DNA of 64,000 bases from a virus (IMGVR_UViG_3300007516_000001), one strand, 5' to 3'; positions 1-64,000 are shown, counted from the stretch's first letter. Numbers and translations are program-made. Notes: a model not told the origin generated them from the sequence alone.

Positions 1-1
1 G

Positions 2-268
2 GTACTATCTGAATTATCCGGTGATTGGGTCACTTGTGCTTGTGGGAATCTATGTGACGCTATACCTAGAAGAACCAAAAAAAATGCTGCTGACTGGGGA
101 AGGTCAGGTCTAAAAGGAGAACCCGTAGATTTTAGGTTAGCTCACATGGGTTTGCAATTTTCTTATCAGGTAAGAACTGAACAATATGCTCTTGCCATAA
201 GTACATTACGTGAAATTGAAGAAAGGGCAGTAGAGATATTAGAACAGATGGAAGGTACACTCGAATAA
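2..268 (+). CDS. Cys-motif family protein, copy 0 (5' end cut by window edge)
   Basis: Frame is open from the window edge to TAA at 266-268. Carries the WVTCACGNLCDAIPRR core and IEERAVEIL tail shared with five downstream paralogues. Confidence 0.8.
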   Translation, partial: VLSELSGDWVTCACGNLCDAIPRRTKKNAADWGRSGLKGEPVDFRLAHMGLQFSYQVRTEQYALAISTLREIEERAVEILEQMEGTLE

Positions 269-278
269 TTAATATATA

Positions 279-330
279 GGGTATGATAGAAATGTCATAC
301 CCTTTTCTTAGATTTGTTCTGTTAATCAAT
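279..330 (+). promoter_or_regulatory. Stem-loop plus promoter cassette, copy 1
   Basis: Hairpin gggtatga/tcataccc (279-302) followed by a T-run. TAgaTTTG -7-like box at 309-316. Conserved TTTGTTCTGTTAATCAAT at 313-330. ATG at 344. Confidence 0.7.
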
Positions 331-343
331 AAAGACTAAAAAT

Positions 344-742
344 ATGAATAAGCCCTTCAACATTCACAAAGAGAACCACTTTAATTGGTTCAGAGCTTTA
401 AAACTTCAAGAGGCTAGACAAAGATATCTTTACCAAAAAAAGCCTGATGCAGCAAGTGAACCTAGTACGTTTTATAAGGAAACTAAGGTAAGATACATAG
501 ATGCCTACTTTGAATTAAAAAAGATATCCTCATCATGGACTACTTGTGCTTGTGGAAATCTCTGCGATGCTATACCTAGAGCAGAGGGTAAACCCTTGGA
601 CGATATATTAGCTAATGAGGGCCAACAATTTTATACGTGCGTGGGTAACGAAGATTACCCCGAAGCTTTAAAAGCCCTATATAGAGTCGAAGAGAGGGCA
701 ATTCAGGTACTAACAGAAATGGGGGTAATCAATGTGGGGTAG
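344..742 (+). CDS. Cys-motif family protein, copy 1
   Basis: 132 aa ORF with IHKENHFNWFRAL, WTTCACGNLCDAIPR and VEERAIQVL motifs. Preceded by cassette 1. Confidence 0.85.
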   Translation: MNKPFNIHKENHFNWFRALKLQEARQRYLYQKKPDAASEPSTFYKETKVRYIDAYFELKKISSSWTTCACGNLCDAIPRAEGKPLDDILANEGQQFYTCVGNEDYPEALKALYRVEERAIQVLTEMGVINVG

Positions 743-1328
743 TAGACATTTAGAAATAGACCGGGTAATCTTTAGAAACCTGTGCATCCAACTTAAGGGG
801 TATACAGATTGTGAGGAATTGGGCCTTGCATCAAGAGAGGATGGTATATTAGGAGTTTCTTTACTTACTATACCTGCTAAATATGTATACCCCTTTCTAT
901 CCTATTGTGGGGATGAAATGTCAGAGGATGATAGACCCCGGGGTTATGGAGATTTTGAAACCTATAATTCTGATATAATTATAAAGTTCTTTCAATGGGC
1001 CCTTACACAGAGAAGAAGGATGGTATCTGTTGAAATGGAACTGAACCACTTTTACTGGCTATTCCATGATTTGTACCATGCCACTCATCATGTTTCGAGT
1101 TGCTTTCTTAATGTTGGGCCTAATAGTGAATTTGAAACCTATACTGCTACATTCGATTTAGCAAAAGAAGCCGGACCTGAATACTATGAACTCTGTTTAC
1201 TTACCGAAGATGAATCACGAGAATTAGTAGATGCCTTCAATACCCGATTTGCAAGTCGATGCGATAAAATGCCCTATTATATATTTGACCCCTACTTAAA
1301 AAAAGAAGAGCTCGAAATTGAAGATTAG
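732..1328 (+). CDS. hypothetical protein
   Basis: 198 aa ORF whose start overlaps the upstream stop. His-rich HDLYHATHH segment. No family recognised. Confidence 0.65.
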   Translation: MWGSRHLEIDRVIFRNLCIQLKGYTDCEELGLASREDGILGVSLLTIPAKYVYPFLSYCGDEMSEDDRPRGYGDFETYNSDIIIKFFQWALTQRRRMVSVEMELNHFYWLFHDLYHATHHVSSCFLNVGPNSEFETYTATFDLAKEAGPEYYELCLLTEDESRELVDAFNTRFASRCDKMPYYIFDPYLKKEELEIED

Positions 1329-1340
1329 GATATTAAGTAC

Positions 1341-1370
1341 CCTTTACGTATATTTGTTCTGTTAATCAAT
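1341..1370 (+). promoter_or_regulatory. Promoter cassette, copy 2 (hairpin half only)
   Basis: gtaccctttacgTATATTTGTTCTGTTAATCAAT, with the TAtaTTTG box at 1349-1356. ATG at 1384. Confidence 0.6.
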
Positions 1371-1383
1371 TAAACATAAAGAT

Positions 1384-1716
1384 ATGAAAAGTGCCGATGA
1401 AGTTAATGCAATGGTTGAAACCCTCTTAGAAAACATGGACTTTGAGAAGATTCATGCCTTAATGGTTGTGAACAAATGGACATGGAGTACTTATGATTAT
1501 CAAACTAAGGTTCATGAAAATCAAGTTCCAACACTTGAGGCTCTCAAAATTACTGCTCGAACCCTTATCGTTAGAATGTTAGGAGAACCAATAGGAAGCA
1601 GTATCGGTACAGGGGGCTTCAATGTTTCTGTCCTACGTATGCAAAATTCTGTACCTGACCATTTTTACCGACTTAGCTTTGATTGGGCTTCAGCCCAGGC
1701 TTCATACCATCAATAA
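1384..1716 (+). CDS. hypothetical protein
   Basis: 110 aa ORF directly downstream of cassette 2. Confidence 0.7.
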   Translation: MKSADEVNAMVETLLENMDFEKIHALMVVNKWTWSTYDYQTKVHENQVPTLEALKITARTLIVRMLGEPIGSSIGTGGFNVSVLRMQNSVPDHFYRLSFDWASAQASYHQ

Positions 1717-1717
1717 C

Positions 1718-2038
1718 ATGGGTTGCATACTTAAAACAGTTCTATTGATAGTGGGTATCTTTTTAGTGGGGGTTATGCTTTTAGAAGATAATCCCAAAAC
1801 ACCACCAGGCCCTACTCCCTATTCTTATGATTATGTCAATGCCAGAGAAATATGGCCCCAAGATACATTCCATCTGATGCAACACCCATACAGGTCAAAT
1901 CAATGGGTAACTAAGGAAGAGGGTAGAATAATTAAGGAAAGCAGAACATATCGAGCAAATACTAAAAAACCTGATACCTCAGGACAAGCATTAGAATCCC
2001 ATGTCGAAGATATCGTAGATGGGTTATTAGACCACTAA
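1718..2038 (+). CDS. hypothetical small membrane protein
   Basis: ATG at 1718, immediately after the upstream TAA (taacATG). N-terminal hydrophobic helix ILKTVLLIVGIFLVGVMLL. The track ORF start at 1622 overlaps the upstream gene and is unlikely. Confidence 0.6.
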   Translation: MGCILKTVLLIVGIFLVGVMLLEDNPKTPPGPTPYSYDYVNAREIWPQDTFHLMQHPYRSNQWVTKEEGRIIKESRTYRANTKKPDTSGQALESHVEDIVDGLLDH

Positions 2039-2048
2039 AACAAATACC

Positions 2049-2471
2049 ATGAATATTCACAAAGAGAACCCCTTTGATTGGTTCAAAGCCCTAGAAGAAC
2101 AACAAAAGTTATTGCTTGAATTAGATGCGTACCTAGAATCTCCAAGTCAAGACCCGATAATACAAATGGAGATGGATATAAACAACCTTATATACCAGAA
2201 AGAAAAACGCAAGTTAAAAGACTTAGCCAGTAATTGGGTCACTTGTGCTTGTGGGAATCTTTGCGATGTTATACCTAGAAGAGATGACAATTCGGTCAGA
2301 GAGCCTGCTGATGCTATTCTTTCTTCACAGGGGCTAATATTTTCAATAGCCATAGGAGATTCAAATTGGACGTTAGCAATAGAGTCTTTAAAACTAATTG
2401 AAGCCCGAGCAATACAGGTATTAGAAGAATTGTATCCCGATGCAAAGTTTCACCAATACCCAAAAGATTAA
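2049..2471 (+). CDS. Cys-motif family protein, copy 2
   Basis: 140 aa ORF with MNIHKENPFDWFKALEEQ, WVTCACGNLCDVIPRR and IEARAIQVLEE. Confidence 0.85.
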   Translation: MNIHKENPFDWFKALEEQQKLLLELDAYLESPSQDPIIQMEMDINNLIYQKEKRKLKDLASNWVTCACGNLCDVIPRRDDNSVREPADAILSSQGLIFSIAIGDSNWTLAIESLKLIEARAIQVLEELYPDAKFHQYPKD

Positions 2472-2477
2472 TATATA

Positions 2478-2529
2478 GGGTATGATTGATTAGTCATACC
2501 CTTTTCTTATATTTGTTCTGTTAATCAAT
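2478..2529 (+). promoter_or_regulatory. Stem-loop plus promoter cassette, copy 3
   Basis: Hairpin at 2478-2501, T-run, then TAtaTTTGTTCTGTTAATCAAT (2512-2529). ATG at 2543. Confidence 0.7.
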
Positions 2530-2542
2530 TAAACATAAACAA

Positions 2543-2935
2543 ATGAATATTCACAAAGAGAACCCCTTTGATTGGTTCAAAGCCCTAGAAGAACAAAGAA
2601 AGTTATCACTTGAATTAGAGGCCTTTTACGCATTACCCCCCAATCAAGACGTGGAAATAAACATGGATATGGGTATAAAAGACCAGATATACAAGAAAGA
2701 AAAACGTAACTTAAATATCCTAGCAGGGGGTTGGGTTACTTGTGCTTGTGGAAATCTATGTGACGCTATACCTAGATTAGATGACCAACTCCATGAGCCC
2801 GCAGACCAAATACTTTCTACGATAGGAGTCCTATTTTCAAAAGCCATAGGAAATTCAGATTGGAAGTTAGCAATAAAATACTTACATGAAATTGAAGCCC
2901 GAGCAGTAGAGTTATTAGAAGAGATTAACCGATAA
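2543..2935 (+). CDS. Cys-motif family protein, copy 3
   Basis: 130 aa ORF. The N-terminus is nearly identical to copy 2. Carries WVTCACGNLCDAIPR. Confidence 0.85.
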   Translation: MNIHKENPFDWFKALEEQRKLSLELEAFYALPPNQDVEINMDMGIKDQIYKKEKRNLNILAGGWVTCACGNLCDAIPRLDDQLHEPADQILSTIGVLFSKAIGNSDWKLAIKYLHEIEARAVELLEEINR

Positions 2936-2944
2936 CCTGAAAAA

Positions 2945-3694
2945 ATGAACCAAGATACTGAAGTACCTAAGAACATCATAGAAAAGCTGGAGAAGCTAAT
3001 GGCCCTAGAAGAAAGGGGTGGCACGATGGAAGAATCTATTAATGCCTCTACTCGAATACAGGAGATACTCCGAAAGTATAACCTCGACAGGTCTGATATT
3101 AATGCCAATAAGGAAGATGCCGGGGCCACTAAATTCAGTGGGGTATTCAATGACCTCTTTAAAAAGAATGAGGGTGATTTCTATGTAGTACTCCTTAATA
3201 ACATTGCAGAGATTAATGGGTTAGTATTGATAGCAGTCAGGAAAGAAGGACTGGCAATTAACCTGGGGGGTTATCGAATATATGGCAAAAAACATCAGAT
3301 AGAGATATGCCTGTTCTTCACAGACCAGCTTGCCACTAAAATTCGCATACTTGAAAATCGAGCATGGAATGAATACCGGGGAGATACTAAGAGGGGGCAA
3401 TATAGACGGAGTTTCTATAAAGGGGCTAGCAATGCTATTCTGTCTAAATTACGTCAGGCAGCTGAAATCTCAGAGAATAAAACTCCGGAGTATGGATTGA
3501 TGAGGGTGTCTGACTTAGACCAAGCAAGAGCCATTTGTAAACTGGACTTAGCAGGTGAAGATAGATTAAAAAGTGGCAAACAATCAAAAGCGGGTTCACA
3601 AGATGGATTCCACACAGGCATACAAGCAGGTTCACGAATGGACTTAAATAAGGGAGTTGGAAATAACCCGTCAAGTTCAAGACTACTAAATTAG
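2945..3694 (+). CDS. hypothetical protein with a DUF2786-like N-terminal helix motif
   Basis: 249 aa ORF. The N-terminal IEKLEKLMALEERGGTMEESINASTRIQEILRKYNL resembles the DUF2786 pattern common in phage and plasmid proteins. This is recognition by eye only. Confidence 0.45.
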   Translation: MNQDTEVPKNIIEKLEKLMALEERGGTMEESINASTRIQEILRKYNLDRSDINANKEDAGATKFSGVFNDLFKKNEGDFYVVLLNNIAEINGLVLIAVRKEGLAINLGGYRIYGKKHQIEICLFFTDQLATKIRILENRAWNEYRGDTKRGQYRRSFYKGASNAILSKLRQAAEISENKTPEYGLMRVSDLDQARAICKLDLAGEDRLKSGKQSKAGSQDGFHTGIQAGSRMDLNKGVGNNPSSSRLLN

Positions 3695-3695
3695 T

Positions 3696-3941
3696 ATGCG
3701 AAGTATTACCCAGGAGTTGTTGGAGTTAAATAAAGAAATGGATGCCCTTTACGTCCGATATGAAGCGCTGATTTACGTTATTGAACACCAACACTCCTTA
3801 GGTATATTCGACATCTCAAAGGAGTTTGCAGAAGCTGAGCAATTAGGCCATCTGATTAATGCCCTACACGAAATTCAAAGCTCTTGGATAAGAATACAAA
3901 TCATAAAGACTAAAACCATGAATACCTTTGGCTTAAATTAA
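3696..3941 (+). CDS. hypothetical protein
   Basis: 81 aa ORF tightly coupled to the upstream stop. Confidence 0.6.
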   Translation: MRSITQELLELNKEMDALYVRYEALIYVIEHQHSLGIFDISKEFAEAEQLGHLINALHEIQSSWIRIQIIKTKTMNTFGLN

Positions 3942-3946
3942 AGTCT

Positions 3947-4015
3947 TGCTCAGAGCAATTATCTTTTTATAAACATAGACTTACATATCTTTAGAAGAGA
4001 TAATTGCTCAGAGCA
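3947..4015. repeat. 18-bp inverted repeat with a TGCTCAGAGCA palindromic core
   Basis: tgctcagagcaattatct (3947-3964) and agataattgctcagagca (3998-4015), with one mismatch at the palindrome centre and a 33-nt spacer. Confidence 0.7.
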
Positions 4016-4097
4016 TCTTATTTGATGCCTATTTGAGAACTTCTATGATTCTTCTATATATAGATATGTAGAATAGGACCCGAAATAATAATATGTA

Positions 4098-4148
4098 GGG
4101 TATTTGCATATGTCATAACCTTGATATATATTTGTCTTGTTAATTCAT
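4098..4148 (+). promoter_or_regulatory. Degenerate stem-loop plus promoter cassette, copy 4
   Basis: gggtatttgcatatgtcataacc followed by TAtaTTTGTCTTGTTAATTCAT (4131-4148). A diverged version of the consensus cassette. Confidence 0.5.
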
Positions 4149-4169
4149 TATTCACTTAATACTTCTCGC

Positions 4170-4661
4170 ATGAAGAAATCAGAAAGGTTAGCTCTCGCCC
4201 AAATGGAAGCGTTGATAAAGACCCCTAAAAAGGTCAAGAATAATTCCAATGTTCAAGAGAAATTGGAAGAGGCCACTAAGGACTTAGTAAGAAAGAAAGT
4301 CAAAAAGAAAGTGGCAAAGAAAGTTGAACCGGAAGAAAAAAAGCCTAAATCCGATAAGAGGGTTAGAATTTTCCGTAATCTTGATTATGATAATGCCACT
4401 CGATTGGAGGCTAAAAAGCATCGTGACCAAGTTCGTCTTAAGGTCTTCAAGATTGTTGGACCCTATGCTGCAAAGCGTAGAGCAAATGCCCTTAAGAAGG
4501 ATGCAAGAAATGTAGCCTTTGAAAGTTTCAAAGAGTTATATACCCAAGAATACCTACTATCATTGGATAGAGTAGATGAGGTATTCAGAGGAGGCAATGA
4601 CAACATGAATGATATGGGTTTGTTCTTAGTTGACTTCAAAGCGTACCTGGGCCAGAAATAG
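4170..4661 (+). CDS. Lys-rich hypothetical protein (paralogue of 13302-13694)
   Basis: ATG at 4170 (MKKSERL). The track start at 4137 is non-ATG and lies inside the promoter cassette. The C-terminal FESFKELYTQEYLLSLDRVDEVFRGG...FKAYL matches the C-terminus of the 13302 ORF. Confidence 0.7.
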   Translation: MKKSERLALAQMEALIKTPKKVKNNSNVQEKLEEATKDLVRKKVKKKVAKKVEPEEKKPKSDKRVRIFRNLDYDNATRLEAKKHRDQVRLKVFKIVGPYAAKRRANALKKDARNVAFESFKELYTQEYLLSLDRVDEVFRGGNDNMNDMGLFLVDFKAYLGQK

Positions 4662-4685
4662 TCCAACCCATCAGATTAATGTTTA

Positions 4686-4737
4686 GGGTATGATAGAAAT
4701 GTCATGCCCTTTTCTTATGTTTGTTCTGTTAATCAAT
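4686..4737 (+). promoter_or_regulatory. Stem-loop plus promoter cassette, copy 5
   Basis: Hairpin at 4686-4709 with one G-U pair. TAtgTTTGTTCTGTTAATCAAT at 4720-4737. ATG at 4753. Confidence 0.7.
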
Positions 4738-4752
4738 TAGAACTAAAAGACA

Positions 4753-5037
4753 ATGAGCAAAACAAAACCCGAATCTGTCAAGGCCTTGATTCTTAGACTT
4801 GATAGCCAGAAAAGAAAAACCGAGGATTCAAAGGAAATTACGGAAATTCAAGGCCTCATCAATCAACTTGAAGCCCGACCCAGCAAGAGATGGGCCTACG
4901 GAGAAATATCTACCATAGCTAATGGCTATATATTGAACAAGGATTTAGTTGGCTTACGTAGGTTTCTTACCTCTTGCAAGAACCATCGCGTAGCATACCC
5001 TACCCTAATGGATAAACTCTTAAAAAACCAAAAATGA
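4753..5037 (+). CDS. hypothetical protein
   Basis: 94 aa ORF downstream of cassette 5. Confidence 0.7.
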   Translation: MSKTKPESVKALILRLDSQKRKTEDSKEITEIQGLINQLEARPSKRWAYGEISTIANGYILNKDLVGLRRFLTSCKNHRVAYPTLMDKLLKNQK

Positions 5038-5336
5038 ACTATCAATTCTCAATCAAGAATGCCCAACACTTATTAATACTTACTTGGATTGCCCTGCATT
5101 CTACTCAAGAATTGCAAGACTCTCATCATGGTATCGAGATAGATGATATCGTTGAAGTTCTTTTGGAACCCAACCCCGAAAAGGAAGATGAAATGAAAGT
5201 GACCCGAACCATCCATGCACAATTCAATGGAGCCTATGCAGAGCCCGGTAAGATGACTACCTTTGTAGAAGAGGCAATGCAATTCATTTCTGATTATGGG
5301 CTCAAATTAACCCTATCAACATCAGGGTTCTTTTGA
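5034..5336 (+). CDS. hypothetical protein
   Basis: 100 aa ORF with an ATGA start/stop overlap with the upstream gene. Confidence 0.65.
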   Translation: MNYQFSIKNAQHLLILTWIALHSTQELQDSHHGIEIDDIVEVLLEPNPEKEDEMKVTRTIHAQFNGAYAEPGKMTTFVEEAMQFISDYGLKLTLSTSGFF

Positions 5337-5355
5337 CTCAAAATATTAATATAGG

Positions 5356-5407
5356 GGGTATGATAGAAATGTCATACCCTTTTATTATATTTGTTCTGTT
5401 AATCAAT
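5356..5407 (+). promoter_or_regulatory. Stem-loop plus promoter cassette, copy 6
   Basis: Hairpin at 5356-5379. TAtaTTTGTTCTGTTAATCAAT at 5390-5407. ATG at 5421. Confidence 0.7.
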
Positions 5408-5420
5408 TAATCATAAACAA

Positions 5421-5819
5421 ATGAATATTCACAAAGAGAACCACTTCGACTGGTTCAAGGCTTTAAGAACTCAGAAAGTATTGGAGTTACTTAAAGAGAG
5501 ATATTATAATCAGAGCATTGACGGAATATATGAGGGCCCTTCTCAGATAGCCCGATGGATTCTTCTATATGATGCAAATGCCATAGATTTAGCATATCTT
5601 GCTAGTGACTGGCCCACCTGTGCTTGTGGGAATCTATGTGACGCTATACCTAGAAGAGACGGCCAACTCCATGAGCCCGCAGACCTCAGATTAAGAGGGC
5701 TGGGGTCCTCGTTTTATTACGCAGTAGAGTCAGAAGATTGGAATCAGGCTACGGACTTATTGCAGAAGATTGAGGCCCGGTCAGTAGAATTACTAAAAGA
5801 GATATACTCAAAAAAATAA
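5421..5819 (+). CDS. Cys-motif family protein, copy 4
   Basis: 132 aa ORF with MNIHKENHFDWFKAL, WPTCACGNLCDAIPRR and IEARSVELLKE. Confidence 0.85.
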   Translation: MNIHKENHFDWFKALRTQKVLELLKERYYNQSIDGIYEGPSQIARWILLYDANAIDLAYLASDWPTCACGNLCDAIPRRDGQLHEPADLRLRGLGSSFYYAVESEDWNQATDLLQKIEARSVELLKEIYSKK

Positions 5820-5823
5820 ACCC

Positions 5824-6273
5824 ATGTATACTCCGATAAAATTACACAGAGAAGCAGACTTTGACTGGTTCAAAATCTTAGAGAAGCAGGTACTGTTAAA
5901 GGCCGTTTTCCATAGATATTATGACAACGATAACATTCCAGAGCGCATGAAGGATAAAATACTTGAATATAGGAGCCTCTATATGAAACTCAGGAGTGAT
6001 TTGAAGATTAAATCAGGTAATTGGGTTACTTGTGCTTGTGGAAGTCTATGCAATGTTATACCTAACAGATATGGTGTAAAATCAGAAGGCCCCTTAGATG
6101 AAAGATTATACCAACTGGGCAGTCTTTTTCATAGGAATGTATCTGATGAGGAATGGAATGAGGCCATGTGGACTTTAGAAGCAATTGAAATCAGAGCAAT
6201 GGAGTTAATATCTGCAATCTATCCTGGCAGAACTATCCTAAATAACCACGAAAATAAATATGTAGGGGTATGA
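5824..6273 (+). CDS. Cys-motif family protein, copy 5 (most diverged)
   Basis: 149 aa ORF with HREADFDWFKIL, WVTCACGSLCNVIPNR and IEIRAMELI. Its stop codon lies inside the cassette 7 hairpin. Confidence 0.8.
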   Translation: MYTPIKLHREADFDWFKILEKQVLLKAVFHRYYDNDNIPERMKDKILEYRSLYMKLRSDLKIKSGNWVTCACGSLCNVIPNRYGVKSEGPLDERLYQLGSLFHRNVSDEEWNEAMWTLEAIEIRAMELISAIYPGRTILNNHENKYVGV

Positions 6274-6317
6274 TTGGAATGTCATACCCTTTTCTTATAT
6301 TTGTTCTGTTAATCAAT
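6266..6317 (+). promoter_or_regulatory. Stem-loop plus promoter cassette, copy 7
   Basis: Hairpin at 6266-6289. TAtaTTTGTTCTGTTAATCAAT at 6300-6317. ATG at 6326. Confidence 0.7.
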
Positions 6318-6325
6318 TAAACAAT

Positions 6326-6574
6326 ATGAAATATATACTGAGCATTTGCATACTATCAAACGTCGCATTCAGAACAATGAATCATCCGATGCCCCAAGAA
6401 AGAATCTACCATAAGGGAGAAATTCTTGCACCGGATTATGTTTCAACTGAATACAGAGTTATTAACAATGCAAAAGGCATGAATGAAGAAATGCCTTATG
6501 CCTTTACCGATAGTGAAATTAATGATGTGCTAAAGAAGTACACCACAGAACTAACTTCTAAACCCATAAACTAA
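6326..6574 (+). CDS. hypothetical protein
   Basis: 82 aa ORF downstream of cassette 7. Confidence 0.65.
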   Translation: MKYILSICILSNVAFRTMNHPMPQERIYHKGEILAPDYVSTEYRVINNAKGMNEEMPYAFTDSEINDVLKKYTTELTSKPIN

Positions 6575-7251
6575 TGAATCAACTAGCAAAAATCCTTAAC
6601 GAAGTTCTTACCCTAGAACAGGTTCTTGAGGTACTCCAAAAAGAGTTTAAAGACATACCTAAAATAGGTATCTATTCAGGTACAGAGGCCAATAGGCTCT
6701 ATAAACATCACGAAGATGAAGATGATTTCGTAGTAGATAAGGAGTATGAAGATACCACTCTCTATGCTTGCCAGAACTTTGCCTATATTGATGGAACCGA
6801 TGAAGAATATTTGGATGGAGCCTATTTCATTAACTTTAATGATGATTTAGTGCTAGAACTTACACCATCGACACCACCAACACTGGAATCAAGAATATTG
6901 GGCATTGAAGCAATAATAAAGAAACTACACGGGTTTGCAATTAGTCACCTACCTGTAAAAGAATCAGCAAGAAATAACTCTAAGTTCTGCAAGGAGGTTT
7001 TAAATGAATTGATTACTTACTCACCCCTTGAGCAACAGGTAATATTGGAACAATGGAAATTAGCCTCCATCCAAAACCGACATGAAAGAATTGAACTCAT
7101 GAAGCAAGATATTGCCCATAAGCAGAAGATGATAAAAACTATGGTAGAACAAATTGAGGGTATTCGATGGACCCTCAATAATGAGGTTAGATGGGCCGAT
7201 GACAATCCGAATTTCAAGGATGATGAGAATGATGAGGGCTCAAAAGATTAA
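6574..7251 (+). CDS. hypothetical acidic protein
   Basis: 225 aa ORF with its start adjacent to the upstream stop. Confidence 0.7.
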   Translation: MNQLAKILNEVLTLEQVLEVLQKEFKDIPKIGIYSGTEANRLYKHHEDEDDFVVDKEYEDTTLYACQNFAYIDGTDEEYLDGAYFINFNDDLVLELTPSTPPTLESRILGIEAIIKKLHGFAISHLPVKESARNNSKFCKEVLNELITYSPLEQQVILEQWKLASIQNRHERIELMKQDIAHKQKMIKTMVEQIEGIRWTLNNEVRWADDNPNFKDDENDEGSKD

Positions 7252-7501
7252 GACCGTGACTAAACTAGCCCTCAAAAATAAGGAACACGCGAAGAACATC
7301 GTAACCTTTGAGACCCTACCTCTTAGGCTCCATAACAATGCCACTCTTATTGCACCCTACCGAAAGAAAGCAGAAGAATCCTTGGCACATATAAATGCTT
7401 TGGAGCCTATTAGGAAAAAGAAGTGGTTGAAGCGTATTAGAAAAAGAATCAAGGCCCATTATTATCCATTAGCAATTCTAAAACCTAAGTCTTATCTTTG
7501 A
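7220..7501 (+). CDS. hypothetical basic protein
   Basis: In-frame ATGs at 7220, 7223, 7229 and 7232 near the upstream stop at 7251. Arg/Lys-rich (KKKWLKRIRKRIKAH). The track start at 7154 would overlap by about 100 nt. The true start is uncertain. Confidence 0.45.
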   Translation: MMRMMRAQKIKTVTKLALKNKEHAKNIVTFETLPLRLHNNATLIAPYRKKAEESLAHINALEPIRKKKWLKRIRKRIKAHYYPLAILKPKSYL

Positions 7502-7526
7502 TTAAACAAATAAAAACTATTCACAA

Positions 7527-8285
7527 ATGAGAAATGTAAGAGCAATACCCGAATACATTCCGGCAAAAGAACTAAAGAATTTCAAACTTGCCCAATATGA
7601 ACTTTATCCTGACCTTGAAGAAGGGGGTGAAGAAGGAGGTTATTATACCCGTAGAAGTGGTAATGAAAGTTATTGGGGTTTAGATTATCATGAGCCCTTA
7701 GATTGTTTCTGTCTTATGGTTTTGGATTATGATATGTTGAGTCCAGGCCAACAAAGGAACTTTGAACTATTCAGAATCAATGCCCAAAAACAATTGAAAT
7801 ACCCGATTATTGTGTCTATGATAGAGAGCCTAGAAGAAGATGCTAGATATCTCGGCATAGATACAGGTTTCATCAGAGGTTATGCAAGAACATTAATGTC
7901 AGACCCGAATTTTAGCACCCTAAAGTTTTCACCCAAAGAAAAGCCCTCTGATAGACTGTGTAAATTAATGTTATATGCTAGCCTCATAGAGGCAATTATA
8001 AGAATTGGGCACGTAGAAAATACCGATGATTGGAACCCATATTTAAGAATCAAAACCGATGATGGACATTCAATAGAAACTCCTATCGGGTTCACAAGCA
8101 TCGAATATGTTAGTGAAGGAAAATTGGCTCCCATAAGAGAATATGATGGCCCTGAGAGTATGATACCCAAAGACTTTAGTCTTAAGATGGTAATAGAAGA
8201 ACAATACCTTGATAAGAAACTACCTCGAGCGTATTTATCCATAGAACTAATAAAGATAGTCGAAATTAAACTTCATGCTTGCTAG
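7527..8285 (+). CDS. hypothetical protein (N-terminal domain paralogous to 11820-12098)
   Basis: 252 aa ORF. ESYWGLDYHEPLDCFCLM matches DSYWGFDYDEKDDVYCFM of the 11820 ORF. Preceded by the AACTATTCAC leader at 7515-7524. Confidence 0.75.
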   Translation: MRNVRAIPEYIPAKELKNFKLAQYELYPDLEEGGEEGGYYTRRSGNESYWGLDYHEPLDCFCLMVLDYDMLSPGQQRNFELFRINAQKQLKYPIIVSMIESLEEDARYLGIDTGFIRGYARTLMSDPNFSTLKFSPKEKPSDRLCKLMLYASLIEAIIRIGHVENTDDWNPYLRIKTDDGHSIETPIGFTSIEYVSEGKLAPIREYDGPESMIPKDFSLKMVIEEQYLDKKLPRAYLSIELIKIVEIKLHAC

Positions 8286-8312
8286 ATAACCCCAAATATT
8301 AATCATAAAGAT

Positions 8313-8786
8313 ATGAACAACTTATTCGAGCAAATCAAATCACACAAGCACTATGAGGGCCTTTTACACGTAGTGGAAGATGCCAAAACTATAGAGGCCA
8401 TCTGCTTAATACTTTCAGAAGATACCCAACTACTAGAGTTAGTTCGGGCCGATAACTATAATGTTGAAACCGATAAGATATACCCGTTAACTGTTAACTA
8501 CAATATTGAACCCTATTGTGCAGGGTTTATAATTGTATTCAACATACCCAGTAACCACAACCATTTATTAAGCCGAAGCGAGCAACTTGACCTAAGCCGA
8601 CATTATAAGAATCGCCACATGGACTTACTTAAAAGATTGGGTATGCTTAAACATTGTTTCGGAAGTTATACACCCGAAGAAACAGAAGATGAGGAGGCCT
8701 CTTTAGATATTCAGGTTGATAGTACCCAATACCCTATAGTAATGATAACCCTCTTTGAAAATAATGAGGTACACTCGAATAATTAA
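8313..8786 (+). CDS. hypothetical protein
   Basis: 157 aa ORF. Its 3' end runs into the extended cassette 8 sequence. Confidence 0.7.
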   Translation: MNNLFEQIKSHKHYEGLLHVVEDAKTIEAICLILSEDTQLLELVRADNYNVETDKIYPLTVNYNIEPYCAGFIIVFNIPSNHNHLLSRSEQLDLSRHYKNRHMDLLKRLGMLKHCFGSYTPEETEDEEASLDIQVDSTQYPIVMITLFENNEVHSNN

Positions 8787-8792
8787 TATATA

Positions 8793-8845
8793 GGGTATGA
8801 TAGAAATGTCATACCCTTTTCTTATATTTGTTCTGTTAGCAATTC
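8793..8845 (+). promoter_or_regulatory. Stem-loop plus promoter cassette, copy 8 (variant leader)
   Basis: Hairpin at 8793-8816. TAtaTTTGTTCTGTTAGCAATTCA at 8827-8845. AACTATTCAC at 8860-8869. ATG at 8870. Confidence 0.7.
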
Positions 8846-8869
8846 AGCTATCCAATAAAAACTATTCAC

Positions 8870-9283
8870 ATGACAAAATTAAAGAATGCCTCCAATAGCA
8901 CTAATCTTACCCCGGAAGATAGAGCAGAAATAAAAGCCTTTATGTTATCAACTTTAAAAGGATATAATGCCGATGGAGATATAGATACCATCTATGTAAA
9001 TCTAGACCGACATACAGGACCAGGAATAAACTTTGTAGGTTTCCCTGATAATCCGGTTGAATACGAATACACAGAGGAACTATTAGCCGAAGCAATAGAC
9101 AAAGTGCTAGATACTTATTTAGAAACCTCAGATGCCAAGAAAGGTTTTTTTATATATACCTGTGGAGATAATAGAGAAGTATCATTGGACCACGTAGATG
9201 ATAATGATACAGACCAAACTCTTGCCTGCTTTGAAAGTGAAACCTTAGAATCAGGTAGACATTATTATATAGGGTATGATTAA
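8870..9283 (+). CDS. hypothetical acidic protein
   Basis: 137 aa ORF. Its stop codon lies within the cassette 9 hairpin. Confidence 0.7.
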   Translation: MTKLKNASNSTNLTPEDRAEIKAFMLSTLKGYNADGDIDTIYVNLDRHTGPGINFVGFPDNPVEYEYTEELLAEAIDKVLDTYLETSDAKKGFFIYTCGDNREVSLDHVDDNDTDQTLACFESETLESGRHYYIGYD

Positions 9284-9323
9284 TATATCATACCTTTTAC
9301 GTATATTTGTTCTGTTAATCAAT
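9273..9323 (+). promoter_or_regulatory. Stem-loop plus promoter cassette, copy 9
   Basis: Hairpin ggtatgat/atcatacc at 9273-9294. TAtaTTTGTTCTGTTAATCAAT at 9306-9323. ATG at 9338. Confidence 0.7.
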
Positions 9324-9337
9324 TAAGACTATTTACT

Positions 9338-9619
9338 ATGGCACACAAATCACAATGGGTTGATGTAATTGAATCTTTGACTCGGAAAACAAAGAAAGTG
9401 AAATTTACCACTAAAGAAATTTCAGATGAGGCTAGACAACTATATAAGGAGGGCTCCTTAAAAAGCAAAGCCGACTATCCTTGGTTTATGTCAAACTATG
9501 TTTCATCGGCATTAAAGAACATGGCTAAAGCAAAGACCCCAAAGATAGGATTTGCATGGAAAAAAGCAGGTACTAAAGGAAAAACAAAAATCTGGTATTT
9601 AATCAATAACCCCAAATAA
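9338..9619 (+). CDS. hypothetical basic protein
   Basis: 93 aa Lys-rich ORF downstream of cassette 9. Confidence 0.7.
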   Translation: MAHKSQWVDVIESLTRKTKKVKFTTKEISDEARQLYKEGSLKSKADYPWFMSNYVSSALKNMAKAKTPKIGFAWKKAGTKGKTKIWYLINNPK

Positions 9620-9645
9620 CATGGACACCCCAATAATAATATAGA

Positions 9646-9697
9646 GGGTATGATTGAAATGTCATACCCTTTACGTATATTTGTTCTGTTAATCAAT
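9646..9697 (+). promoter_or_regulatory. Stem-loop plus promoter cassette, copy 10
   Basis: Hairpin at 9646-9669. TAtaTTTGTTCTGTTAATCAAT at 9680-9697. ATG at 9715. Confidence 0.7.
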
Positions 9698-9714
9698 CAA
9701 TCAATCATATAACT

Positions 9715-9969
9715 ATGACCGAAGAAACTTTACTCCATGCAGATGCGATAGTATCAATGGAAACCCTACCCCAACAAATAGACCACATATCGGCATCAAT
9801 GCATAAAAAGGTGAGAATAGCAGGTGAGTACATTGACAAATTACCCGAAGAGGAGAAGGAAGAGGCTAATCAATATATTCAGAATCGGGTTGAGGCTTAT
9901 TACGAACCATCTATCCTAGGCTCCGATAATCAAATGTATAGCGTAGCCTCTCTTGACAATATGTTTTAA
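9715..9969 (+). CDS. hypothetical protein
   Basis: 84 aa ORF downstream of cassette 10. Confidence 0.65.
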   Translation: MTEETLLHADAIVSMETLPQQIDHISASMHKKVRIAGEYIDKLPEEEKEEANQYIQNRVEAYYEPSILGSDNQMYSVASLDNMF

Positions 9970-9995
9970 CCCATAATCAAATAACCCCAAATAAC

Positions 9996-10556
9996 ATGGA
10001 CACCCAAGACCCAATTGAACACTTGCATCAAGATATAATGCAAGCACTACCCATAGGGGTAATTCAAAATATCAAGGCAATTAAATTTGTAAGCGATTTA
10101 ATTGCTGCCGAAGCCTTAGTTGAAAATGTAATAGAAGAGCTCAGAAATGTAGACCTGAATCTGACCGAAAAAGAAGAGGATGAATATACCCTAAGAATCC
10201 TTAGATGCTACTATGCCCATAAGGTAAAAGTCTTAAGAAGCAATAGCAAACCCGAACCCCAAAACAAAAGAGATTTGGGTAGAGATATGGACGACATCAG
10301 AAAGGACTTCAAAGAGATACTCAAGGATATCACCCTAGAAGAAGCCGATGAACTATATAGCTATTGCAAAAGACGTTATGGCATCAAGGTTCAAAGGGCA
10401 ATAGAAAAACTCGATAATGAGAACCAAAGAATGCTTGATGAGATGGCTACCTTGGCCGGAACCCAAGAAGATTTGAAAAGAGAATTACAAACACTGAACC
10501 AGCTGCAATATGGGTACGATTTAGACAACCATTATCATGAGTCTGAGGTTGATTGA
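9996..10556 (+). CDS. hypothetical protein
   Basis: 186 aa ORF rich in charged, coiled-coil-like sequence. Confidence 0.7.
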   Translation: MDTQDPIEHLHQDIMQALPIGVIQNIKAIKFVSDLIAAEALVENVIEELRNVDLNLTEKEEDEYTLRILRCYYAHKVKVLRSNSKPEPQNKRDLGRDMDDIRKDFKEILKDITLEEADELYSYCKRRYGIKVQRAIEKLDNENQRMLDEMATLAGTQEDLKRELQTLNQLQYGYDLDNHYHESEVD

Positions 10557-10581
10557 TTAACACTTAAATCAAACCCGAATG

Positions 10582-10611
10582 AGGGGGTACTTAAATGTAC
10601 TCCCTTTTTTT
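10582..10611 (+). terminator. Intrinsic terminator
   Basis: 9-bp stem agggggtac/gtactccct with one G-U pair and a 6-nt loop, followed by a T7 run. Confidence 0.75.
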
Positions 10612-10769
10612 ATGCCAATTCTCCAAGAGTCAATATGATGGATTAAATAACCAGATACCCATAAGGTAATCAAGGCCCTCAACCAAGAGTACCCATCATC
10701 CCAAAACCTACAAGCTATAGAGGTATAACCATCAACCCCTACCACCCCAAAACAAAAAAAATAACAACT

Positions 10770-11606
10770 ATGAAAAGTAACAAAGTAAGAAGAGTACCCA
10801 GACCCTTAGGAACTACCATAATGTTAATGGAGTACCACAAACAACCCAACGCAAATATACAAAAACAAATAAAGGAGCAACTCACAAAACATCTCATCAA
10901 TACCTATGCCTCAAACAATCAAACCTTAAACGGAAGGATATATAGTATAGAAGAACTAGCAACTTATCTTCAGGTACCACAGAATCGGGTAATGGGTCAA
11001 GTAGTAGAGCATTCAATGCAGATGGCTCGGGTATTAGGAGAGGATGGGTCGATGAAAGAGATGTATGAAGGCTTGCTTTTAACTGCCCTAGGTTGGGCCC
11101 TTGGCGATCGGGTCAAAGTTACCAAACAATTGGAGCTGTTGAACCGGAGCCAAAATGGCAAGTACAAACCATTTATTTCAGGTGAAGTTAATGGCCTTTT
11201 AGGTACCCTTTTGAAGAGCCAAGGAGCTTTATTAGAGGTAGCCAAGACAATGAAACCAGAAACACAAAGGCACCCACATCTACCGGGCCATAGCCAGGTC
11301 ATTAACGGGAACGTCCTATATAATAATGGAGTAAATGATGGCAGTGTTTCAAGTGTACCTGGCTCAAAGGCATTGACGGTCGATGAGGCCTCTAAATTAA
11401 TTAATGAAAGGGTTCAGGCGCCCATTGCCCTTAACCCTTTTAACGATTACCTGGAGGGTACCCCAAACATCTCAGCCCTTGGAGAAGTATCCAGCATATC
11501 TTTGGAGCCTGCTGTTCATTCCCACGACACCCAAGACGATCCGGGTACCCATGCTAGCCACCGGGCAAGAGCAAGAGGCTATGATGATGAGGTACCCATG
11601 ACTTAA
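10770..11606 (+). CDS. hypothetical protein
   Basis: 278 aa ORF, visibly more GC-rich than its neighbours. Preceded by a 158-nt C/A-rich untranslated stretch. Confidence 0.7.
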   Translation: MKSNKVRRVPRPLGTTIMLMEYHKQPNANIQKQIKEQLTKHLINTYASNNQTLNGRIYSIEELATYLQVPQNRVMGQVVEHSMQMARVLGEDGSMKEMYEGLLLTALGWALGDRVKVTKQLELLNRSQNGKYKPFISGEVNGLLGTLLKSQGALLEVAKTMKPETQRHPHLPGHSQVINGNVLYNNGVNDGSVSSVPGSKALTVDEASKLINERVQAPIALNPFNDYLEGTPNISALGEVSSISLEPAVHSHDTQDDPGTHASHRARARGYDDEVPMT

Positions 11607-11760
11607 TAATACCCCCCACTACCCTGGAGCCAGCAGAGTAGGGCGCCATACTGATGCCTTGCCTTATTATAGATTAAATAGGTTGGTTGGGTACCCTTAG
11701 ACCTACTCTGCTGGCTTGCTCTACCTGCCTACTCTACCGTGACCTCTACCCGAAATATTT
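11604..11760. repeat. GC-rich structured non-coding island A
   Basis: Perfect 14-bp inverted repeat gccagcagagtagg (11629-11642) / cctactctgctggc (11702-11715). CCTACTCT and CCACTACCCTGG motifs are shared with island B (12800-13078). Confidence 0.7.
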
Positions 11761-11790
11761 AATTAGGATTTGGGCAATAAAGGATGGATA

Positions 11791-11806
11791 TTTGCATTCA
11801 ATCAAT
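11791..11806 (+). promoter_or_regulatory. Degenerate promoter cassette (no hairpin)
   Basis: gaTAtTTGCATTCAATCAAT resembles the cassette core. AACTATTCAC at 11810-11819. ATG at 11820. Confidence 0.4.
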
Positions 11807-11819
11807 TAAAACTATTCAC

Positions 11820-12098
11820 ATGAAATACATTCCAGCATTAAAAATTAACTCACTTCCCTTAGAGCAATTTGGCTTAAAGGAGGAAGAGGGCAAGAAAGGG
11901 TTTTATTCTCCTATGAATGAGGATGATTCTTATTGGGGTTTCGATTATGATGAGAAGGATGATGTGTATTGCTTTATGTCTTGGGGCATTCATGCAGAAC
12001 ATAGTGAAGAAAGAAAAAAGCAGGTAGAATTTATCTTGGAGTTTTATCGGTTATCAACTTTCGTTCTCGGTTACGAAATGGAATTTGATTGCTTTTAA
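11820..12098 (+). CDS. hypothetical protein (paralogue of the N-terminus of 7527-8285)
   Basis: ATG at 11820 (MKYIPALK), right after the AACTATTCAC leader. The track start at 11784 lies inside the promoter-like sequence. Confidence 0.7.
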   Translation: MKYIPALKINSLPLEQFGLKEEEGKKGFYSPMNEDDSYWGFDYDEKDDVYCFMSWGIHAEHSEERKKQVEFILEFYRLSTFVLGYEMEFDCF

Positions 12099-12104
12099 TT
12101 AAAG

Positions 12105-12173
12105 AATAGGGCCCATTACTATTAATTAGGATATGGGTCCTATTCTATCTATATTTGTTCTGTTAGTAATTCA
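12105..12173 (+). promoter_or_regulatory. Stem-loop plus promoter cassette, copy 11 (different hairpin, same promoter core)
   Basis: 12-bp stem aatagggcccat/atgggtcctatt (12105-12144) with one G-U pair. TAtaTTTGTTCTGTTAGTAATTCA at 12154-12173. AACTATTCAC at 12186-12195. Confidence 0.65.
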
Positions 12174-12196
12174 ACTAACAATCTAAACTATTCACT

Positions 12197-12373
12197 ATGA
12201 AGGCATCACAAATTTTCAATCGTGGCATTATTCGTCACAATGCAGAATCTAAAGTATTAGTTCTGAAAGAAGGAGTTAAAGGAAGATATAAGGGTCCTAA
12301 AACTAAAAGTGATTCAATGGGTCCAATCTTCGCAGTTCGTTCTATTCAGCCTAAACAAAATTCATGGGACTGA
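12197..12373 (+). CDS. hypothetical small protein (58 aa, below the ORF-track cutoff)
   Basis: ATG at 12197, two nt after the AACTATTCAC leader. MKASQIFNRGIIRHNAESKVLVLKEG..., with TGA at 12371-12373. Confidence 0.55.
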   Translation: MKASQIFNRGIIRHNAESKVLVLKEGVKGRYKGPKTKSDSMGPIFAVRSIQPKQNSWD

Positions 12374-12465
12374 TATTATTCTTCGGCAAAATCATATTTG
12401 GAGTCCTATCAATTATTTTGATAGGTGCTTCAATGGGTGCTCTTCCAACTGATGAGGAGCAATGA
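12364..12465 (+). CDS. hypothetical 33-aa hydrophobic peptide
   Basis: ATG at 12364, overlapping the upstream stop. MGLILFFGKIIFGVLSIILIGASMGALPTDEEQ has a single predicted transmembrane helix. Confidence 0.4.
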   Translation: MGLILFFGKIIFGVLSIILIGASMGALPTDEEQ

Positions 12466-12481
12466 CAATATCAAGTAAGAT

Positions 12482-12513
12482 TTCTCCCATGGGTCCTAAT
12501 TCTCATGGGAGAA
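12482..12513 (+). terminator. Perfect 10-bp hairpin (possible terminator or processing site)
   Basis: ttctcccatg / catgggagaa with a 12-nt loop. No strong T-run follows. Confidence 0.4.
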
Positions 12514-12620
12514 TCCTATTAACAAAGGCTACATATTGCCTATAGGCCCCCACGAGGACAGGCCTGAACACGACATACAATCTCTTTACTCTGTGAATAG
12601 GAGTAGATTGAATAACCCCA

Positions 12621-12648
12621 AAGGGTCTTTAGAAATAGAGGCCCTTTT
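12621..12648 (+). terminator. Putative intrinsic terminator
   Basis: 7-bp stem aagggtc/ggccctt followed by TTTT. Confidence 0.5.
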
Positions 12649-12737
12649 CGGTGTGTAAAATTCAAGAACCTACTCTGCTTTGGCGTGATCTAAAATAGGA
12701 GTAGGTATTAAGGGCCTACCTGGCTTAAAGGCAATAT

Positions 12738-12797
12738 AGGCCTATAGGCATAGTATAGTAATTAGGCCTATAGGCATAGTATAGTAATTAGGCCTAA
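12738..12797. repeat. 26-bp tandem direct repeat, 2.3 copies
   Basis: aggcctataggcatagtatagtaatt occurs at 12738-12763 and 12764-12789, then a partial aggcctaa. Each unit holds the palindrome GCCTATAGGC and GGCATAGTATAG. Confidence 0.9.
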
Positions 12798-12799
12798 GG

Positions 12800-13078
12800 G
12801 GTCTGGTACCCTACCTACCTACTCTACCCATGCCCAGGGTACTAGAGGGGCCAATGGAGAGGGCAGGCACCCTCTGCCTAGGTTAGGTAGGTAGGTAGGT
12901 AGCAAGGGTACCCAATAAATTAATTAATAATCACCCACTGCCCTGGCACGTGTAGGGTACCGGAGACTCGAAGACCTTGCTTGCTTGCCCATACAATCGA
13001 ACCTGCTTGCCTGCCTGCCCAACCACCCCACTGCCCTGACCTTATTGCTCGAACCTTGCCTGCTCGGATAGTCAATCT
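12800..13078. repeat. GC-rich structured non-coding island B
   Basis: Inverted repeat ggtaccctacctacctac (12805-12822) / gtaggtaggtag-caa-gggtacc (12890-12912). (AGGT)n microsatellite at about 12884-12902. Pyrimidine-rich CTTG/CCTG repeats at 12975-13065. CCCACTGCCCTG occurs twice. No ORF of 60 aa or more. Confidence 0.75.
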
Positions 13079-13190
13079 GTGAATTTGTCTACATTGCATC
13101 CTTATTTAGAATCATTCCAAATAAAGAAAAAAAGTGAATTATTTTTTTATTTATGTTATTTGAATGAATTTATTTCTATCTTTGTAGAAG

Positions 13191-13219
13191 AAAGAACGGA
13201 AAAAAAATCGTTCTTTTTT
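13191..13219 (+). terminator. Putative intrinsic terminator
   Basis: 8-bp stem aaagaacg/cgttcttt with a 10-nt A-rich loop, followed by a T-run. Confidence 0.55.
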
Positions 13220-13301
13220 GTTCTTTGCTTTGTGGACTTTTGCAATTGTTTTGCAAATTTTAATAATAAACTTTTTTTAACCAATCTAATAACTATTCAC
13301 C

Positions 13302-13694
13302 ATGACAAAATTATCTGATAATACAAACAATGTGGAACGTACAAACGTTACTAAGAAATTCGTGAATCTATCCTACGAAACAATGGATAAGAACGCACAA
13401 AAGAAATTCAGAGAGAAGCGAAGAACTGAATTATTCGCCATTATTGCTAAGAGAGAGATGTCAATTCTTAAAAAAGATAGTACATTTGATTCCAATGCAA
13501 ATTTTGAATCCTTTAAAGAGTTTATAACTAACAATTATAACTTAGCATTATCTCAAGTTGATGCGATTTTTAAAGGTCAAGCAGATAACAATAGAAAACA
13601 ATCGTTTGCTGTCTATATTGCAGCGTTCAAAGTTTATCTTTCTAATCCTACTAAAGCAAAAGTAGCTAAAGCAAGCAAAGCTAAGAAAGCATAG
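13302..13694 (+). CDS. Lys-rich hypothetical protein (paralogue of 4170-4661)
   Basis: 130 aa ORF. FESFKEFITNNYNLALSQVDAIFKGQ...FKVYL matches the 4170 ORF. AACTATTCAC leader at 13291-13300. Lies in a markedly AT-rich island. Confidence 0.75.
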   Translation: MTKLSDNTNNVERTNVTKKFVNLSYETMDKNAQKKFREKRRTELFAIIAKREMSILKKDSTFDSNANFESFKEFITNNYNLALSQVDAIFKGQADNNRKQSFAVYIAAFKVYLSNPTKAKVAKASKAKKA

Positions 13695-13700
13695 TAAACT

Positions 13701-13747
13701 AAATGAATGTAAAAATAGAAAACTGTCCTCTATTTTTACATTCATTT
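13701..13747. terminator. Strong bidirectional hairpin terminator
   Basis: Perfect 19-bp stem aaatgaatgtaaaaataga / tctatttttacattcattt with a 9-nt loop. A- and T-runs flank it. Confidence 0.8.
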
Positions 13748-13927
13748 TTGGACAAATACGTCTACAGACCCCCCCTCGCTAAGCCAGGAGCCTAGGGCCC
13801 TCTTGAATGCGAAATACTTAATTGACCATCTGACAACCCGATAACCCCAAAATTTTACCAGACCCCCTACAGCCTATGAACCTAAGACAAATTGCCCGAA
13901 TTGCCATCATATCTTAAACCCGATACC

Positions 13928-14191
13928 ATGACAACTACCATCCTCAAATTCTCAATTACCTCCCTAGGTATTACTGAGCTATCTGTACCCGAAGACTTTA
14001 CCCCTACCACTGCCCAACTTTGTAGAGGCTACTTTACTCTATGGGGCCATGGAGACCTCGAAAAACCCACTAAGACTTTAACCGTCTTTGCCCAATATAC
14101 CGGAGAGAGCATTCCCCCCAGCTTCGTACACCTCGATACTATTCAAACCCATAATGGCTTTGTACTTACCCATATATATGTGAAAATATGA
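13928..14191 (+). CDS. hypothetical protein (paralogue of 14188-14481)
   Basis: First ATG is at 13928 (MTTTILKF); the track start at 13892 is TTG. Shares a spaced pattern with the next ORF: LTE...AQ...G..DL...H(I/Y)(F/V). Confidence 0.6.
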   Translation: MTTTILKFSITSLGITELSVPEDFTPTTAQLCRGYFTLWGHGDLEKPTKTLTVFAQYTGESIPPSFVHLDTIQTHNGFVLTHIYVKI

Positions 14192-14481
14192 AAACCATAA
14201 TTGATGTAGACCTGAAAGCCCATGGCCTAACAGAAGTTTACCTTTCCCCCAAATTTCGTCCCCTATGTGCCCAATACCGAGACCATAAGATAGTTCTATA
14301 TGGGTATGCTGACTTGAAAGTGAAAGCCGTAAAGACCCGATACATGGCTATACTATCAGGAGGAAGTATCTCTCACCCCAAGCCCAAATATATTACCTCA
14401 GTCCAAATCTCTGACTCCTTCCTAATGATACACATATTCAAATACCCAATTCCTAAAGACAGCCCCTATGACAATTCCTGA
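14188..14481 (+). CDS. hypothetical protein (paralogue of 13928-14191)
   Basis: 97 aa ORF with an ATGA overlap with the upstream gene. Confidence 0.65.
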   Translation: MKTIIDVDLKAHGLTEVYLSPKFRPLCAQYRDHKIVLYGYADLKVKAVKTRYMAILSGGSISHPKPKYITSVQISDSFLMIHIFKYPIPKDSPYDNS

Positions 14482-14908
14482 AATTATTGATGCCATGATG
14501 GCCCAAGATTTAAAGTACCCTTTAAACTTTGGAGATGCCACTGCCCTTGTTAACCGTTTGGATTCTGATAGAAGTCCCCACATGAAAACCCGCCTTGTGT
14601 TTACAGAGCATCAACATAACCACGTGTTGGCTACCATCTATCGAATGCCCCCGGATTTAGTTCCCCTCCTAATCGACAGCCCCGTACAATTCAATGCCTT
14701 CTGGTATGAACGGATGCAGAACCTGGGCAAACAGATAAGCCATGACTTCCCGGGTTTAATCTTTGCAGTGTATGTGACTATACCCAATCAAGGGGGTAGA
14801 ACCCAGTATATTTCCAATGGAGAACGTCAGGATATGATAAACCTTATGAAAGAAATGCTAGAGCGCTTTCAGAAGGATACCCCAGGACCCCCCTCAGACC
14901 TATTCTAA
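14468..14908 (+). CDS. hypothetical protein
   Basis: 146 aa ORF with an overlapping start. Confidence 0.7.
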   Translation: MTIPEIIDAMMAQDLKYPLNFGDATALVNRLDSDRSPHMKTRLVFTEHQHNHVLATIYRMPPDLVPLLIDSPVQFNAFWYERMQNLGKQISHDFPGLIFAVYVTIPNQGGRTQYISNGERQDMINLMKEMLERFQKDTPGPPSDLF

Positions 14909-14925
14909 TAACTAAAACATAACCC

Positions 14926-15228
14926 ATGAACCAAGGAAAACTGAATGCTATGATTTTAGCTATGCTGCCCGACCTTAATTCCGGCAATAAAGTTTATGTT
15001 ATAGGTTGTAAAGACCCCATAGATATAACCAACCGTTTAAAAGAAAAAGGTATTGAAGTTTCATGGAAACCCATATTTGCATCACGTCCCTTAAAACCCG
15101 TTTATAACTTGCATAGCCTTGAAGGAGAGATACTAACTTTTGAAGGGGGTAGTAAGATTCAAACAGGATTTATGTTCTACTGTTCTCCCAAGCCTGACCC
15201 CCTAAAAACTAATGATTCTAATAACTAA
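14926..15228 (+). CDS. hypothetical protein
   Basis: 100 aa ORF. Confidence 0.65.
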   Translation: MNQGKLNAMILAMLPDLNSGNKVYVIGCKDPIDITNRLKEKGIEVSWKPIFASRPLKPVYNLHSLEGEILTFEGGSKIQTGFMFYCSPKPDPLKTNDSNN

Positions 15229-15233
15229 AACCC

Positions 15234-15407
15234 ATGAACCAACCCAACACACTCTTAATAAGAAGGGCCTCCTATATCATAGAATGCCCCCTTTGTAAAT
15301 TTGCCGCATCCTATAAGACCGATGATGAATGGCGAAAAACTAAAGTCTGCCCCAAATGCCAAAACCCCAACCTTTCCAAATACACTACTTCAACTGAGAA
15401 ATTATGA
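15234..15407 (+). CDS. hypothetical zinc-ribbon protein (57 aa, below the ORF-track cutoff)
   Basis: MNQPNTLLIRRASYIIECPLCKF...KVCPKCQNP has CxxC-17-CxxC. The stop overlaps the next start (ATGA at 15404). Confidence 0.6.
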   Translation: MNQPNTLLIRRASYIIECPLCKFAASYKTDDEWRKTKVCPKCQNPNLSKYTTSTEKL

Positions 15408-15667
15408 AAGTATATTATCAAGAGGGCCTTCGACAAAGCCCTACCACGAGAGTGGTTAAGGATTGTTATGATATCCTAGTAACGAAGGGATTAATAAAGG
15501 TTAATATCTCAAAAGAAGATTCTAAAGATTTGCTACGGCAGCTCAGGAAGATGCAGGGAATGACCAAAGTACACAAACATAAGATATCTAAAGGATATGA
15601 ACTGTGTTTTGTTGCTCCTGACAGATGGAAGCAGATAATGGGTATTAAACTTAAATCCAATGACTAA
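15404..15667 (+). CDS. hypothetical protein
   Basis: 87 aa basic ORF, translationally coupled. Confidence 0.65.
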   Translation: MKVYYQEGLRQSPTTRVVKDCYDILVTKGLIKVNISKEDSKDLLRQLRKMQGMTKVHKHKISKGYELCFVAPDRWKQIMGIKLKSND

Positions 15668-16016
15668 GAAAAAAACATTAGACCCCGGGGATTGCATATA
15701 CATCTACCGGAAGGGGGTATTAGCCGATATAGATATCGTGACTATGGTTACCCCAACCTTCGCTACTACCCTTCATAATTATAAAATGAACCGCACCCTC
15801 CAAAAAGAAGGCAAACTAAGAAAAAGCGCAATACCCTCTCAGATGTATCTTACCATGGAATACGGAGAGCCTTTGACTGAGGAGAAAGCCCAACAAGAGA
15901 GGGCTAAATTAGCAACTTCCCATAGAAGGGTTATCAAGGAGAGGCTTAAGGAGCTAGATTCTTTAACCCTTCTTAAGATAGTAGATATCATCCAAGCTAC
16001 TGCCTGGAATACATAA
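15660..16016 (+). CDS. hypothetical protein
   Basis: 118 aa ORF with an overlapping start. Confidence 0.65.
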   Translation: MTKKKTLDPGDCIYIYRKGVLADIDIVTMVTPTFATTLHNYKMNRTLQKEGKLRKSAIPSQMYLTMEYGEPLTEEKAQQERAKLATSHRRVIKERLKELDSLTLLKIVDIIQATAWNT

Positions 16017-16036
16017 CACACCCTAAATACAAGATT

Positions 16037-16068
16037 GGGGGTCCAACTGATTAAATTGGACCCCCTTT
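16037..16068. terminator. Bidirectional terminator between convergent genes
   Basis: Perfect 10-bp stem gggggtccaa / ttggaccccc with a 9-nt loop, followed by TTT. Confidence 0.8.
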
Positions 16069-16182
16069 CTCGCATAAACAGACCTCTTTCACGTGTCAAT
16101 TCATATCTATATAGTATACTCCGTATAACACCGAGTACATATTTGATTATCTATTGATTGCAAACTACCACACTCAGGACAC

Positions 16183-16593
16183 CTAACTATTGACGGCTGC
16201 TTCGGTTGCCGGGTTATCTTCTCCCTTTGGTTTGGGCTTAGATTTTTCTTCAAGGAGCTTTGAATGAAGAGTGGTAATTTCTGTCCGGTACTTTTCTGCA
16301 CCCGGCCATCCGTATTGGGCATACCAGTTTCTAAGTTGCGCATAATGGTCATGATAAGTTTCGGTTTCACGGAGATAGATTTTATCGGGTTCAATTTTAG
16401 TTCCTTTACTTATCTGGCCAGCAGAATTTGGTAAATGGGTAATGCCTTTAGCAATTATCTCTTTGCCCATAATCGTTACCGATGTTGGAATCTTTTTAGC
16501 CATCATCGGTAATTCTTTCGATATTGCTAAAAGGGCCCGACTAATTTCGGGAGTTAATTTATTAAGAGGCTTTCTACCCTTGGGTGGTTTCAT
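16183..16593 (-). CDS. hypothetical protein
   Basis: Minus-strand ORF. The preferred start is the ATG at 16593 (MKPPKGRK), 14 nt downstream of the GGCATACTATA motif (16608-16618, minus strand). The track start at 16629 would place that motif inside the gene. Confidence 0.6.
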   Translation of the reverse strand: MKPPKGRKPLNKLTPEISRALLAISKELPMMAKKIPTSVTIMGKEIIAKGITHLPNSAGQISKGTKIEPDKIYLRETETYHDHYAQLRNWYAQYGWPGAEKYRTEITTLHSKLLEEKSKPKPKGEDNPATEAAVNS

Positions 16594-16651
16594 AGATGTT
16601 TCTGTATTATAGTATGCCCGAATATGCAAGACTACCCTAATATATTCCTAT

Positions 16652-17632
16652 ATGATTATATTAGGAGTTTGTGGTGGTAATGGAGTATTTCTGCATCCAT
16701 CAAGAAAATATTTGATAGGTAATATTGAACCCCGGAGTTTATTTCATACTAAGGGGGATATGCAATGGCGTTCCAACTTTAAAACTCCTATATCAAAGGA
16801 TGATAAGCCCTTTCGAGGTACACACGTAGATATTATAATCGGAGCTCCGGATTGTGGGCATTCTTCTGTGTTCTCTTACTCACGTGCCAAGAAATTATCT
16901 GAACCTAGTAAAAATGATAGTTTAAAAACATACGTGGATTGTGTTAATGCCTTCAAACCCCATCTGTTCTTCATGGAAAACCTTGAAAAAGGCTTTGAGA
17001 GGATGCTTCTGCATGAGTTTTTTCCCGGTTATTTCTATAAAACTATTATTGGCAGTGTTTCTATATATGGAAATTCCCAAGTTACTCGAAAAAGGGCCCT
17101 ATTAATAGGGTGCAAAGTTGAGGAGCACTTAGAATACTTTAAAAACCCTAAAGGAGTACCTCTTTTTACTTCGGGTGAACTTCTAAAAGGTTGTAAAGCT
17201 GAGGATATAACCCAGGGCCACATAAGAGAGGACATCAATAACACTATTACACTCTATGGAGGCTTCAAAGATACCCTAAAGAACATTAGAAAGGGTTGGT
17301 TAGATAATCCCGATATGCACAAATGGAAAGTAGAAGGTAGAAACTTTACTACAGCCCCGGGAGTCTACATTAATAGGGCTAACCAGTTTCCAAAGACTGC
17401 AAGAAAGGCAAATAGGCAGTTTAATCATTGGGGTCTTACAATGAGTCCTCGAGAATTAGCTAAAATACAAGGAGTACCCGACACATTCAAGATATACATA
17501 GGCCTTGACCCCCTACATTCAACCTATTGGATTAATAAGGGTAGAACTTCAGTAACTAAATGTCCCCCGTACGAAATGGGGGCCTGGATTAAACGTAAAT
17601 GTAAAAAATTATGGCGAACAGAATTTCAATAA
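16652..17632 (+). CDS. DNA (cytosine-5)-methyltransferase-like protein, divergent
   Basis: Motif order is typical of C5-MTases: I LGVCGGNGVF; IV GAPDCGHSS (canonical PPCQ replaced by PDCG); VI FFMENLEK; VIII QVTRKRALLIG; IX SPRELAKIQGVPDTF. Confidence 0.65.
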   Translation: MIILGVCGGNGVFLHPSRKYLIGNIEPRSLFHTKGDMQWRSNFKTPISKDDKPFRGTHVDIIIGAPDCGHSSVFSYSRAKKLSEPSKNDSLKTYVDCVNAFKPHLFFMENLEKGFERMLLHEFFPGYFYKTIIGSVSIYGNSQVTRKRALLIGCKVEEHLEYFKNPKGVPLFTSGELLKGCKAEDITQGHIREDINNTITLYGGFKDTLKNIRKGWLDNPDMHKWKVEGRNFTTAPGVYINRANQFPKTARKANRQFNHWGLTMSPRELAKIQGVPDTFKIYIGLDPLHSTYWINKGRTSVTKCPPYEMGAWIKRKCKKLWRTEFQ

Positions 17633-18303
17633 ATACCCTTACTATGATTATATTAGGGGTTTTAATAATCCTATTGCTGCTCGATAGGTGTAATGATAGG
17701 AAAGTCCTATCTAATTTATCAGACAAGATGGAATCAATATCCATCAATGTTCCTGAGGTAATATTTAAACGTAATTCAGTTGACTCCAGCATCGTTGCTA
17801 TCCAAAAACAAATAATCTTAAACAATCAAGAAGGAAACGCACTAGGGCTTACTAATTTAAAGACTGAATTGGGGGAGTTAAAGAAGATAACGAACAGAAT
17901 AGCCCTCAGAACAGAGTATTTGATAAGTAATGTAGAGAAACCCTATGAACCAGGAACCGTTATTACAGAGCTACCTGATGGCAAATACTTAAAATTACCC
18001 TATTCTACCTCCTTTGGGGACTCCTTATATTCGGTTGGATTTACTCAAACCCTGAATGGACCCCGGTTAGATAGCTTAAGAATATGGGATAAGACCCATA
18101 TAACCCTAGGAACTTTAAAAAAGGGCTTCTTTAAAAGAAGTGAACCAACCCTCTTATTCGAGAACCAGAATAAATATATAACCGGGATTGGATTAACAAA
18201 TTATACCATTAAGTATAAGCCTGCATGGTATGAAACAAGATTATTCAACATGGCTGCAGGAGCCTTTCTTTTATTCGGAGCACAACAAATAACTAAACCA
18301 TGA
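17611..18303 (+). CDS. membrane protein, possible lysis accessory protein
   Basis: 230 aa ORF with hydrophobic helices at the N-terminus (LTMIILGVLIILLLL) and C-terminus (LFNMAAGAFLLFGA). Sits immediately upstream of the endolysin. Confidence 0.35.
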   Translation: MANRISINTLTMIILGVLIILLLLDRCNDRKVLSNLSDKMESISINVPEVIFKRNSVDSSIVAIQKQIILNNQEGNALGLTNLKTELGELKKITNRIALRTEYLISNVEKPYEPGTVITELPDGKYLKLPYSTSFGDSLYSVGFTQTLNGPRLDSLRIWDKTHITLGTLKKGFFKRSEPTLLFENQNKYITGIGLTNYTIKYKPAWYETRLFNMAAGAFLLFGAQQITKP

Positions 18304-18947
18304 AATCAAAATTCAGCATCACTAAGAAATACCTTACTAATGGGCAATACCTAACGGAAAGGTTTGAAAAGACCATGATATTTCTTCATTTTACCGCAGG
18401 AGGTAGTAAAGAGAGTTCTTGGGAATGGTGGAACTCAACACCTGAGAGAATTGGAACAGCTTACCTAGTGGGTAGAGATGGTAATACACTTGAAGCATTT
18501 GACCCAAGAATGTGGGCATCTCATTTAGGAGTTAAGGGTAGAAATCAATTGGATAAAAATAGTATAGGTATAGAACTATCTAATTGGGGGCCCTTGAAAC
18601 AAGTCAATGGAAAGTATTTTGCATACCCGGGGAATTATAGTAGAACTGAAATACCTATCGAAAAGGTTCAGATTTATGATAAACCTTGGAGAGGCTTTAC
18701 TGCTTATGAAAAATTTACCGAAAATCAGATTCGGGGTTTGGTTGACTTAATTGTGCATTTGAAAACCGGAGCATTTCCTAATCTTTCAACCAAGGTTCAA
18801 GATGGTTTTGAAAACTATAATGGGCTCTTGGTATCAAAGAACATGAAGGGAATATGGAGCCATTCATCGGTAAGGAAAGATAAGATGGATATACACCCTC
18901 AACCTAATCTACTAGAAGCCCTTAATACTCTTTCTTTAATACTATAG
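18300..18947 (+). CDS. N-acetylmuramoyl-L-alanine amidase endolysin (amidase_2/PGRP type)
   Basis: MIFLHFTAGGS, YLVGRDG, SIGIELSNWG and WSHSSVRKDKMDIHP follow the T7-lysozyme/PGRP amidase motif order. Confidence 0.8.
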   Translation: MKSKFSITKKYLTNGQYLTERFEKTMIFLHFTAGGSKESSWEWWNSTPERIGTAYLVGRDGNTLEAFDPRMWASHLGVKGRNQLDKNSIGIELSNWGPLKQVNGKYFAYPGNYSRTEIPIEKVQIYDKPWRGFTAYEKFTENQIRGLVDLIVHLKTGAFPNLSTKVQDGFENYNGLLVSKNMKGIWSHSSVRKDKMDIHPQPNLLEALNTLSLIL

Positions 18948-18967
18948 TAAATATACCCCAATAATAG

Positions 18968-19005
18968 GATATGCTATTATATCTTTAGATATATAATAGC
19001 TATCC
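18968..19005. repeat. Imperfect 17-bp inverted repeat upstream of the terminase gene
   Basis: ggatatgctattatatc / gatatataatagctatcc with one bulge. Could be a terminator for the lysis genes or a packaging or regulatory site. Confidence 0.5.
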
Positions 19006-19038
19006 ATATTAGTTAATACCTAATACGCGTGCGAGAGG

Positions 19039-20568
19039 ATGGCTAAAAATAAGAAATCAGATTTATATAACCGGGTTCTAACGGCAGAGGAGTTTGCGAC
19101 TTTACAAAAAGTACAACAGAGCCCTCTTACGTTTTCCCAGTTTATAAAGGTAATACATCCAAAGAAGGGTAAAATACCCTTCAATTTGTTCCCTTACCAG
19201 AGGGCTGTCTTATATGCCTTCTTGATGTTCCGGTTTAATATCATCCTCAAATTTCGACAGGCAGGTATTACAGAACTAATATCCCTTTATTGCCTGTGGT
19301 TGGCTATGTACCACCCTTTTAAGAATATCGTAATCATATCCATCAAGGATAGGGTAGCCAAGAAGGTACTAAGGATGATTAAGTTCATGTATAATAACTT
19401 ACCTGATTACCTCAAAACACCGGTAATTAATGGCAAGGGCGATGACATAGGAACTTCTACCGAAATGGAATTTGCTAATGGTTCACTAATTACCTCTATT
19501 CCTACCACAGAAGAAGCAGGTCGTTCAGAGGCAGTATCATTACTTATTATTGATGAGGCTGCGGTAGTTAGATGGATATCCAAGATTTGGGCTGCTGCTT
19601 TTCCAACCCTATCTACCGGAGGGGCTGCAATCGTAAACTCTACTCCTTATGGTATGGGTAACTGGTATCATCAAACTTGGGTAGATGCCTGCACCGCAGC
19701 AAACAGCGTATTCAACCCAATACGCTTAAAATGGCAAATGCACCCGGAACGTGACCAACTCTGGTACGATGAAACCCGACAAGCACTTGGACCCCGAAAG
19801 ACGGCCCAGGAAATTGATGGTGACTTTCTCCAGTCAGGTAACACGGTATTTGATATGGATGATATCAAAGCAATTGAAGATTGCATACTAGGAGAAGAGG
19901 ATTACAAGCCTATATTGATGTATAAACCTCAGATGGGTTCTGGTTATATCAGAATATACCGATATGCGCTTGAAGATGAAAAATGCTTCATAGGTGCAGA
20001 TATTGCCACAGGAAGAGGTGATGACTACTCAGCCTTCTCTATAATGAATGCTGCAGGTGAAGAATTAGCCTCCTACAAAGGCAAAATAGGGTTATTCCAA
20101 TATGCGGCATTATTGGGAGAAATGGGTAAGACTTTTAATATGGCTACCATTGCACCCGAAGGAAATGATATTGGAGCAGCAGTAGTAGAGAAGCTCCAAG
20201 AACAAGGCTACCCCAATCTATACTATTCAACCCAAATCATTAAAAAGAAGGGTGAGAAAAAACCTAAGCAAAGTGAAGTTCCCGGCTGGTATACTACTAC
20301 TGCTACTAGGCCTGTGATGATTAATGAATTGGAAGATGATGTAAGGAATGATACCGTTGAAATCAAAGACCCCGAGTTTGTAAGAGAAGCCTATACGTTC
20401 ATATATGACTCTAATAATAAACCGACAGCATTAGGAAGAAACTCCGCTAGGGATGATGAGGACACGCTAGATTCTGTAATTTTCAACGACGATTCAATAA
20501 TAGCCAAAGCTATAACGAATAGAGTAAGAAAAACCAGGGTAAAGAACCCTTTAATTTTACCAAGATAA
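19039..20568 (+). CDS. terL: terminase large subunit
   Basis: 509 aa ORF. ATPase region KFRQAGITE with Walker B LLIIDEAA. C-terminal RNaseH-like nuclease signature GADIATGRGDDYSAFSIMN. Sits directly upstream of the portal gene. Confidence 0.85.
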   Translation: MAKNKKSDLYNRVLTAEEFATLQKVQQSPLTFSQFIKVIHPKKGKIPFNLFPYQRAVLYAFLMFRFNIILKFRQAGITELISLYCLWLAMYHPFKNIVIISIKDRVAKKVLRMIKFMYNNLPDYLKTPVINGKGDDIGTSTEMEFANGSLITSIPTTEEAGRSEAVSLLIIDEAAVVRWISKIWAAAFPTLSTGGAAIVNSTPYGMGNWYHQTWVDACTAANSVFNPIRLKWQMHPERDQLWYDETRQALGPRKTAQEIDGDFLQSGNTVFDMDDIKAIEDCILGEEDYKPILMYKPQMGSGYIRIYRYALEDEKCFIGADIATGRGDDYSAFSIMNAAGEELASYKGKIGLFQYAALLGEMGKTFNMATIAPEGNDIGAAVVEKLQEQGYPNLYYSTQIIKKKGEKKPKQSEVPGWYTTTATRPVMINELEDDVRNDTVEIKDPEFVREAYTFIYDSNNKPTALGRNSARDDEDTLDSVIFNDDSIIAKAITNRVRKTRVKNPLILPR

Positions 20569-22097
20569 TGATTGATAACCGAAGTTTATGGGACCGAATT
20601 TGGAATACCCCCTCCAAAGAAATCCCCCAAAAAGAAACCCTGAGAGAAGTACAGGAGCTAATTGAACCCAAGTCCACAAAACAAATCTTACCCCCGGGTA
20701 TGCCTATTCGGCAGGTATCAGAATCATCATCTTCGGGTAATGCTTATTACAACCTAACCACTTTAAAGGGTAGTGTTAACTATATAAACCCCACTTTTAA
20801 TAGGGAGTTAATACCTGTAATAAGGAAACTGGGCCAGCATCATCCCGATATATCTCAAGGAATCTCAACCTTAGTCCAACTGTGTAATACAGGCTATAAA
20901 ATCCGCTTTGACCCCCGTGTAAAAGCGCAGGATATAGATAAGATGAGAGCCCACTTAGATAGAAAGCTACTCGAATGGGGTGCAGACTTAGGAGGCGACA
21001 ATGGCTTAATTAATCGTGTATTCCGTCAGATATTTATTGCAGGTACGATAGCAGGAGAATGGGTGCCTAAGAAAGATTTAACAACCCTTACTAAATGCGC
21101 ACTCATTAAACCCGAGCAAATTTATTATGCCTATGACAAACTCCTAGAAGAATGGATGCCCTACCAACAATCTACAAGAATAGGGCTTAATAGCCAGACA
21201 ACAACTATTGAAGGTTTAATACCCTTGAATAAAAGAACCTTCCGTTACGTATCTTTAATGGGTGATGATGATTTACCTTATGGTATACCTCCAATGCTTG
21301 CAGCCCTCGATAGCTTAACGGTTCAAAAAGATATGATTGATAACCTCCGGCATATCGTTAAGCAATTGGGAATCATAGGATTTATGCAGGCCCTGCTAGA
21401 CAAACCTGACAAATTAGCAAGTGAATCAGAAGCAGTCTATAAATCCCGAATGGAGGCACTATTGACAGAAGCTGCTACTCGATTACAAGTAACCCTCAAA
21501 GATGGTATATCAGTAGGCTTTAAGGATGATGTAGAATTTGAATTTCACACCCCTACAAAATCGTCTGCTGGAGCCGATGACTTATATATTCAGAATGACT
21601 TGCGAGTATTTGCGGGTATGAAGATGGACTCATCAATGATGGGTAGAAGCTATGGAACCTCAGAGGGTCAGATAGTGGTAGTATTCAACAAGTTGCTATC
21701 GGAACTAAAAAATGCCCAAAATTGTGCTCGAATCTTTTTTGAATATGGGTTTAAATTAGAACTTGTAATGGCAGGCTTTAAATTTGAAACCCTCGAGTTA
21801 GTTTGGAACTCCTCTACGTTATCAGATGACCTCAAATTACAACAAGGCCAGGAGATAAAAATAAGGAACATTATAGCCAAGTTCAATCAGGGTATAATAG
21901 ATAATGACCAGGCGGCCGACGAGCTTGGTTATGAAGAACCTAACAAGAAGGAGCCTAGAATAATGACTGACCCTGCCGCAGGTGCCCAAAAGAAACAGAA
22001 GAGAGAGGGCGATAAAAACAAATCAGACCGTGCAGTTCGTAAAAAGAACCGACCGGGAGATAAATCACAAAAAAGTAAAGGCACAAAAAATAATTAA
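20568..22097 (+). CDS. portal protein
   Basis: 509 aa ORF immediately after terL. Size and position are typical. Lys-rich C-terminal tail. Confidence 0.7.
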   Translation: MIDNRSLWDRIWNTPSKEIPQKETLREVQELIEPKSTKQILPPGMPIRQVSESSSSGNAYYNLTTLKGSVNYINPTFNRELIPVIRKLGQHHPDISQGISTLVQLCNTGYKIRFDPRVKAQDIDKMRAHLDRKLLEWGADLGGDNGLINRVFRQIFIAGTIAGEWVPKKDLTTLTKCALIKPEQIYYAYDKLLEEWMPYQQSTRIGLNSQTTTIEGLIPLNKRTFRYVSLMGDDDLPYGIPPMLAALDSLTVQKDMIDNLRHIVKQLGIIGFMQALLDKPDKLASESEAVYKSRMEALLTEAATRLQVTLKDGISVGFKDDVEFEFHTPTKSSAGADDLYIQNDLRVFAGMKMDSSMMGRSYGTSEGQIVVVFNKLLSELKNAQNCARIFFEYGFKLELVMAGFKFETLELVWNSSTLSDDLKLQQGQEIKIRNIIAKFNQGIIDNDQAADELGYEEPNKKEPRIMTDPAAGAQKKQKREGDKNKSDRAVRKKNRPGDKSQKSKGTKNN

Positions 22098-22100
22098 CCC

Positions 22101-23546
22101 ATGAAAGAATATCTTGACACTATTACCCTGGGCTTAGAAAGAAATCTAATTCTATGCTCAGGCCTAGGAGAAGAGGGTAAGCTTTTCCCTCTTAAAGCCC
22201 TAAACGATTCAATGATAGAGGCTAAGAAATCAACTGCTTCTTTTGGCCTATTCGATAGTGCAACCCCCAATTTTTCGGGCTACTATCCTGAGGTAACTAA
22301 GCAGGACTTAGACCCCGACAAAGACAAAGAGGGTTTTGTATACCCCGTATTTAGAGCCCTATCCCAAGTAACTGTACGTAAGGATTACGACCCAGTTGAC
22401 TTTTCTGATATGGAGGTTCTGAAAAATTCCTTACCGATGATTCTTGGGTTAGCAATTTATCCTAACCATGAAATGGGTATAGGCAATGAATTAGGAGTTA
22501 TTGTCGGTGCAGAATACCAAGAAGAATATACAACAGAAGATGGTATTAAAGTACCTGGAGGTCTGAATGTAAGAATAAAACTGGATGGAAAGTCTAACCC
22601 CCATGTTGCAAGGGCTGTAATGATGAACCCACCCTCTATACATTCTTCATCCGTAACGGTTGAATTTGCATGGAGGCAATCACATTTAGATATGCCCTTT
22701 GAAGAGTTTAGAAATAAAGTAGGTACACGCGATGACAAAGGAGAGTTAATTCGTAGAGTTGCCACTAAAATCAGAAGGTACTATGAAATGTCTTTCGTAC
22801 CACATGGAGCAGACCCTTTTGCTCAACGCCTAGATAAAGATGGTAAGATAGTAAACCCTTTAATGGCCCAAAACCGGGATTCATTCTCGGAGCAATTTAA
22901 TAAAGGGGGGTACTATAATTACTCCTTTAAGGACCCAATCGTAGAATCATTAACAGAAACCCCAATAATAAATAAACCAATACTAAACACCATGAAAGAA
23001 AAATGGATGGCCCTTGCGGCCCTGATGGCAATTGCCTCTTTTGAAACTTTATCCGAAGTAGATTTAGAAGCCCAGGTAAGACAGAAGATGAGCGAAGCAA
23101 AAACAGGCTTGGCTGATTCGATTCTTTTTAAAGCTCAATTAGTAGAAAAAGATGCTGCATTAGCAACCCTAAAAGAGGTAGCTGATAAAGTGACTACTCT
23201 TGAAGCTCAAGCATTAGAATTGAAGGCATTTGAAGATGAGATACGCGGAGAAGCTATCCGTTGCTACAAGCTAGCCGAAGGAGATAAATTCAAGCCGGAA
23301 ACAGTTAAACTTCTTGAAGAGTCTAAATACACAACTCTGAAAGTTCTTGCAGAACCTTTCACGAAAGCTGCAATAGAGGCTTTCACAGGTAAGTGTAACA
23401 AATGTGGCTCAAAAGAAATCACTCTTCAAAATAGTGAATCCGGAGATGGTAATGATACACCTGTAACCAAGACCGATATAGAAATTCGCGATAGTTTCTC
23501 TGATACCCCCGGTAACAAAGACTTCTTATCTGAGAGCTGGGCATAA
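22101..23546 (+). CDS. putative prohead scaffolding/protease-like protein
   Basis: 481 aa ORF between the portal and capsid genes. The C-terminal half is Ala/Glu/Lys-rich and coiled-coil-like. No catalytic motif could be verified by eye. Confidence 0.35.
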   Translation: MKEYLDTITLGLERNLILCSGLGEEGKLFPLKALNDSMIEAKKSTASFGLFDSATPNFSGYYPEVTKQDLDPDKDKEGFVYPVFRALSQVTVRKDYDPVDFSDMEVLKNSLPMILGLAIYPNHEMGIGNELGVIVGAEYQEEYTTEDGIKVPGGLNVRIKLDGKSNPHVARAVMMNPPSIHSSSVTVEFAWRQSHLDMPFEEFRNKVGTRDDKGELIRRVATKIRRYYEMSFVPHGADPFAQRLDKDGKIVNPLMAQNRDSFSEQFNKGGYYNYSFKDPIVESLTETPIINKPILNTMKEKWMALAALMAIASFETLSEVDLEAQVRQKMSEAKTGLADSILFKAQLVEKDAALATLKEVADKVTTLEAQALELKAFEDEIRGEAIRCYKLAEGDKFKPETVKLLEESKYTTLKVLAEPFTKAAIEAFTGKCNKCGSKEITLQNSESGDGNDTPVTKTDIEIRDSFSDTPGNKDFLSESWA

Positions 23547-23613
23547 GTTGCCTGATTACAACACCCTATTTTGAATAAGTAACGAATTTTAAAACCTTAA
23601 TCTTGAAACTATT

Positions 23614-24024
23614 ATGCCAGAATCTTTAGGCTCGGAGACCAAAACACTTTTGATAAAAAGTGAGTCTCACAAAATGGCCCATGAATTTACTGCTCTTGCG
23701 GCTCTGAAAAAGACCCAATTAGTAAAGTTGAATACTGCAGGTCAAATCGTCGCTCTTGCGGCAGATAACTCAGAACATTTACATATCGGGTATGTTATCC
23801 ATGATGTAGCAGCCGGTAAAAAGGGAACCGTAGTAATGAGGGGTTATTCCATCATAAAAGGTATTTCTACTGGGAATAATGCAGGCCCAGTTATGTACAA
23901 GGGCTTCGACGCTGTCGAGAACTTAAACTCCTATGCAACTGCAACTTCACAAGATGTATGTGTAGGATGGGCTCTAGAAACAGCCATTGCGGATGAAGAA
24001 ATCTTTGTTGTTATCAAAGACTAA
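23614..24024 (+). CDS. putative head decoration/cement protein (DUF2190-like)
   Basis: 136 aa ORF just upstream of the major capsid gene. The Gly/Val-rich beta pattern resembles DUF2190 proteins. Confidence 0.35.
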   Translation: MPESLGSETKTLLIKSESHKMAHEFTALAALKKTQLVKLNTAGQIVALAADNSEHLHIGYVIHDVAAGKKGTVVMRGYSIIKGISTGNNAGPVMYKGFDAVENLNSYATATSQDVCVGWALETAIADEEIFVVIKD

Positions 24025-24075
24025 TCAGAACCCAAAAAACCTATAAATAATTGTTCAACCCCAAATAACCCTCAA

Positions 24076-25188
24076 ATGTTAAATCCAGAGAAAATCAATA
24101 AGGATATGCTACGCGAGTTACCCACAGTTGTTAAAAGCTGTGAAGCAATCCGTAGAAATTCCAAAAACCCAAGAGAAATTAGCCTCTCAAATTATGTAAA
24201 GGAAAAATACGCAATGGATATGCCAGCTTACCTGACAGCCCTTGGTATTGAGCCTCATATTGACACAGTTGAAAACCTCTATTCAGTTAGAGATATTGAT
24301 ACTGACTACCGATGGATTCTTCCTGAGGTAATTCGCCAAGCCCTATCTTTAGGCCTTCGTAAAGCTCCTATTTGGAATGACCTCATTGCAGGTGAAATTC
24401 CGGTATCACAAACCAGCATCACAATGCCACATTGGAATATGTCAGATGCTACACCCGAATACGTAGGTGAAGCTGAAACAATCCCATTGGGCAGTGTTTC
24501 TTTCGGGCAAAAGAAGCTCGAAATTAGAAAGATGGGTAAAGGTATTAAAATTCCTGATGAGGTACGTAACTATGTACCTATAAGCATCCTTCAAATCTTT
24601 TTACAAGATTTTGGAGTAAAGCTAAATCAAGGTATTGATAACTTGCTTATCACGGTTTTGATTAATGGAGAGCAAAATGATGGTAGTGAATCAGCCCCTA
24701 TCATCGGTGTAACTAACGTAGCAACAGGTATTACATACCCGGATATGTTACGTTTATGGATTCGCATGAGCCGCTTAGGACGTAGTGCGAACAAAATCAT
24801 CGGTGGTGAAATTGCTGCGAATAGCATCCTAAACCTAGATGAGTTCAAGAAGAGATACCAAGGTACACCTGATTCAAACCTTAATCTAAAGACTCCGGTT
24901 CCTCAGAGTTCGGACTTTTACATTCATGGAAGTATTCCAAGTGACCAGATTCTTGTGGTAGACCGCTCTTCTTCAGTATTGAAGTTTAATGCACGACCTC
25001 TATTGGTAGAAACTGAACGCATTGTTTCAAACCAAACAGAGGGTACGTACGCTACTCTTACAACAGGTTTTGGAGTAATCTACCGTGATGCAAGAGCCCT
25101 TCTTGATGGTGACGTTAACTTCGCTACTGATGGATTCCCAGCATGGATGGACGTTGATGCTGCCGAGGGAGTAGAAATCTTGGATTAA
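24076..25188 (+). CDS. major capsid protein
   Basis: 370 aa ORF in the canonical position, followed by a strong hairpin terminator. Confidence 0.65.
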   Translation: MLNPEKINKDMLRELPTVVKSCEAIRRNSKNPREISLSNYVKEKYAMDMPAYLTALGIEPHIDTVENLYSVRDIDTDYRWILPEVIRQALSLGLRKAPIWNDLIAGEIPVSQTSITMPHWNMSDATPEYVGEAETIPLGSVSFGQKKLEIRKMGKGIKIPDEVRNYVPISILQIFLQDFGVKLNQGIDNLLITVLINGEQNDGSESAPIIGVTNVATGITYPDMLRLWIRMSRLGRSANKIIGGEIAANSILNLDEFKKRYQGTPDSNLNLKTPVPQSSDFYIHGSIPSDQILVVDRSSSVLKFNARPLLVETERIVSNQTEGTYATLTTGFGVIYRDARALLDGDVNFATDGFPAWMDVDAAEGVEILD

Positions 25189-25208
25189 CAAGTGAACTGG
25201 TTGATAAC

Positions 25209-25232
25209 GATAGCCCCCTTACCGGGGCTATC
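25209..25232 (+). terminator. Hairpin terminator after the capsid gene
   Basis: Perfect 9-bp GC-rich stem gatagcccc / ggggctatc with a 6-nt loop. Confidence 0.6.
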
Positions 25233-25274
25233 CTTTGACTCTATAAGATTATAATAACCCCCAATACTACCCCC

Positions 25275-25736
25275 ATGAAAAAGAATTATTGTCTAGGCTC
25301 AAAAGCCACAATCTGTATTGTACCGAAGCATAACTTAAAAATGCTGAAGAACAAAGTTTACCTGCTTGAAAGCACAATCGAGAAGAACCTAGAGTTCAGA
25401 AGCCGATTATCAGGAGGTCAAATTCGTAGTTTAACAGAAACCGAAGCCAGAGAGCTGGTAGAAGATGGCTATGAATTAGTTGACAAGACTAAAAAGGCAG
25501 AGGCTAAAAAAGCCAAAGTCGAAAAGGGAGACCCCGAAATCGTAACCCTAAAAACAACATTAGCGGCTATGACTATTGCAGAACTTACTCTTTGGGCCGA
25601 AGAACAAGCCGAAGATATTGTTTCAGTAGAATTATATGAGGCCTTCGATGCAGCTAAAAAGAAGCAAGAAAAACTTGATGTTTTGTATGCAGCTATACCT
25701 GCTGAATTACTGAATGCTGAAATAACAGTTGTGTAA
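25275..25736 (+). CDS. hypothetical head-module protein
   Basis: 153 aa ORF. An alternative start is the ATG at 25338. Confidence 0.55.
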   Translation: MKKNYCLGSKATICIVPKHNLKMLKNKVYLLESTIEKNLEFRSRLSGGQIRSLTETEARELVEDGYELVDKTKKAEAKKAKVEKGDPEIVTLKTTLAAMTIAELTLWAEEQAEDIVSVELYEAFDAAKKKQEKLDVLYAAIPAELLNAEITVV

Positions 25737-26512
25737 TGGGCTTGAGTATAGAAATTACTCCCAATCCAAATAATCCCCTCGAAATAGCCTTTCGGGGGGT
25801 TTCGGGTGTTGGAGAAGTCGTAACTGCTTGGGCTTGGAACTTTGGAGATTCTACTAACTCAAACCTACAAAATCCAACCCATGCGTATGTAGCATCGGGT
25901 ATTTACTTGGTAGTACTGAATGCCTTAACAGATGCAGGGGTTATAAATTTACAAAGGTGGTTTACGTTTCAGATTACTCCGGAATTTAATGTACCCATAA
26001 TGACCCTTTTACAAAGCCAGATACCTGAGGAGTTATTAAGATTGTTCCAACCGAACCTGATAATTTCGATGCAGAAATGGCAAATGTATTTACAACCACA
26101 AGTCTACCCCATCCTTTTGGCTGAAAATACCTTCTACGAATCAGCCTGGCCAATACTTTGGAATCATCTTATATCGAATCTAATAAGATACGACCTACTG
26201 ATGGATGAATCTATTGCCCTAGCATTAAGAACGCTTCAAAGTTCATCAACAACAGTTACGGGAGCAACAATAGAAGCTACGGGTTCTATTAAAAGGGTTG
26301 AAACAGGACCCGCACAGGTAGAATTTTATGAGGATAAGAAATCAGACCCGGGTGCAGTAGGAGACTTTGCAAGGGCTGTCTATGAAACTGGAAGAGGCAT
26401 GATTGAACAATATAAGAATCAATGTTGTATAATGGCCCACAGATTAGATGCTACTTTACCTTTTTGCCCTCCTAAGAAAGTAAACTTCCTATTCAGAAAA
26501 ACCAGTTGCTAA
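25736..26512 (+). CDS. PKD (Ig-like) domain-containing structural protein
   Basis: N-terminal WAWNFGDSTNSNLQNPTHAYVASGIYLVVLNALTDAG fits the PKD signature WxFGDG...HxYxxxGxYxVxL. Confidence 0.55.
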   Translation: MGLSIEITPNPNNPLEIAFRGVSGVGEVVTAWAWNFGDSTNSNLQNPTHAYVASGIYLVVLNALTDAGVINLQRWFTFQITPEFNVPIMTLLQSQIPEELLRLFQPNLIISMQKWQMYLQPQVYPILLAENTFYESAWPILWNHLISNLIRYDLLMDESIALALRTLQSSSTTVTGATIEATGSIKRVETGPAQVEFYEDKKSDPGAVGDFARAVYETGRGMIEQYKNQCCIMAHRLDATLPFCPPKKVNFLFRKTSC

Positions 26513-27121
26513 ATGGCATCACTACTAACCCCCCAACATATTGAACGTGTAAGAGCCCTAATACAGGACTCTATGACCGACACTATCTACCAAGATGAGA
26601 TAATATGGAGAACACGCGAAGGGGTAGATAGATGGAAGGAAGACCACTTACCTCTTGCTAAAGTGGATAAAACCCTAAAAGGACTTTATTCATATAATTA
26701 CTTCAGGCAATGGCAAATCAACGTAGATACTATTTCAGGTACTCTTGATAAAGTAACTGAGGCCATCCTATTTAGTAGAAAGTACCTTGCAGAACAGGGC
26801 TTAATACGAGAAGATGGTTCGGTTATATTCGATGCTGGAGAGGATGAATTCTATGTAAGGGGTAGATGGTATAAGATTGTGGGGGATAGTGACATATCTC
26901 AATTACCCAATGTACCTTTACTTTACATGATTGTATTACAACGCCAGGAACAACAATCAGGAAAACCCTTTAAGTCTGTACCTGCAGGTTTAATTACCCG
27001 AAACATAGTTTCACAATTATGGCCCTTAGATACACTTCTTCCAAGTAGGAAAACACACCAAACCAATCTAACTACTAATCTAATTACCCAAAACTCTGTA
27101 TCAAATGAAGTCAGCGAATAA
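26513..27121 (+). CDS. hypothetical head-tail connector region protein
   Basis: 202 aa ORF. The call rests on position only. Confidence 0.5.
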   Translation: MASLLTPQHIERVRALIQDSMTDTIYQDEIIWRTREGVDRWKEDHLPLAKVDKTLKGLYSYNYFRQWQINVDTISGTLDKVTEAILFSRKYLAEQGLIREDGSVIFDAGEDEFYVRGRWYKIVGDSDISQLPNVPLLYMIVLQRQEQQSGKPFKSVPAGLITRNIVSQLWPLDTLLPSRKTHQTNLTTNLITQNSVSNEVSE

Positions 27122-27542
27122 TGTCATAGGTCGTGTATACATGAAGATAACCCATAAAGATGGGAGCTCTACAAGCAAGATTCTTAAGAATACTTGTACC
27201 AATCTTTTAAAGGTGGCTATGGCTACAGCACTTAGTCAAGGCACAATTTTACCCATTACTAAATTAGGAATCGGAAAAGGTCTTTCAGTTACAACCGTAG
27301 AAATGACGGCCATGGAAGATTTTTTAGGAGAGGTAACGATAGGCACCACAGAACTTATAGGTACAGGTATGAGCTTCAAATTTGCCGAGTTAGGTTATGA
27401 TGCTCTAGTAGGAGAAACACTTTCGGAACTGGGTCTTCTGAATGAATCCGATGAATTAATGGCTAGAGTAATTGATATGAACCCCATAATCAAAACAAAT
27501 ACCATCAGAATAGAATATAACTGGGTTGTAAACATAATCTGA
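27105..27542 (+). CDS. hypothetical structural protein
   Basis: 145 aa ORF with an overlapping start. Confidence 0.5.
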   Translation: MKSANNVIGRVYMKITHKDGSSTSKILKNTCTNLLKVAMATALSQGTILPITKLGIGKGLSVTTVEMTAMEDFLGEVTIGTTELIGTGMSFKFAELGYDALVGETLSELGLLNESDELMARVIDMNPIIKTNTIRIEYNWVVNII

Positions 27543-28057
27543 TGGTAGCCAACGTTGGTAGACTTAATAAACACTTAGCAGGCTCCGGGCAGGATAAAGT
27601 TCTTCAAATTAAACCCTACGGAGATTGGACTAAGGTATTAAGAAACATTGAGGATTTACCCAAAGACGTATTAACGGGGTATATAAGAGCCCAAGAAACA
27701 GCTCTGAATAGACTGGTTAAAATTGTTAAGGGCCACATATATTCCCAAGACTTACCCGGATTTTCCAAAAAGAAGAAAAGAGTAGGTAGGCATCTTATAG
27801 ATACCTCTTCCTATGTTACCTCCATCAAAACTTGGAGAGAGAACTTTACTTATTATGCCGGAGTAAAGAGTGGTGTAAATGAACCCAAGAGCAAAATTCA
27901 AATAACTAAGTTAGCCCACATGCTCGAGTTTGGAACAAAGAAGATGCAAGCTATGCCCGTATGGGGTCCTTCATGGAAAGAATTTGGGGGTATAAAAGAA
28001 CTAGAAAGAATTGTCACCGAGGCAATTTATAACCGTTTTAGAACAAGAGGATGGTAG
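27542..28057 (+). CDS. putative head-tail joining protein (HK97 gp10-like)
   Basis: AHMLEFGTKKMQAMPVWGPS resembles the gp10-family EFGT....A.PF motif. Confidence 0.45.
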   Translation: MVANVGRLNKHLAGSGQDKVLQIKPYGDWTKVLRNIEDLPKDVLTGYIRAQETALNRLVKIVKGHIYSQDLPGFSKKKKRVGRHLIDTSSYVTSIKTWRENFTYYAGVKSGVNEPKSKIQITKLAHMLEFGTKKMQAMPVWGPSWKEFGGIKELERIVTEAIYNRFRTRGW

Positions 28058-28746
28058 AGTTAATACAAGTAGAAGAGAGAATACAGCGAAGTATCTATGA
28101 AGCTATCCGAGTAGAATTAGTTGCTCGTGGGTATTTACCGGATATCTCAGATAACTTACTTTATCCGAATACAAAAGCAGGGCAAGAGGCATTCCAACAA
28201 GCAATGTCTGATATTACCGATGCAAGGGGATTTTGCGTAGAGCTTTTCAGTACAGGAGCTCTCAAAGCACGAGGCCTTAAGAAAGTACCAAGAATTGTGA
28301 TTCAAAAAGGAAGACTCCTACCCGGTGATATAGGTAGTTCGGTTGGTAACTCTTATCAACCTGATGGAGCAGGGGGTTTTATAAAAGTAGAACTACCACC
28401 TCATTCTACTAATATGTTTCTATCTATACACTTGGTATCAAATGAAGAGGGCCAGGATAGAGTAATGAATAACGTTATTGGTAACGCTATATCAGTAAGG
28501 AGATACTTGCCCCTACTAGATGCAGTAGAATTCACAGACCGATTCCTTATTCTGCAAGTGGGTTACAATGAGAATAATGACATGGATGAGGGTATCATGG
28601 AGAGAATATATGAGTTTTCTGTACCTGACCTATATATCACCGAGAAAAAAGAAGTGGGCATTATATCAGCTATTACAGAGATAACCCTAGAACAATCCAA
28701 CATACCCAACACAGATTCAATCCAAAGCACAACCCCAAACCCTTAA
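28051..28746 (+). CDS. hypothetical neck/tail completion protein
   Basis: 231 aa ORF upstream of the sheath gene. The call rests on position only. Confidence 0.4.
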   Translation: MVELIQVEERIQRSIYEAIRVELVARGYLPDISDNLLYPNTKAGQEAFQQAMSDITDARGFCVELFSTGALKARGLKKVPRIVIQKGRLLPGDIGSSVGNSYQPDGAGGFIKVELPPHSTNMFLSIHLVSNEEGQDRVMNNVIGNAISVRRYLPLLDAVEFTDRFLILQVGYNENNDMDEGIMERIYEFSVPDLYITEKKEVGIISAITEITLEQSNIPNTDSIQSTTPNP

Positions 28747-28782
28747 TTAATATCCATTTACTAAACTAAACCCCATAAAAGA

Positions 28783-31308
28783 ATGAACACTCCAAATTTC
28801 ACTTTTTCCGAGCAGAACAATACCCTAGGGGTATCTGCGATAGCTAAAGGAATCAGTGGTTATATCGGAAGATTCAAGAGAGGGCCCATCAATCAACCTG
28901 ACGTAGTAATCTACGGTTGGGAGCAATTTGAAAAGCTCTTTGGAGGATTTGTCCAAGACACCACTGACCCTTTATTAGTTTATCGAGCTCTTGATGCAGG
29001 AGCTAACCTACGAATCAGTAGAGTTGCCCATTACACAGATTTAACGGATGCCGATACCCTAACTGCTGACAAAGCCGCCTTAGGAACCTGCATCTTAATG
29101 ATGATAGATAGGGACACAGCCTCAGGTTCAGTCTTTAGTGCTACATTGACGGGTAATCCCGTAAGTGCTATGTACGTAGATTCCCACTTGAATTATATGA
29201 CTGCAATTGCAAATGCCTTTACTTTACCGGGTTTAACGGAAGGTAAATTATTTTATGTGGGTTCTGATTTGAGAGGTATTGCTATCTGCCAAATAAATTC
29301 TAACTTCCAATTAAACCTAGTTGCACCTATATTTGCGGGTACAGTAGATGGCCCAAATGTTGGAGCCTCAGCTTCAATTGAAGTTGTAGCACCTTTACTA
29401 GTGGGTAGTTCTTACGAGGTTAAAAACGCCACAGCCGGTTTACCCCTTATTGGACAATACACTAGCCTTTTGGGTGATGATGTGGATGACGTTATCGCGG
29501 GTTTAATTGCTAGTGACTCATCAGGAAATTATGCTCTATCTGCCGGAGTATCTCCGAACCTGATAATTACAGGCCTTGCTTCTTTGGGAGCTACAATCAA
29601 TAACAATTGGGGTTCTATATACCGATGGGCTCCTGAAGTATATGAGGTATTACCCCAAGTATTGTACACAATTGGAGTAGGAGGTTTATTTGGAGAGAAC
29701 GTATCAATGGTAGTAGATGGCTTACAAATTGGACAATTTACGATTAGTTCAACCCCTATTCAAACTTCAATTCTCCTAGGGCTAAATGCTGGAAATGAGG
29801 GCTTCTTCTCACAATATGCAGGCCAAGGGATAATTAAGATAATTGCACCAGAAGGTTCAGGCACACAATACAATAATCTAATCGTAGAGTTTGTAACTAC
29901 AGGTGTATTTGCGATGGCTAATCCCCTTGAGGAGTTTACGGGAGGTGTAGACTTTCAAATGGGTAATTCCAATACAGCTTCGGGTCCTTTTTTAGGGGGC
30001 GTTAATGGAGGTGTTGGAAATCCTGTTGTAACTCAATCTACCAGTATAGGTATAGCCGATGCTCTGGGAAGAACCCTATTTAACTTAGTACCTAAGTATG
30101 CGGGGGCTGATTACAACAACCTGAAAATAAGAATAACGGATGCAAATAACAACAACCCGAACTTTTTTAACCTATTTATTGACCACATTACGGACCCAAG
30201 CCTGAGTGAGCAATATCTTAATTTAACTATTTCGGGCTTTCCAAATATTAGCGATTCTAATTTTCTATCGGGTATTGTGAATTATTCTCAGATAGTTGAT
30301 GTGGAGTATTTGGACTTATCGGTATTAATTGACCAAATTACCTACCCGATATTACGGCCTTTACGCATTACAGCCTTTATGATGGGTGGTGATGATGGAG
30401 ACGCCCTAACTGTAAATGATTATATCGGAAACACTAACTCACAATCAGGCTTCCATACTTTCAATGCGTACTCTGATATGATGCAGTTCTGTGCTGGAGA
30501 GCAACAATCAATTGAACTACATGAAGCCGGAGCTGAGTATGCGCAACAAATGAAGTCAATAGTTTACCTGGGTCATATTGATTCCGGTTTAACCTTTATT
30601 CAAATGATTGCTCTTATGGAGGCTTCATCCATTGATACATCGTATGCGGCCTTCTATACAGGCTCTCTAAAAGTGAAACACCCATCAACGGGGGCTACAT
30701 TAGTAATATCTGAAATAGGGGATATTCTAGGAGCCTTTGCAAGGTCTGATGCAGAATTTGGAGAATGGGCAGCAGTATATAATGAAACGCGAGGATTGAT
30801 TAGCAAAACAATCGGAGTATTCCAAAACTTCGGAGGCCCCGGAAATTATGAGAAGTTAAATGCCTTAGCCAATAACCGAATCAATGCCGTTATTACGGAA
30901 AACGGAAAAACAATGATTTGGGGTAATGCCACTGCCGAGAGAACAACCTCTGTAACCAACTTCCTAAATATTCGCAGGCTGGGTTTATTGATTAAAAAAG
31001 AACTAAGCCCCGTAATGAAAAGCTACCTCTCAGAACCCAATGATGTTCCAACATGGATGGCTATCTACGTAAGAGTAAAACCTTACCTTGATGGACTAGT
31101 TCAAAAAAGAGCTCTTTATGAATACAACTGGCAAGGTGACCAATTTGCTGCCAGCCTGAACAATCTAACTGTTAATGACCCGATTCAAGTTCAATTGGGT
31201 AAGTACAAAGCCAAGTTATCTTGCTCACCAATTCCGGGCATGAATGACTTTAGTTTAATCCTAAGCTACGATTTTGTAGAAGGTACTTTTGATGTTGAAA
31301 CCTCTTAA
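28783..31308 (+). CDS. tail sheath protein
   Basis: 841 aa ORF directly upstream of the tube gene. The C-terminal NRINAVITENGKTMIWGNATAERT...FLNIRRLGLLIKKEL matches the conserved sheath C-terminal pattern. Confidence 0.75.
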   Translation: MNTPNFTFSEQNNTLGVSAIAKGISGYIGRFKRGPINQPDVVIYGWEQFEKLFGGFVQDTTDPLLVYRALDAGANLRISRVAHYTDLTDADTLTADKAALGTCILMMIDRDTASGSVFSATLTGNPVSAMYVDSHLNYMTAIANAFTLPGLTEGKLFYVGSDLRGIAICQINSNFQLNLVAPIFAGTVDGPNVGASASIEVVAPLLVGSSYEVKNATAGLPLIGQYTSLLGDDVDDVIAGLIASDSSGNYALSAGVSPNLIITGLASLGATINNNWGSIYRWAPEVYEVLPQVLYTIGVGGLFGENVSMVVDGLQIGQFTISSTPIQTSILLGLNAGNEGFFSQYAGQGIIKIIAPEGSGTQYNNLIVEFVTTGVFAMANPLEEFTGGVDFQMGNSNTASGPFLGGVNGGVGNPVVTQSTSIGIADALGRTLFNLVPKYAGADYNNLKIRITDANNNNPNFFNLFIDHITDPSLSEQYLNLTISGFPNISDSNFLSGIVNYSQIVDVEYLDLSVLIDQITYPILRPLRITAFMMGGDDGDALTVNDYIGNTNSQSGFHTFNAYSDMMQFCAGEQQSIELHEAGAEYAQQMKSIVYLGHIDSGLTFIQMIALMEASSIDTSYAAFYTGSLKVKHPSTGATLVISEIGDILGAFARSDAEFGEWAAVYNETRGLISKTIGVFQNFGGPGNYEKLNALANNRINAVITENGKTMIWGNATAERTTSVTNFLNIRRLGLLIKKELSPVMKSYLSEPNDVPTWMAIYVRVKPYLDGLVQKRALYEYNWQGDQFAASLNNLTVNDPIQVQLGKYKAKLSCSPIPGMNDFSLILSYDFVEGTFDVETS

Positions 31309-31319
31309 ATTATAAAACT

Positions 31320-31784
31320 ATGCCTGCATATATTGAAAACCCAAGGAAGAATTTTAATTTCTCGGCTATATTCTCTGGACTTCCCTTGAACCCCTTTTTG
31401 ATTCAAGAATTTGACTTACCCTCTTTTGACATAGACGTGGTAGCTCATGGAGACACTAACCATGATATTAAAACCGGAGGTCGAATAAAATTCGATGCCG
31501 TTAAAATGAAGAAGCTGATGGTTGCCACCGGCCCTGATACCTGGCTTTACACCTGGTTAATCCTAATACAGGACGTGCTTACAGGTGGAGGTCAGTTACC
31601 TATGATATACAAGAGAAGCCTGACAGTCTTTGAATACAGCAATGATAACTCTACTCCTATCAATACCTGGTTACTTGAAGGTTGCTGGCCCAATAAGCTC
31701 GATGCAATTCAACTTCGTCGTCTAGGTTCCGAGAATACCATGGAGTCACTTGAACTACAAGTTGACAAAATCTTCAAATTATAA
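31320..31784 (+). CDS. tail tube protein
   Basis: 154 aa ORF following the sheath gene. N-terminal NFNFSAIFSGL...FDLPSFDIDV is typical of contractile-tail tube proteins. Confidence 0.65.
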   Translation: MPAYIENPRKNFNFSAIFSGLPLNPFLIQEFDLPSFDIDVVAHGDTNHDIKTGGRIKFDAVKMKKLMVATGPDTWLYTWLILIQDVLTGGGQLPMIYKRSLTVFEYSNDNSTPINTWLLEGCWPNKLDAIQLRRLGSENTMESLELQVDKIFKL

Positions 31785-31803
31785 CCCGAGTAAACCCAAA
31801 AGT

Positions 31804-31829
31804 AAAACCCTCCCTAAAAAGGGGGTTTT
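31804..31829 (+). terminator. Putative terminator after the tube gene
   Basis: 9-bp stem aaaaccctc/gggggtttt with one G-U pair and an 8-nt loop. Confidence 0.55.
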
Positions 31830-31881
31830 CTTGTATTGTGACTTCTGTAAATCGTATTCTCTATCAATAAGACAGAGATAA

Positions 31882-32724
31882 ATGCTAGAAGCACGATTAA
31901 AAGAACCCTGCTATAAGAATCTAAACACTATTAATATGAATGCAAAGATGGAAGTAATAGACATGAATACAACCACCTTCACCACACCCTCTCTATTCAA
32001 AGTAACGATAAGAGAAACCAACGGAGAAGATGAGGCTAATTTATCAAGGGTAAGAGATTCCCGAGATATTACACGACTTGCAAGATTCCTGGCCAGTCTG
32101 ATAACTGAATATTATAACCCCCACACTGGAGAAACAACAAAAAATCCGGGTTATGAAGAAATTATGGCCTGGAGATTAGCCGACAAGTATTACACGATAT
32201 ATAAAAGTCGTATGTTCTCCTTGGGTGAAGACCTCCTTTTCACATATACATTTCCCAAGGCTAAGAAGTCAACTAATCTTACTCAGGACTTAAAGGAGTT
32301 TGATAGAGATTTATCAGAACCAGGATTAACACAGGTAGAGAACATGGCCAGTCCGGTATTATTCCCCGGGGATTTTAAAAGAAGCCTTACCCTAAAAAGC
32401 GGTAAAATTCTTAGGTACACTTTCTTGAATAGTTCTGGTGAGAAAAATACCTTCGAGAAAGATATTAATGAGGTATCGAGAGCAACAGAAGAATTAATGT
32501 GTCGGTTTTTAGAGTATTACCACGAACCAGAATCCAAGTGGTATACAGTGGAGAACTTTAGAATGTTCTCATCTAGGGATATGACCGAGATTAGGAGCGA
32601 TATCAAAACCAATGATATTAACTTTCAACCCGAGGTAATGATAATGAACTCTGATGGAACTTTAGCGGATTCAGTCAATATGCTATTAGTGCCCGATTTT
32701 TTCTACCCCGAGGAAACATTGTAA
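31882..32724 (+). CDS. tail assembly chaperone (G-like, unshifted product)
   Basis: Lies between the tube and tape-measure genes. The start is uncertain (ATGs at 31882, 31936, 31948 and 31963). Confidence 0.6.
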   Translation: MLEARLKEPCYKNLNTINMNAKMEVIDMNTTTFTTPSLFKVTIRETNGEDEANLSRVRDSRDITRLARFLASLITEYYNPHTGETTKNPGYEEIMAWRLADKYYTIYKSRMFSLGEDLLFTYTFPKAKKSTNLTQDLKEFDRDLSEPGLTQVENMASPVLFPGDFKRSLTLKSGKILRYTFLNSSGEKNTFEKDINEVSRATEELMCRFLEYYHEPESKWYTVENFRMFSSRDMTEIRSDIKTNDINFQPEVMIMNSDGTLADSVNMLLVPDFFYPEETL

Positions 32725-32882
32725 ACCAAATATGGTATCTACAAAAAGCAGGGGTAAGATTTTCAGAAAAAGAATTCTATTCAATGCCTACACGTAGATT
32801 AAGAGCTTACATAGCTCTTGAAATGGAGTACTCGGAAAAAACTAAGGACGGTAAAGAATTTTTAATCCAAGGTATTTTATGA
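31882..32882 (+). CDS. tail assembly chaperone, -1 frameshift-extended isoform (GT-like)
   Basis: Slippery heptamer T_TTT_TTC at 32697-32703 in the zero frame. The -1 frame stays open from there to TGA at 32880-32882 (about 59 codons), ending at the tape-measure ATG at 32879. Confidence 0.6.
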
Positions 32883-34954
32883 TAGGCATAGGGTCACTAA
32901 GCAGGCTTAATATTGGTATTGCTGTCTCGTTAAGGGATAACTTTACCAATAGAGCGCGTACAATAAGAAATGAGCTGGGCCTCCTTTATGGAGATGCAGA
33001 TAGGGTAATGCGAAATAACAAGGCAGCCTTATCAACCCTAGCTAATGGGGCAATGCTTATGGGTGTGGGTATGTCCTACTTCACGTTTTCAGCGGTTAAA
33101 AAATTAGCCAACTTCGAGAAGTCTGCCTCATCCATGAAGGCCGCTATTGGAACTGATATGGATTTAGCCTTCGATAAACTCGAAAAAAGGATAAAGGACG
33201 TAGCCGTTGCAGGTAGGTATTCTCTTGAAGAAATAGCAAATGCGGGTACTCAAATAGCCAAAGCAGGTTTCAAAGCTTCTGACGTATATAATATGATTGG
33301 AGCTGCATCCGACTTAGGTACAGCAGGTGATATACCCATTGTAACCGCAGCAGATGCTCTTGGAAGAGTTTTGAACACCTATGACATGGCTGCAGGCTCT
33401 GCGGACAGGGTAGCAGATAAGATATCAATTGCAGCCAACAAATCCTCTGCTAGTGTAGAATCTCTACTTGAATCCTTAAAATATTCGGGTGATGTATTGA
33501 AGATGACTAATGTACCTTTTGAGGATGCCTTAGCCATCTTTGCTCGTTTGGGTTCAGCAGGTTTAAGGGGCTCTATTGCAGGTACTTCGGTTGCTAATAT
33601 GCTAAGGTATCTTAATAAGGCTACCACAGATATGGCAACTGGTAAACAGGATAAAGCCTTAGACAAGTTAGGCCTGGGTCGAAGTGACTTACTGGATGAC
33701 AATGGAAACCTGAAACAATTGATAGGTAAAGGAGGTCAAAAGGGCCTCTTAGATATCTTGGGTGAGAAACTAGCTAAAGTATCCCCTAACGAAGCTGCAG
33801 GTATTTCAGAGGCCTTAATGGGAGTAAGGGGTAATAGAGGATTTATACCTCTAATGGAAATTACGCAGAATGTAAGAAGCCTTAAAGACCTACATCAGAT
33901 AATATCCGAGGGCCCCCCGGGTAGTGCTAAGATGTTCTCAGAACAATTAATGGATAACCTTTGGGGTGATTTAGAGAAACTTCGAGAAAGTTGGACACTC
34001 CTAATGGTGGACTTTGCCAGCAATAAAGGAGTTAGAGGCTTAGTACAAGTAATAACTCAATTAGTTCAAGGACTAACATCAATATTGAATAGCCCCGTAG
34101 GGCGAGTATTTGGAACAATAGTTTTCTATGGAGGGCCCATATTATTATTGATGGGGGGTATGGTTAGGGGTATGATAGCCTTTTCTAATTTTACTATGAA
34201 ATCCCAACAGGGTATGTTGGGCTTACTCCAAACCACGAGAGCAATGAATGCTCAATCAAGAGCCTCATGGGCTATGATGGGTATGTCCAGTAATCCTGCT
34301 GCTGCTTTACATGCTCAAAACCTTAGGGTAAATTCTAGGAATAGATTATACATGGGTGCTGGAGGTGGTATGTTTAATGGTACACAACATGCTGGAGGTA
34401 GACTTGTACCTTCCGCAGGAATAAATCCAGCACACATACTGGGCCTACAGGCCATGCAAAATCAGACTGCTGCAACAACCAGTACAACCAGAGGTTTAAC
34501 GGGTATGATTGGAAGAATGGGGGGCGGCTTAGGGATGTTAACCGGAGCCTTCTCTTTAGTCCTTGCTGCAATGGGCCCTGTGAATGATATGATGAGCGGA
34601 AATATGGGAGGAGGTATTGGAGGTATCTTAGGAGGTTTACTCGGGTTTGCAATGGGTGGTCCAATGGGTGCAGTAATGGGAAGTATGATGGGCCAAGGTG
34701 TTGGGGGTATGTTTGATAGAAGGGGAGATGATGAATCTGCCACTTATAATATGCCAACACCTGCGCAGAAGGCTTTTTCAGTTGACCCCCAGGGTAGAAT
34801 GTATGCAAGCAGGTCAGGAGGCAATATCCAGCAACAAGGGAGTGGTTCTAGCGTCCAAAACAACATCAATGTTAACATAGATGGGGTTAATGCGTATCAA
34901 AATAACTACGAAAATGCCAACAACGAAAGTGTATACACCACATTAGGATATTAA
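32879..34954 (+). CDS. tail tape measure protein
   Basis: 691 aa ORF. N-terminal helical region typical of the TMP family. Gly/Met-rich hydrophobic C-terminal segment. Canonical position. Confidence 0.85.
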   Translation: MIGIGSLSRLNIGIAVSLRDNFTNRARTIRNELGLLYGDADRVMRNNKAALSTLANGAMLMGVGMSYFTFSAVKKLANFEKSASSMKAAIGTDMDLAFDKLEKRIKDVAVAGRYSLEEIANAGTQIAKAGFKASDVYNMIGAASDLGTAGDIPIVTAADALGRVLNTYDMAAGSADRVADKISIAANKSSASVESLLESLKYSGDVLKMTNVPFEDALAIFARLGSAGLRGSIAGTSVANMLRYLNKATTDMATGKQDKALDKLGLGRSDLLDDNGNLKQLIGKGGQKGLLDILGEKLAKVSPNEAAGISEALMGVRGNRGFIPLMEITQNVRSLKDLHQIISEGPPGSAKMFSEQLMDNLWGDLEKLRESWTLLMVDFASNKGVRGLVQVITQLVQGLTSILNSPVGRVFGTIVFYGGPILLLMGGMVRGMIAFSNFTMKSQQGMLGLLQTTRAMNAQSRASWAMMGMSSNPAAALHAQNLRVNSRNRLYMGAGGGMFNGTQHAGGRLVPSAGINPAHILGLQAMQNQTAATTSTTRGLTGMIGRMGGGLGMLTGAFSLVLAAMGPVNDMMSGNMGGGIGGILGGLLGFAMGGPMGAVMGSMMGQGVGGMFDRRGDDESATYNMPTPAQKAFSVDPQGRMYASRSGGNIQQQGSGSSVQNNINVNIDGVNAYQNNYENANNESVYTTLGY

Positions 34955-34956
34955 TC

Positions 34957-35418
34957 ATGGAGATAATTTTTACAGACCTCGAAACCCAAGAAACTTTAGT
35001 AGTTCAGTACGTACCCGAAAAGTTGAATTACGACCCGGACTCATCTATTATGGCTATTGCAACGTATGGAAGAAACAACCCAAGATACCACTTTACGGGT
35101 TCAGAAGATACCTTAACCTTTAGGTTAGACTGGCACGCAGAAGAGGAAGCCCGAAATGATGTAATCCGAAAATGTAGGTGGTTAGAATCAAAAACCAAGA
35201 ATGATGGATACGTTAAGGGCCTACCTAGAATCCAATTTGGGTTCGGAGATTTATTTGGGTTTGAAGAGGTTTGGTTAATTACGAATGCTAAGTATGAACT
35301 AAGCCTATTTGATAGGCCCGTGGGTATGTTACCCAAGCAGGCTTATCAAGACATTACTATGAAGAGAATTACTACCTCTAATCGTACAACCGAAGAAATT
35401 AAAAAATATACCCGATGA
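34957..35418 (+). CDS. hypothetical tail/baseplate protein
   Basis: 153 aa ORF between the tape-measure gene and the LysM-like gene. Confidence 0.4.
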   Translation: MEIIFTDLETQETLVVQYVPEKLNYDPDSSIMAIATYGRNNPRYHFTGSEDTLTFRLDWHAEEEARNDVIRKCRWLESKTKNDGYVKGLPRIQFGFGDLFGFEEVWLITNAKYELSLFDRPVGMLPKQAYQDITMKRITTSNRTTEEIKKYTR

Positions 35419-35714
35419 TAAACTTACCTATAAATAACCCATACTCAAGAGGTGTAGTTTATGCTCTTAATGAGAAAGAGGTATCTTTAGAATCTCTACC
35501 TACAAGATACAAACCCCTTCCGGATGATAAAGTACATGAAGTAATAAGTGGGGAACGCCTATGGGATTTGGCCTTCAAATTTTATGGAACAGCCAGATGG
35601 TGGTGGTTAATCTACAAAATCAATGAGGATAAAATTGATGACCCCTTTGAACTAACTGAGGGTATCTATTTACTTATACCGAACATAAACGCATTTGAAG
35701 TTCAGAACCAATGA
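35415..35714 (+). CDS. LysM-like tail protein (P2 gpX-like)
   Basis: 99 aa ORF. HEVISGERLWDLAFKFYGTARWWWLIYKIN fits a LysM-like motif. Position is as in P2. Confidence 0.55.
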   Translation: MINLPINNPYSRGVVYALNEKEVSLESLPTRYKPLPDDKVHEVISGERLWDLAFKFYGTARWWWLIYKINEDKIDDPFELTEGIYLLIPNINAFEVQNQ

Positions 35715-37474
35715 GTTATACGGAGAAGAATGGCTATGGCTCACCCTACGTAACCCTCTATTATGGAGGTGTAGAAATAACGCAACAGGTAAGTTTCTTT
35801 GTGATTAAGTACTCGGAGAAGAATGGAAACTCAATAGAGTTTGTAGTAGAATCAGAGAACCCCGATATAGTAGACGAGAAACCTTACCAGGAGCATGATA
35901 AAATAGAGATTATACATGGGTACTTGAATGGCCCGGCCTCTGCACCTCTCATCTATTATGTACGAGAAGTCCAACCCACTTTCTCCCCCACAGGTATTAA
36001 CCTAAGAATCACAGCCCTAGATAGGGCTTCATATTTAAAGGAAACATCATCTCTATTAAGAAACCCCAGCCAAGTAGATTCAGAAACTAGAAGATTGGCA
36101 ACACGGGCTGATATCCTTGCTCGATTAGAATATGAATATGGCATGAAGGTAAGAGTTCAAGGCCATACTCTGACGAATATATCGAATATGTTTGATGACA
36201 ACAATGAGGTACTACCTGCTTACCGTCAGTATCTATTCGATAAAACCTTTAATGAGAATAAAAAGACCTTGAAATATGATACTCCACTTATAGGCATAGC
36301 AATAAACGATGCTAACCAAAGTGTAGACCGACAATTAAATGACCTAGAAAAGCTATTACCCTTTCTTAGAGAAGAGGTAACTCCGGTACAGATATCAACT
36401 CAGAAGGATAACGTGGCTTTAAAACAAGTAATGAGAGGAGCTCCTGCCACTATCCAAATAACTTCAGAGGGTGATGACATTGATATTGCCTCTCGTAATT
36501 TTAATCAAAGCCCTAAGAGAACTTATAGGTACAAGGATGATAGTTCTTTTCTTGACTTTACCCCCGAATCTGAGAATCGAACACAGGGTTCAAAAGCCAC
36601 TAACATCAACATAACTATACCAGACCGAGAGGGTAAGAGTTATAAAAGAAATAACTTTACAGAAGCCGATGACAACTCTACCAGATTAGGCAGTATACTA
36701 CCGGCAGAAGTTAAAAGAAACTTCCGTTTAAACCGAGATGGCATCATGCAGAATACTGGAAATGTAACAGGAGGTTCTATACATCGTCCAAACGCAGGGG
36801 GTCCTTATGGTATTAGTGGTAATCAGTACCGAGAAGAACAGGGCTTAAACTTAAATGCTGGAACCTTTATGCAGGTTATTTCGGGAGAAGCAACAATGTC
36901 ATATTGGTACCAAGACCCATATTACGCACGGGAAATTATAGAGGATTTAGTAGTTCTTGAGGGAGCCCAAAAATTAACTACCCAATCAACCTCATACATA
37001 AAAGGAGGGGGTATACAGACTGCCGCAGTGGATGCTTTACAAGTTCAATTACCACCACCCAAAGCTCTGATGAGTGCAATGGATTTTATAGAAGCTACCG
37101 CAGACGCGTCAGAGAATGTTGCCGAGAATGATGCTTTGAATGATAGGAATAATGCGGCTATCGAAATGAACCCGGGTACGTTGAAAGTAATATATGACCC
37201 CGAACTAAAAAATAAGATTGTTATAAGGATTGAAAACGTGGGTAAAAAATACTCTCATAATTACTACGTAATAGATTGCGAACACTTTTTTCAAAAGGGC
37301 TCCTATGTATTTACCCAAATGAATGTAGGTACAAATGGAAAGGGTAAGACAGGTAATGAAAACGATGCTGTTACTACTGCCGAGTTCTTGCAAATGGACG
37401 TTAACAATATTACCCGAGAGAGGCGAGATAACGAAAGGAACGTAAAAATCGTAGACCCGAAAACAAATAAGTAA
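35711..37474 (+). CDS. baseplate hub/late control D-like protein (P2 gpD / Mu gp44-like)
   Basis: 587 aa ORF upstream of the spike gene. The N-terminal pattern resembles the gpD family. Confidence 0.5.
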   Translation: MSYTEKNGYGSPYVTLYYGGVEITQQVSFFVIKYSEKNGNSIEFVVESENPDIVDEKPYQEHDKIEIIHGYLNGPASAPLIYYVREVQPTFSPTGINLRITALDRASYLKETSSLLRNPSQVDSETRRLATRADILARLEYEYGMKVRVQGHTLTNISNMFDDNNEVLPAYRQYLFDKTFNENKKTLKYDTPLIGIAINDANQSVDRQLNDLEKLLPFLREEVTPVQISTQKDNVALKQVMRGAPATIQITSEGDDIDIASRNFNQSPKRTYRYKDDSSFLDFTPESENRTQGSKATNINITIPDREGKSYKRNNFTEADDNSTRLGSILPAEVKRNFRLNRDGIMQNTGNVTGGSIHRPNAGGPYGISGNQYREEQGLNLNAGTFMQVISGEATMSYWYQDPYYAREIIEDLVVLEGAQKLTTQSTSYIKGGGIQTAAVDALQVQLPPPKALMSAMDFIEATADASENVAENDALNDRNNAAIEMNPGTLKVIYDPELKNKIVIRIENVGKKYSHNYYVIDCEHFFQKGSYVFTQMNVGTNGKGKTGNENDAVTTAEFLQMDVNNITRERRDNERNVKIVDPKTNK

Positions 37475-38214
37475 TGAAAGCCATCATCAAGAAGTTAGAG
37501 AGCATAATTAGCCATGGTATTGAAAAAGCCTTCGGTAGGTATTATTCAAGCTATATGGGCTTTGTTGCATCTACTGAGGACCCTAAAAAATATGGAAGGA
37601 TTCAAATAATATTACCCTTTATCTCAGATGAACCCCTACAAAAATGGGCCTGGCAAAAAGGGAGGTATTCCGGTAAGAACTATGGTTCTTGGAATATACC
37701 CGAAAAGGGTTCTATGGTTTGGGTTGAATTTGAAAGGGGAGATTTGAATTACCCGATATGGGATTTTGGTTATCATGGCAAGGATGAACTCGAAGAAGAG
37801 TGGTCCAATGTAAATAACAAGTGGTTTAGAACTCCTGATGGGTTTCACATTATATGGAGAAAGGAAGAGAAGGAGTTAGAGATTAAGCTACCGGATGGCA
37901 ATTCTCTAGTAATTAACGAGGATATATCCTTAGTATCTAATAAAAAAATTAGTCTTGGCAAACTAGGGCAATCAGATGAACCCGCATTGCTAGGCAATAA
38001 AACCGAAAAAGTTTTAAAGGACATGAAAGATGCCCTGAGCGACATCAAGAGTCTATTAGCAGAGGTTGCAATACAAGATGCAGCAGCAGCCACAACTTAC
38101 GGATTTCAATTTCCAGCTAAGTATGCTTCTACTGCAATAGAATTGGGCCTTAAAATAACTTCGATAACCGCAGGTATAGAAGAGATTAAATCAAATAAAG
38201 TAACTCTCGACTAA
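37474..38214 (+). CDS. baseplate spike protein (gpV / gp5 OB-fold family)
   Basis: GFVASTEDPKKYGRIQIILPF...WAWQKG...GSWNIPEKGSMVWVEFERGDLNYPIW matches the Phage_base_V motif. Confidence 0.8.
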   Translation: MKAIIKKLESIISHGIEKAFGRYYSSYMGFVASTEDPKKYGRIQIILPFISDEPLQKWAWQKGRYSGKNYGSWNIPEKGSMVWVEFERGDLNYPIWDFGYHGKDELEEEWSNVNNKWFRTPDGFHIIWRKEEKELEIKLPDGNSLVINEDISLVSNKKISLGKLGQSDEPALLGNKTEKVLKDMKDALSDIKSLLAEVAIQDAAAATTYGFQFPAKYASTAIELGLKITSITAGIEEIKSNKVTLD

Positions 38215-38612
38215 TGGCAGAGCAAAACACAATCTTTGGAAAGGGCTTCATATTCCCTATCGAACTACTAAATGGAAGACCCATAATTGTAACCGATGAA
38301 GAATTAATCAAATCGAATATTAAAGGAGTATTAGCTTTTGAATATGGTACCCGATTCTTTCAACCTGAAATAGGCTCAAGATTAAAGAAGTTGCTAGCGG
38401 AACCCGCAGATGCGGTCTTAAAAAGAACCATGCTATTCTTTATAAAGGAAACAATAGACCGATGGGAGCCTAGAGTTTTAATCAATAGCACTAAGTCTTA
38501 CGTAAGCATTGACCGAGCCAAGGGTAAAGTTGATGTATTTCTATCCCTAGAAAATCGGAAAACGGGCCAAGACATATCTTTCATAATACCCTTCTACAAA
38601 AACACTATATAA
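38214..38612 (+). CDS. baseplate wedge protein (gpW / gp25 family)
   Basis: GKGFIFPIEL...IKSNIKGVLAFEYGTRFFQPEIGSRLKKLL...RWEPRV matches the GPW_gp25 signature. Confidence 0.85.
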   Translation: MAEQNTIFGKGFIFPIELLNGRPIIVTDEELIKSNIKGVLAFEYGTRFFQPEIGSRLKKLLAEPADAVLKRTMLFFIKETIDRWEPRVLINSTKSYVSIDRAKGKVDVFLSLENRKTGQDISFIIPFYKNTI

Positions 38613-38613
38613 G

Positions 38614-40332
38614 ATGCTTTTAGAAAACCCTTGGGTAGGTTACTTTGATAGAACCTACGCACAAATCAAACAGAAATTAGTAGATAGGCTAATATTTCAT
38701 GCGCCAGAGATAACCGACTTAAGTGAGGGTAACCCACTAATAGCCGGGCTATCTCATGTAGGGGGTATTTCGGAAGTTCTACATAGTTACCTTGACAATC
38801 TTGGTAGGGAATCATTTTTGGGAGTAGCCCGAAAATGGTCATCTATTGTAAGGCTATTAAAACCCCTTGACTACCCCATACAATTAGCTAGACCTGCCAG
38901 CGTAGAGGTATTTGTAGAGTTTCAAGATAGTAGTTCAAACCCTATTGCATCAAATGCCGATTACATATTACCCGCAGGAACCCAAATAAAGACCTCAAGT
39001 AATATTATATTCGTAACTGTTGCGGCTAAGTTAATACCCTCCGGCAATACCAGCATTCTATTAGACCTACAAAACCATACTTTACTCACAGACTTATCAA
39101 TGGGCTTCACTTCGGGCTTATCAGCTCAGTCAATACCCCTGGGTAATAACATAGTGAGAAACTCAATATCCTTATCACTTGGGTTGGAGCTTTGGGAAGA
39201 AGTAGATACCTTTGCATATTCAGGAACTACCTCACAACATTTTCTGGTAGATATAGATGAGGACAGAATTGCCAGGCTTTATTTTGGAGATGGTATTAAT
39301 GGACAAATACCTGCAGCAGGTCAGGAAGTTATTATTGACTTACTAACTACAATTGGAGCTGCTGGCAATGGATTATTACCCAATACAATTAACGCCTTTG
39401 TAACTTTACCCCCTATTCCGGGGGTATCCAAGTTTCTTATTACTCATGCTTTAAATAGCAATGGAGGTTCTAATTATGAAAGTTTCGATGAGGCAAGGAG
39501 AAGAGGTCCCCTATCAATCAGAACCCTTAGAAGATTTGTAACCTATCCCGATGGTTCTGATTTAGCAGTAATGTACCCTGGGGTATACTTCTCTAAATTA
39601 GAATTTTGTTGCGGTATAGATTCAGACATTCAAGTATATGTAGGCCCAACAGGAGGAGGCATAGCTTCTCAACAATTATTGGATGAAGTAAAAGATTACT
39701 TAGAATCCAAGCAGGTAATTGGAATGCCAAATGTTAAAACTAGACCCGCAGGAATATCTACCTGGGGTATATCAATAGATGCAACTGCTCGGTTTAGACA
39801 AAGACCCGAAGTATGTATGGGTAATATTCTAACTGCGATTAGAGAATATGGCTCCTATGAAAATTCGGGTGTAAACAAAGCTATTCGGGTATCCGACATT
39901 TTGGGCTTAGTGGATAACCTGAGAAGAATTGACTATGCAAATGTTACTGCTCTATACACTATACCTTATCCAAGACCCGTCAATCATGTTACACCTCTTA
40001 ACTTTCTACTTAACTCTATAACCCAAACCCACCCTATTCCTTTAGACTGGAGGGTAGAAACAAGTATTGGAGGTATGAGAATATTTAGGGGCAATGTATT
40101 TATAGGAACTTTCAACATCGGAGCAAACATAACCGATAACATACATGGAGTTGTTTTTACTATATTACCCGGGCCTTACTCAGTAGGAATGACTTGGACA
40201 TTCAAAACTATACCTGTAAATGTAGACCAAGTGCTTGTGGATTACAGCATACCGGTAATAGGAGAACCCCAAATATATATTAATGTTAACCCTGCTAAGG
40301 GGGATAACTGTAAACCTTGCTGTACTTGTTAA
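38614..40332 (+). CDS. baseplate J-like protein
   Basis: 572 aa ORF immediately after the gpW-like gene, in gpV-W-J-I order. Confidence 0.65.
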   Translation: MLLENPWVGYFDRTYAQIKQKLVDRLIFHAPEITDLSEGNPLIAGLSHVGGISEVLHSYLDNLGRESFLGVARKWSSIVRLLKPLDYPIQLARPASVEVFVEFQDSSSNPIASNADYILPAGTQIKTSSNIIFVTVAAKLIPSGNTSILLDLQNHTLLTDLSMGFTSGLSAQSIPLGNNIVRNSISLSLGLELWEEVDTFAYSGTTSQHFLVDIDEDRIARLYFGDGINGQIPAAGQEVIIDLLTTIGAAGNGLLPNTINAFVTLPPIPGVSKFLITHALNSNGGSNYESFDEARRRGPLSIRTLRRFVTYPDGSDLAVMYPGVYFSKLEFCCGIDSDIQVYVGPTGGGIASQQLLDEVKDYLESKQVIGMPNVKTRPAGISTWGISIDATARFRQRPEVCMGNILTAIREYGSYENSGVNKAIRVSDILGLVDNLRRIDYANVTALYTIPYPRPVNHVTPLNFLLNSITQTHPIPLDWRVETSIGGMRIFRGNVFIGTFNIGANITDNIHGVVFTILPGPYSVGMTWTFKTIPVNVDQVLVDYSIPVIGEPQIYINVNPAKGDNCKPCCTC

Positions 40333-40333
40333 G

Positions 40334-41425
40334 ATGGTAAATTTAACTAATTGGATATTCGAGCAGTTCCCTCTCTACTTTAGGCAAGAAGATACCTATA
40401 AGGATGAAACAGGGGCAGGGCTCCTGGAAAGATATCTTCGAGTGTTTGGGTCTTACTTACAAGAGGAGATAAAAGAACCTGCAGAGCAGTTTAATCTTAA
40501 CCTGAATCCCCTTACAGCCCATGAAGATTATATAAACCACCTAGCCTATACGATGGGCCAACCTCCTGACTTCTTTCAAACACCCGAAGAATACCGGAAG
40601 TTCCTAAGTATTATCGTGAGTATATATAAAATCAAGGGCACTTTACAATCCTACCAGATTCTATTTGGGTATCTTGGATTTGGAGTACAAATAGTTTACA
40701 CGCAACAATTGGGTGTACGTTATGATGGAGAACATAGTTATGATGAGTTTGGAGTAAACTATGATTCACTATGCCCCCCTTGCATTGGTTATTATTTAGG
40801 TCTAACCCAAGAAAATTCGTTATGCCTTCCTTTAGCAGATGGAGCAGTGTTCTCTTGGGACCTGAACAACTTTGAAACTACCAATCCTAATTGGGAAAAG
40901 ATTCTGTGCTTCATAGAACCCATCAATGTAAAAGCCGAGGGTATTATACCCCTAATAAACGTCTGCGAGCTATTCCAAGTATCTTTTTTAAGTTCTGTAC
41001 TGATAGAATATGTAGATTACACAAAATATGATACTACAGATACACCCTACGATGCCAGTATTGAATATGATACCGAGATACTAACAACTGCTTACAGTGT
41101 TAACACTCCAATCATAGATAACAATGCCTATTACCTGATGACGGGGGCAATCGGTTCTGCAACTACACCCATAGATTTTATCGGGGCTTTTAACAATGGT
41201 ATAATCATAGGAGCCTACGAAGCAGAATCTAATACACCTACCGGAAATAGTGTAGAGTATATTTTTGAAATACCCTTTGACCCTGACTACCCAACCATAG
41301 ATGAGTTAGTTTTAACCTCATCTCTTGCTGGAGAGTTTACAAGGATATCGGGCCTTACTATAATAAACCAAAACCAGTTATTAAGAATAACCTGGGTACT
41401 AAGTATAAACGACTGTGAAGAATAA
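40334..41425 (+). CDS. baseplate wedge/tail protein (P2 gpI / Mu gp48-like)
   Basis: ATG at 40334 (MVNLTNWIFEQFPLYFRQED), right after the J-like stop. The track start at 40283 overlaps by 50 nt. Confidence 0.5.
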   Translation: MVNLTNWIFEQFPLYFRQEDTYKDETGAGLLERYLRVFGSYLQEEIKEPAEQFNLNLNPLTAHEDYINHLAYTMGQPPDFFQTPEEYRKFLSIIVSIYKIKGTLQSYQILFGYLGFGVQIVYTQQLGVRYDGEHSYDEFGVNYDSLCPPCIGYYLGLTQENSLCLPLADGAVFSWDLNNFETTNPNWEKILCFIEPINVKAEGIIPLINVCELFQVSFLSSVLIEYVDYTKYDTTDTPYDASIEYDTEILTTAYSVNTPIIDNNAYYLMTGAIGSATTPIDFIGAFNNGIIIGAYEAESNTPTGNSVEYIFEIPFDPDYPTIDELVLTSSLAGEFTRISGLTIINQNQLLRITWVLSINDCEE

Positions 41426-41933
41426 CACAACCATGAAGAATACTAAAACCTTACAAGGGGAGGTAACTTGGGTGTTCATTGACAGAAAAACCAAAACCTT
41501 CAAATATCGTATACAACATAATGCCATCTTAGCCAACGCTAAGACAATATTATTATACGCGTTAACAGGCAATGGAGATAAGGTAGATGCTATTAAAGTG
41601 AACTACTCTGGCAATGATGTTACTGCTAATGTTATCCAAGTAAGCTACCCCTCATACAATCAAGTAACCTACAAAGCCTTAGTCGGAGAAGATGAGGCAG
41701 TAGGATTAATAACCGCATTGACTCTCAAAAGTAATACCATGGGAGATTTCTCTTGGATAAATGCCTTATCTGTAACGAAGCCTGCAGGTATAGAACTTTT
41801 AATCCACTGGAAAATAACCTTTATGCCCTGTGCAGGTATACTACCTCCAGTTCTTCAAGGTGCAGGTTTGTTATATCAATCTGGTGCAGGTGTACTGTAC
41901 CAAGCCGAAAATGGAATTTACCTCAATATATAA
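41415..41933 (+). CDS. hypothetical tail protein
   Basis: 172 aa ORF between the baseplate and fibre genes. Confidence 0.5.
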   Translation: MKNNTTMKNTKTLQGEVTWVFIDRKTKTFKYRIQHNAILANAKTILLYALTGNGDKVDAIKVNYSGNDVTANVIQVSYPSYNQVTYKALVGEDEAVGLITALTLKSNTMGDFSWINALSVTKPAGIELLIHWKITFMPCAGILPPVLQGAGLLYQSGAGVLYQAENGIYLNI

Positions 41934-41936
41934 GCT

Positions 41937-44237
41937 ATGTCAATAATACCTGAATTTTTCTATAAACTTACCGATGCAGAAATAGGGGATTTCACTATTG
42001 TAAATGATGGCGATATCTTAATGGGTGTAGACATATCAGATGCTACACAGAGCCCGGATGGAACTAGTAAGAGATTACCTGTAAATATCCTAAAAACCTA
42101 TATCTTATCCGATATAGGAGGCTACGTACCGATAGATGGAACCACAGAATTAGAACCCATTACGGGGCCTTTAATTTTAGCGGATAACCTATATATAGGA
42201 AACTATGACCCCATAGACAGCTCAGAGGGTTCAACAGTAAAATTTGAAGGCCCTAAATTAACACTCTTAAGTACCAGTATTACGGGGGGTCTAATAAGAA
42301 TTGAATTAAACCCCGACGCTCTACCAGGAGACCCTTGGGCTGCAATAAAAAGTGATATTGGGGGCTTTAGTGGATTAGAATATGGAGGGGATTACGCACC
42401 AGATTTCAGGCCTAATTCCTTAGTAACTAAAGCCTGGGTACAAAGTCAATTAGGGGGTACAATTCCCAACCTAATTTATGGAGGTCCAGGAATACCTGAT
42501 AATAGTTTAGGCCTTGATGATGACTACTATATTAGTACTACTTACCCAAGCCCAATGTATATAAGGGTAGACGGTATTTGGGAAATACACATAAGTAGAT
42601 TAGTCGGTACTAATGGTATTGACGGTATTGATGGTAATCATGGAATAGATGGTGCAAACGCAAGAAGATGGACAAATTTCAGCCTCCAAGAATTTCCAAA
42701 TTCTTCGGGTACAATATCAGCCGTAACTGGAGTTGGCCCAAACTTCCCTGTAACATTTACACCTTCTGAAATTGCAAGGATCAAGGCAAATGAGTTTGAC
42801 GATACAGGGGCTGATATGAATGCCTGGTTTGTAGCCCTCAGAACTTATCTAATAACAAATCCCGGAAAAGCCTATATACAACTAACACAAACTGCGAATA
42901 ACTCTATATTCGGCATATATCAAATTACAGGAAGTATAAATAAAGTTACTACCTTCTATGAAATCTTTGTCACATACATAGCGGGTTCAGTTGGAACTTT
43001 TAACGGTTTTCCAGTAACACTATCTTGGGTTTTGTTTGGCGCTAATAGCGTAGGGGGTAATAGTCTAACTTCCTTAGATGGAGATACTACACCAGACCAA
43101 ACATTTTCTATTGGTACATCAGGTACAGTTCCTTCTTGGACTTCTTTAGGGGCTGGTGATAGAAGATTAAGAATACCCCTTGCTTCAAATGTAGGTGTTA
43201 CGGCTGGACTTGTTTCTAATGTAGATTTAGTCAAAGCCTTTGCAGCTTACAGCGCAGCTTTTCCATATATTGAGAGTTCCTATTTAAGTACGGGAGGGTG
43301 CTTCTTTACTTTTATTGATGTTGCAAATGACAGACTCTACTTACCAGGATCGTTTTCGGGTTTCCTTACAATTATTCAAGCGTCAACGGGCGATTTAATT
43401 GCATTAGTTAATGTAGGTGTAAACATTCCACAAACTGTTTACAGGGTAGAGTCAATTAATGAAATTTGGTTAATGGGTAATAGCACTTTAACATATCGTT
43501 ATTCCTTACTAGGCGTTCCTTTAGTTCCTGCAACTTTTACATTTGGCGCGGTCAGTAAAGACTTTATTGAATTTTCACCAACAAAAGTAATTTGTACAAC
43601 GGGTTCTTCAGGTAATGCTATCCAATTTATCAACCCCGTTACAAGGGTAATATCATCATCTATAACAACGATACAATTGGGTATTAACAACGCTTGTTTT
43701 GCGATGGTGGAGAACAAAAGAGTTGGTTCTTTACATTTTGGATTAGTTGCAGTTACAGCAAGAAACTTATCTACGATTTCGTTAATTAATCCAACAACTG
43801 AAACAGTGGTTGCAACGGCTGTAAATCCAAGTTCTTTGCTTAATCAACCTGCATACCTTGTCCATAGTAATTTATCGGACAAATATTATGTGGCCAACAC
43901 AACACCAAATAGTATTGTTGTTTTAGAGCCAGCAACAGCGACAACCTTTGCAGTAGTTACCGAAATTAGAGGCATTATTAATCCTTACGGAATTGCAATC
44001 GACCAAGCAACGGGATTAGTTTACGTAGCAGGGGGTACACCATCAACAGTTATCCTTACGATAATTAATAGTGTGACAAATAAAATAGTAAGAGTGTCGG
44101 CAGGATTACGACAAGCAACAACAGCCCCAATTGTTTATAGCATAACTTTAGATTTAGCGAACGGGTATGCGTATGTGACAGACCATGGAGCTTCGGGGGC
44201 AAACTTTGCAACAACAACCAAATTCAAAATATTTTAA
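41937..44237 (+). CDS. tail fibre protein with a short collagen-like tract and a YVTN-type beta-propeller-like C-terminus
   Basis: 766 aa ORF. GTNGIDGIDGNHGIDGANA gives Gly-X-Y repeats. C-terminal repeats YYVANTTPNSIVVLEP, GLVYVAGGTPSTVILTIINSVTNKIV and YAYVTDHGASG resemble YVTN propeller blades. Confidence 0.6.
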   Translation: MSIIPEFFYKLTDAEIGDFTIVNDGDILMGVDISDATQSPDGTSKRLPVNILKTYILSDIGGYVPIDGTTELEPITGPLILADNLYIGNYDPIDSSEGSTVKFEGPKLTLLSTSITGGLIRIELNPDALPGDPWAAIKSDIGGFSGLEYGGDYAPDFRPNSLVTKAWVQSQLGGTIPNLIYGGPGIPDNSLGLDDDYYISTTYPSPMYIRVDGIWEIHISRLVGTNGIDGIDGNHGIDGANARRWTNFSLQEFPNSSGTISAVTGVGPNFPVTFTPSEIARIKANEFDDTGADMNAWFVALRTYLITNPGKAYIQLTQTANNSIFGIYQITGSINKVTTFYEIFVTYIAGSVGTFNGFPVTLSWVLFGANSVGGNSLTSLDGDTTPDQTFSIGTSGTVPSWTSLGAGDRRLRIPLASNVGVTAGLVSNVDLVKAFAAYSAAFPYIESSYLSTGGCFFTFIDVANDRLYLPGSFSGFLTIIQASTGDLIALVNVGVNIPQTVYRVESINEIWLMGNSTLTYRYSLLGVPLVPATFTFGAVSKDFIEFSPTKVICTTGSSGNAIQFINPVTRVISSSITTIQLGINNACFAMVENKRVGSLHFGLVAVTARNLSTISLINPTTETVVATAVNPSSLLNQPAYLVHSNLSDKYYVANTTPNSIVVLEPATATTFAVVTEIRGIINPYGIAIDQATGLVYVAGGTPSTVILTIINSVTNKIVRVSAGLRQATTAPIVYSITLDLANGYAYVTDHGASGANFATTTKFKIF

Positions 44238-44239
44238 TT

Positions 44240-44446
44240 ATGGGAACGGTTTTAATTGATTTAGATGGTAGTCTGTCAGGTGAACCCAATAAAATAATGT
44301 CATGGCATAGAAATATAGAACCCGATAATGTTCAGTTCTTTCAATGCCCCCCTGACTTTAGTTTTGACAAATACTATTATGTACCACAAACACAAGGCGT
44401 GTTTGACTTAAATGGGTTTGTTTTAAAACCTATAATTGAAGATTAA
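44240..44446 (+). CDS. hypothetical protein
   Basis: 68 aa ORF between the fibre genes. Confidence 0.5.
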   Translation: MGTVLIDLDGSLSGEPNKIMSWHRNIEPDNVQFFQCPPDFSFDKYYYVPQTQGVFDLNGFVLKPIIED

Positions 44447-44468
44447 TTAACCTGTTAAAACCCCTATT

Positions 44469-44780
44469 ATGGAAAATTCAACACCAGAAATACAACTCCG
44501 AAACCTTGAAAGATTTAAAGCCCTTAAAGAATGTACGCCTCAAGGCTACCCTACAAAAATAACTCAGTTCGGATTTAGTTCGTATGAGGTATCTCCCAAT
44601 ACTAATCGTTTCCTCTGTGCAAAAGGGTACATGGACATAGTTGAGGGGGGTAAAACTACTCGAATGGAGGCTAGATGGAACGTAGAAGGAAAATGTATAT
44701 CCCCTATATTTACAACGACCGAGGGTAGAAAAGTGGCTTTCATAGAAGGAGATTTAATAAACGAAATAATACCTGAATAA
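44469..44780 (+). CDS. hypothetical protein
   Basis: 103 aa ORF between the fibre genes. Confidence 0.55.
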   Translation: MENSTPEIQLRNLERFKALKECTPQGYPTKITQFGFSSYEVSPNTNRFLCAKGYMDIVEGGKTTRMEARWNVEGKCISPIFTTTEGRKVAFIEGDLINEIIPE

Positions 44781-44782
44781 AC

Positions 44783-46147
44783 ATGACACAAATTAGAACC
44801 CACAATTACAACAGACCCCTAGTATCATTCGATGAGAACAGAAGGCTTCTAGGTATGCTGGAGCCAGGAAGATACCGAGGATTCGATACTCCAAAATGGG
44901 GTACAAATACTATTACCATAGCCCATGCTATTACCGGTGTAGTAGAAACTCGGTTAAATCAAAGCCTTACCTTTCCGCAGGGAGTAACCCTTAGCCGACA
45001 GGGAGTAACAATAAAAGAGGATGATGTCATTGGACCCCTACCAATTTTATCCAATGTTGCCAACGCCTTTAGAAGAGTTGATACCTTTGTAGTAGAACAT
45101 GAAATTACTAACTCGCCCGGTGGACAAGAAGCCATCTATTCAATTATACAAGGCCCCGATGGAGATGAGAACCCTGCTCCACTTACAGCCCCTCAGAAAC
45201 AAATCGTTCTTGGATATATCACTATGCAGCCCAGTACGGCTACTACAGCAGGTGCAATCTATACCTATGCGAAAGTATTTCACACGGGAGGATTATTAGC
45301 TGCAATACTAAATGAGGTAAACCAGTTCCAAAACCTAAACCAGTTCAAAACTGTTGCAGGGCTTCGGGTAGTATTGAATGATGGGGCCCAAGATTGGACC
45401 GGGTTTACAGAAGCACAGGGTAACACGATTCGTAATCTTCCACAACCCGGAATTGCTAATGAGGTATCATTTCTACCAAGAGTACAGGGTAGTACTTTTT
45501 TGATGATACAGAATTTTACTACTTTTAATATGCCTATTAGACATAGTGTAAATGATGGGTTAGGAGGTGAACCCTTACACCCCTCAATATGGGGTAAGTA
45601 CGCAGCCATTGATACCCAAGAAACTACAGTATCAATACCTCCTCAGGGTTGGGCATTATTCTGGTGCAATATAGGAACTGATATAACTACAACAAACCCT
45701 TATTGGTCTTTAGTAATAACCTCGGGTCAAAACGCAGCAATAGGCTCACTAAACGGAAGCATAGCAGCCCTGAATGCTTCTATTAATACCAAAGCCAATA
45801 AAGTACAGGAGGCTTGGAGAGTAGTAGGTGAAGCAGGCAATCCAGCTTTTCAAAACAACTTTATATCATCTGTACCAATGCCCTTAAGATTTAAGAGAGA
45901 TGATATGGGAAATTGTTATCTTCAAGGTGCAGTGTTATGGGATGCACTTAATGCTGATGGAAGAATATTTACTCTACCAGCTGGATACCGACCTACTCAA
46001 TTCGTAATCCTACCCGGTAGAGGGGATGCTCAAACTTACAGGATAGCTATTGAAGATTCAACGGGCCATGTAATTCTAAATGTTGCCTCTTTAGCTCAAA
46101 TAGAATTACACCCTTTTTACTTAAACTTCTCATTCAGGTTAGATTAA
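44783..46147 (+). CDS. putative second tail fibre/receptor-binding protein
   Basis: 454 aa ORF, the last gene of the late + strand block. Gly/Thr/Asn-rich. Confidence 0.45.
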   Translation: MTQIRTHNYNRPLVSFDENRRLLGMLEPGRYRGFDTPKWGTNTITIAHAITGVVETRLNQSLTFPQGVTLSRQGVTIKEDDVIGPLPILSNVANAFRRVDTFVVEHEITNSPGGQEAIYSIIQGPDGDENPAPLTAPQKQIVLGYITMQPSTATTAGAIYTYAKVFHTGGLLAAILNEVNQFQNLNQFKTVAGLRVVLNDGAQDWTGFTEAQGNTIRNLPQPGIANEVSFLPRVQGSTFLMIQNFTTFNMPIRHSVNDGLGGEPLHPSIWGKYAAIDTQETTVSIPPQGWALFWCNIGTDITTTNPYWSLVITSGQNAAIGSLNGSIAALNASINTKANKVQEAWRVVGEAGNPAFQNNFISSVPMPLRFKRDDMGNCYLQGAVLWDALNADGRIFTLPAGYRPTQFVILPGRGDAQTYRIAIEDSTGHVILNVASLAQIELHPFYLNFSFRLD

Positions 46148-46776
46148 TCTCTCTTGAAGTGGGTTCTTGCTAATTGAACCGTATATCGAATCTCTTTACG
46201 TAGGTCTGATATACGGTTCAATTGCGCTTGGGTATTCTCCCAACCTAGATACTCGCACACAAGAGAGGCAGGAATATGGTTTATAACCTTCCTACCTCCG
46301 ATTTGTAATTTATTGATAATGTATGCGGGTGGATTTAACTCTGTAACAAATACTTTTCTACCGTCAGGGGATAGGTTTTTATTAATCCAATCAATTGCAG
46401 TTTCTAACTGGTAGGCTTTACTATCTTCTATCGAGGTATCAATCAACCCATGTTCATATTCAGTCTGGTCATTGATTTCTACTTTAGTACTCGAGTTCTT
46501 TTCTTTATAGATTTCTCTGAGTATTCGGCACTTATAAAATTGAAGGGCTCTTATTAGATGGGCTTGAAGTTTATTCTCATCGAAACTTTGATACTTATGA
46601 TAGGCAAACAGAAACTTGATATCGAACTCTGCCAGTATGTCTTTATATTCCAACCCTAATCTTTGATATGAAATATTGGAGGCTAACTTTCGCTTCAAGG
46701 GAGTCATTGATTTATATAACCTATTGAACCTTGACTCATCATAAGTGCCCATTTCTTTTAGTCTATGCTCTTCCAT
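46144..46776 (-). CDS. putative ECF-type sigma factor-like transcription regulator
   Basis: 210 aa ORF on the minus strand. YKDILAEFDIKFLFAYHKY...HLIRALQFYKCRILREIYK resembles sigma-70 region 2. C-terminal LSPDGRKVFV...VCEYLGWENTQAQLNRISDLRKEIR resembles the region 4 helix-turn-helix. Confidence 0.4.
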   Translation of the reverse strand: MEEHRLKEMGTYDESRFNRLYKSMTPLKRKLASNISYQRLGLEYKDILAEFDIKFLFAYHKYQSFDENKLQAHLIRALQFYKCRILREIYKEKNSSTKVEINDQTEYEHGLIDTSIEDSKAYQLETAIDWINKNLSPDGRKVFVTELNPPAYIINKLQIGGRKVINHIPASLVCEYLGWENTQAQLNRISDLRKEIRYTVQLARTHFKRD

Positions 46777-46790
46777 TTTTAGAATTTAGT

Positions 46791-46823
46791 TTTGCAAAGA
46801 AAGCAAATTATTTGATATATTTG
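46791..46823 (+). promoter_or_regulatory. Bacteroidota-type promoter for the replication module
   Basis: TTTG (46791-46794), a 21-nt spacer, then TAtaTTTG (46816-46823). The region also holds two copies of the palindrome TTTGCAAA (46791-46798 and 46820-46827). Confidence 0.55.
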
Positions 46824-46888
46824 CAAATGAGATATAAACAAAGATGGGTACTAATTCCAAACTATAAGTAGATTGTAACATATAAAGG

Positions 46889-48301
46889 ATGAAAAAATTT
46901 GAGTTTGAATTGGAATTCCAAGAAAATATATTGAGGTATACTGTTACAGACCGGGATGGGTATAAAGCCCTAAATCTTTATGATGCCCACTATTTTACAT
47001 TAGCAGAGCATGCAATAATTGCCCAAAATCTAAAGAACTACCTTAAACTTAAAAAGAAAGTACCCTCGAAGATAATTCTTAAAGAGCGGTTAAAGAAGTT
47101 TCTAAGGAAACCCGATATCAGAAAAAATCTATCGGCAGAGGATGTTGAGAACGTATATAAAATAGCAGACCAGCTTTATAAGGGTCACGTTAAAGATGGC
47201 CAAGAACTCCTTGAAGAGATAAGGCTCTTTGCCTCGTATGTTCAAATGAGAGAAGCCACAGAAACACTTGAACTAAAAGACTTCTCTTCATACCCACAAT
47301 TTCTTAAGCGTATTCAAGATGCTATGCTAGTAGGAACCTCACTTAAAGAATCCGCAGGTACGTTCCTACTAAGAGATATGAATATCCGATTATTGGAGAG
47401 AAGGTATAGAGATAACATACACCCTATACCTATTACCCAACTCAATAATCTAACCAATGCAAGGGGTTATAATACGGGTGCAATCTTCACAGTCATAGAT
47501 AAGCCCAAGGCTTTCAAGACGGGGTTTCTTGTGAACGTAGCTAAAATGTATATGAGGTATAAAAAACCCATAATTATATTTGACCTGGAAAACGGAGAGG
47601 ATTCATTGTCCATGAGGCTCGAACAATCCCTTGCCGGTATAGATAAGTTGGAGTTGCTTTCCGGAGAACATGAACAGAAACTTAAGAAGATCGCCCGAAA
47701 GTATGCTAGAATCGGTTGCGAGGTAGTTATAAAGAGATTGTACGCAGGCGCAACCACAGATGATTTACAATATTGGATGGATTATTATACCCGAGAGTTT
47801 GGTTTGAAATTTGGATATGCGGTTATAGATTACGTGGGTCTAATGGGTTCAATACATGAGAACATAAAGGGCAATGATGAATCAAGAATTAACAATGCCT
47901 ATGTAGAGGTAAAGAACTGGGCATCTAAGAATGAGATTATCCATACATGGACAGGCCATCACGTACAAAGAGCTGCTTACTCAAGACGACTAACTAAATA
48001 TGAACCCGAAGATACTGCTTTATGTATTGGTATACACCGACACGTAGATATGCTCCTATCTATTCAGCAAAGTGAAGAAGAAGAAAAGGGAGGGGTATTA
48101 AGGTTAGAAGTTTTAGACCAAAGGGATGGACCGAGAGGGGCATCTTATTTCTTTGTGAACCACAAACATCAAAGACTAACTGAATTTAACAAAGCCCAAT
48201 TGGAAGAGTACACAAAACAAAAAGAAGAAGCAGAAGCACAGGGCAGGGAAGCACCTTTACCTACGAAGCCACGTAAAAAGCCTGTGTCCAATGATTTATA
48301 A
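46889..48301 (+). CDS. DnaB-like replicative helicase
   Basis: 470 aa ORF. GAIFTVIDKPKAFKTGFLVNVA aligns with the DnaB Walker A segment G.LIIIAARPSMGKTAFALNIA. AVIDYVGLM aligns with the IDYLQLM Walker B segment. Confidence 0.65.
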   Translation: MKKFEFELEFQENILRYTVTDRDGYKALNLYDAHYFTLAEHAIIAQNLKNYLKLKKKVPSKIILKERLKKFLRKPDIRKNLSAEDVENVYKIADQLYKGHVKDGQELLEEIRLFASYVQMREATETLELKDFSSYPQFLKRIQDAMLVGTSLKESAGTFLLRDMNIRLLERRYRDNIHPIPITQLNNLTNARGYNTGAIFTVIDKPKAFKTGFLVNVAKMYMRYKKPIIIFDLENGEDSLSMRLEQSLAGIDKLELLSGEHEQKLKKIARKYARIGCEVVIKRLYAGATTDDLQYWMDYYTREFGLKFGYAVIDYVGLMGSIHENIKGNDESRINNAYVEVKNWASKNEIIHTWTGHHVQRAAYSRRLTKYEPEDTALCIGIHRHVDMLLSIQQSEEEEKGGVLRLEVLDQRDGPRGASYFFVNHKHQRLTEFNKAQLEEYTKQKEEAEAQGREAPLPTKPRKKPVSNDL

Positions 48302-49253
48302 TATAGAGGTAAAAAAGAAACTCCATAACTATTTTGTAGTGAGTAGAGGCTTTGAAAACTATCATAGAAATTGGCTCAGGGGCGATTGCCCAAGTTGTGG
48401 TAAGTCTAAGAAATTTGGAATACAATTAAGTCAGAATAGGAGTAACTGTTTTGTATGCGGTTATAAGAAACAACCCATGGGAGTACTAATGGACATGGAG
48501 CATTTTCATACCTGGCCTGAAGTAAATATGTTTCTAAAAACCTATACCCAAGAAAGTTTTGAAAGATATATCGAAGAGATAGAGGTAGAAGATAATGGAG
48601 AAAAACCTCTAGTAGAATTTCCATTAGGCTACCGACTTATATCTTTAGGAGATAGTGAGTTAGCTAAGTTAGCCAGGAACTACTTAAAATCCAGGGGCTT
48701 CAACATACGAAAGTTATCCTACTCAGGTGTTGGGTATGTAGAAGATGGAGAAGAACTATTCGGGTATATCATTTTTCCATACTTCAAGAACAATAAGCTG
48801 GTATACTATCAAACCCGAAACTTCGTAGGGTTCGGGCCTAAGTTTAGGAATCCTGATGAAGAAGAACTCGGCATAGGAAAAACACAAGTCATATATAATG
48901 AAGATGCCCTCGGTATGTACAATCGTATATGGTTAGTAGAATCTATAACAAATGCCCTGACCATAGGAAATCCATCCATAGCCATAGGAGGTAAAAACAT
49001 ATCACCCTACCAAAAGAATCAGATTGTAAAATCCCCCTGCAAAGAATTGATTATAGGTTTAGACCCTGATGCAATTGAGCAGGCTATAAAATTAGCCCTC
49101 GAATTTGTGGGTCAAAAGAAAGTAAAGATTCTACAATTTCCCGAGGACACAGACGTTAACAAACTCGGATGGAAGAAAACAAAAGCCATAGAGAGGGCTT
49201 CACCATTCTTATCATTCGGGCAACTCTTACAATTAAAGGACGATTTATTATGA
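48291..49253 (+). CDS. DNA primase (zinc finger plus Toprim)
   Basis: CPSCGKSKKF...CFVCGYK zinc ribbon. Toprim Glu in WLVESITNALTIG and DxD in IGLDPDAIE. Confidence 0.8.
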   Translation: MIYNIEVKKKLHNYFVVSRGFENYHRNWLRGDCPSCGKSKKFGIQLSQNRSNCFVCGYKKQPMGVLMDMEHFHTWPEVNMFLKTYTQESFERYIEEIEVEDNGEKPLVEFPLGYRLISLGDSELAKLARNYLKSRGFNIRKLSYSGVGYVEDGEELFGYIIFPYFKNNKLVYYQTRNFVGFGPKFRNPDEEELGIGKTQVIYNEDALGMYNRIWLVESITNALTIGNPSIAIGGKNISPYQKNQIVKSPCKELIIGLDPDAIEQAIKLALEFVGQKKVKILQFPEDTDVNKLGWKKTKAIERASPFLSFGQLLQLKDDLL

Positions 49254-49564
49254 GCAGAAAACACACGCAAATAACCGAACACATAGTTCTCACTACTGGT
49301 GACGACCATATCATGGGTAAGTTTATCCATCTTTCTGATAATAGAATAACCGATGACCCGACTGGAGAAGGCTCTGTATTTGACTATGATGAATTTGGAG
49401 GAGTCAATTATTCAAGAGTGTATTGGGATTTGAAAACAAAAGCAGGTTGGAATCAGAATGATAGAATACCTACTTATGAAGAAGCCTTTACATTTATGAC
49501 TGAAAATTTCCTAACTAAATCTACCGAAGAAGATGAAGAGAATACCGAGCCTGCATGTAACTAA
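49250..49564 (+). CDS. hypothetical acidic protein
   Basis: ATG at 49250 overlaps the primase stop (ATGA). The track start at 49169 lies inside the primase gene. Confidence 0.6.
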   Translation: MSRKHTQITEHIVLTTGDDHIMGKFIHLSDNRITDDPTGEGSVFDYDEFGGVNYSRVYWDLKTKAGWNQNDRIPTYEEAFTFMTENFLTKSTEEDEENTEPACN

Positions 49565-50384
49565 GCCGGTTCTTATAGAGGCCCTCAGGTCATTATTAGG
49601 AGAGGAGCAATTAGCAGAATCCTTTGCTGAGGCCCTGCTTATAGCCTGCAAAGGTAAGTCCTGTAATAACCGAGCTCTGTTATTATCTAACAAAGCAGAG
49701 ATAAAGAAAGCCAGTCTATACGCAGAAAACCCCAGCCAATACGCGTACATATTTTGCAAGGTGTTATTGAATATTCGTCGTAATAATCATCATAAGGGAG
49801 TAAGTCTTATTGAAGAGGGGTCGACTAACTGGACTACAGTGAAGAAGATAGTGCCACTAATAGCTGAATTTGCCCAAGAAACCACATTAACTTTTACAAA
49901 TGCCTGTAAACAGTATATAAGTTGGGGTAATTATTTAATGGGTAACCGTTTTGCACTATCAAAATTTCAATCCCTATCAACTCAAATCCTAGAGGTATAC
50001 TTTGCAGATAAAGCCTTAGATGAGAACCCTTGGCAAACTGAAACGTACCGGGGCATAAGGCATTACTCTGATAAAGTATATAGTAGGGCCGGTATGATAA
50101 TAGAAGGGTTAGATGAGAACCCCCTAAAAATGGTCGAGTTCATGAAAGCTGCGGAGTATTGTGCAAAGAATCGAATAACCATTACCGACTATATTGATGC
50201 GCAGTTTGAAGGATTAGATTGGACCGGAGGTATTCCTGAACCAACCCAATTAAATTCTGAGAATGCTATTCAAAGATATGTTAAATTTGCATATAAGAAC
50301 AAGAAACATAAACCGGGTAAAGCTCCAGCCCCATCAAACATTGAGTGGGATAAAATAAAAACCTTAGAAAATGAAAGTAGGTAG
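49533..50384 (+). CDS. hypothetical protein
   Basis: 283 aa ORF. No family recognised. Confidence 0.65.
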   Translation: MKRIPSLHVTKPVLIEALRSLLGEEQLAESFAEALLIACKGKSCNNRALLLSNKAEIKKASLYAENPSQYAYIFCKVLLNIRRNNHHKGVSLIEEGSTNWTTVKKIVPLIAEFAQETTLTFTNACKQYISWGNYLMGNRFALSKFQSLSTQILEVYFADKALDENPWQTETYRGIRHYSDKVYSRAGMIIEGLDENPLKMVEFMKAAEYCAKNRITITDYIDAQFEGLDWTGGIPEPTQLNSENAIQRYVKFAYKNKKHKPGKAPAPSNIEWDKIKTLENESR

Positions 50385-50691
50385 TAAAGTAGTATGTATT
50401 GAGGACACTATACAACAGAATAAGATTGTTGAGATAAGTTTACACTACCCTAATTGGGTAGTCAAAGGAAAGCATTACACAATTAGACACGTTCTTAAGG
50501 TTATAACCACAGAGGGGTATTTAAAGTTAAGTGTATTATTAGAGGAGATACACAACCCTCAAATAGAAAAAGTTATTCCTGGCCTGTTTGTAGAGCCTAG
50601 GTTTGATGCAGAGAGATTCAGAGAACTCCAAGACCCTCTCGAAGAATCTATACCCGAAGAAATGTCAACCCAAATATCGGAACTCCTATGA
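50371..50691 (+). CDS. hypothetical protein
   Basis: 106 aa ORF with an overlapping start. Confidence 0.6.
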   Translation: MKVGSKVVCIEDTIQQNKIVEISLHYPNWVVKGKHYTIRHVLKVITTEGYLKLSVLLEEIHNPQIEKVIPGLFVEPRFDAERFRELQDPLEESIPEEMSTQISELL

Positions 50692-52124
50692 GAAAAGAAG
50701 TACACTTGACCATCAATAACAATCGGATAAAGATGGAAGGCAACTACGATATACAGAAAGCTGCCTATGAACATTTCAAATTAAAGGACCCAAATGCCTT
50801 CTTCGTAAGGAGGTATATGCAACCAGGTTGGGATGGATTCAGAAGATACATAACCGAAAACGGTTCTTTCAAGTCTGGTTTATTGGAGAAGATATACCCC
50901 TTTTTAATAGAGAGGGGTGATGTGGTAGTTGAGGATTATAGAGATACCAAGACCTGGAAGAAGGATTTAGAAGAGGTAATTAAAAACCTTAACTTAAGAG
51001 AATACCAGATGGAGGCTGTAGCTGCTATCTATAATAACCAAGTAGGAGATATACAACACCCCGTAGGAGTTGTGAAAGCTGCAACGAATGCAGGTAAAAC
51101 ACATATTGCTTGTGGTATATACAAAGCCTTTAGAAAAAAGCCTACCCTATTCTTAGTTAACCGAGCTGACTTATATAATCAGATTAAGAAAGAGATACCT
51201 GAGGTAATGGGTATAGATGAAGTAGGTTTTTGTCAGGGTAAGAACATAAACTTAAACCATACCATAGTAATTGCCATGGTTCAGTCTTTAAAAAGCCGGG
51301 CAGAAGATTCAGTAATTAAAAAATTCCTAGCCAGCATAGAGGTATTGATTGTAGATGAGTGCGACCTTGCAGAAAGTAAAACCTACAAATCAGTTATTCA
51401 GAAGTGTATAAATGCTTGGGTAAGAGTTGGTATGTCCGGTACAATGTATGAGGGTAAACTTGCCAAGCATAAGTTTGTCCATGAGAACCTTAGACAAATA
51501 TTTGGAGAAGTCAGATATGAGATAACGAACCGAGAACTTATTGATAGGGGTCATTCTTCTGAGGTTATAATTAGAATACGCAATGGCAATACCCTTATTA
51601 AAATACCCAATGACTATGAAGGAGAATACCATAGGGGTATTACTATATCGAAGGAGAGAAACAAACAAACCTGGCTTGAAGTCAAGCACGCACTAAAAAG
51701 AGGCCGCAAACCAATCCTTATAGTATGCAGATACCACTTGCATATAAAGAAACTACATAGATATCTTGCAAAAAAACTAGGAGAAGAGAATACGATAGAC
51801 TGGCTACACCCTGGTAAAGGGAAACTAAGGAAGGAAACCCTAGAGAACTTCAAGCAAGGTAAGATTGATGTTTTAGTATCATCCTTAATCCTTAAAAGGG
51901 GTATGAATCTACCTCTAACAGAAACCGTAATAAATGCCGCAGGAGGTGATGACCCTAAAGACCCACTACAAATCTTGGGTAGAGCAATGAGAAAGAAGGA
52001 GGGTAAGAAAGTGAAATACTTTGTTGACTTCATGGATGAGGGCAAGTATTTAAAGAGGCATTCTAAGCATAGACTGGGCTATTACAAAGCCCAAAACTTA
52101 AAAATTAAAATTCTTGGTAAATAA
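50688..52124 (+). CDS. superfamily 2 DEAD/DEAH-box helicase
   Basis: Motif I AATNAGKTHIA; II LIVDECD; III MSGTM; VI QILGRAMR. Confidence 0.85.
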   Translation: MRKEVHLTINNNRIKMEGNYDIQKAAYEHFKLKDPNAFFVRRYMQPGWDGFRRYITENGSFKSGLLEKIYPFLIERGDVVVEDYRDTKTWKKDLEEVIKNLNLREYQMEAVAAIYNNQVGDIQHPVGVVKAATNAGKTHIACGIYKAFRKKPTLFLVNRADLYNQIKKEIPEVMGIDEVGFCQGKNINLNHTIVIAMVQSLKSRAEDSVIKKFLASIEVLIVDECDLAESKTYKSVIQKCINAWVRVGMSGTMYEGKLAKHKFVHENLRQIFGEVRYEITNRELIDRGHSSEVIIRIRNGNTLIKIPNDYEGEYHRGITISKERNKQTWLEVKHALKRGRKPILIVCRYHLHIKKLHRYLAKKLGEENTIDWLHPGKGKLRKETLENFKQGKIDVLVSSLILKRGMNLPLTETVINAAGGDDPKDPLQILGRAMRKKEGKKVKYFVDFMDEGKYLKRHSKHRLGYYKAQNLKIKILGK

Positions 52125-52135
52125 GGCATACTATA
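52125..52135 (+). promoter_or_regulatory. GGCATACTATA motif, copy 2
   Basis: Exact 11-mer ending 10 nt upstream of the ATG at 52146. Confidence 0.45.
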
Positions 52136-52145
52136 TATATACGTT

Positions 52146-52553
52146 ATGAAGAAAAGAACACCCCGTAAAAAACTCAGTAAGAACAAAGAGTTTAAGGATA
52201 TAACAAAACCCCTAGACTTCTCAAAAATAGGAACCCTTGAAGACCCCTGCTTCGGTAAGCACCATGATGTGAAAGCACCTGAATGCGTATCTTGCGGGGA
52301 TTCGGAGTTATGCCTTATTGCGCTCAGTCAGAAAGCCAAATTGAAAAGGGAGAAACTCGAAGAAACTATAACGTTCAAGGACGTAGAGAAAGATATACCA
52401 GATGAGGAGAACCCAACTATACAAGTACCTAAGTTGATTCGTAAGTACAAAAAGAAAGAATACTCCTTAAAGAAAACCCTTAGACTGGTACTAAAGAAAT
52501 TTCCAGACTCGGATAAAGCCTTTGTTACACGCTTATACAAAAATAAAAACTAA
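52146..52553 (+). CDS. hypothetical Lys-rich protein with a Cys cluster
   Basis: 135 aa ORF with CFGKHHDVKAPECVSCGDSELC. Confidence 0.65.
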   Translation: MKKRTPRKKLSKNKEFKDITKPLDFSKIGTLEDPCFGKHHDVKAPECVSCGDSELCLIALSQKAKLKREKLEETITFKDVEKDIPDEENPTIQVPKLIRKYKKKEYSLKKTLRLVLKKFPDSDKAFVTRLYKNKN

Positions 52554-53389
52554 TGGAAGAACAACTAGAAATATTCGATGGCAATGGGTTTGAACTTATG
52601 TATCGAAAGCAGCATGAGTTTATAGAACTCCTAATATCAAAAAGCCAATTACCTGTAATTGAAACCGTAGCTTTACACCTCGAAACAAAAGAATCCCAAT
52701 CCTTTTTCAGAGAGCTCTCAGGTTTTTATGTAGAGGAATTAGTCGAGGCTCGAATAGCCCTAGCAGAATTAGTAGAGCTTAGACATGAAAGAGGCTTTAC
52801 AACAACTCCCGAATTTTTAACTAAACTCGATGGATTCAATGAAGAAATAGCCGACACTTTTTGTTTTGCCCTAGAGCTATTGATATATGCAGGGGTAAGA
52901 GTAAGTGAATTGGAGAGGTATATAGAACATCAGTTTGTGGATGAACTAGGAGATGAATACAAAGCCTCGGGTTATTGGATAGAGGACAATCTACTGGCTT
53001 CAATGTTGCAACTAGCAAGGGTACAGAATATTAGATGGGGTGCGTATCAATTGAATATTACCCGAACAAATGTAACTTTAACCCATGAAGATGATAGTTA
53101 TTTGAATGTTGCTGGAAGAAGATTAAGCCAGGAAGCCTCACCGGTTTTGGATGGCTTAAACTTTCAGGTAATACAAAACCTATACACGTCACTAAACATG
53201 ATGAAGTCTAAATATTGGAGGGCAGAAGAAGTACCCATCAATGAGATTGACTTAAGAAGAAGCCTCTGCACTTGGTTTATGTCATACCTGCAATTGCTGG
53301 ATATGTACGGAGTAAATGAAATGTCAACCCTTAAAAATTATATAAACAAACATGAGAAGAATCTCAACCGGCAAAAAGAGGGCTATTAA
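52553..53389 (+). CDS. hypothetical protein, possible all-alpha NTP pyrophosphohydrolase
   Basis: 278 aa ORF. EELVEA ... EEIAD spacing is reminiscent of the MazG/dimeric-dUTPase ExxE...ExxD metal-binding motif. This is a weak call. Confidence 0.3.
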   Translation: MEEQLEIFDGNGFELMYRKQHEFIELLISKSQLPVIETVALHLETKESQSFFRELSGFYVEELVEARIALAELVELRHERGFTTTPEFLTKLDGFNEEIADTFCFALELLIYAGVRVSELERYIEHQFVDELGDEYKASGYWIEDNLLASMLQLARVQNIRWGAYQLNITRTNVTLTHEDDSYLNVAGRRLSQEASPVLDGLNFQVIQNLYTSLNMMKSKYWRAEEVPINEIDLRRSLCTWFMSYLQLLDMYGVNEMSTLKNYINKHEKNLNRQKEGY

Positions 53390-54344
53390 GCCCGAAGTCA
53401 CAGACAGAGACTCCACAAAAACCCTTATCTTCGATAACCTTCATGAAGCCTGGGCAGGAGTAAATGAATATCTACTTTGTGAAGAGAAAGAGATATGGGC
53501 TAGAGGAGGAGGTATCTATGGGCCAGAATTTTTATCCTATAATAACATGGTTATTGTAAGAGATTGTAGAATGGACCCCGAGTTTGATTTCGGTTATATC
53601 CTAGGCTACTCTGATAAGAAATGGTCAGGTCTTAAGAACAATTACCTTGATGTTGATTACCTAGATTTAGTGAAGTCAGAGATTAATATGCGTCAGGGTA
53701 AGAAAGCGAAAAGCTATAACTATTCATACCACTTTAAAAACTACCACGGTTCAGGTAAGGATTGTTTAATCTCTTTAATATTTACCAAGAGAATTGACAA
53801 CCCAAAACCTATTGTGGTATTCACAGTTAGGGTATCGGAGGTAACTAAGAGATTAGCCTTCGATTTCTTGATGGTTGAGAGAATGGTTGAATATGTATAT
53901 GGCCCCGACCATCAAGTAGAACTTCATTTTATTGCACCCTCATTCTACATTGCAGCAGAAGCGGTTATTATGTATGATAACTACCGAAAACTTAAGAGAG
54001 TATTGAGGCCCTATAAAGGAAAGCTGGGTAGATTTCAAAAGAAGGTATTAAAGACTTTCAAAGTATTCAAGAAACCTGAGGCATTGAAGATGACCTTCAA
54101 GACTTTCTTAAGGTCGGCAATGCAATTACAGAAAGATGAAAATGGATGGCCTGTGTCAGGGGTTAAGTCCTTGAAGGCTAAACAACTTATTCTATTTCCC
54201 GAATCTATATACCCTGATGGCATGGTATCACCTAAAGAAAGGGCCAAGTATAGAAAAGAGAACTCAATAAACACTCGAACTAAAAAAGTAGAGGTAGTAA
54301 ATGAGTTGCCTAAAAAGAAGAAGAAAAAGAAAGTCAAGAAATGA
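53352..54344 (+). CDS. possible thymidylate-synthase-fold protein 1 (highly divergent) with a poly-Lys tail
   Basis: KDCLISLIFTKR...VVFTVRVSEVTKRLAFDFLMV can be threaded onto the ThyA PCH...QRSCDVFLGLPFNIA segment with a 2-residue insertion. The C-terminus is KKKKKKKVKK. Confidence 0.3.
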   Translation: MRRISTGKKRAIKPEVTDRDSTKTLIFDNLHEAWAGVNEYLLCEEKEIWARGGGIYGPEFLSYNNMVIVRDCRMDPEFDFGYILGYSDKKWSGLKNNYLDVDYLDLVKSEINMRQGKKAKSYNYSYHFKNYHGSGKDCLISLIFTKRIDNPKPIVVFTVRVSEVTKRLAFDFLMVERMVEYVYGPDHQVELHFIAPSFYIAAEAVIMYDNYRKLKRVLRPYKGKLGRFQKKVLKTFKVFKKPEALKMTFKTFLRSAMQLQKDENGWPVSGVKSLKAKQLILFPESIYPDGMVSPKERAKYRKENSINTRTKKVEVVNELPKKKKKKKVKK

Positions 54345-55117
54345 TTGCCATAAGAGAGAACACCCTACGTGATGCGATAGCCGAAGTAGAAGAACAACTA
54401 AGAATAAAGGGTTCAATAGTTGCAACAGAATCATGGCAGGGTATTAAACCTCCAAGAGATTTCTATGAGATAAACAACATAGTTATATCTGCACCCATGC
54501 CTACTGATAATAGTTTAGTTAATCTGGTAGGACAAATACAACCTAATTGCCCCTGGGCTAATATACACTTCGATGAAAGAATTTCAGGAAAACCCCTCAA
54601 CCCAGGAGAGTCATATAAACACTGGCCTTTCTATGGAAGAGATAATCAAATTCGCACACAAGCTGAAAAGTTTAGTCACACGTACATGGAAAGATTCTGG
54701 CCCAAGCATGCCGGACAAACCTCAGAAGTATTCCCCAACCGAGGTATTCGATACGACTACGGGGATTTAAACTCGGTGGTCGAGTTAATTAAGAGAGAAC
54801 CACATACAAGACAGGCCTACCTCCCAGTATTCTTTCCCGAGGATACAGGTGCTTCTCACAAAGGGAGGATTCCCTGCACTATAGGCTACCATTTCATCAT
54901 CAGAAATGGACGTTTGAACCTCAATTATCATATTCGTTCATGTGACTACCTCAGACACTTTAGGGATGATATATATTTAGCGGTAAGACTCGCAGAATGG
55001 GTTAGAACCCAAGTGAGTATACCCGAATTATTGTTGGGAGAATTTTGTATGTTTATATCTAATTTGCATATCTTTGACATAGAAATAGGAAAACTAAAAA
55101 ACCATGGCCCAAAGTAA
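54341..55117 (+). CDS. thymidylate synthase-fold pyrimidine (hydroxy)methylase, substrate uncertain
   Basis: REPHTRQAYLPVFFPED, IPCTIGYHFIIRNGRLNLNYHIRSCDYLRHFRDDIY and SNLHIFD align without gaps to ThyA sRRxxxSxWNP, PCH-20 residues-RSCD and the Asn177 region. Confidence 0.6.
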   Translation: MIAIRENTLRDAIAEVEEQLRIKGSIVATESWQGIKPPRDFYEINNIVISAPMPTDNSLVNLVGQIQPNCPWANIHFDERISGKPLNPGESYKHWPFYGRDNQIRTQAEKFSHTYMERFWPKHAGQTSEVFPNRGIRYDYGDLNSVVELIKREPHTRQAYLPVFFPEDTGASHKGRIPCTIGYHFIIRNGRLNLNYHIRSCDYLRHFRDDIYLAVRLAEWVRTQVSIPELLLGEFCMFISNLHIFDIEIGKLKNHGPK

Positions 55118-55538
55118 TAAGAGAGATATAACCTCAATGGAAATTGCCAAATTGATGGGCCAACGTTCAACTTGCAAAAGGTTGAACGTTGGTTGTATTA
55201 TAACCTATGAGGGTAGAATTGTATCATCGGGTTATAATGGACAACCTGCACCCAATGAAAAGCCCTGCACCGAAATATGTGACGTGGATAAACCCTGCAC
55301 AATAGCCACACACGCAGAATCAAATGCAATCCAGTTCCTACGTAAATACCTAGGAGTAGATGAATTTAATTTACCCCTAACCCTATATGTGACTCATGCC
55401 CCTTGTCTTGATTGTGCCCACATAATCCATGAGGCTCGAATTAAGGAGGTAGTATATGAACACCCATATAGATTAAAGGATGGGGTAGACTTTTTAATAG
55501 GTAGAGATATTAAGGTAAGGAGGTACTATGCGGTCTAA
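55104..55538 (+). CDS. dCMP deaminase
   Basis: Zinc-binding motifs THAESNAI and HAPCLDCA, with size and spacing typical of the dCMP/CMP deaminase family. Confidence 0.9.
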   Translation: MAQSNKRDITSMEIAKLMGQRSTCKRLNVGCIITYEGRIVSSGYNGQPAPNEKPCTEICDVDKPCTIATHAESNAIQFLRKYLGVDEFNLPLTLYVTHAPCLDCAHIIHEARIKEVVYEHPYRLKDGVDFLIGRDIKVRRYYAV

Positions 55539-57696
55539 ATCAACCCATCAATTTATCATAGCCAAACACTGGTCAGAAATTAAGGAGGCTGTAAAACATA
55601 CTAAAAAGACAGGTTACTTTAGCCATGACTTTGAAACTAATGCCGAACCTTTTCACTCTGATGAATCTTGGCCCACTATCATAGGTATGTCTTTCCAACC
55701 AGGGTATTCAATTGTTATACCCCTTAAGCATAGTGAGTCGCCCTTCAACAAAGACTACATAAATATACTTGATTACTTAGCCGAGAATCTCATCATCAAT
55801 GAGAAGATAACCAAGATAGGTTGGAACCTGGCATTCGAGGGTAAATGGTGGAAGAAGTATGGATGGGAGATGGTCGGAAGAAATTTCGATGCCATGCTAG
55901 CTAAACACTTATTGGATGAAGAAAGACCCCATGGCCTAGGCAATACAGTTAATGTAATGTTTGATGAATTTGCAGGCTTCAAGGATGATACAGAACTATT
56001 AGCCCGTCAACATGGATGGGGCAACATTCCTTTACAACCTCTAGCAGAACGTAATGCTCTTGACACAGACTTAACTCTGAGATTGATGCTAAGGTTCGAG
56101 AAGAATCTACAAAGCTTGGGCCTATACAGATTATTCAGAAGTTTAGCCGGACCCCTCAGAACAAAAGTATTGAATGACTTAGAATTTAGAGGCATCAATG
56201 TAGATGGCCCATACTTAGAAGCATTGTCTGAATCTTATGTGGGTCGAATAGCTGATGTAGAGGTTCAACTAAGAAAATTTCCAAGAGTCCTGAGATATGA
56301 GAAATCCCGAAAAAGAAAAGTTCTTGTAACCCTACTTAAAGAAATTGAGGAGAAGATAGAGGTAGCAAAAGAATCAGGTAATGACCGAGTAGCTTTGAAT
56401 GCTGAGAAGAAACTAAACCAATACATAGCAGGTAATATAACTACCAAGAAAGACAGAGAGAGATTAGAACCGATAAACTTCGGCAGCACGGTCCAATTAG
56501 CTGACTTCTTATTCTTCAGTCGCAAGGGCCTTAATCTTGATGTTATTAAGTACACAAAGAACAAACAGACTAAGGTAACTTCCGATAGAGCCTCAGTAGA
56601 TGAAGAGGTACTATTACAATTACAGATTACAGATAAATCAGGCTTCATGGAATTACTCATGAAGAGCAGGAGTCTTAAGCAATTGAACTCTACCTATGTC
56701 CAGGGTATGTTAAACAGAAGAACCCAGGACAATATAATCTATGGTAATTTTTTAGTACATGGAACAGTAACAGGCCGTCTATCTTCAAAGGACCCCAACC
56801 TGCAGAACATACCTAGAGGAACTACTGCTGCCGACATCAAGAAAATGTTTATACCTCCTCCGGGTTACTTACTAATTGAGTTCGATTATTCACAGGCAGA
56901 GCTTCGATTAGTAGCAGAGATGGCGCAGGATATTGCAATGATTGAGATATTCCAAAGAGATTACAACATTCACGTGGCTACGGCCTGTAAAATCAATGGT
57001 GGAATAGACCTCTATAACAAAGTCAAATCTATTCTAAAGGATGAGAATCACCCCGACAACTATTTTTGGGAAACTCAAAAGAAATTTGCCAAGACTATTA
57101 ACTTCGGTATTCTTTACGGAGAAACAGAATACAAACTTGCCCAACAATTAGGAGTATCAATCGAAGAGGCAAAAGAATTTATGAATACCTGGTTTGAGTC
57201 ATACCCTCAGGTAACTAAATGGATTAAAGCCCAACATGCTTTTGCCCGAAAGAATGGATATGTTTCAAATGTATTTGGTAGGAGGAGAAGATTACCGGAT
57301 GCAATGTACACCTTCATGGAGGCTAAGAAAGAAGGTATATTGGGCTTCCATTTAGAGGCTATGCGCCAATCAGTTAACGCACCTATACAAGGCGGGTCAT
57401 CCGACTTAACACAGTTCTCTTCGGTAGTTGCACACTCGGAGAGAATAAAAGGAAATCTACCCAAAGACTTCTTGCAGGTATACACAGTACATGATTCCCT
57501 CGGGTATATTATAAAACCCAAGGACGTACACAAAGTAGTACCCATCATGCTCAACATTTGTAATAACCCTGACACAGAAAAGTATTTCGGGTTTCAAATG
57601 AAGAGCGTAAGGATGAAGGTATCTACGGAAGTAGGTAAAAACTGGGGAGAACTAAAAGATTATGATGCTTGGGAGAGATACGAAAAATGGGTATAA
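55528..57696 (+). CDS. family A DNA polymerase with a 3'-5' exonuclease domain
   Basis: Exo I FSHDFETN. Pol motif A FDYSQAELRL, motif B KFAKTINFGILYG, motif C YTVHDSL. Confidence 0.95.
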   Translation: MRSKSTHQFIIAKHWSEIKEAVKHTKKTGYFSHDFETNAEPFHSDESWPTIIGMSFQPGYSIVIPLKHSESPFNKDYINILDYLAENLIINEKITKIGWNLAFEGKWWKKYGWEMVGRNFDAMLAKHLLDEERPHGLGNTVNVMFDEFAGFKDDTELLARQHGWGNIPLQPLAERNALDTDLTLRLMLRFEKNLQSLGLYRLFRSLAGPLRTKVLNDLEFRGINVDGPYLEALSESYVGRIADVEVQLRKFPRVLRYEKSRKRKVLVTLLKEIEEKIEVAKESGNDRVALNAEKKLNQYIAGNITTKKDRERLEPINFGSTVQLADFLFFSRKGLNLDVIKYTKNKQTKVTSDRASVDEEVLLQLQITDKSGFMELLMKSRSLKQLNSTYVQGMLNRRTQDNIIYGNFLVHGTVTGRLSSKDPNLQNIPRGTTAADIKKMFIPPPGYLLIEFDYSQAELRLVAEMAQDIAMIEIFQRDYNIHVATACKINGGIDLYNKVKSILKDENHPDNYFWETQKKFAKTINFGILYGETEYKLAQQLGVSIEEAKEFMNTWFESYPQVTKWIKAQHAFARKNGYVSNVFGRRRRLPDAMYTFMEAKKEGILGFHLEAMRQSVNAPIQGGSSDLTQFSSVVAHSERIKGNLPKDFLQVYTVHDSLGYIIKPKDVHKVVPIMLNICNNPDTEKYFGFQMKSVRMKVSTEVGKNWGELKDYDAWERYEKWV

Positions 57697-57738
57697 CCGG
57701 CAAACTATATACAGAAACAAAACTAAATAAACATAAAT

Positions 57739-58170
57739 ATGGATATCTCAGAACTCGAAAAAGCAACTATTGATAGGAGCAATGTTGTCATGCCCGGCCT
57801 ACTAAATAACATGGCTTTATCTTATTTTACAACAGCCCTTGCAGAAGAAACTGGAGAAGTTTGTGGGGCAGTAAAGAAAATATTAAGGTCCTATGAACCT
57901 GGAGGTATTAAGCCTGAAAAGATAAAGGCTCTAATGGATGAATTTCCGGATATGGCCCATAGTAATATTATGGAATTATATAGAGGTAGATTAGTAGAGA
58001 ACCTGGAAGGAGAAATAGGGGATGTAGTTTCCTACCTAATTTACATCTGCCATAAATCGGGTTTGAATTTTGAACACGTCCTAATTGAGGGCTTTGTTAA
58101 AAGCTCAGAGAAATGGAACTACCCTATAATGTTCGATGTATTAAATGAGAAATTTTGTAAACCTGAATAA
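57739..58170 (+). CDS. MazG-like nucleotide pyrophosphohydrolase
   Basis: 143 aa ORF with LAEETGEVCGAVKK and LEGEIGDVVSYLIYI (EExxE ... ExxD). Confidence 0.65.
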   Translation: MDISELEKATIDRSNVVMPGLLNNMALSYFTTALAEETGEVCGAVKKILRSYEPGGIKPEKIKALMDEFPDMAHSNIMELYRGRLVENLEGEIGDVVSYLIYICHKSGLNFEHVLIEGFVKSSEKWNYPIMFDVLNEKFCKPE

Positions 58171-58173
58171 AAG

Positions 58174-58767
58174 ATGAGTGAACCAACCGAATTTCGGCCT
58201 CTCGTAGGGCCGGATAACAAATTCAAACCCATGAAACAAATATTTGCAGGCTTTGAGATTGAGAAGAGATTTTTAATCCTATCAGTTGAAGAGGACTTTA
58301 CCAAGAACCAGAGTGGGTCCAAGTTATATAACGAAGTTCTTGAAAAGGGAACTCCTATCGAGCAGGGCTACATAACTGATATGGTTCGAGCAAGAGAAGT
58401 CTTAGAAGAGCTTGGAATAGAACTTGACTTTAGACCGAACACGATACGTTTCAGAAGGTATGGTAGCCAATGTATTCTAACCGTTAAGGATAGAAAGGAA
58501 ACCAAGAAGAGAGAAGTAGAATGGGAGCTAGACCCTAAGGTATTCAAGAAGTATTTCAAGGAAACCAAAGGGGCAAGAGTCTATAAGAAAAGACTGGTAA
58601 AGAATATCAAAGGCTTTGATGTCGAGTATGATGGGTTTGTAGATAGATACCTATTACTCGGAGAGATTGAGGTAGATGATGAGAAGCAACTAGCCAAAGT
58701 GCCTAAGCTCTCTACCGCAGATATCACAGGCCAAAAACAATGGACAAATAAATCCCTATCCAAATGA
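58174..58767 (+). CDS. CYTH-domain (triphosphate tunnel metalloenzyme)-like protein
   Basis: N-terminal FEIEKRFLI carries the ExExK signature, followed by alternating charged beta-strand-like segments (RFRRYG, TVKDRKETKKREVEWEL). Confidence 0.5.
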   Translation: MSEPTEFRPLVGPDNKFKPMKQIFAGFEIEKRFLILSVEEDFTKNQSGSKLYNEVLEKGTPIEQGYITDMVRAREVLEELGIELDFRPNTIRFRRYGSQCILTVKDRKETKKREVEWELDPKVFKKYFKETKGARVYKKRLVKNIKGFDVEYDGFVDRYLLLGEIEVDDEKQLAKVPKLSTADITGQKQWTNKSLSK

Positions 58768-58988
58768 GCAAATTTGATGAGGCCCTTAAGTCTGCGACTA
58801 GAGATATTCTTAGGGGGTATAAAAGAATAATAAAGGGTACAATGGAAGTAGCAGTCTTGATAGATAAATTACCACCCGAAAAACACGCTAAGTACCTTCG
58901 TAGAATACAGAAAAAGCTATTACCTCTTATGAATAAAATGGAAGAACTTGGAGCCATAAAAAAATCTGAGGATGACTTACCCTTTTAA
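58764..58988 (+). CDS. hypothetical protein
   Basis: 74 aa ORF with an ATGA overlap. Confidence 0.55.
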   Translation: MSKFDEALKSATRDILRGYKRIIKGTMEVAVLIDKLPPEKHAKYLRRIQKKLLPLMNKMEELGAIKKSEDDLPF

Positions 58989-59008
58989 CCCTAAATAAAT
59001 AAACCAAT

Positions 59009-59668
59009 ATGAAAATAGCATTTTCCGGCTCAAGCGGTTCCGGTAAAACAACGCTCGTTGAATTTGTATCCGAGGTAACAGACTTAAAACATATATCAGG
59101 CTCTGCTGGCGACGTTAAGCAAGAGGGTGATAAAATGTTACTCGATGAAATGTTCAGATACCCAGGGGGTGGCCACGTAGGAGTAATAAGATACTCGGCT
59201 TTGAATCCCGAATATGGAGTAATGAATCAGAAAATCCTGCAAATGAGGAGGGCTCAGATTATAAGAGAGAATGATAATTTTGTAACCGACCGTTCTCCGG
59301 CTGATAATCTTACCTACTTTATTAATCAAGTAGGTTATCATCCTCACGTAACAGATGCCATGACCCAAGAGTTTATGGAAGATTGTTTAAAAGCCTGGGA
59401 GAACTTGGATTTAGTAGTATATGTGAAAGCAGTTCAACCCCAAGCAGTAGAGGTAAACGGTAGTAGAGTTTCAAATAGGTTCTATCAGAAATCTATTGAT
59501 GCCCAATTTGAATACTGGATTAAAAACTACTTTATACCCAATGCTACGGACGGTCCTGCAGTTTTGATTCTTGATTTTTGGGATTTGAACCGAAGAAAAG
59601 CTGCGGTAACTAATATGATTGGAGATATAGAAGCAGGTATTATAAGAAATACACCCTCCCTCTTATAA
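59009..59668 (+). CDS. P-loop NTPase, putative (deoxy)nucleotide kinase
   Basis: N-terminal Walker A MKIAFSGSSGSGKTTLVEF. 219 aa, a size typical of dNMP or nucleoside kinases. Confidence 0.5.
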   Translation: MKIAFSGSSGSGKTTLVEFVSEVTDLKHISGSAGDVKQEGDKMLLDEMFRYPGGGHVGVIRYSALNPEYGVMNQKILQMRRAQIIRENDNFVTDRSPADNLTYFINQVGYHPHVTDAMTQEFMEDCLKAWENLDLVVYVKAVQPQAVEVNGSRVSNRFYQKSIDAQFEYWIKNYFIPNATDGPAVLILDFWDLNRRKAAVTNMIGDIEAGIIRNTPSLL

Positions 59669-59685
59669 GGCATCATCTTCTAAGA

Positions 59686-59696
59686 GGCATACTATA
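59686..59696 (+). promoter_or_regulatory. GGCATACTATA motif, copy 3
   Basis: Exact 11-mer ending 8 nt upstream of the ATG at 59705. Confidence 0.45.
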
Positions 59697-59704
59697 GGAT
59701 AGCA

Positions 59705-60178
59705 ATGAATAAGATATTTGAATACTCGCAAAGTTCGTCCATAATGGAAGTAGAGATTACCCTTGATGGGGAGGTCTTTAAATTTCATCTTGGCAATGAA
59801 TTAAAAATAGTGGAGAATAAAATTAACAACATGGTTAAAACCCAGCCCGCAGGTTATGGTTTTATATCAATGCTACATAAAAGAATGTTAGCGAAGTTAA
59901 GGGAGCTAGAAAGACGTAAGAAAAGCACCCATTCTAAATTGTTTCTACACCACTCATCGAGTAGAACCACAAAATTCTACAAAGCTAATAATAAATACCC
60001 TAATAAGGATTTAGCCGCAGCCTCTGCTGAACAGGATAAGAAGTACCAAAGAATCATAAGAGAGATTACCCGAATAGAATCGAATATATCAATATTGGAG
60101 GTATGTGTAAGGTCAATGGAATTGAAATCAAATCTACTCCAAACCCTATCTTCAAATGTACGTAAAGAAAGAAACTAA
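59705..60178 (+). CDS. hypothetical protein
   Basis: 157 aa basic ORF with a coiled-coil-like C-terminus. Confidence 0.65.
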   Translation: MNKIFEYSQSSSIMEVEITLDGEVFKFHLGNELKIVENKINNMVKTQPAGYGFISMLHKRMLAKLRELERRKKSTHSKLFLHHSSSRTTKFYKANNKYPNKDLAAASAEQDKKYQRIIREITRIESNISILEVCVRSMELKSNLLQTLSSNVRKERN

Positions 60179-60193
60179 ATACCACAAATACCT

Positions 60194-60925
60194 ATGTCAA
60201 ACGATAAATTGAAAGCCAAACTAAGGAAGAGGCAAGAGGAGTTAAAGAAAGGAGGAGGTAACTATGATTACTTCATCTTTAAGGAAGGAACTACTCGAAT
60301 GAGACCCCTACCTACTCCACCCAATAAAGATTGGGCTTTAGAGATAACCCATTTCTATATTGGAGGCGAAGTCAAAGGGGTAATATCTGCCGCAACCTTT
60401 GGAGAACGATGTGCCCTATATGAATACTGGCAAAAACTAAAGAAGTCCAAGAAAGCATCCGACCAAAAATTTGCAGACCGAATGAGGCCTAAGCAGAAGT
60501 TCATGGTTGCTCACATCAAGTATGAAGATGATAAGGGTAAAACAATTGATGAGAAAGCAGGAGCAAAACCAGCACTACTTCACAAAGGTATGTATCAATC
60601 CCTACTGGACTTTTACCTTGATGATGATAAGGGAGATTTTACAGACCCTAAGACAGGTTATGATATCAAGTATAAGAGAACAGGTTCAGGTCAGATGGAC
60701 ACAGAATATACTCTTCTTGATGCCCGACCAACTAAGTTAGCATCACCCTACTCGAAGAAAACTTATGATATAGAGGCCATGATAAGAGAATTAGTACCCT
60801 CTTATGAAACCTCTGTTTCTTACTTAGAAGATTTCTTAAAGACCTCCAAGAAAGAAGCCGAAGAAAAGGATGAAGATGAGGCTCCAAGAAAGAAGAAGAA
60901 GAAAAAGAAGAGGTCAGACGTTTAA
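60194..60925 (+). CDS. putative ssDNA-binding protein (T4 gp32-like) with a poly-Lys C-terminal tail
   Basis: N-terminal KLKAKLRKRQEELKKGGGNYDYFIFKEGTTRMRPLP...ITHFY parallels gp32 (...GQAVIRFLP...VNHGF). Adjacent to the recombinase gene. Confidence 0.45.
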   Translation: MSNDKLKAKLRKRQEELKKGGGNYDYFIFKEGTTRMRPLPTPPNKDWALEITHFYIGGEVKGVISAATFGERCALYEYWQKLKKSKKASDQKFADRMRPKQKFMVAHIKYEDDKGKTIDEKAGAKPALLHKGMYQSLLDFYLDDDKGDFTDPKTGYDIKYKRTGSGQMDTEYTLLDARPTKLASPYSKKTYDIEAMIRELVPSYETSVSYLEDFLKTSKKEAEEKDEDEAPRKKKKKKKRSDV

Positions 60926-60945
60926 GACCAGAGAACTAATTATCA

Positions 60946-60971
60946 AGGGAGCTTACATGCTCCCTTTTTTT
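60946..60971 (+). terminator. Intrinsic terminator
   Basis: 7-bp stem agggagc/gctccct with a 6-nt loop, followed by a T7 run. Confidence 0.8.
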
Positions 60972-60988
60972 AACCCTAAAAATTAAAT

Positions 60989-62137
60989 ATGGCAGCAATT
61001 AAGTTAATGTCAGATAAAGACCTACAAAAGAAATATGGTTCGGCCTCTGTGGTTGCGAAGGATATTACTATTGAAAATAAAAGAGCCCTTAGAATACCCT
61101 CTAGGGTTATATGGTTGAATGCACAAACCGGAGGGGGTTTAGTTTATGGGAAAGTCCATGAGATATTCGGTTATGAATCCACCGGTAAAAGTCTAATAGC
61201 AAAAGACTTTGGGTATGTAACCCAATCCTTAGGTGGGGTAGTATTATGGGATGATGCAGAACAAGCATTTGATTACGCATGGGCTGTAAAGAATGGACTT
61301 GACCTTGATAAACTCTACGTGTATGATGGTAATGATATCGAAGGAGTTTCAGATTGGGCTAGAGATATGTCACTATATCATAGGTCTAAACTGGTAAACA
61401 ATGAGCCCATCCTATTAGTCATTGATTCACTAGCTGCCCTTGAAACCCTTGAAGAGATTGACGGAGACCAGAAGAATGTGAAAGGAAGCTATGGTATGGG
61501 TAAGGCAAAGAAGATAAATGAGTTTTACCGGAAGCGAATAGGGTTCTTTAAGAAGTATGGTATTACAGTTATCATAGTGAACCAGATAAGGAAGAAGATA
61601 AATGCCACTATGTATGAGAACGCGGAGATAACCCCTGGAGGTGATGCAACTAAGTTCTTTGCTTCAATGCGAATCGCTTTAGCTGCCAGTACCATGTTAA
61701 AGGGTAGCATAGTTAAGGGGGTATTTAAAGAGGATAAAATGAAGGGCATGAAAGTCGGTAGAAGAATCTTTCTTGATGTCATAAAGAATAAAACTTACCC
61801 TCTAATGCCTCGAGTTAAAACCACTGTTTACTTTCGGGACATGGTAGTTGATTACGTAGGGTATGATAGGTATAATGGATTACCCGAAATATTTGTGAGG
61901 CTTAAGATAGTTAAGAAGAAGGGTTCAAGATATTACAGGAAGGGTACATTGATATGTAACGGAGAAGATAAATTTATCAGGCTTTTGCATGACGATGATA
62001 AATTGCGCAAGCTTTTAGTATCTAAGGCCAACATAAATACTATATCAAAGACAAGAAAATTGCTAGAAACAATGGATGAGAACCTCTATCCTATGCCAAA
62101 AGCCTCTAAAAAATCAAAGGATGAAGAAGAAGAATAG
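60989..62137 (+). CDS. RecA/UvsX-like recombinase
   Basis: Walker A GKVHEIFGYESTGKSLIA (compare RecA GRIVEIYGPESSGKT). Walker B LLVIDSLAAL. Confidence 0.85.
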   Translation: MAAIKLMSDKDLQKKYGSASVVAKDITIENKRALRIPSRVIWLNAQTGGGLVYGKVHEIFGYESTGKSLIAKDFGYVTQSLGGVVLWDDAEQAFDYAWAVKNGLDLDKLYVYDGNDIEGVSDWARDMSLYHRSKLVNNEPILLVIDSLAALETLEEIDGDQKNVKGSYGMGKAKKINEFYRKRIGFFKKYGITVIIVNQIRKKINATMYENAEITPGGDATKFFASMRIALAASTMLKGSIVKGVFKEDKMKGMKVGRRIFLDVIKNKTYPLMPRVKTTVYFRDMVVDYVGYDRYNGLPEIFVRLKIVKKKGSRYYRKGTLICNGEDKFIRLLHDDDKLRKLLVSKANINTISKTRKLLETMDENLYPMPKASKKSKDEEEE

Positions 62138-63014
62138 AACCCACATATTAGTTGATGGAAACAACTTAATGTACAGAGCTCATAATACCCATGAGAAGTT
62201 TAGATACAAAGGAAAACCTACTTCAATCCTATATGGTGTACCCAGTATCATATCGGGTATGGCAAGAGAATATCCGGGTGCAGAAATCGTAGTGTTCTTC
62301 GATGGGTACAAGCATTATAAGAGGCAGCAATTGATGAACAACCTTTACAAAGCCCAAAGGAAGGAGAAGAAACTAAACTCTACCTATGACCAGATGATGA
62401 GCCAGCAACACCACTTAAAAGTCTTGCTCCAACATCTAGGTATGGACGTGGTACATAACATCAAGTACGAAGCAGATGATTTGATATACCTATACCAGAA
62501 GAAGTTGAGAGATGAGGGCTATGAACATATCTTGATAGTGAGCTCAGATAAAGACTTCCATCAATTGATAAGCAAGTATGTGAAGGTATATCATAGTGTA
62601 AGAGGCTTACTAAATGCAAAGAAGGTAAAAGAAATCTATGGGTATTCACCTAGAGAAACTGTTGCATACCTAAGTCTTACGGGAGATACCTCAGATAACA
62701 TCAAGGGAGTAGGAGGTATTGGGCCATCGAAGGCAAGAAGCATACTCGATGAAATCATAAGAGCCGAAGAGAAGCCTAACTCACTATTCAAGAATCCCCC
62801 CGAAGTTATTACCCCTGAGAAGCATAGGATTCTGAAACTAAACCGGGTATTGATTGACCTTAAGTTATTCCATAAGAAGTACGGGTATACTCCAGTTTGG
62901 GATGAGATTGTGATGAAGGGTAAGTTTGCTTTAGGTAAGTATCTTGCCATGTGTGAAACGTATGGACTAAAAAGATTTTCTGCACCCCAATTCTATAAAG
63001 CCTTTGAAAAATGA
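62121..63014 (+). CDS. 5'-3' exonuclease / flap endonuclease
   Basis: ATG at 62121 (MKKKNRTHILVDGNNLMYRAHN), a PIN-like N-terminus. H3TH motif LTGDTSDNIKGVGGIGPSKA. Confidence 0.9.
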   Translation: MKKKNRTHILVDGNNLMYRAHNTHEKFRYKGKPTSILYGVPSIISGMAREYPGAEIVVFFDGYKHYKRQQLMNNLYKAQRKEKKLNSTYDQMMSQQHHLKVLLQHLGMDVVHNIKYEADDLIYLYQKKLRDEGYEHILIVSSDKDFHQLISKYVKVYHSVRGLLNAKKVKEIYGYSPRETVAYLSLTGDTSDNIKGVGGIGPSKARSILDEIIRAEEKPNSLFKNPPEVITPEKHRILKLNRVLIDLKLFHKKYGYTPVWDEIVMKGKFALGKYLAMCETYGLKRFSAPQFYKAFEK

Positions 63015-64000
63015 TTAAGAAACCCATAGCCATAGCCTTCTCTGATATACACTTTAATAAATGGAAGCAGTTTAATGATGAGGGTAAAAGAATATATGAT
63101 AGTGTCCGGGCTATGAAAGAAATCTCAGATGAGTGCATCCATCTAGGTTCTAAAGATAAACCCTTACCCCTATTATTTGCAGGAGACCTCCTACATAATC
63201 CTAAGAAGCTCGATAACGATATATTCAATCAGGTAAGTGCAGCCCTTAGAAGTGTATTATATAATAGGGGTATAACAATGTATAGCATAAGCGGTAATCA
63301 TGACCAATTTGAAAGGAACACTATAACCCATAACTCGGCCACTTGGTTAAACGGACTTGCAGAACTAACCCCTAAGTATTTTAAGCTGGTTGACTTTAGT
63401 TATCAAGATGTAGGCCCCATAAGGATTCATGGAATACCCTACCTAAAGAATAATAATGGCTTCATGGAATCCCTAGAACAATTAGACCAGTACACAAGGG
63501 GTAGTAATTTCAATATTCTAATGATTCATACCGACATACCTGGAGCAGAGGATTGTTCTAACAGAGTAATAGAGAAGGTAGATGGACTACCAGCTAAACT
63601 CAAGAGGGCTTTTAAAAAGTATAGACTGGTACTTAATGGCCACATACATAAACCCCAAGTGAACATCAAAGGAAAGCTAATAACTCTAGGCTCACCCATA
63701 CACCAAGTGAAAAGTGATGCGGGGGAGAAGATGGGGTATTGGGTTATCTACAATGATGCCTCCTATATGTTCAATAGACTGAAAGGATATCCTCGGTTTA
63801 TTAATTTGAAGGCCGGCAAAGAGCCTAAGGAAGATAGAAACTTCTACATAACAAAGCCTAAGTTGAGGGTTGAATCAGAAGATGCAGTTGACTTCACTAA
63901 TACCGAGGATAGAATAGGTATCGGTAATAAATATTGCAAAGTAAACAAAGCTACTAAAGAACAACAGAAAGCCCTGGTTACAATCTTAAACCAAACCTAT
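63011..64000 (+). CDS. Mre11/SbcD-like nuclease (3' end beyond the window)
   Basis: ATG at 63011 overlaps the FEN stop (ATGA). The frame is open to the window end. Phosphoesterase motifs FSDIH, AGDLLH, GNHD and NGHIH. Confidence 0.8.
   Translation, partial: MIKKPIAIAFSDIHFNKWKQFNDEGKRIYDSVRAMKEISDECIHLGSKDKPLPLLFAGDLLHNPKKLDNDIFNQVSAALRSVLYNRGITMYSISGNHDQFERNTITHNSATWLNGLAELTPKYFKLVDFSYQDVGPIRIHGIPYLKNNNGFMESLEQLDQYTRGSNFNILMIHTDIPGAEDCSNRVIEKVDGLPAKLKRAFKKYRLVLNGHIHKPQVNIKGKLITLGSPIHQVKSDAGEKMGYWVIYNDASYMFNRLKGYPRFINLKAGKEPKEDRNFYITKPKLRVESEDAVDFTNTEDRIGIGNKYCKVNKATKEQQKALVTILNQTY

Follow-up and report, generated by a model that had tools for sequence, protein, structure and literature searches.

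A phage gene cassette predicted to make a modified cytosine nucleotide pairs a thymidylate synthase-fold enzyme with a putative divergent partner

Results

A gene cassette predicted to modify cytosine nucleotides

We report that the phage genome IMGVR_UViG_3300007516_000001 carries a gene cassette whose predicted role is to make a modified cytosine nucleotide for the phage's own DNA. At its core lies a thymidylate synthase (TS) superfamily enzyme, ORF3, with Asp at the position of E. coli Asn177, preceded by ORF2, a divergent protein that also appears to adopt the TS fold. This type of pathway is already known from work on MetaGPA, mSCD-B5 and Xp12, and the novelty is thus narrower than the first-pass annotation implied: what is new is an ORF3 family that seems to lie outside the characterised classes, and its undescribed TS-fold partner. 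Our evidence concerns folds, residue identities, residue conservation and gene linkage. Coordinates refer to the 64,000-nt window analysed, and all genes named lie on its plus strand.

An SF2 helicase (50688..52124; Pfam ResIII 6e-22, Helicase_C) and a small conserved protein of 135 aa (52146..52553), which had no match in a Pfam search and has equally placed homologues in related loci, form the conserved upstream edge of the cassette in this lineage, ahead of the NTP pyrophosphohydrolase (NTPPase) in most related loci. The NTPPase (52553..53389) is an all-alpha, dimeric dUTPase/dCTPase-like protein of PRA-PH-like type (Pfam dUTPase_2 3.3e-6, 27.9 bits against a cutoff of 22.9; PHROG 12184 4e-12), with a weak PRA-PH match and none in a PDB sequence search. 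It is followed by ORF2 (53352..54344, 330 aa) and ORF3 (54341..55117, 258 aa), where the overlap of the ORF3 start with the ORF2 stop (ATGA) implies coupling and hence co-translation. Next come a minimal-type zinc deaminase of the dCMP deaminase family (55104..55538, 144 aa; Pfam dCMP_cyt_deam_1 3e-20), which matches a 138-aa deoxycytidylate deaminase (PDB 4p9c) at 6e-21, and a family A DNA polymerase (PolA) with a 3'-5' exonuclease domain (55528..57696; Pfam DNA_pol_A 1.2e-79, exo1 8.6e-10). The best cultured-phage matches of PolA include SP-10.

Downstream lie a MazG-like NTP pyrophosphohydrolase (57739..58170; PHROG 229; Pfam MazG 9e-5, with 23.1 bits barely over the cutoff of 22), a 197-aa CYTH/triphosphate-tunnel-like protein (58174..58767; PHROG 6660 'unknown') and a P-loop dNK/Tmk-like kinase (59009..59668). 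The 197-aa protein matches PDB 2fbl (hypothetical protein NE1496; E 2.8e-4), which we take to be a CYTH/triphosphate-tunnel protein. The kinase matches Pfam dNK (4.4e-6) and AAA_28 (4.1e-6), both at cutoff, as well as PHROGs 2107 and 761 ('thymidylate kinase'); a PDB sequence search gave no match, and the gene lies 3' of PolA in many loci of the lineage. Outside the cassette, a divergent C5 cytosine DNA methyltransferase is encoded at 16652..17632 (Pfam DNA_methylase 2.8e-12; motifs GVCGGNG, APDCG, FFMENL and QVTRKR). The pyrimidine-modification toolkit listed by the first-pass annotation, comprising dCMP deaminase, MazG-like protein, second all-alpha NTPPase, kinase, polymerase and distant methyltransferase, was thus recovered in full by profile searches, the kinase at cutoff.

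ORF3 carries residues expected of a deoxycytidylate-specific enzyme

ORF3 belongs to the TS superfamily, as had been proposed from the sequence: it matches Pfam PF00303 (E 7.3e-8, 32.3 bits; cutoff 24.3 bits) and PHROG 160 'thymidylate synthase' (7e-27), and its AF2 model (pLDDT 89) finds TS-family structures in Foldseek with E 2.8e-13 and TM up to 0.77. The catalytic C179 is followed at exactly +20 residues by R199-S-C-D202, and D210 occupies the position of E. coli N177, both as first read; a rigorous profile alignment keeps Asp, not Asn, at that position, and HMMER places D210 on the Asp of MilA as well as on the one that N229D introduces into the L. casei enzyme (1njc). Thr (T180) replaces His at position 147, and the dUMP-phosphate Arg pair is, as noted before, down to a single Arg (R157-Q158, RQ versus RR). 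Position 143 is held by R176, an Arg invariant across the family, and not by an acidic residue; L172R and G173H fall at folate-contact positions; and the C-terminus is truncated, with 14 residues after the His207 equivalent versus 63 in Xp12 TS. The family exceeds 4,400 proteins and has only 9-21 residues after this His. Among the 92 members compared, the key residues (Cys, RSCD, Asp177, Thr147, RQ) are near-invariant: positions 177 and 169 (D202 in ORF3) are Asp in 91/92 each, and position 147 is Thr or Ser in 90/92.

These residues lead us to predict that ORF3 is a deoxycytidylate-specific TS-fold enzyme. A canonical ThyA converting dUMP to dTMP is rejected by D210/T180 in place of Asn177/His147, by R157-Q158, by the missing C-terminal closing tail and by NCBIfam equivalog scores of 18-40 bits against cutoffs of 108-327. 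The T4-type dCMP hydroxymethylases share Asp at 177 with ORF3 and differ in the acidic residue at L143, where ORF3 has Arg176. Assignment to the Xp12-type dCMP methyltransferases, which also have Asp177, fails on the absent tail and on an identity of 27% over 90 aa, and the dUMP hydroxymethylases of M6/ViI/SPO1 type are rejected by Asp at 177 and by Pfam searches that gave no 5-HMUDK or aGPT-Pplase match among the scanned ORFs. With Arg143, L172R, G173H and no C-terminal tail, the ORF3 family therefore appears to fit no characterised product class, and the literature searched holds no published product for any member of its clade. The Arg and His at folate-contact positions L172/G173 suggest that cofactor and chemistry may differ as well.

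ORF2 is a candidate TS-fold partner

The first-pass annotation had suggested that ORF2 might be a second, more divergent TS-fold protein with Asp at the same position, and structure prediction supports this. ORF2 has neither Pfam nor NCBIfam matches, and PHROG 34294, to which it belongs, is labelled 'unknown'. Its AF2 model (pLDDT 90.4) nevertheless retrieved TS-family structures as all of the best 50 Foldseek matches in the PDB, including 9iqu, T4 dCH and MilA (prob 1.00, best E 5.6e-5), at a modest TM of 0.41/0.59. Where Cys, Arg and Asp lie, the ORF2 and ORF3 models share one beta-hairpin-helix topology. In TS register, ORF2 presents Cys138 (C146), Arg160 (R166), Glu163 (D169) and Asp171 (N177), all invariant or almost so among homologues, and the pattern xCL...R[AST][ST]E...D is kept in 79/79 ORF2-like sequences.

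At the sequence and profile level, similarity of ORF2 to TS is not significant: an exhaustive profile search reached only 202 clusters, and hhalign against the ORF3 family gave a non-significant Prob of 1.3%, though in register. The same method linked ORF2 to Muddy gp47-like (Prob 99%) and PMBT14 gp48-like proteins (Prob 95%). As a TS-fold partner of ORF3, ORF2 would be previously undescribed and uncharacterised.

The module recurs across phages

The order NTPPase, ORF2-like, TS-like, (deaminase), PolA is seen again in Muddy, PMBT14, Serbin and numerous phages from metagenomes. Actinobacterial, proteobacterial and clostridial phages, as well as metagenomes, keep the cassette together with PolA, which lies directly 3' of the cassette in related loci. 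A TS-like gene of ORF3 type directly follows the ORF2-like gene in 76/80 loci, and wherever downstream sequence exists an ORF2-like gene is never found without one. Conversely, about 43 loci with ORF3-family genes have no ORF2-like neighbour within 7 kb, which means that not every ORF3-family locus requires ORF2. A natural TS-deaminase fusion exists (P0209), and a gut-phage subgroup is entirely missing the deaminase. In one relative (L001), IspD and LicD lie between the TS-like gene and PolA, implying a hydroxyl acceptor.

Relation to known systems

In gene content the cassette matches MetaGPA cassettes, including the mSCD-B5 contig, in which a few kb at most separate a TS with Asp177 and a residue other than His at 147 from a PRA-PH-type NTPase, a dCMP-deaminase-family gene and PolA (PMC8670742; bioRxiv 10.1101/2024.12.05.627091). 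Asp177 TS, PRA-PH, dCMP deaminase and PolA occur together on virome contigs experimentally shown to be cytosine-modified, and 177 and 147 are the top discriminating TS residues (PMC8670742; bioRxiv 10.1101/2024.12.05.627091). Co-localisation reaches 70% on modified contigs versus 6%, of seven deaminase-linked Asp177 TS homologues that were tested five yielded 5-methyl-dCMP, and mSCD-B5, a deaminase, has a preference for 5-methyl-dCTP (bioRxiv 10.1101/2024.12.05.627091). Here, the same combination is contiguous from NTPPase to PolA (52553 to 57696), with Asp177 TS and deaminase within ~3 kb. However, those papers mention no second TS-fold protein, and the tested homologues were described as Xp12/PaMx74-like whereas ORF3 sits in another clade.

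Xanthomonas phage Xp12, which modifies at the pool level through 5-methyl-dCMP, likewise has an Asp177 TS beside a deaminase and PolA in the region, but its TS has a ThyA-length C-terminus, G173 and Asn143, a DHFR adjoins it, and there is no ORF2-like gene. T4 gp42 has Asp177, Thr147 and a short C-terminus, T4 dCH structures are among the matches of the ORF2 model and of the ORF3 model, and gp56 dCTPase, gp1 kinase and Cd parallel the NTPase, kinase and deaminase here; gp42 differs in Asp143, the RR pair and G173 (Arg143, RQ and His173 in ORF3) and is not paired with a second TS-fold protein. Among structures, ORF2 and ORF3 match 9iqu and 9iqc best, which are flavin-dependent 5-hydroxy-dCMP synthases, a class (RB69 gp48, DLP3 gp80, HY126 AfhB; PMC13326640) that shares Asp177 and the short C-terminus; its diagnostic D169N and L143E are missing here (Asp202 in ORF3, Glu163 in ORF2), and we rejected this assignment for both. 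By sequence, ORF3 scores best in the PDB against MilA (E 5e-5; profile 1.4e-7), a CMP hydroxymethylase with Asp177 and Thr147; MilA differs in acting on a ribonucleotide in a bacterial antibiotic pathway and in having Asp143 and a long C-terminal domain. The dUMP hydroxymethylases of SPO1, M6 and ViI have the TS fold and kinase, NTPase and deaminase genes as neighbours; their Asn177, Asp143 and linkage to 5-HMUDK and aGPT-Pplase are not seen here.

Discussion

We consider that the region probably encodes a pre-replicative pathway to a C5-modified deoxycytidine nucleotide, its genes joined to that of the phage's own polymerase in a single block with translational coupling. From the above we infer substrates, product, the partner's role and incorporation into DNA. 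The all-alpha NTPase at 52553-53389, perhaps with MazG, would cleave canonical dCTP (the former dUTP too) to the monophosphate. Cys179 of ORF3 would then attack C6 of dCMP, with cytosine selected by Asp210 and Thr180, and place a one-carbon group at C5. ORF2, with its own Cys/Arg/Glu/Asp, may work on the ORF3 product or as a hetero-oligomeric partner. The P-loop kinase, as a dNMP kinase for the modified nucleotide, and host NDP kinase would raise the product to the triphosphate for incorporation by PolA, while the deaminase may convert part of the dC/modified-dC pool to the matching uracil- or thymine-type nucleotide.

In favour of this pathway count the TS fold and invariant catalytic residues of ORF3; Asp177 with Thr/Ser147, as in T4 dCMP hydroxymethylase, MilA and Xp12 TS; conservation of the cassette with PolA across phage groups, the P0209 fusion and the ATGA coupling; the invariant ORF2-like residue pattern and constant company of a TS-like gene; and the MetaGPA link of the same gene combination to modified-cytosine contigs. 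Where the first-pass annotation left open dCMP or dUMP as substrate, dCMP stands as the one expected and dUMP does not, because the dUMP hydroxymethylases M6 gp58 and ViI 060c, whose activity has experimental support, keep Asn177. Against it weigh an ORF3 clade with no published product in the literature searched, the changed folate-contact positions, an ORF2-TS link drawn from predicted structure, the loci in which ORF3-family genes lack an ORF2-like neighbour, and the 5-methyl-dCMP made by five of seven tested deaminase-linked homologues. For the ORF3 product, a non-reductive, hydroxymethyl-type group is our leading candidate, at somewhat under an even chance, favoured by the short C-terminus, by the absence of DHFR among the scanned ORFs and by IspD/LicD in L001; the invariant Arg at 143 speaks against it, since known hydroxymethylases all carry Asp or Glu there (PMC13326640). 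Methyl is less likely, and some other chemistry about as likely as methyl. Complete replacement of C is mildly disfavoured, as the phage's own C5 methyltransferase would serve no purpose once all C had been substituted.

The phage might instead replace cytosine completely with 5-methylcytosine as Xp12 does: ORF3 would reductively methylate dCMP, kinase and host NDK would yield 5-methyl-dCTP for PolA, the deaminase would turn part of the 5-methyl-dC pool into thymidine nucleotides in place of a thymidylate synthase, and ORF2 would be accessory. This is unlikely but plausible: Xp12 itself has this logic with its deaminase beside the Asp177 TS, the tested homologues and the mSCD-B5 preference point the same way, position 143 is not acidic, and tight deaminase linkage and the P0209 fusion make sense if deamination gives dT. 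The TS C-terminal tail is tied to active-site closure and hydride transfer (cf. PDB 1tda title); it is kept in Xp12 TS and missing in ORF3, which further diverges from that enzyme (27% identity over 90 aa), has a folate pocket altered by L172R and G173H, has no nearby DHFR in the scanned ORFs, and comes with an obligate ORF2 partner that such a pathway leaves unexplained.

It is improbable that the cassette simply boosts or reroutes thymidylate supply (dCMP to 5-methyl-dCMP to dTMP, or dCMP to dUMP for host ThyA), leaving virion DNA canonical except for site-specific C5 methylation. The adjoining, sometimes fused deaminase and the separate methyltransferase would suit this, and the literature searched reports no unusual DNA for Muddy or the many cassette-bearing SEA-PHAGES genomes; yet the gene combination is enriched on modified contigs, two NTP pyrophosphatases with a dedicated kinase and polymerase typify pool replacement, and the gut phages without deaminase imply that the core function must be something other than dT production. 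Least probable is thymidine replacement of SPO1/M6 type, in which the deaminase would provide dUMP for hydroxymethylation to 5-hm-dUMP by ORF3. Deaminase, dUTPase-like NTPase, kinase and PolA also fit the SPO1 scheme (PMC8989533), and SP-10 figures among the PolA matches, but the ORF3 family has invariant Asp at 177 and Thr/Ser for His147 where M6 gp58 and ViI 060c combine Asn177 with Asp143, and the scanned ORFs gave no 5-HMUDK or aGPT-Pplase match.

Returning to the proposed dC-modification pathway, we tentatively raise a rather doubtful extension: ORF2-like proteins could form a new catalytic TS-fold branch, acting on C5-substituted dCMP from the Arg143/His173 TS-like enzyme or hetero-oligomerising with it. 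If so, Muddy-like, PMBT14-like, gut and freshwater phages would have a cytosine modification or cofactor usage as yet undescribed in any phage. The ORF2-like second TS-like protein is also encoded by Muddy, a therapy phage.

A predicted cytosine-nucleotide enzyme of a distinct thymidylate synthase clade

ORF3 (54341-55117, 258 aa) passes the threshold of Pfam family PF00303 (E = 7.3e-8), matches PHROG 160 ("thymidylate synthase") at 7e-27 and has the CMP hydroxymethylase MilA as its top PDB sequence match. Its AF2 model is confident (pLDDT 89) and is matched over its full length by thymidylate synthase (TS)-family structures in the PDB, the best being 9iqu, the dCMP hydroxylase of phage HY126 (E = 2.8e-13, TM 0.66/0.77), with MilA also among the best (TM 0.69). 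These matches bear out the ThyA fold proposed in the first-pass annotation, whose reading of the active site was also correct: R199-S-C-D202 lies exactly 20 residues after the catalytic C179, D210 occupies the Asn177 position of ThyA, where HMMER places it opposite the mutant Asp of L. casei N229D and the Asp of MilA, and the dUMP-phosphate Arg pair is reduced to a single Arg (R157-Q158). D210 mapped identically with the single ORF3 sequence and with a 43-sequence profile, and the residue mapping rests on these alignments; the E. coli ThyA and T4 gp42 sequences in the comparison alignment serve as illustration only.

A cutoff of E <= 1e-10 gives 4,431 relatives of ORF3. Among 92 family members drawn from phage records and from loci in IMG/VR, Cys146, Arg166, Asp169 and His207 (E. 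coli ThyA numbering) are conserved, Asp occupies position 177 in 91, and positions 147 and 143 are Thr/Ser and Arg, respectively, in 90 each. The family also carries Arg-Gln at positions 126/127 and, in register with E. coli R166-N177, the substitutions L172R and G173H, and its C terminus extends 9-21 residues past the His207 equivalent, as compared with 63 in the Xp12 TS. Positions 143 and 177 are Asp and Asn in the dUMP hydroxymethylases M6 gp58 and ViI 060c, Asp and Asp in T4 gp42, and Asn and Asp in the Xp12 TS, which makes 5-methyl-dCMP; all four keep Gly173, where ORF3 has His. Published product rules associate N177D with dCMP, L143D/E with hydroxymethyl products and D169N with 5-hydroxy products (PMC13326640). 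By these rules ORF3 is predicted to be a cytosine-nucleotide enzyme, yet it falls outside every known product class, and as judged from sequence its clade of more than 4,400 members has an active-site signature unlike that of any enzyme of known product. No characterization of the Arg143/His173 clade was found in the MetaGPA paper, its follow-up or the literature searched, and RHFRDD and other motifs were not found in the paper supplements. The family also includes a metagenome protein of 409 aa (P0209) in which a dCMP-deaminase domain is naturally fused to a TS-like domain, with 50% identity to ORF3.

A second protein with a predicted thymidylate synthase fold

The upstream ORF2 (53352-54344, 330 aa) has no match in Pfam or NCBIfam, its sole library match being PHROG 34294 ("unknown function"). 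Its AF2 model is nevertheless confident (pLDDT 90.4), and its best 50 PDB fold matches all belong to the TS superfamily, with 9iqu, T4 dCMP hydroxymethylase and MilA on top (probability 1.00, with a modest TM of 0.41/0.59). In the models, a beta-hairpin-helix carrying C138, R160, E163 and D171 mirrors C179, R199, D202 and D210 of ORF3; an hhalign comparison of the two proteins is not significant, although the alignment falls in the Cys/Arg/acidic/Asp register. Across some 140 close metagenomic relatives, W34, Y86, K90, W91, N97, Y98, C138, R160, R167, D171 and R177 are invariant. The earlier suggestion of another, divergent ThyA-fold protein that has Asp in the specificity position is supported, and draws this support from predicted structure and conserved motifs, not from sequence statistics. 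A profile search run exhaustively over 1.84 billion representatives returned only 202 clusters; in sequence, the family is small and isolated. Neither the MetaGPA paper, its follow-up nor the other literature searched mentions an ORF2-like partner. We also considered an aGPT-Pplase, which usually accompanies the TS of M6-like phages, and rejected it: ORF2 lacks a Pfam match and its fold is that of TS, not helix-hairpin-helix.

The called ORF2 start overlaps the preceding NTPase gene by 38 nt (53352-53389), and the first ~22 residues are of low confidence and unaligned in homologs. The protein ends in a poly-Lys run (KKKKKKKVKK), and a similar run ends a gp32-like protein at 60194-60925.

The ORF2-ORF3 pair recurs in a conserved cassette

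The window is part of a 77.8-kb JGI metagenome contig. The ORFs of 52553-59668 follow one another on one strand and for the most part overlap: the ORF2 stop and ORF3 start overlap as ATGA, and overlaps also link ORF3 to the deaminase and the deaminase to PolA. A gene order of Tmk, dUTPase/NTPase, "hypothetical", TS-like, deaminase and PolA is common to Mycobacterium phage Muddy (gp49-gp44), Pseudomonas phage PMBT14 and Serratia phage Serbin. The proteins labeled "hypothetical" there are related to ORF2: hhalign matches ORF2 to the Muddy gp47 group (probability 99%, E = 2.8e-18) and to that of PMBT14 gp48 (95%, E = 3.4e-8), and both groups have its Cys, Arg, Glu, Asp pattern. Since Muddy gp45 (5756-6298 of its locus), annotated as "hypothetical", is a dCMP-deaminase-family protein (Pfam, 2.5e-18), and gp47 (4090-4983), likewise annotated, belongs with the ORF2-like TS-fold proteins, the predicted cytosine-modification cassette is complete in Muddy.

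An Arg143/Asp177 TS-like gene lies immediately downstream of the ORF2-like gene in 76 of 80 loci picked via ORF2, the other four being truncated or unclear, and the motif xCL...R[AST][ST]E...D is kept in 79/79 ORF2-like proteins. When 80 IMG/VR loci were instead picked via ORF3, roughly half held the full cassette; the remainder, mostly contigs of 118-434 kb, have the TS-like gene with no ORF2-like gene within 7 kb. Where downstream sequence exists, ORF2-like genes thus never occur without a TS-like gene, while the TS-like gene sometimes occurs without ORF2. This one-way dependence suits either an accessory enzyme that acts on what the TS-like protein makes or a facultative partner. In L025, L034, L041, L058 and ~35 other loci on such contigs of 118-434 kb, the ORF3-family gene has no nearby ORF2-like, deaminase or PolA gene; its neighbors encode a metallophosphoesterase, an MGS-like protein, RNase HII and a GMP-reductase-like protein. 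A gut-phage subgroup of the cassette loci lacks the deaminase. The nearest database relatives of the window are uncultured human-gut phages, and none of 50,697 phage records matched the region at the DNA level.

This type of system is already known. In the MetaGPA study, TS homologs on cytosine-modified virome contigs have Asp177, differ at position 147 and are found together with domains of the PRA-PH and dCMP deaminase types (PMC8670742); in the follow-up, 70% of the deaminases encoded by modified contigs lie within 3 kb of a TS, alongside PRA-PH and PolA (bioRxiv 10.1101/2024.12.05.627091). The new part is the ORF2-like partner together with the Arg143/His173 clade, a widely distributed, uncharacterized TS-fold pair whose ORF2-like member is unannotated anywhere. 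Whether a phage is sensitive to restriction, CRISPR and type IV systems depends on its DNA modifications, which are also a source of enzymes for epigenetic sequencing. Muddy has been used therapeutically. As such pairs occur in cultured phages including Muddy, the product is directly testable, and its identity would bear on host range and phage engineering. Our searches for literature on DNA modification in Muddy, FF47, actinobacteriophages or the ORF3 clade found nothing relevant.

Stenotrophomonas phage AXL3, whose DNA is refractory to every restriction enzyme that has G/C in its recognition site, encodes an NTPase, a Tmk-like gene, a TS and a deaminase (1051-4251 of its locus). We rejected it as a carrier of the pair: its gp29 is Tmk-like, not ORF2-like, and its TS belongs to another clade than ORF3, with the Asp143/Asp177 signature of T4-like hydroxymethylases.

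Proposed pathway and product

Pool-level synthesis of a C5-modified deoxycytidine nucleotide is the likeliest reading of the cassette, and we consider it probable. The NTPases would generate dCMP and exclude dCTP, ORF3 would modify dCMP, and ORF2 would process the ORF3 product or partner ORF3; the kinase and host NDK would make the triphosphate for incorporation by PolA, with the deaminase channeling some of the pool into the uracil/thymine series. The first-pass interpretation is supported, with the dCMP or dUMP substrate first put forward narrowed to dCMP; a 5hmU system is contradicted by Asp177 and is very improbable. A role in thymidylate supply, leaving virion DNA canonical, is also improbable, if less so. 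ThyX, canonical ThyA, DHFR and glycosyltransferase were absent from the ~40 ORFs scanned.

A straight Xp12-like 5mC system would fit published results, in which 5/7 deaminase-linked TS tested made 5-methyl-dCMP and one deaminase selectively turned 5-methyl-dCTP into dTTP, as proposed for Xp12 (bioRxiv 10.1101/2024.12.05.627091). The Xp12 TS retains its C-terminal tail, whereas the ORF3 family lacks it, and we regard such a system as unlikely. In TS enzymology this tail is tied to active-site closure and hydride transfer. Within the preferred C5-modified cytosine reading, we lean tentatively, at somewhat below even chances, toward a non-reductive ORF3 product of the hydroxymethyl type because of the missing tail, the lack of a nearby DHFR and a human-gut relative (MT121964, 9055-17228) encoding two tandem ORF2 paralogs, a TS-like gene, IspD (1.4e-26), LicD (8e-39) and PolA. 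Lying between the TS-like gene and PolA, IspD and LicD would need a hydroxyl acceptor, and the pair suggests phospho-alcohol decoration of a hydroxymethyl base. A methyl product, favored by the tested homologs and the deaminase linkage, is somewhat less likely, as is some other chemistry, which the remodeled folate pocket and the second enzyme suggest. The PolA ORF of the human-gut relative is ~370 aa longer than that of the window and was aligned in two pieces by tblastn; from its translation, we take the inserted segment to be a putative intein with an HNH-like part.

Other genes in and around the cassette

The flanking toolkit listed in the first-pass annotation was recovered in full. Besides PolA, it comprises the deaminase, which matches a 138-aa deoxycytidylate deaminase (PDB 4p9c, 6e-21), an all-alpha NTPase of the dUTPase_2/PRA-PH type (52553-53389) and a MazG-like protein (57739-58170), both from Pfam/PHROG, and a P-loop dNK/Tmk-like kinase (59009-59668) with Pfam scores at the cutoffs; PDB sequence searches gave no usable match for the NTPase or the kinase. 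Between the MazG-like and kinase genes lies a 197-aa protein (58174-58767) resembling NE1496 (PDB 2fbl, E = 2.8e-4), which we take to be a CYTH/triphosphate-tunnel protein; this would place a triphosphatase-like gene in a nucleotide-pool cassette. The divergent C5 cytosine DNA methyltransferase noted elsewhere in the genome lies at 16652-17632, has motifs I, IV, VI and VIII and is followed by a 230-aa ORF (17611-18303) with no Pfam or PDB match. Such a methyltransferase looks out of place in a phage whose cytosine is predicted to be replaced before replication.
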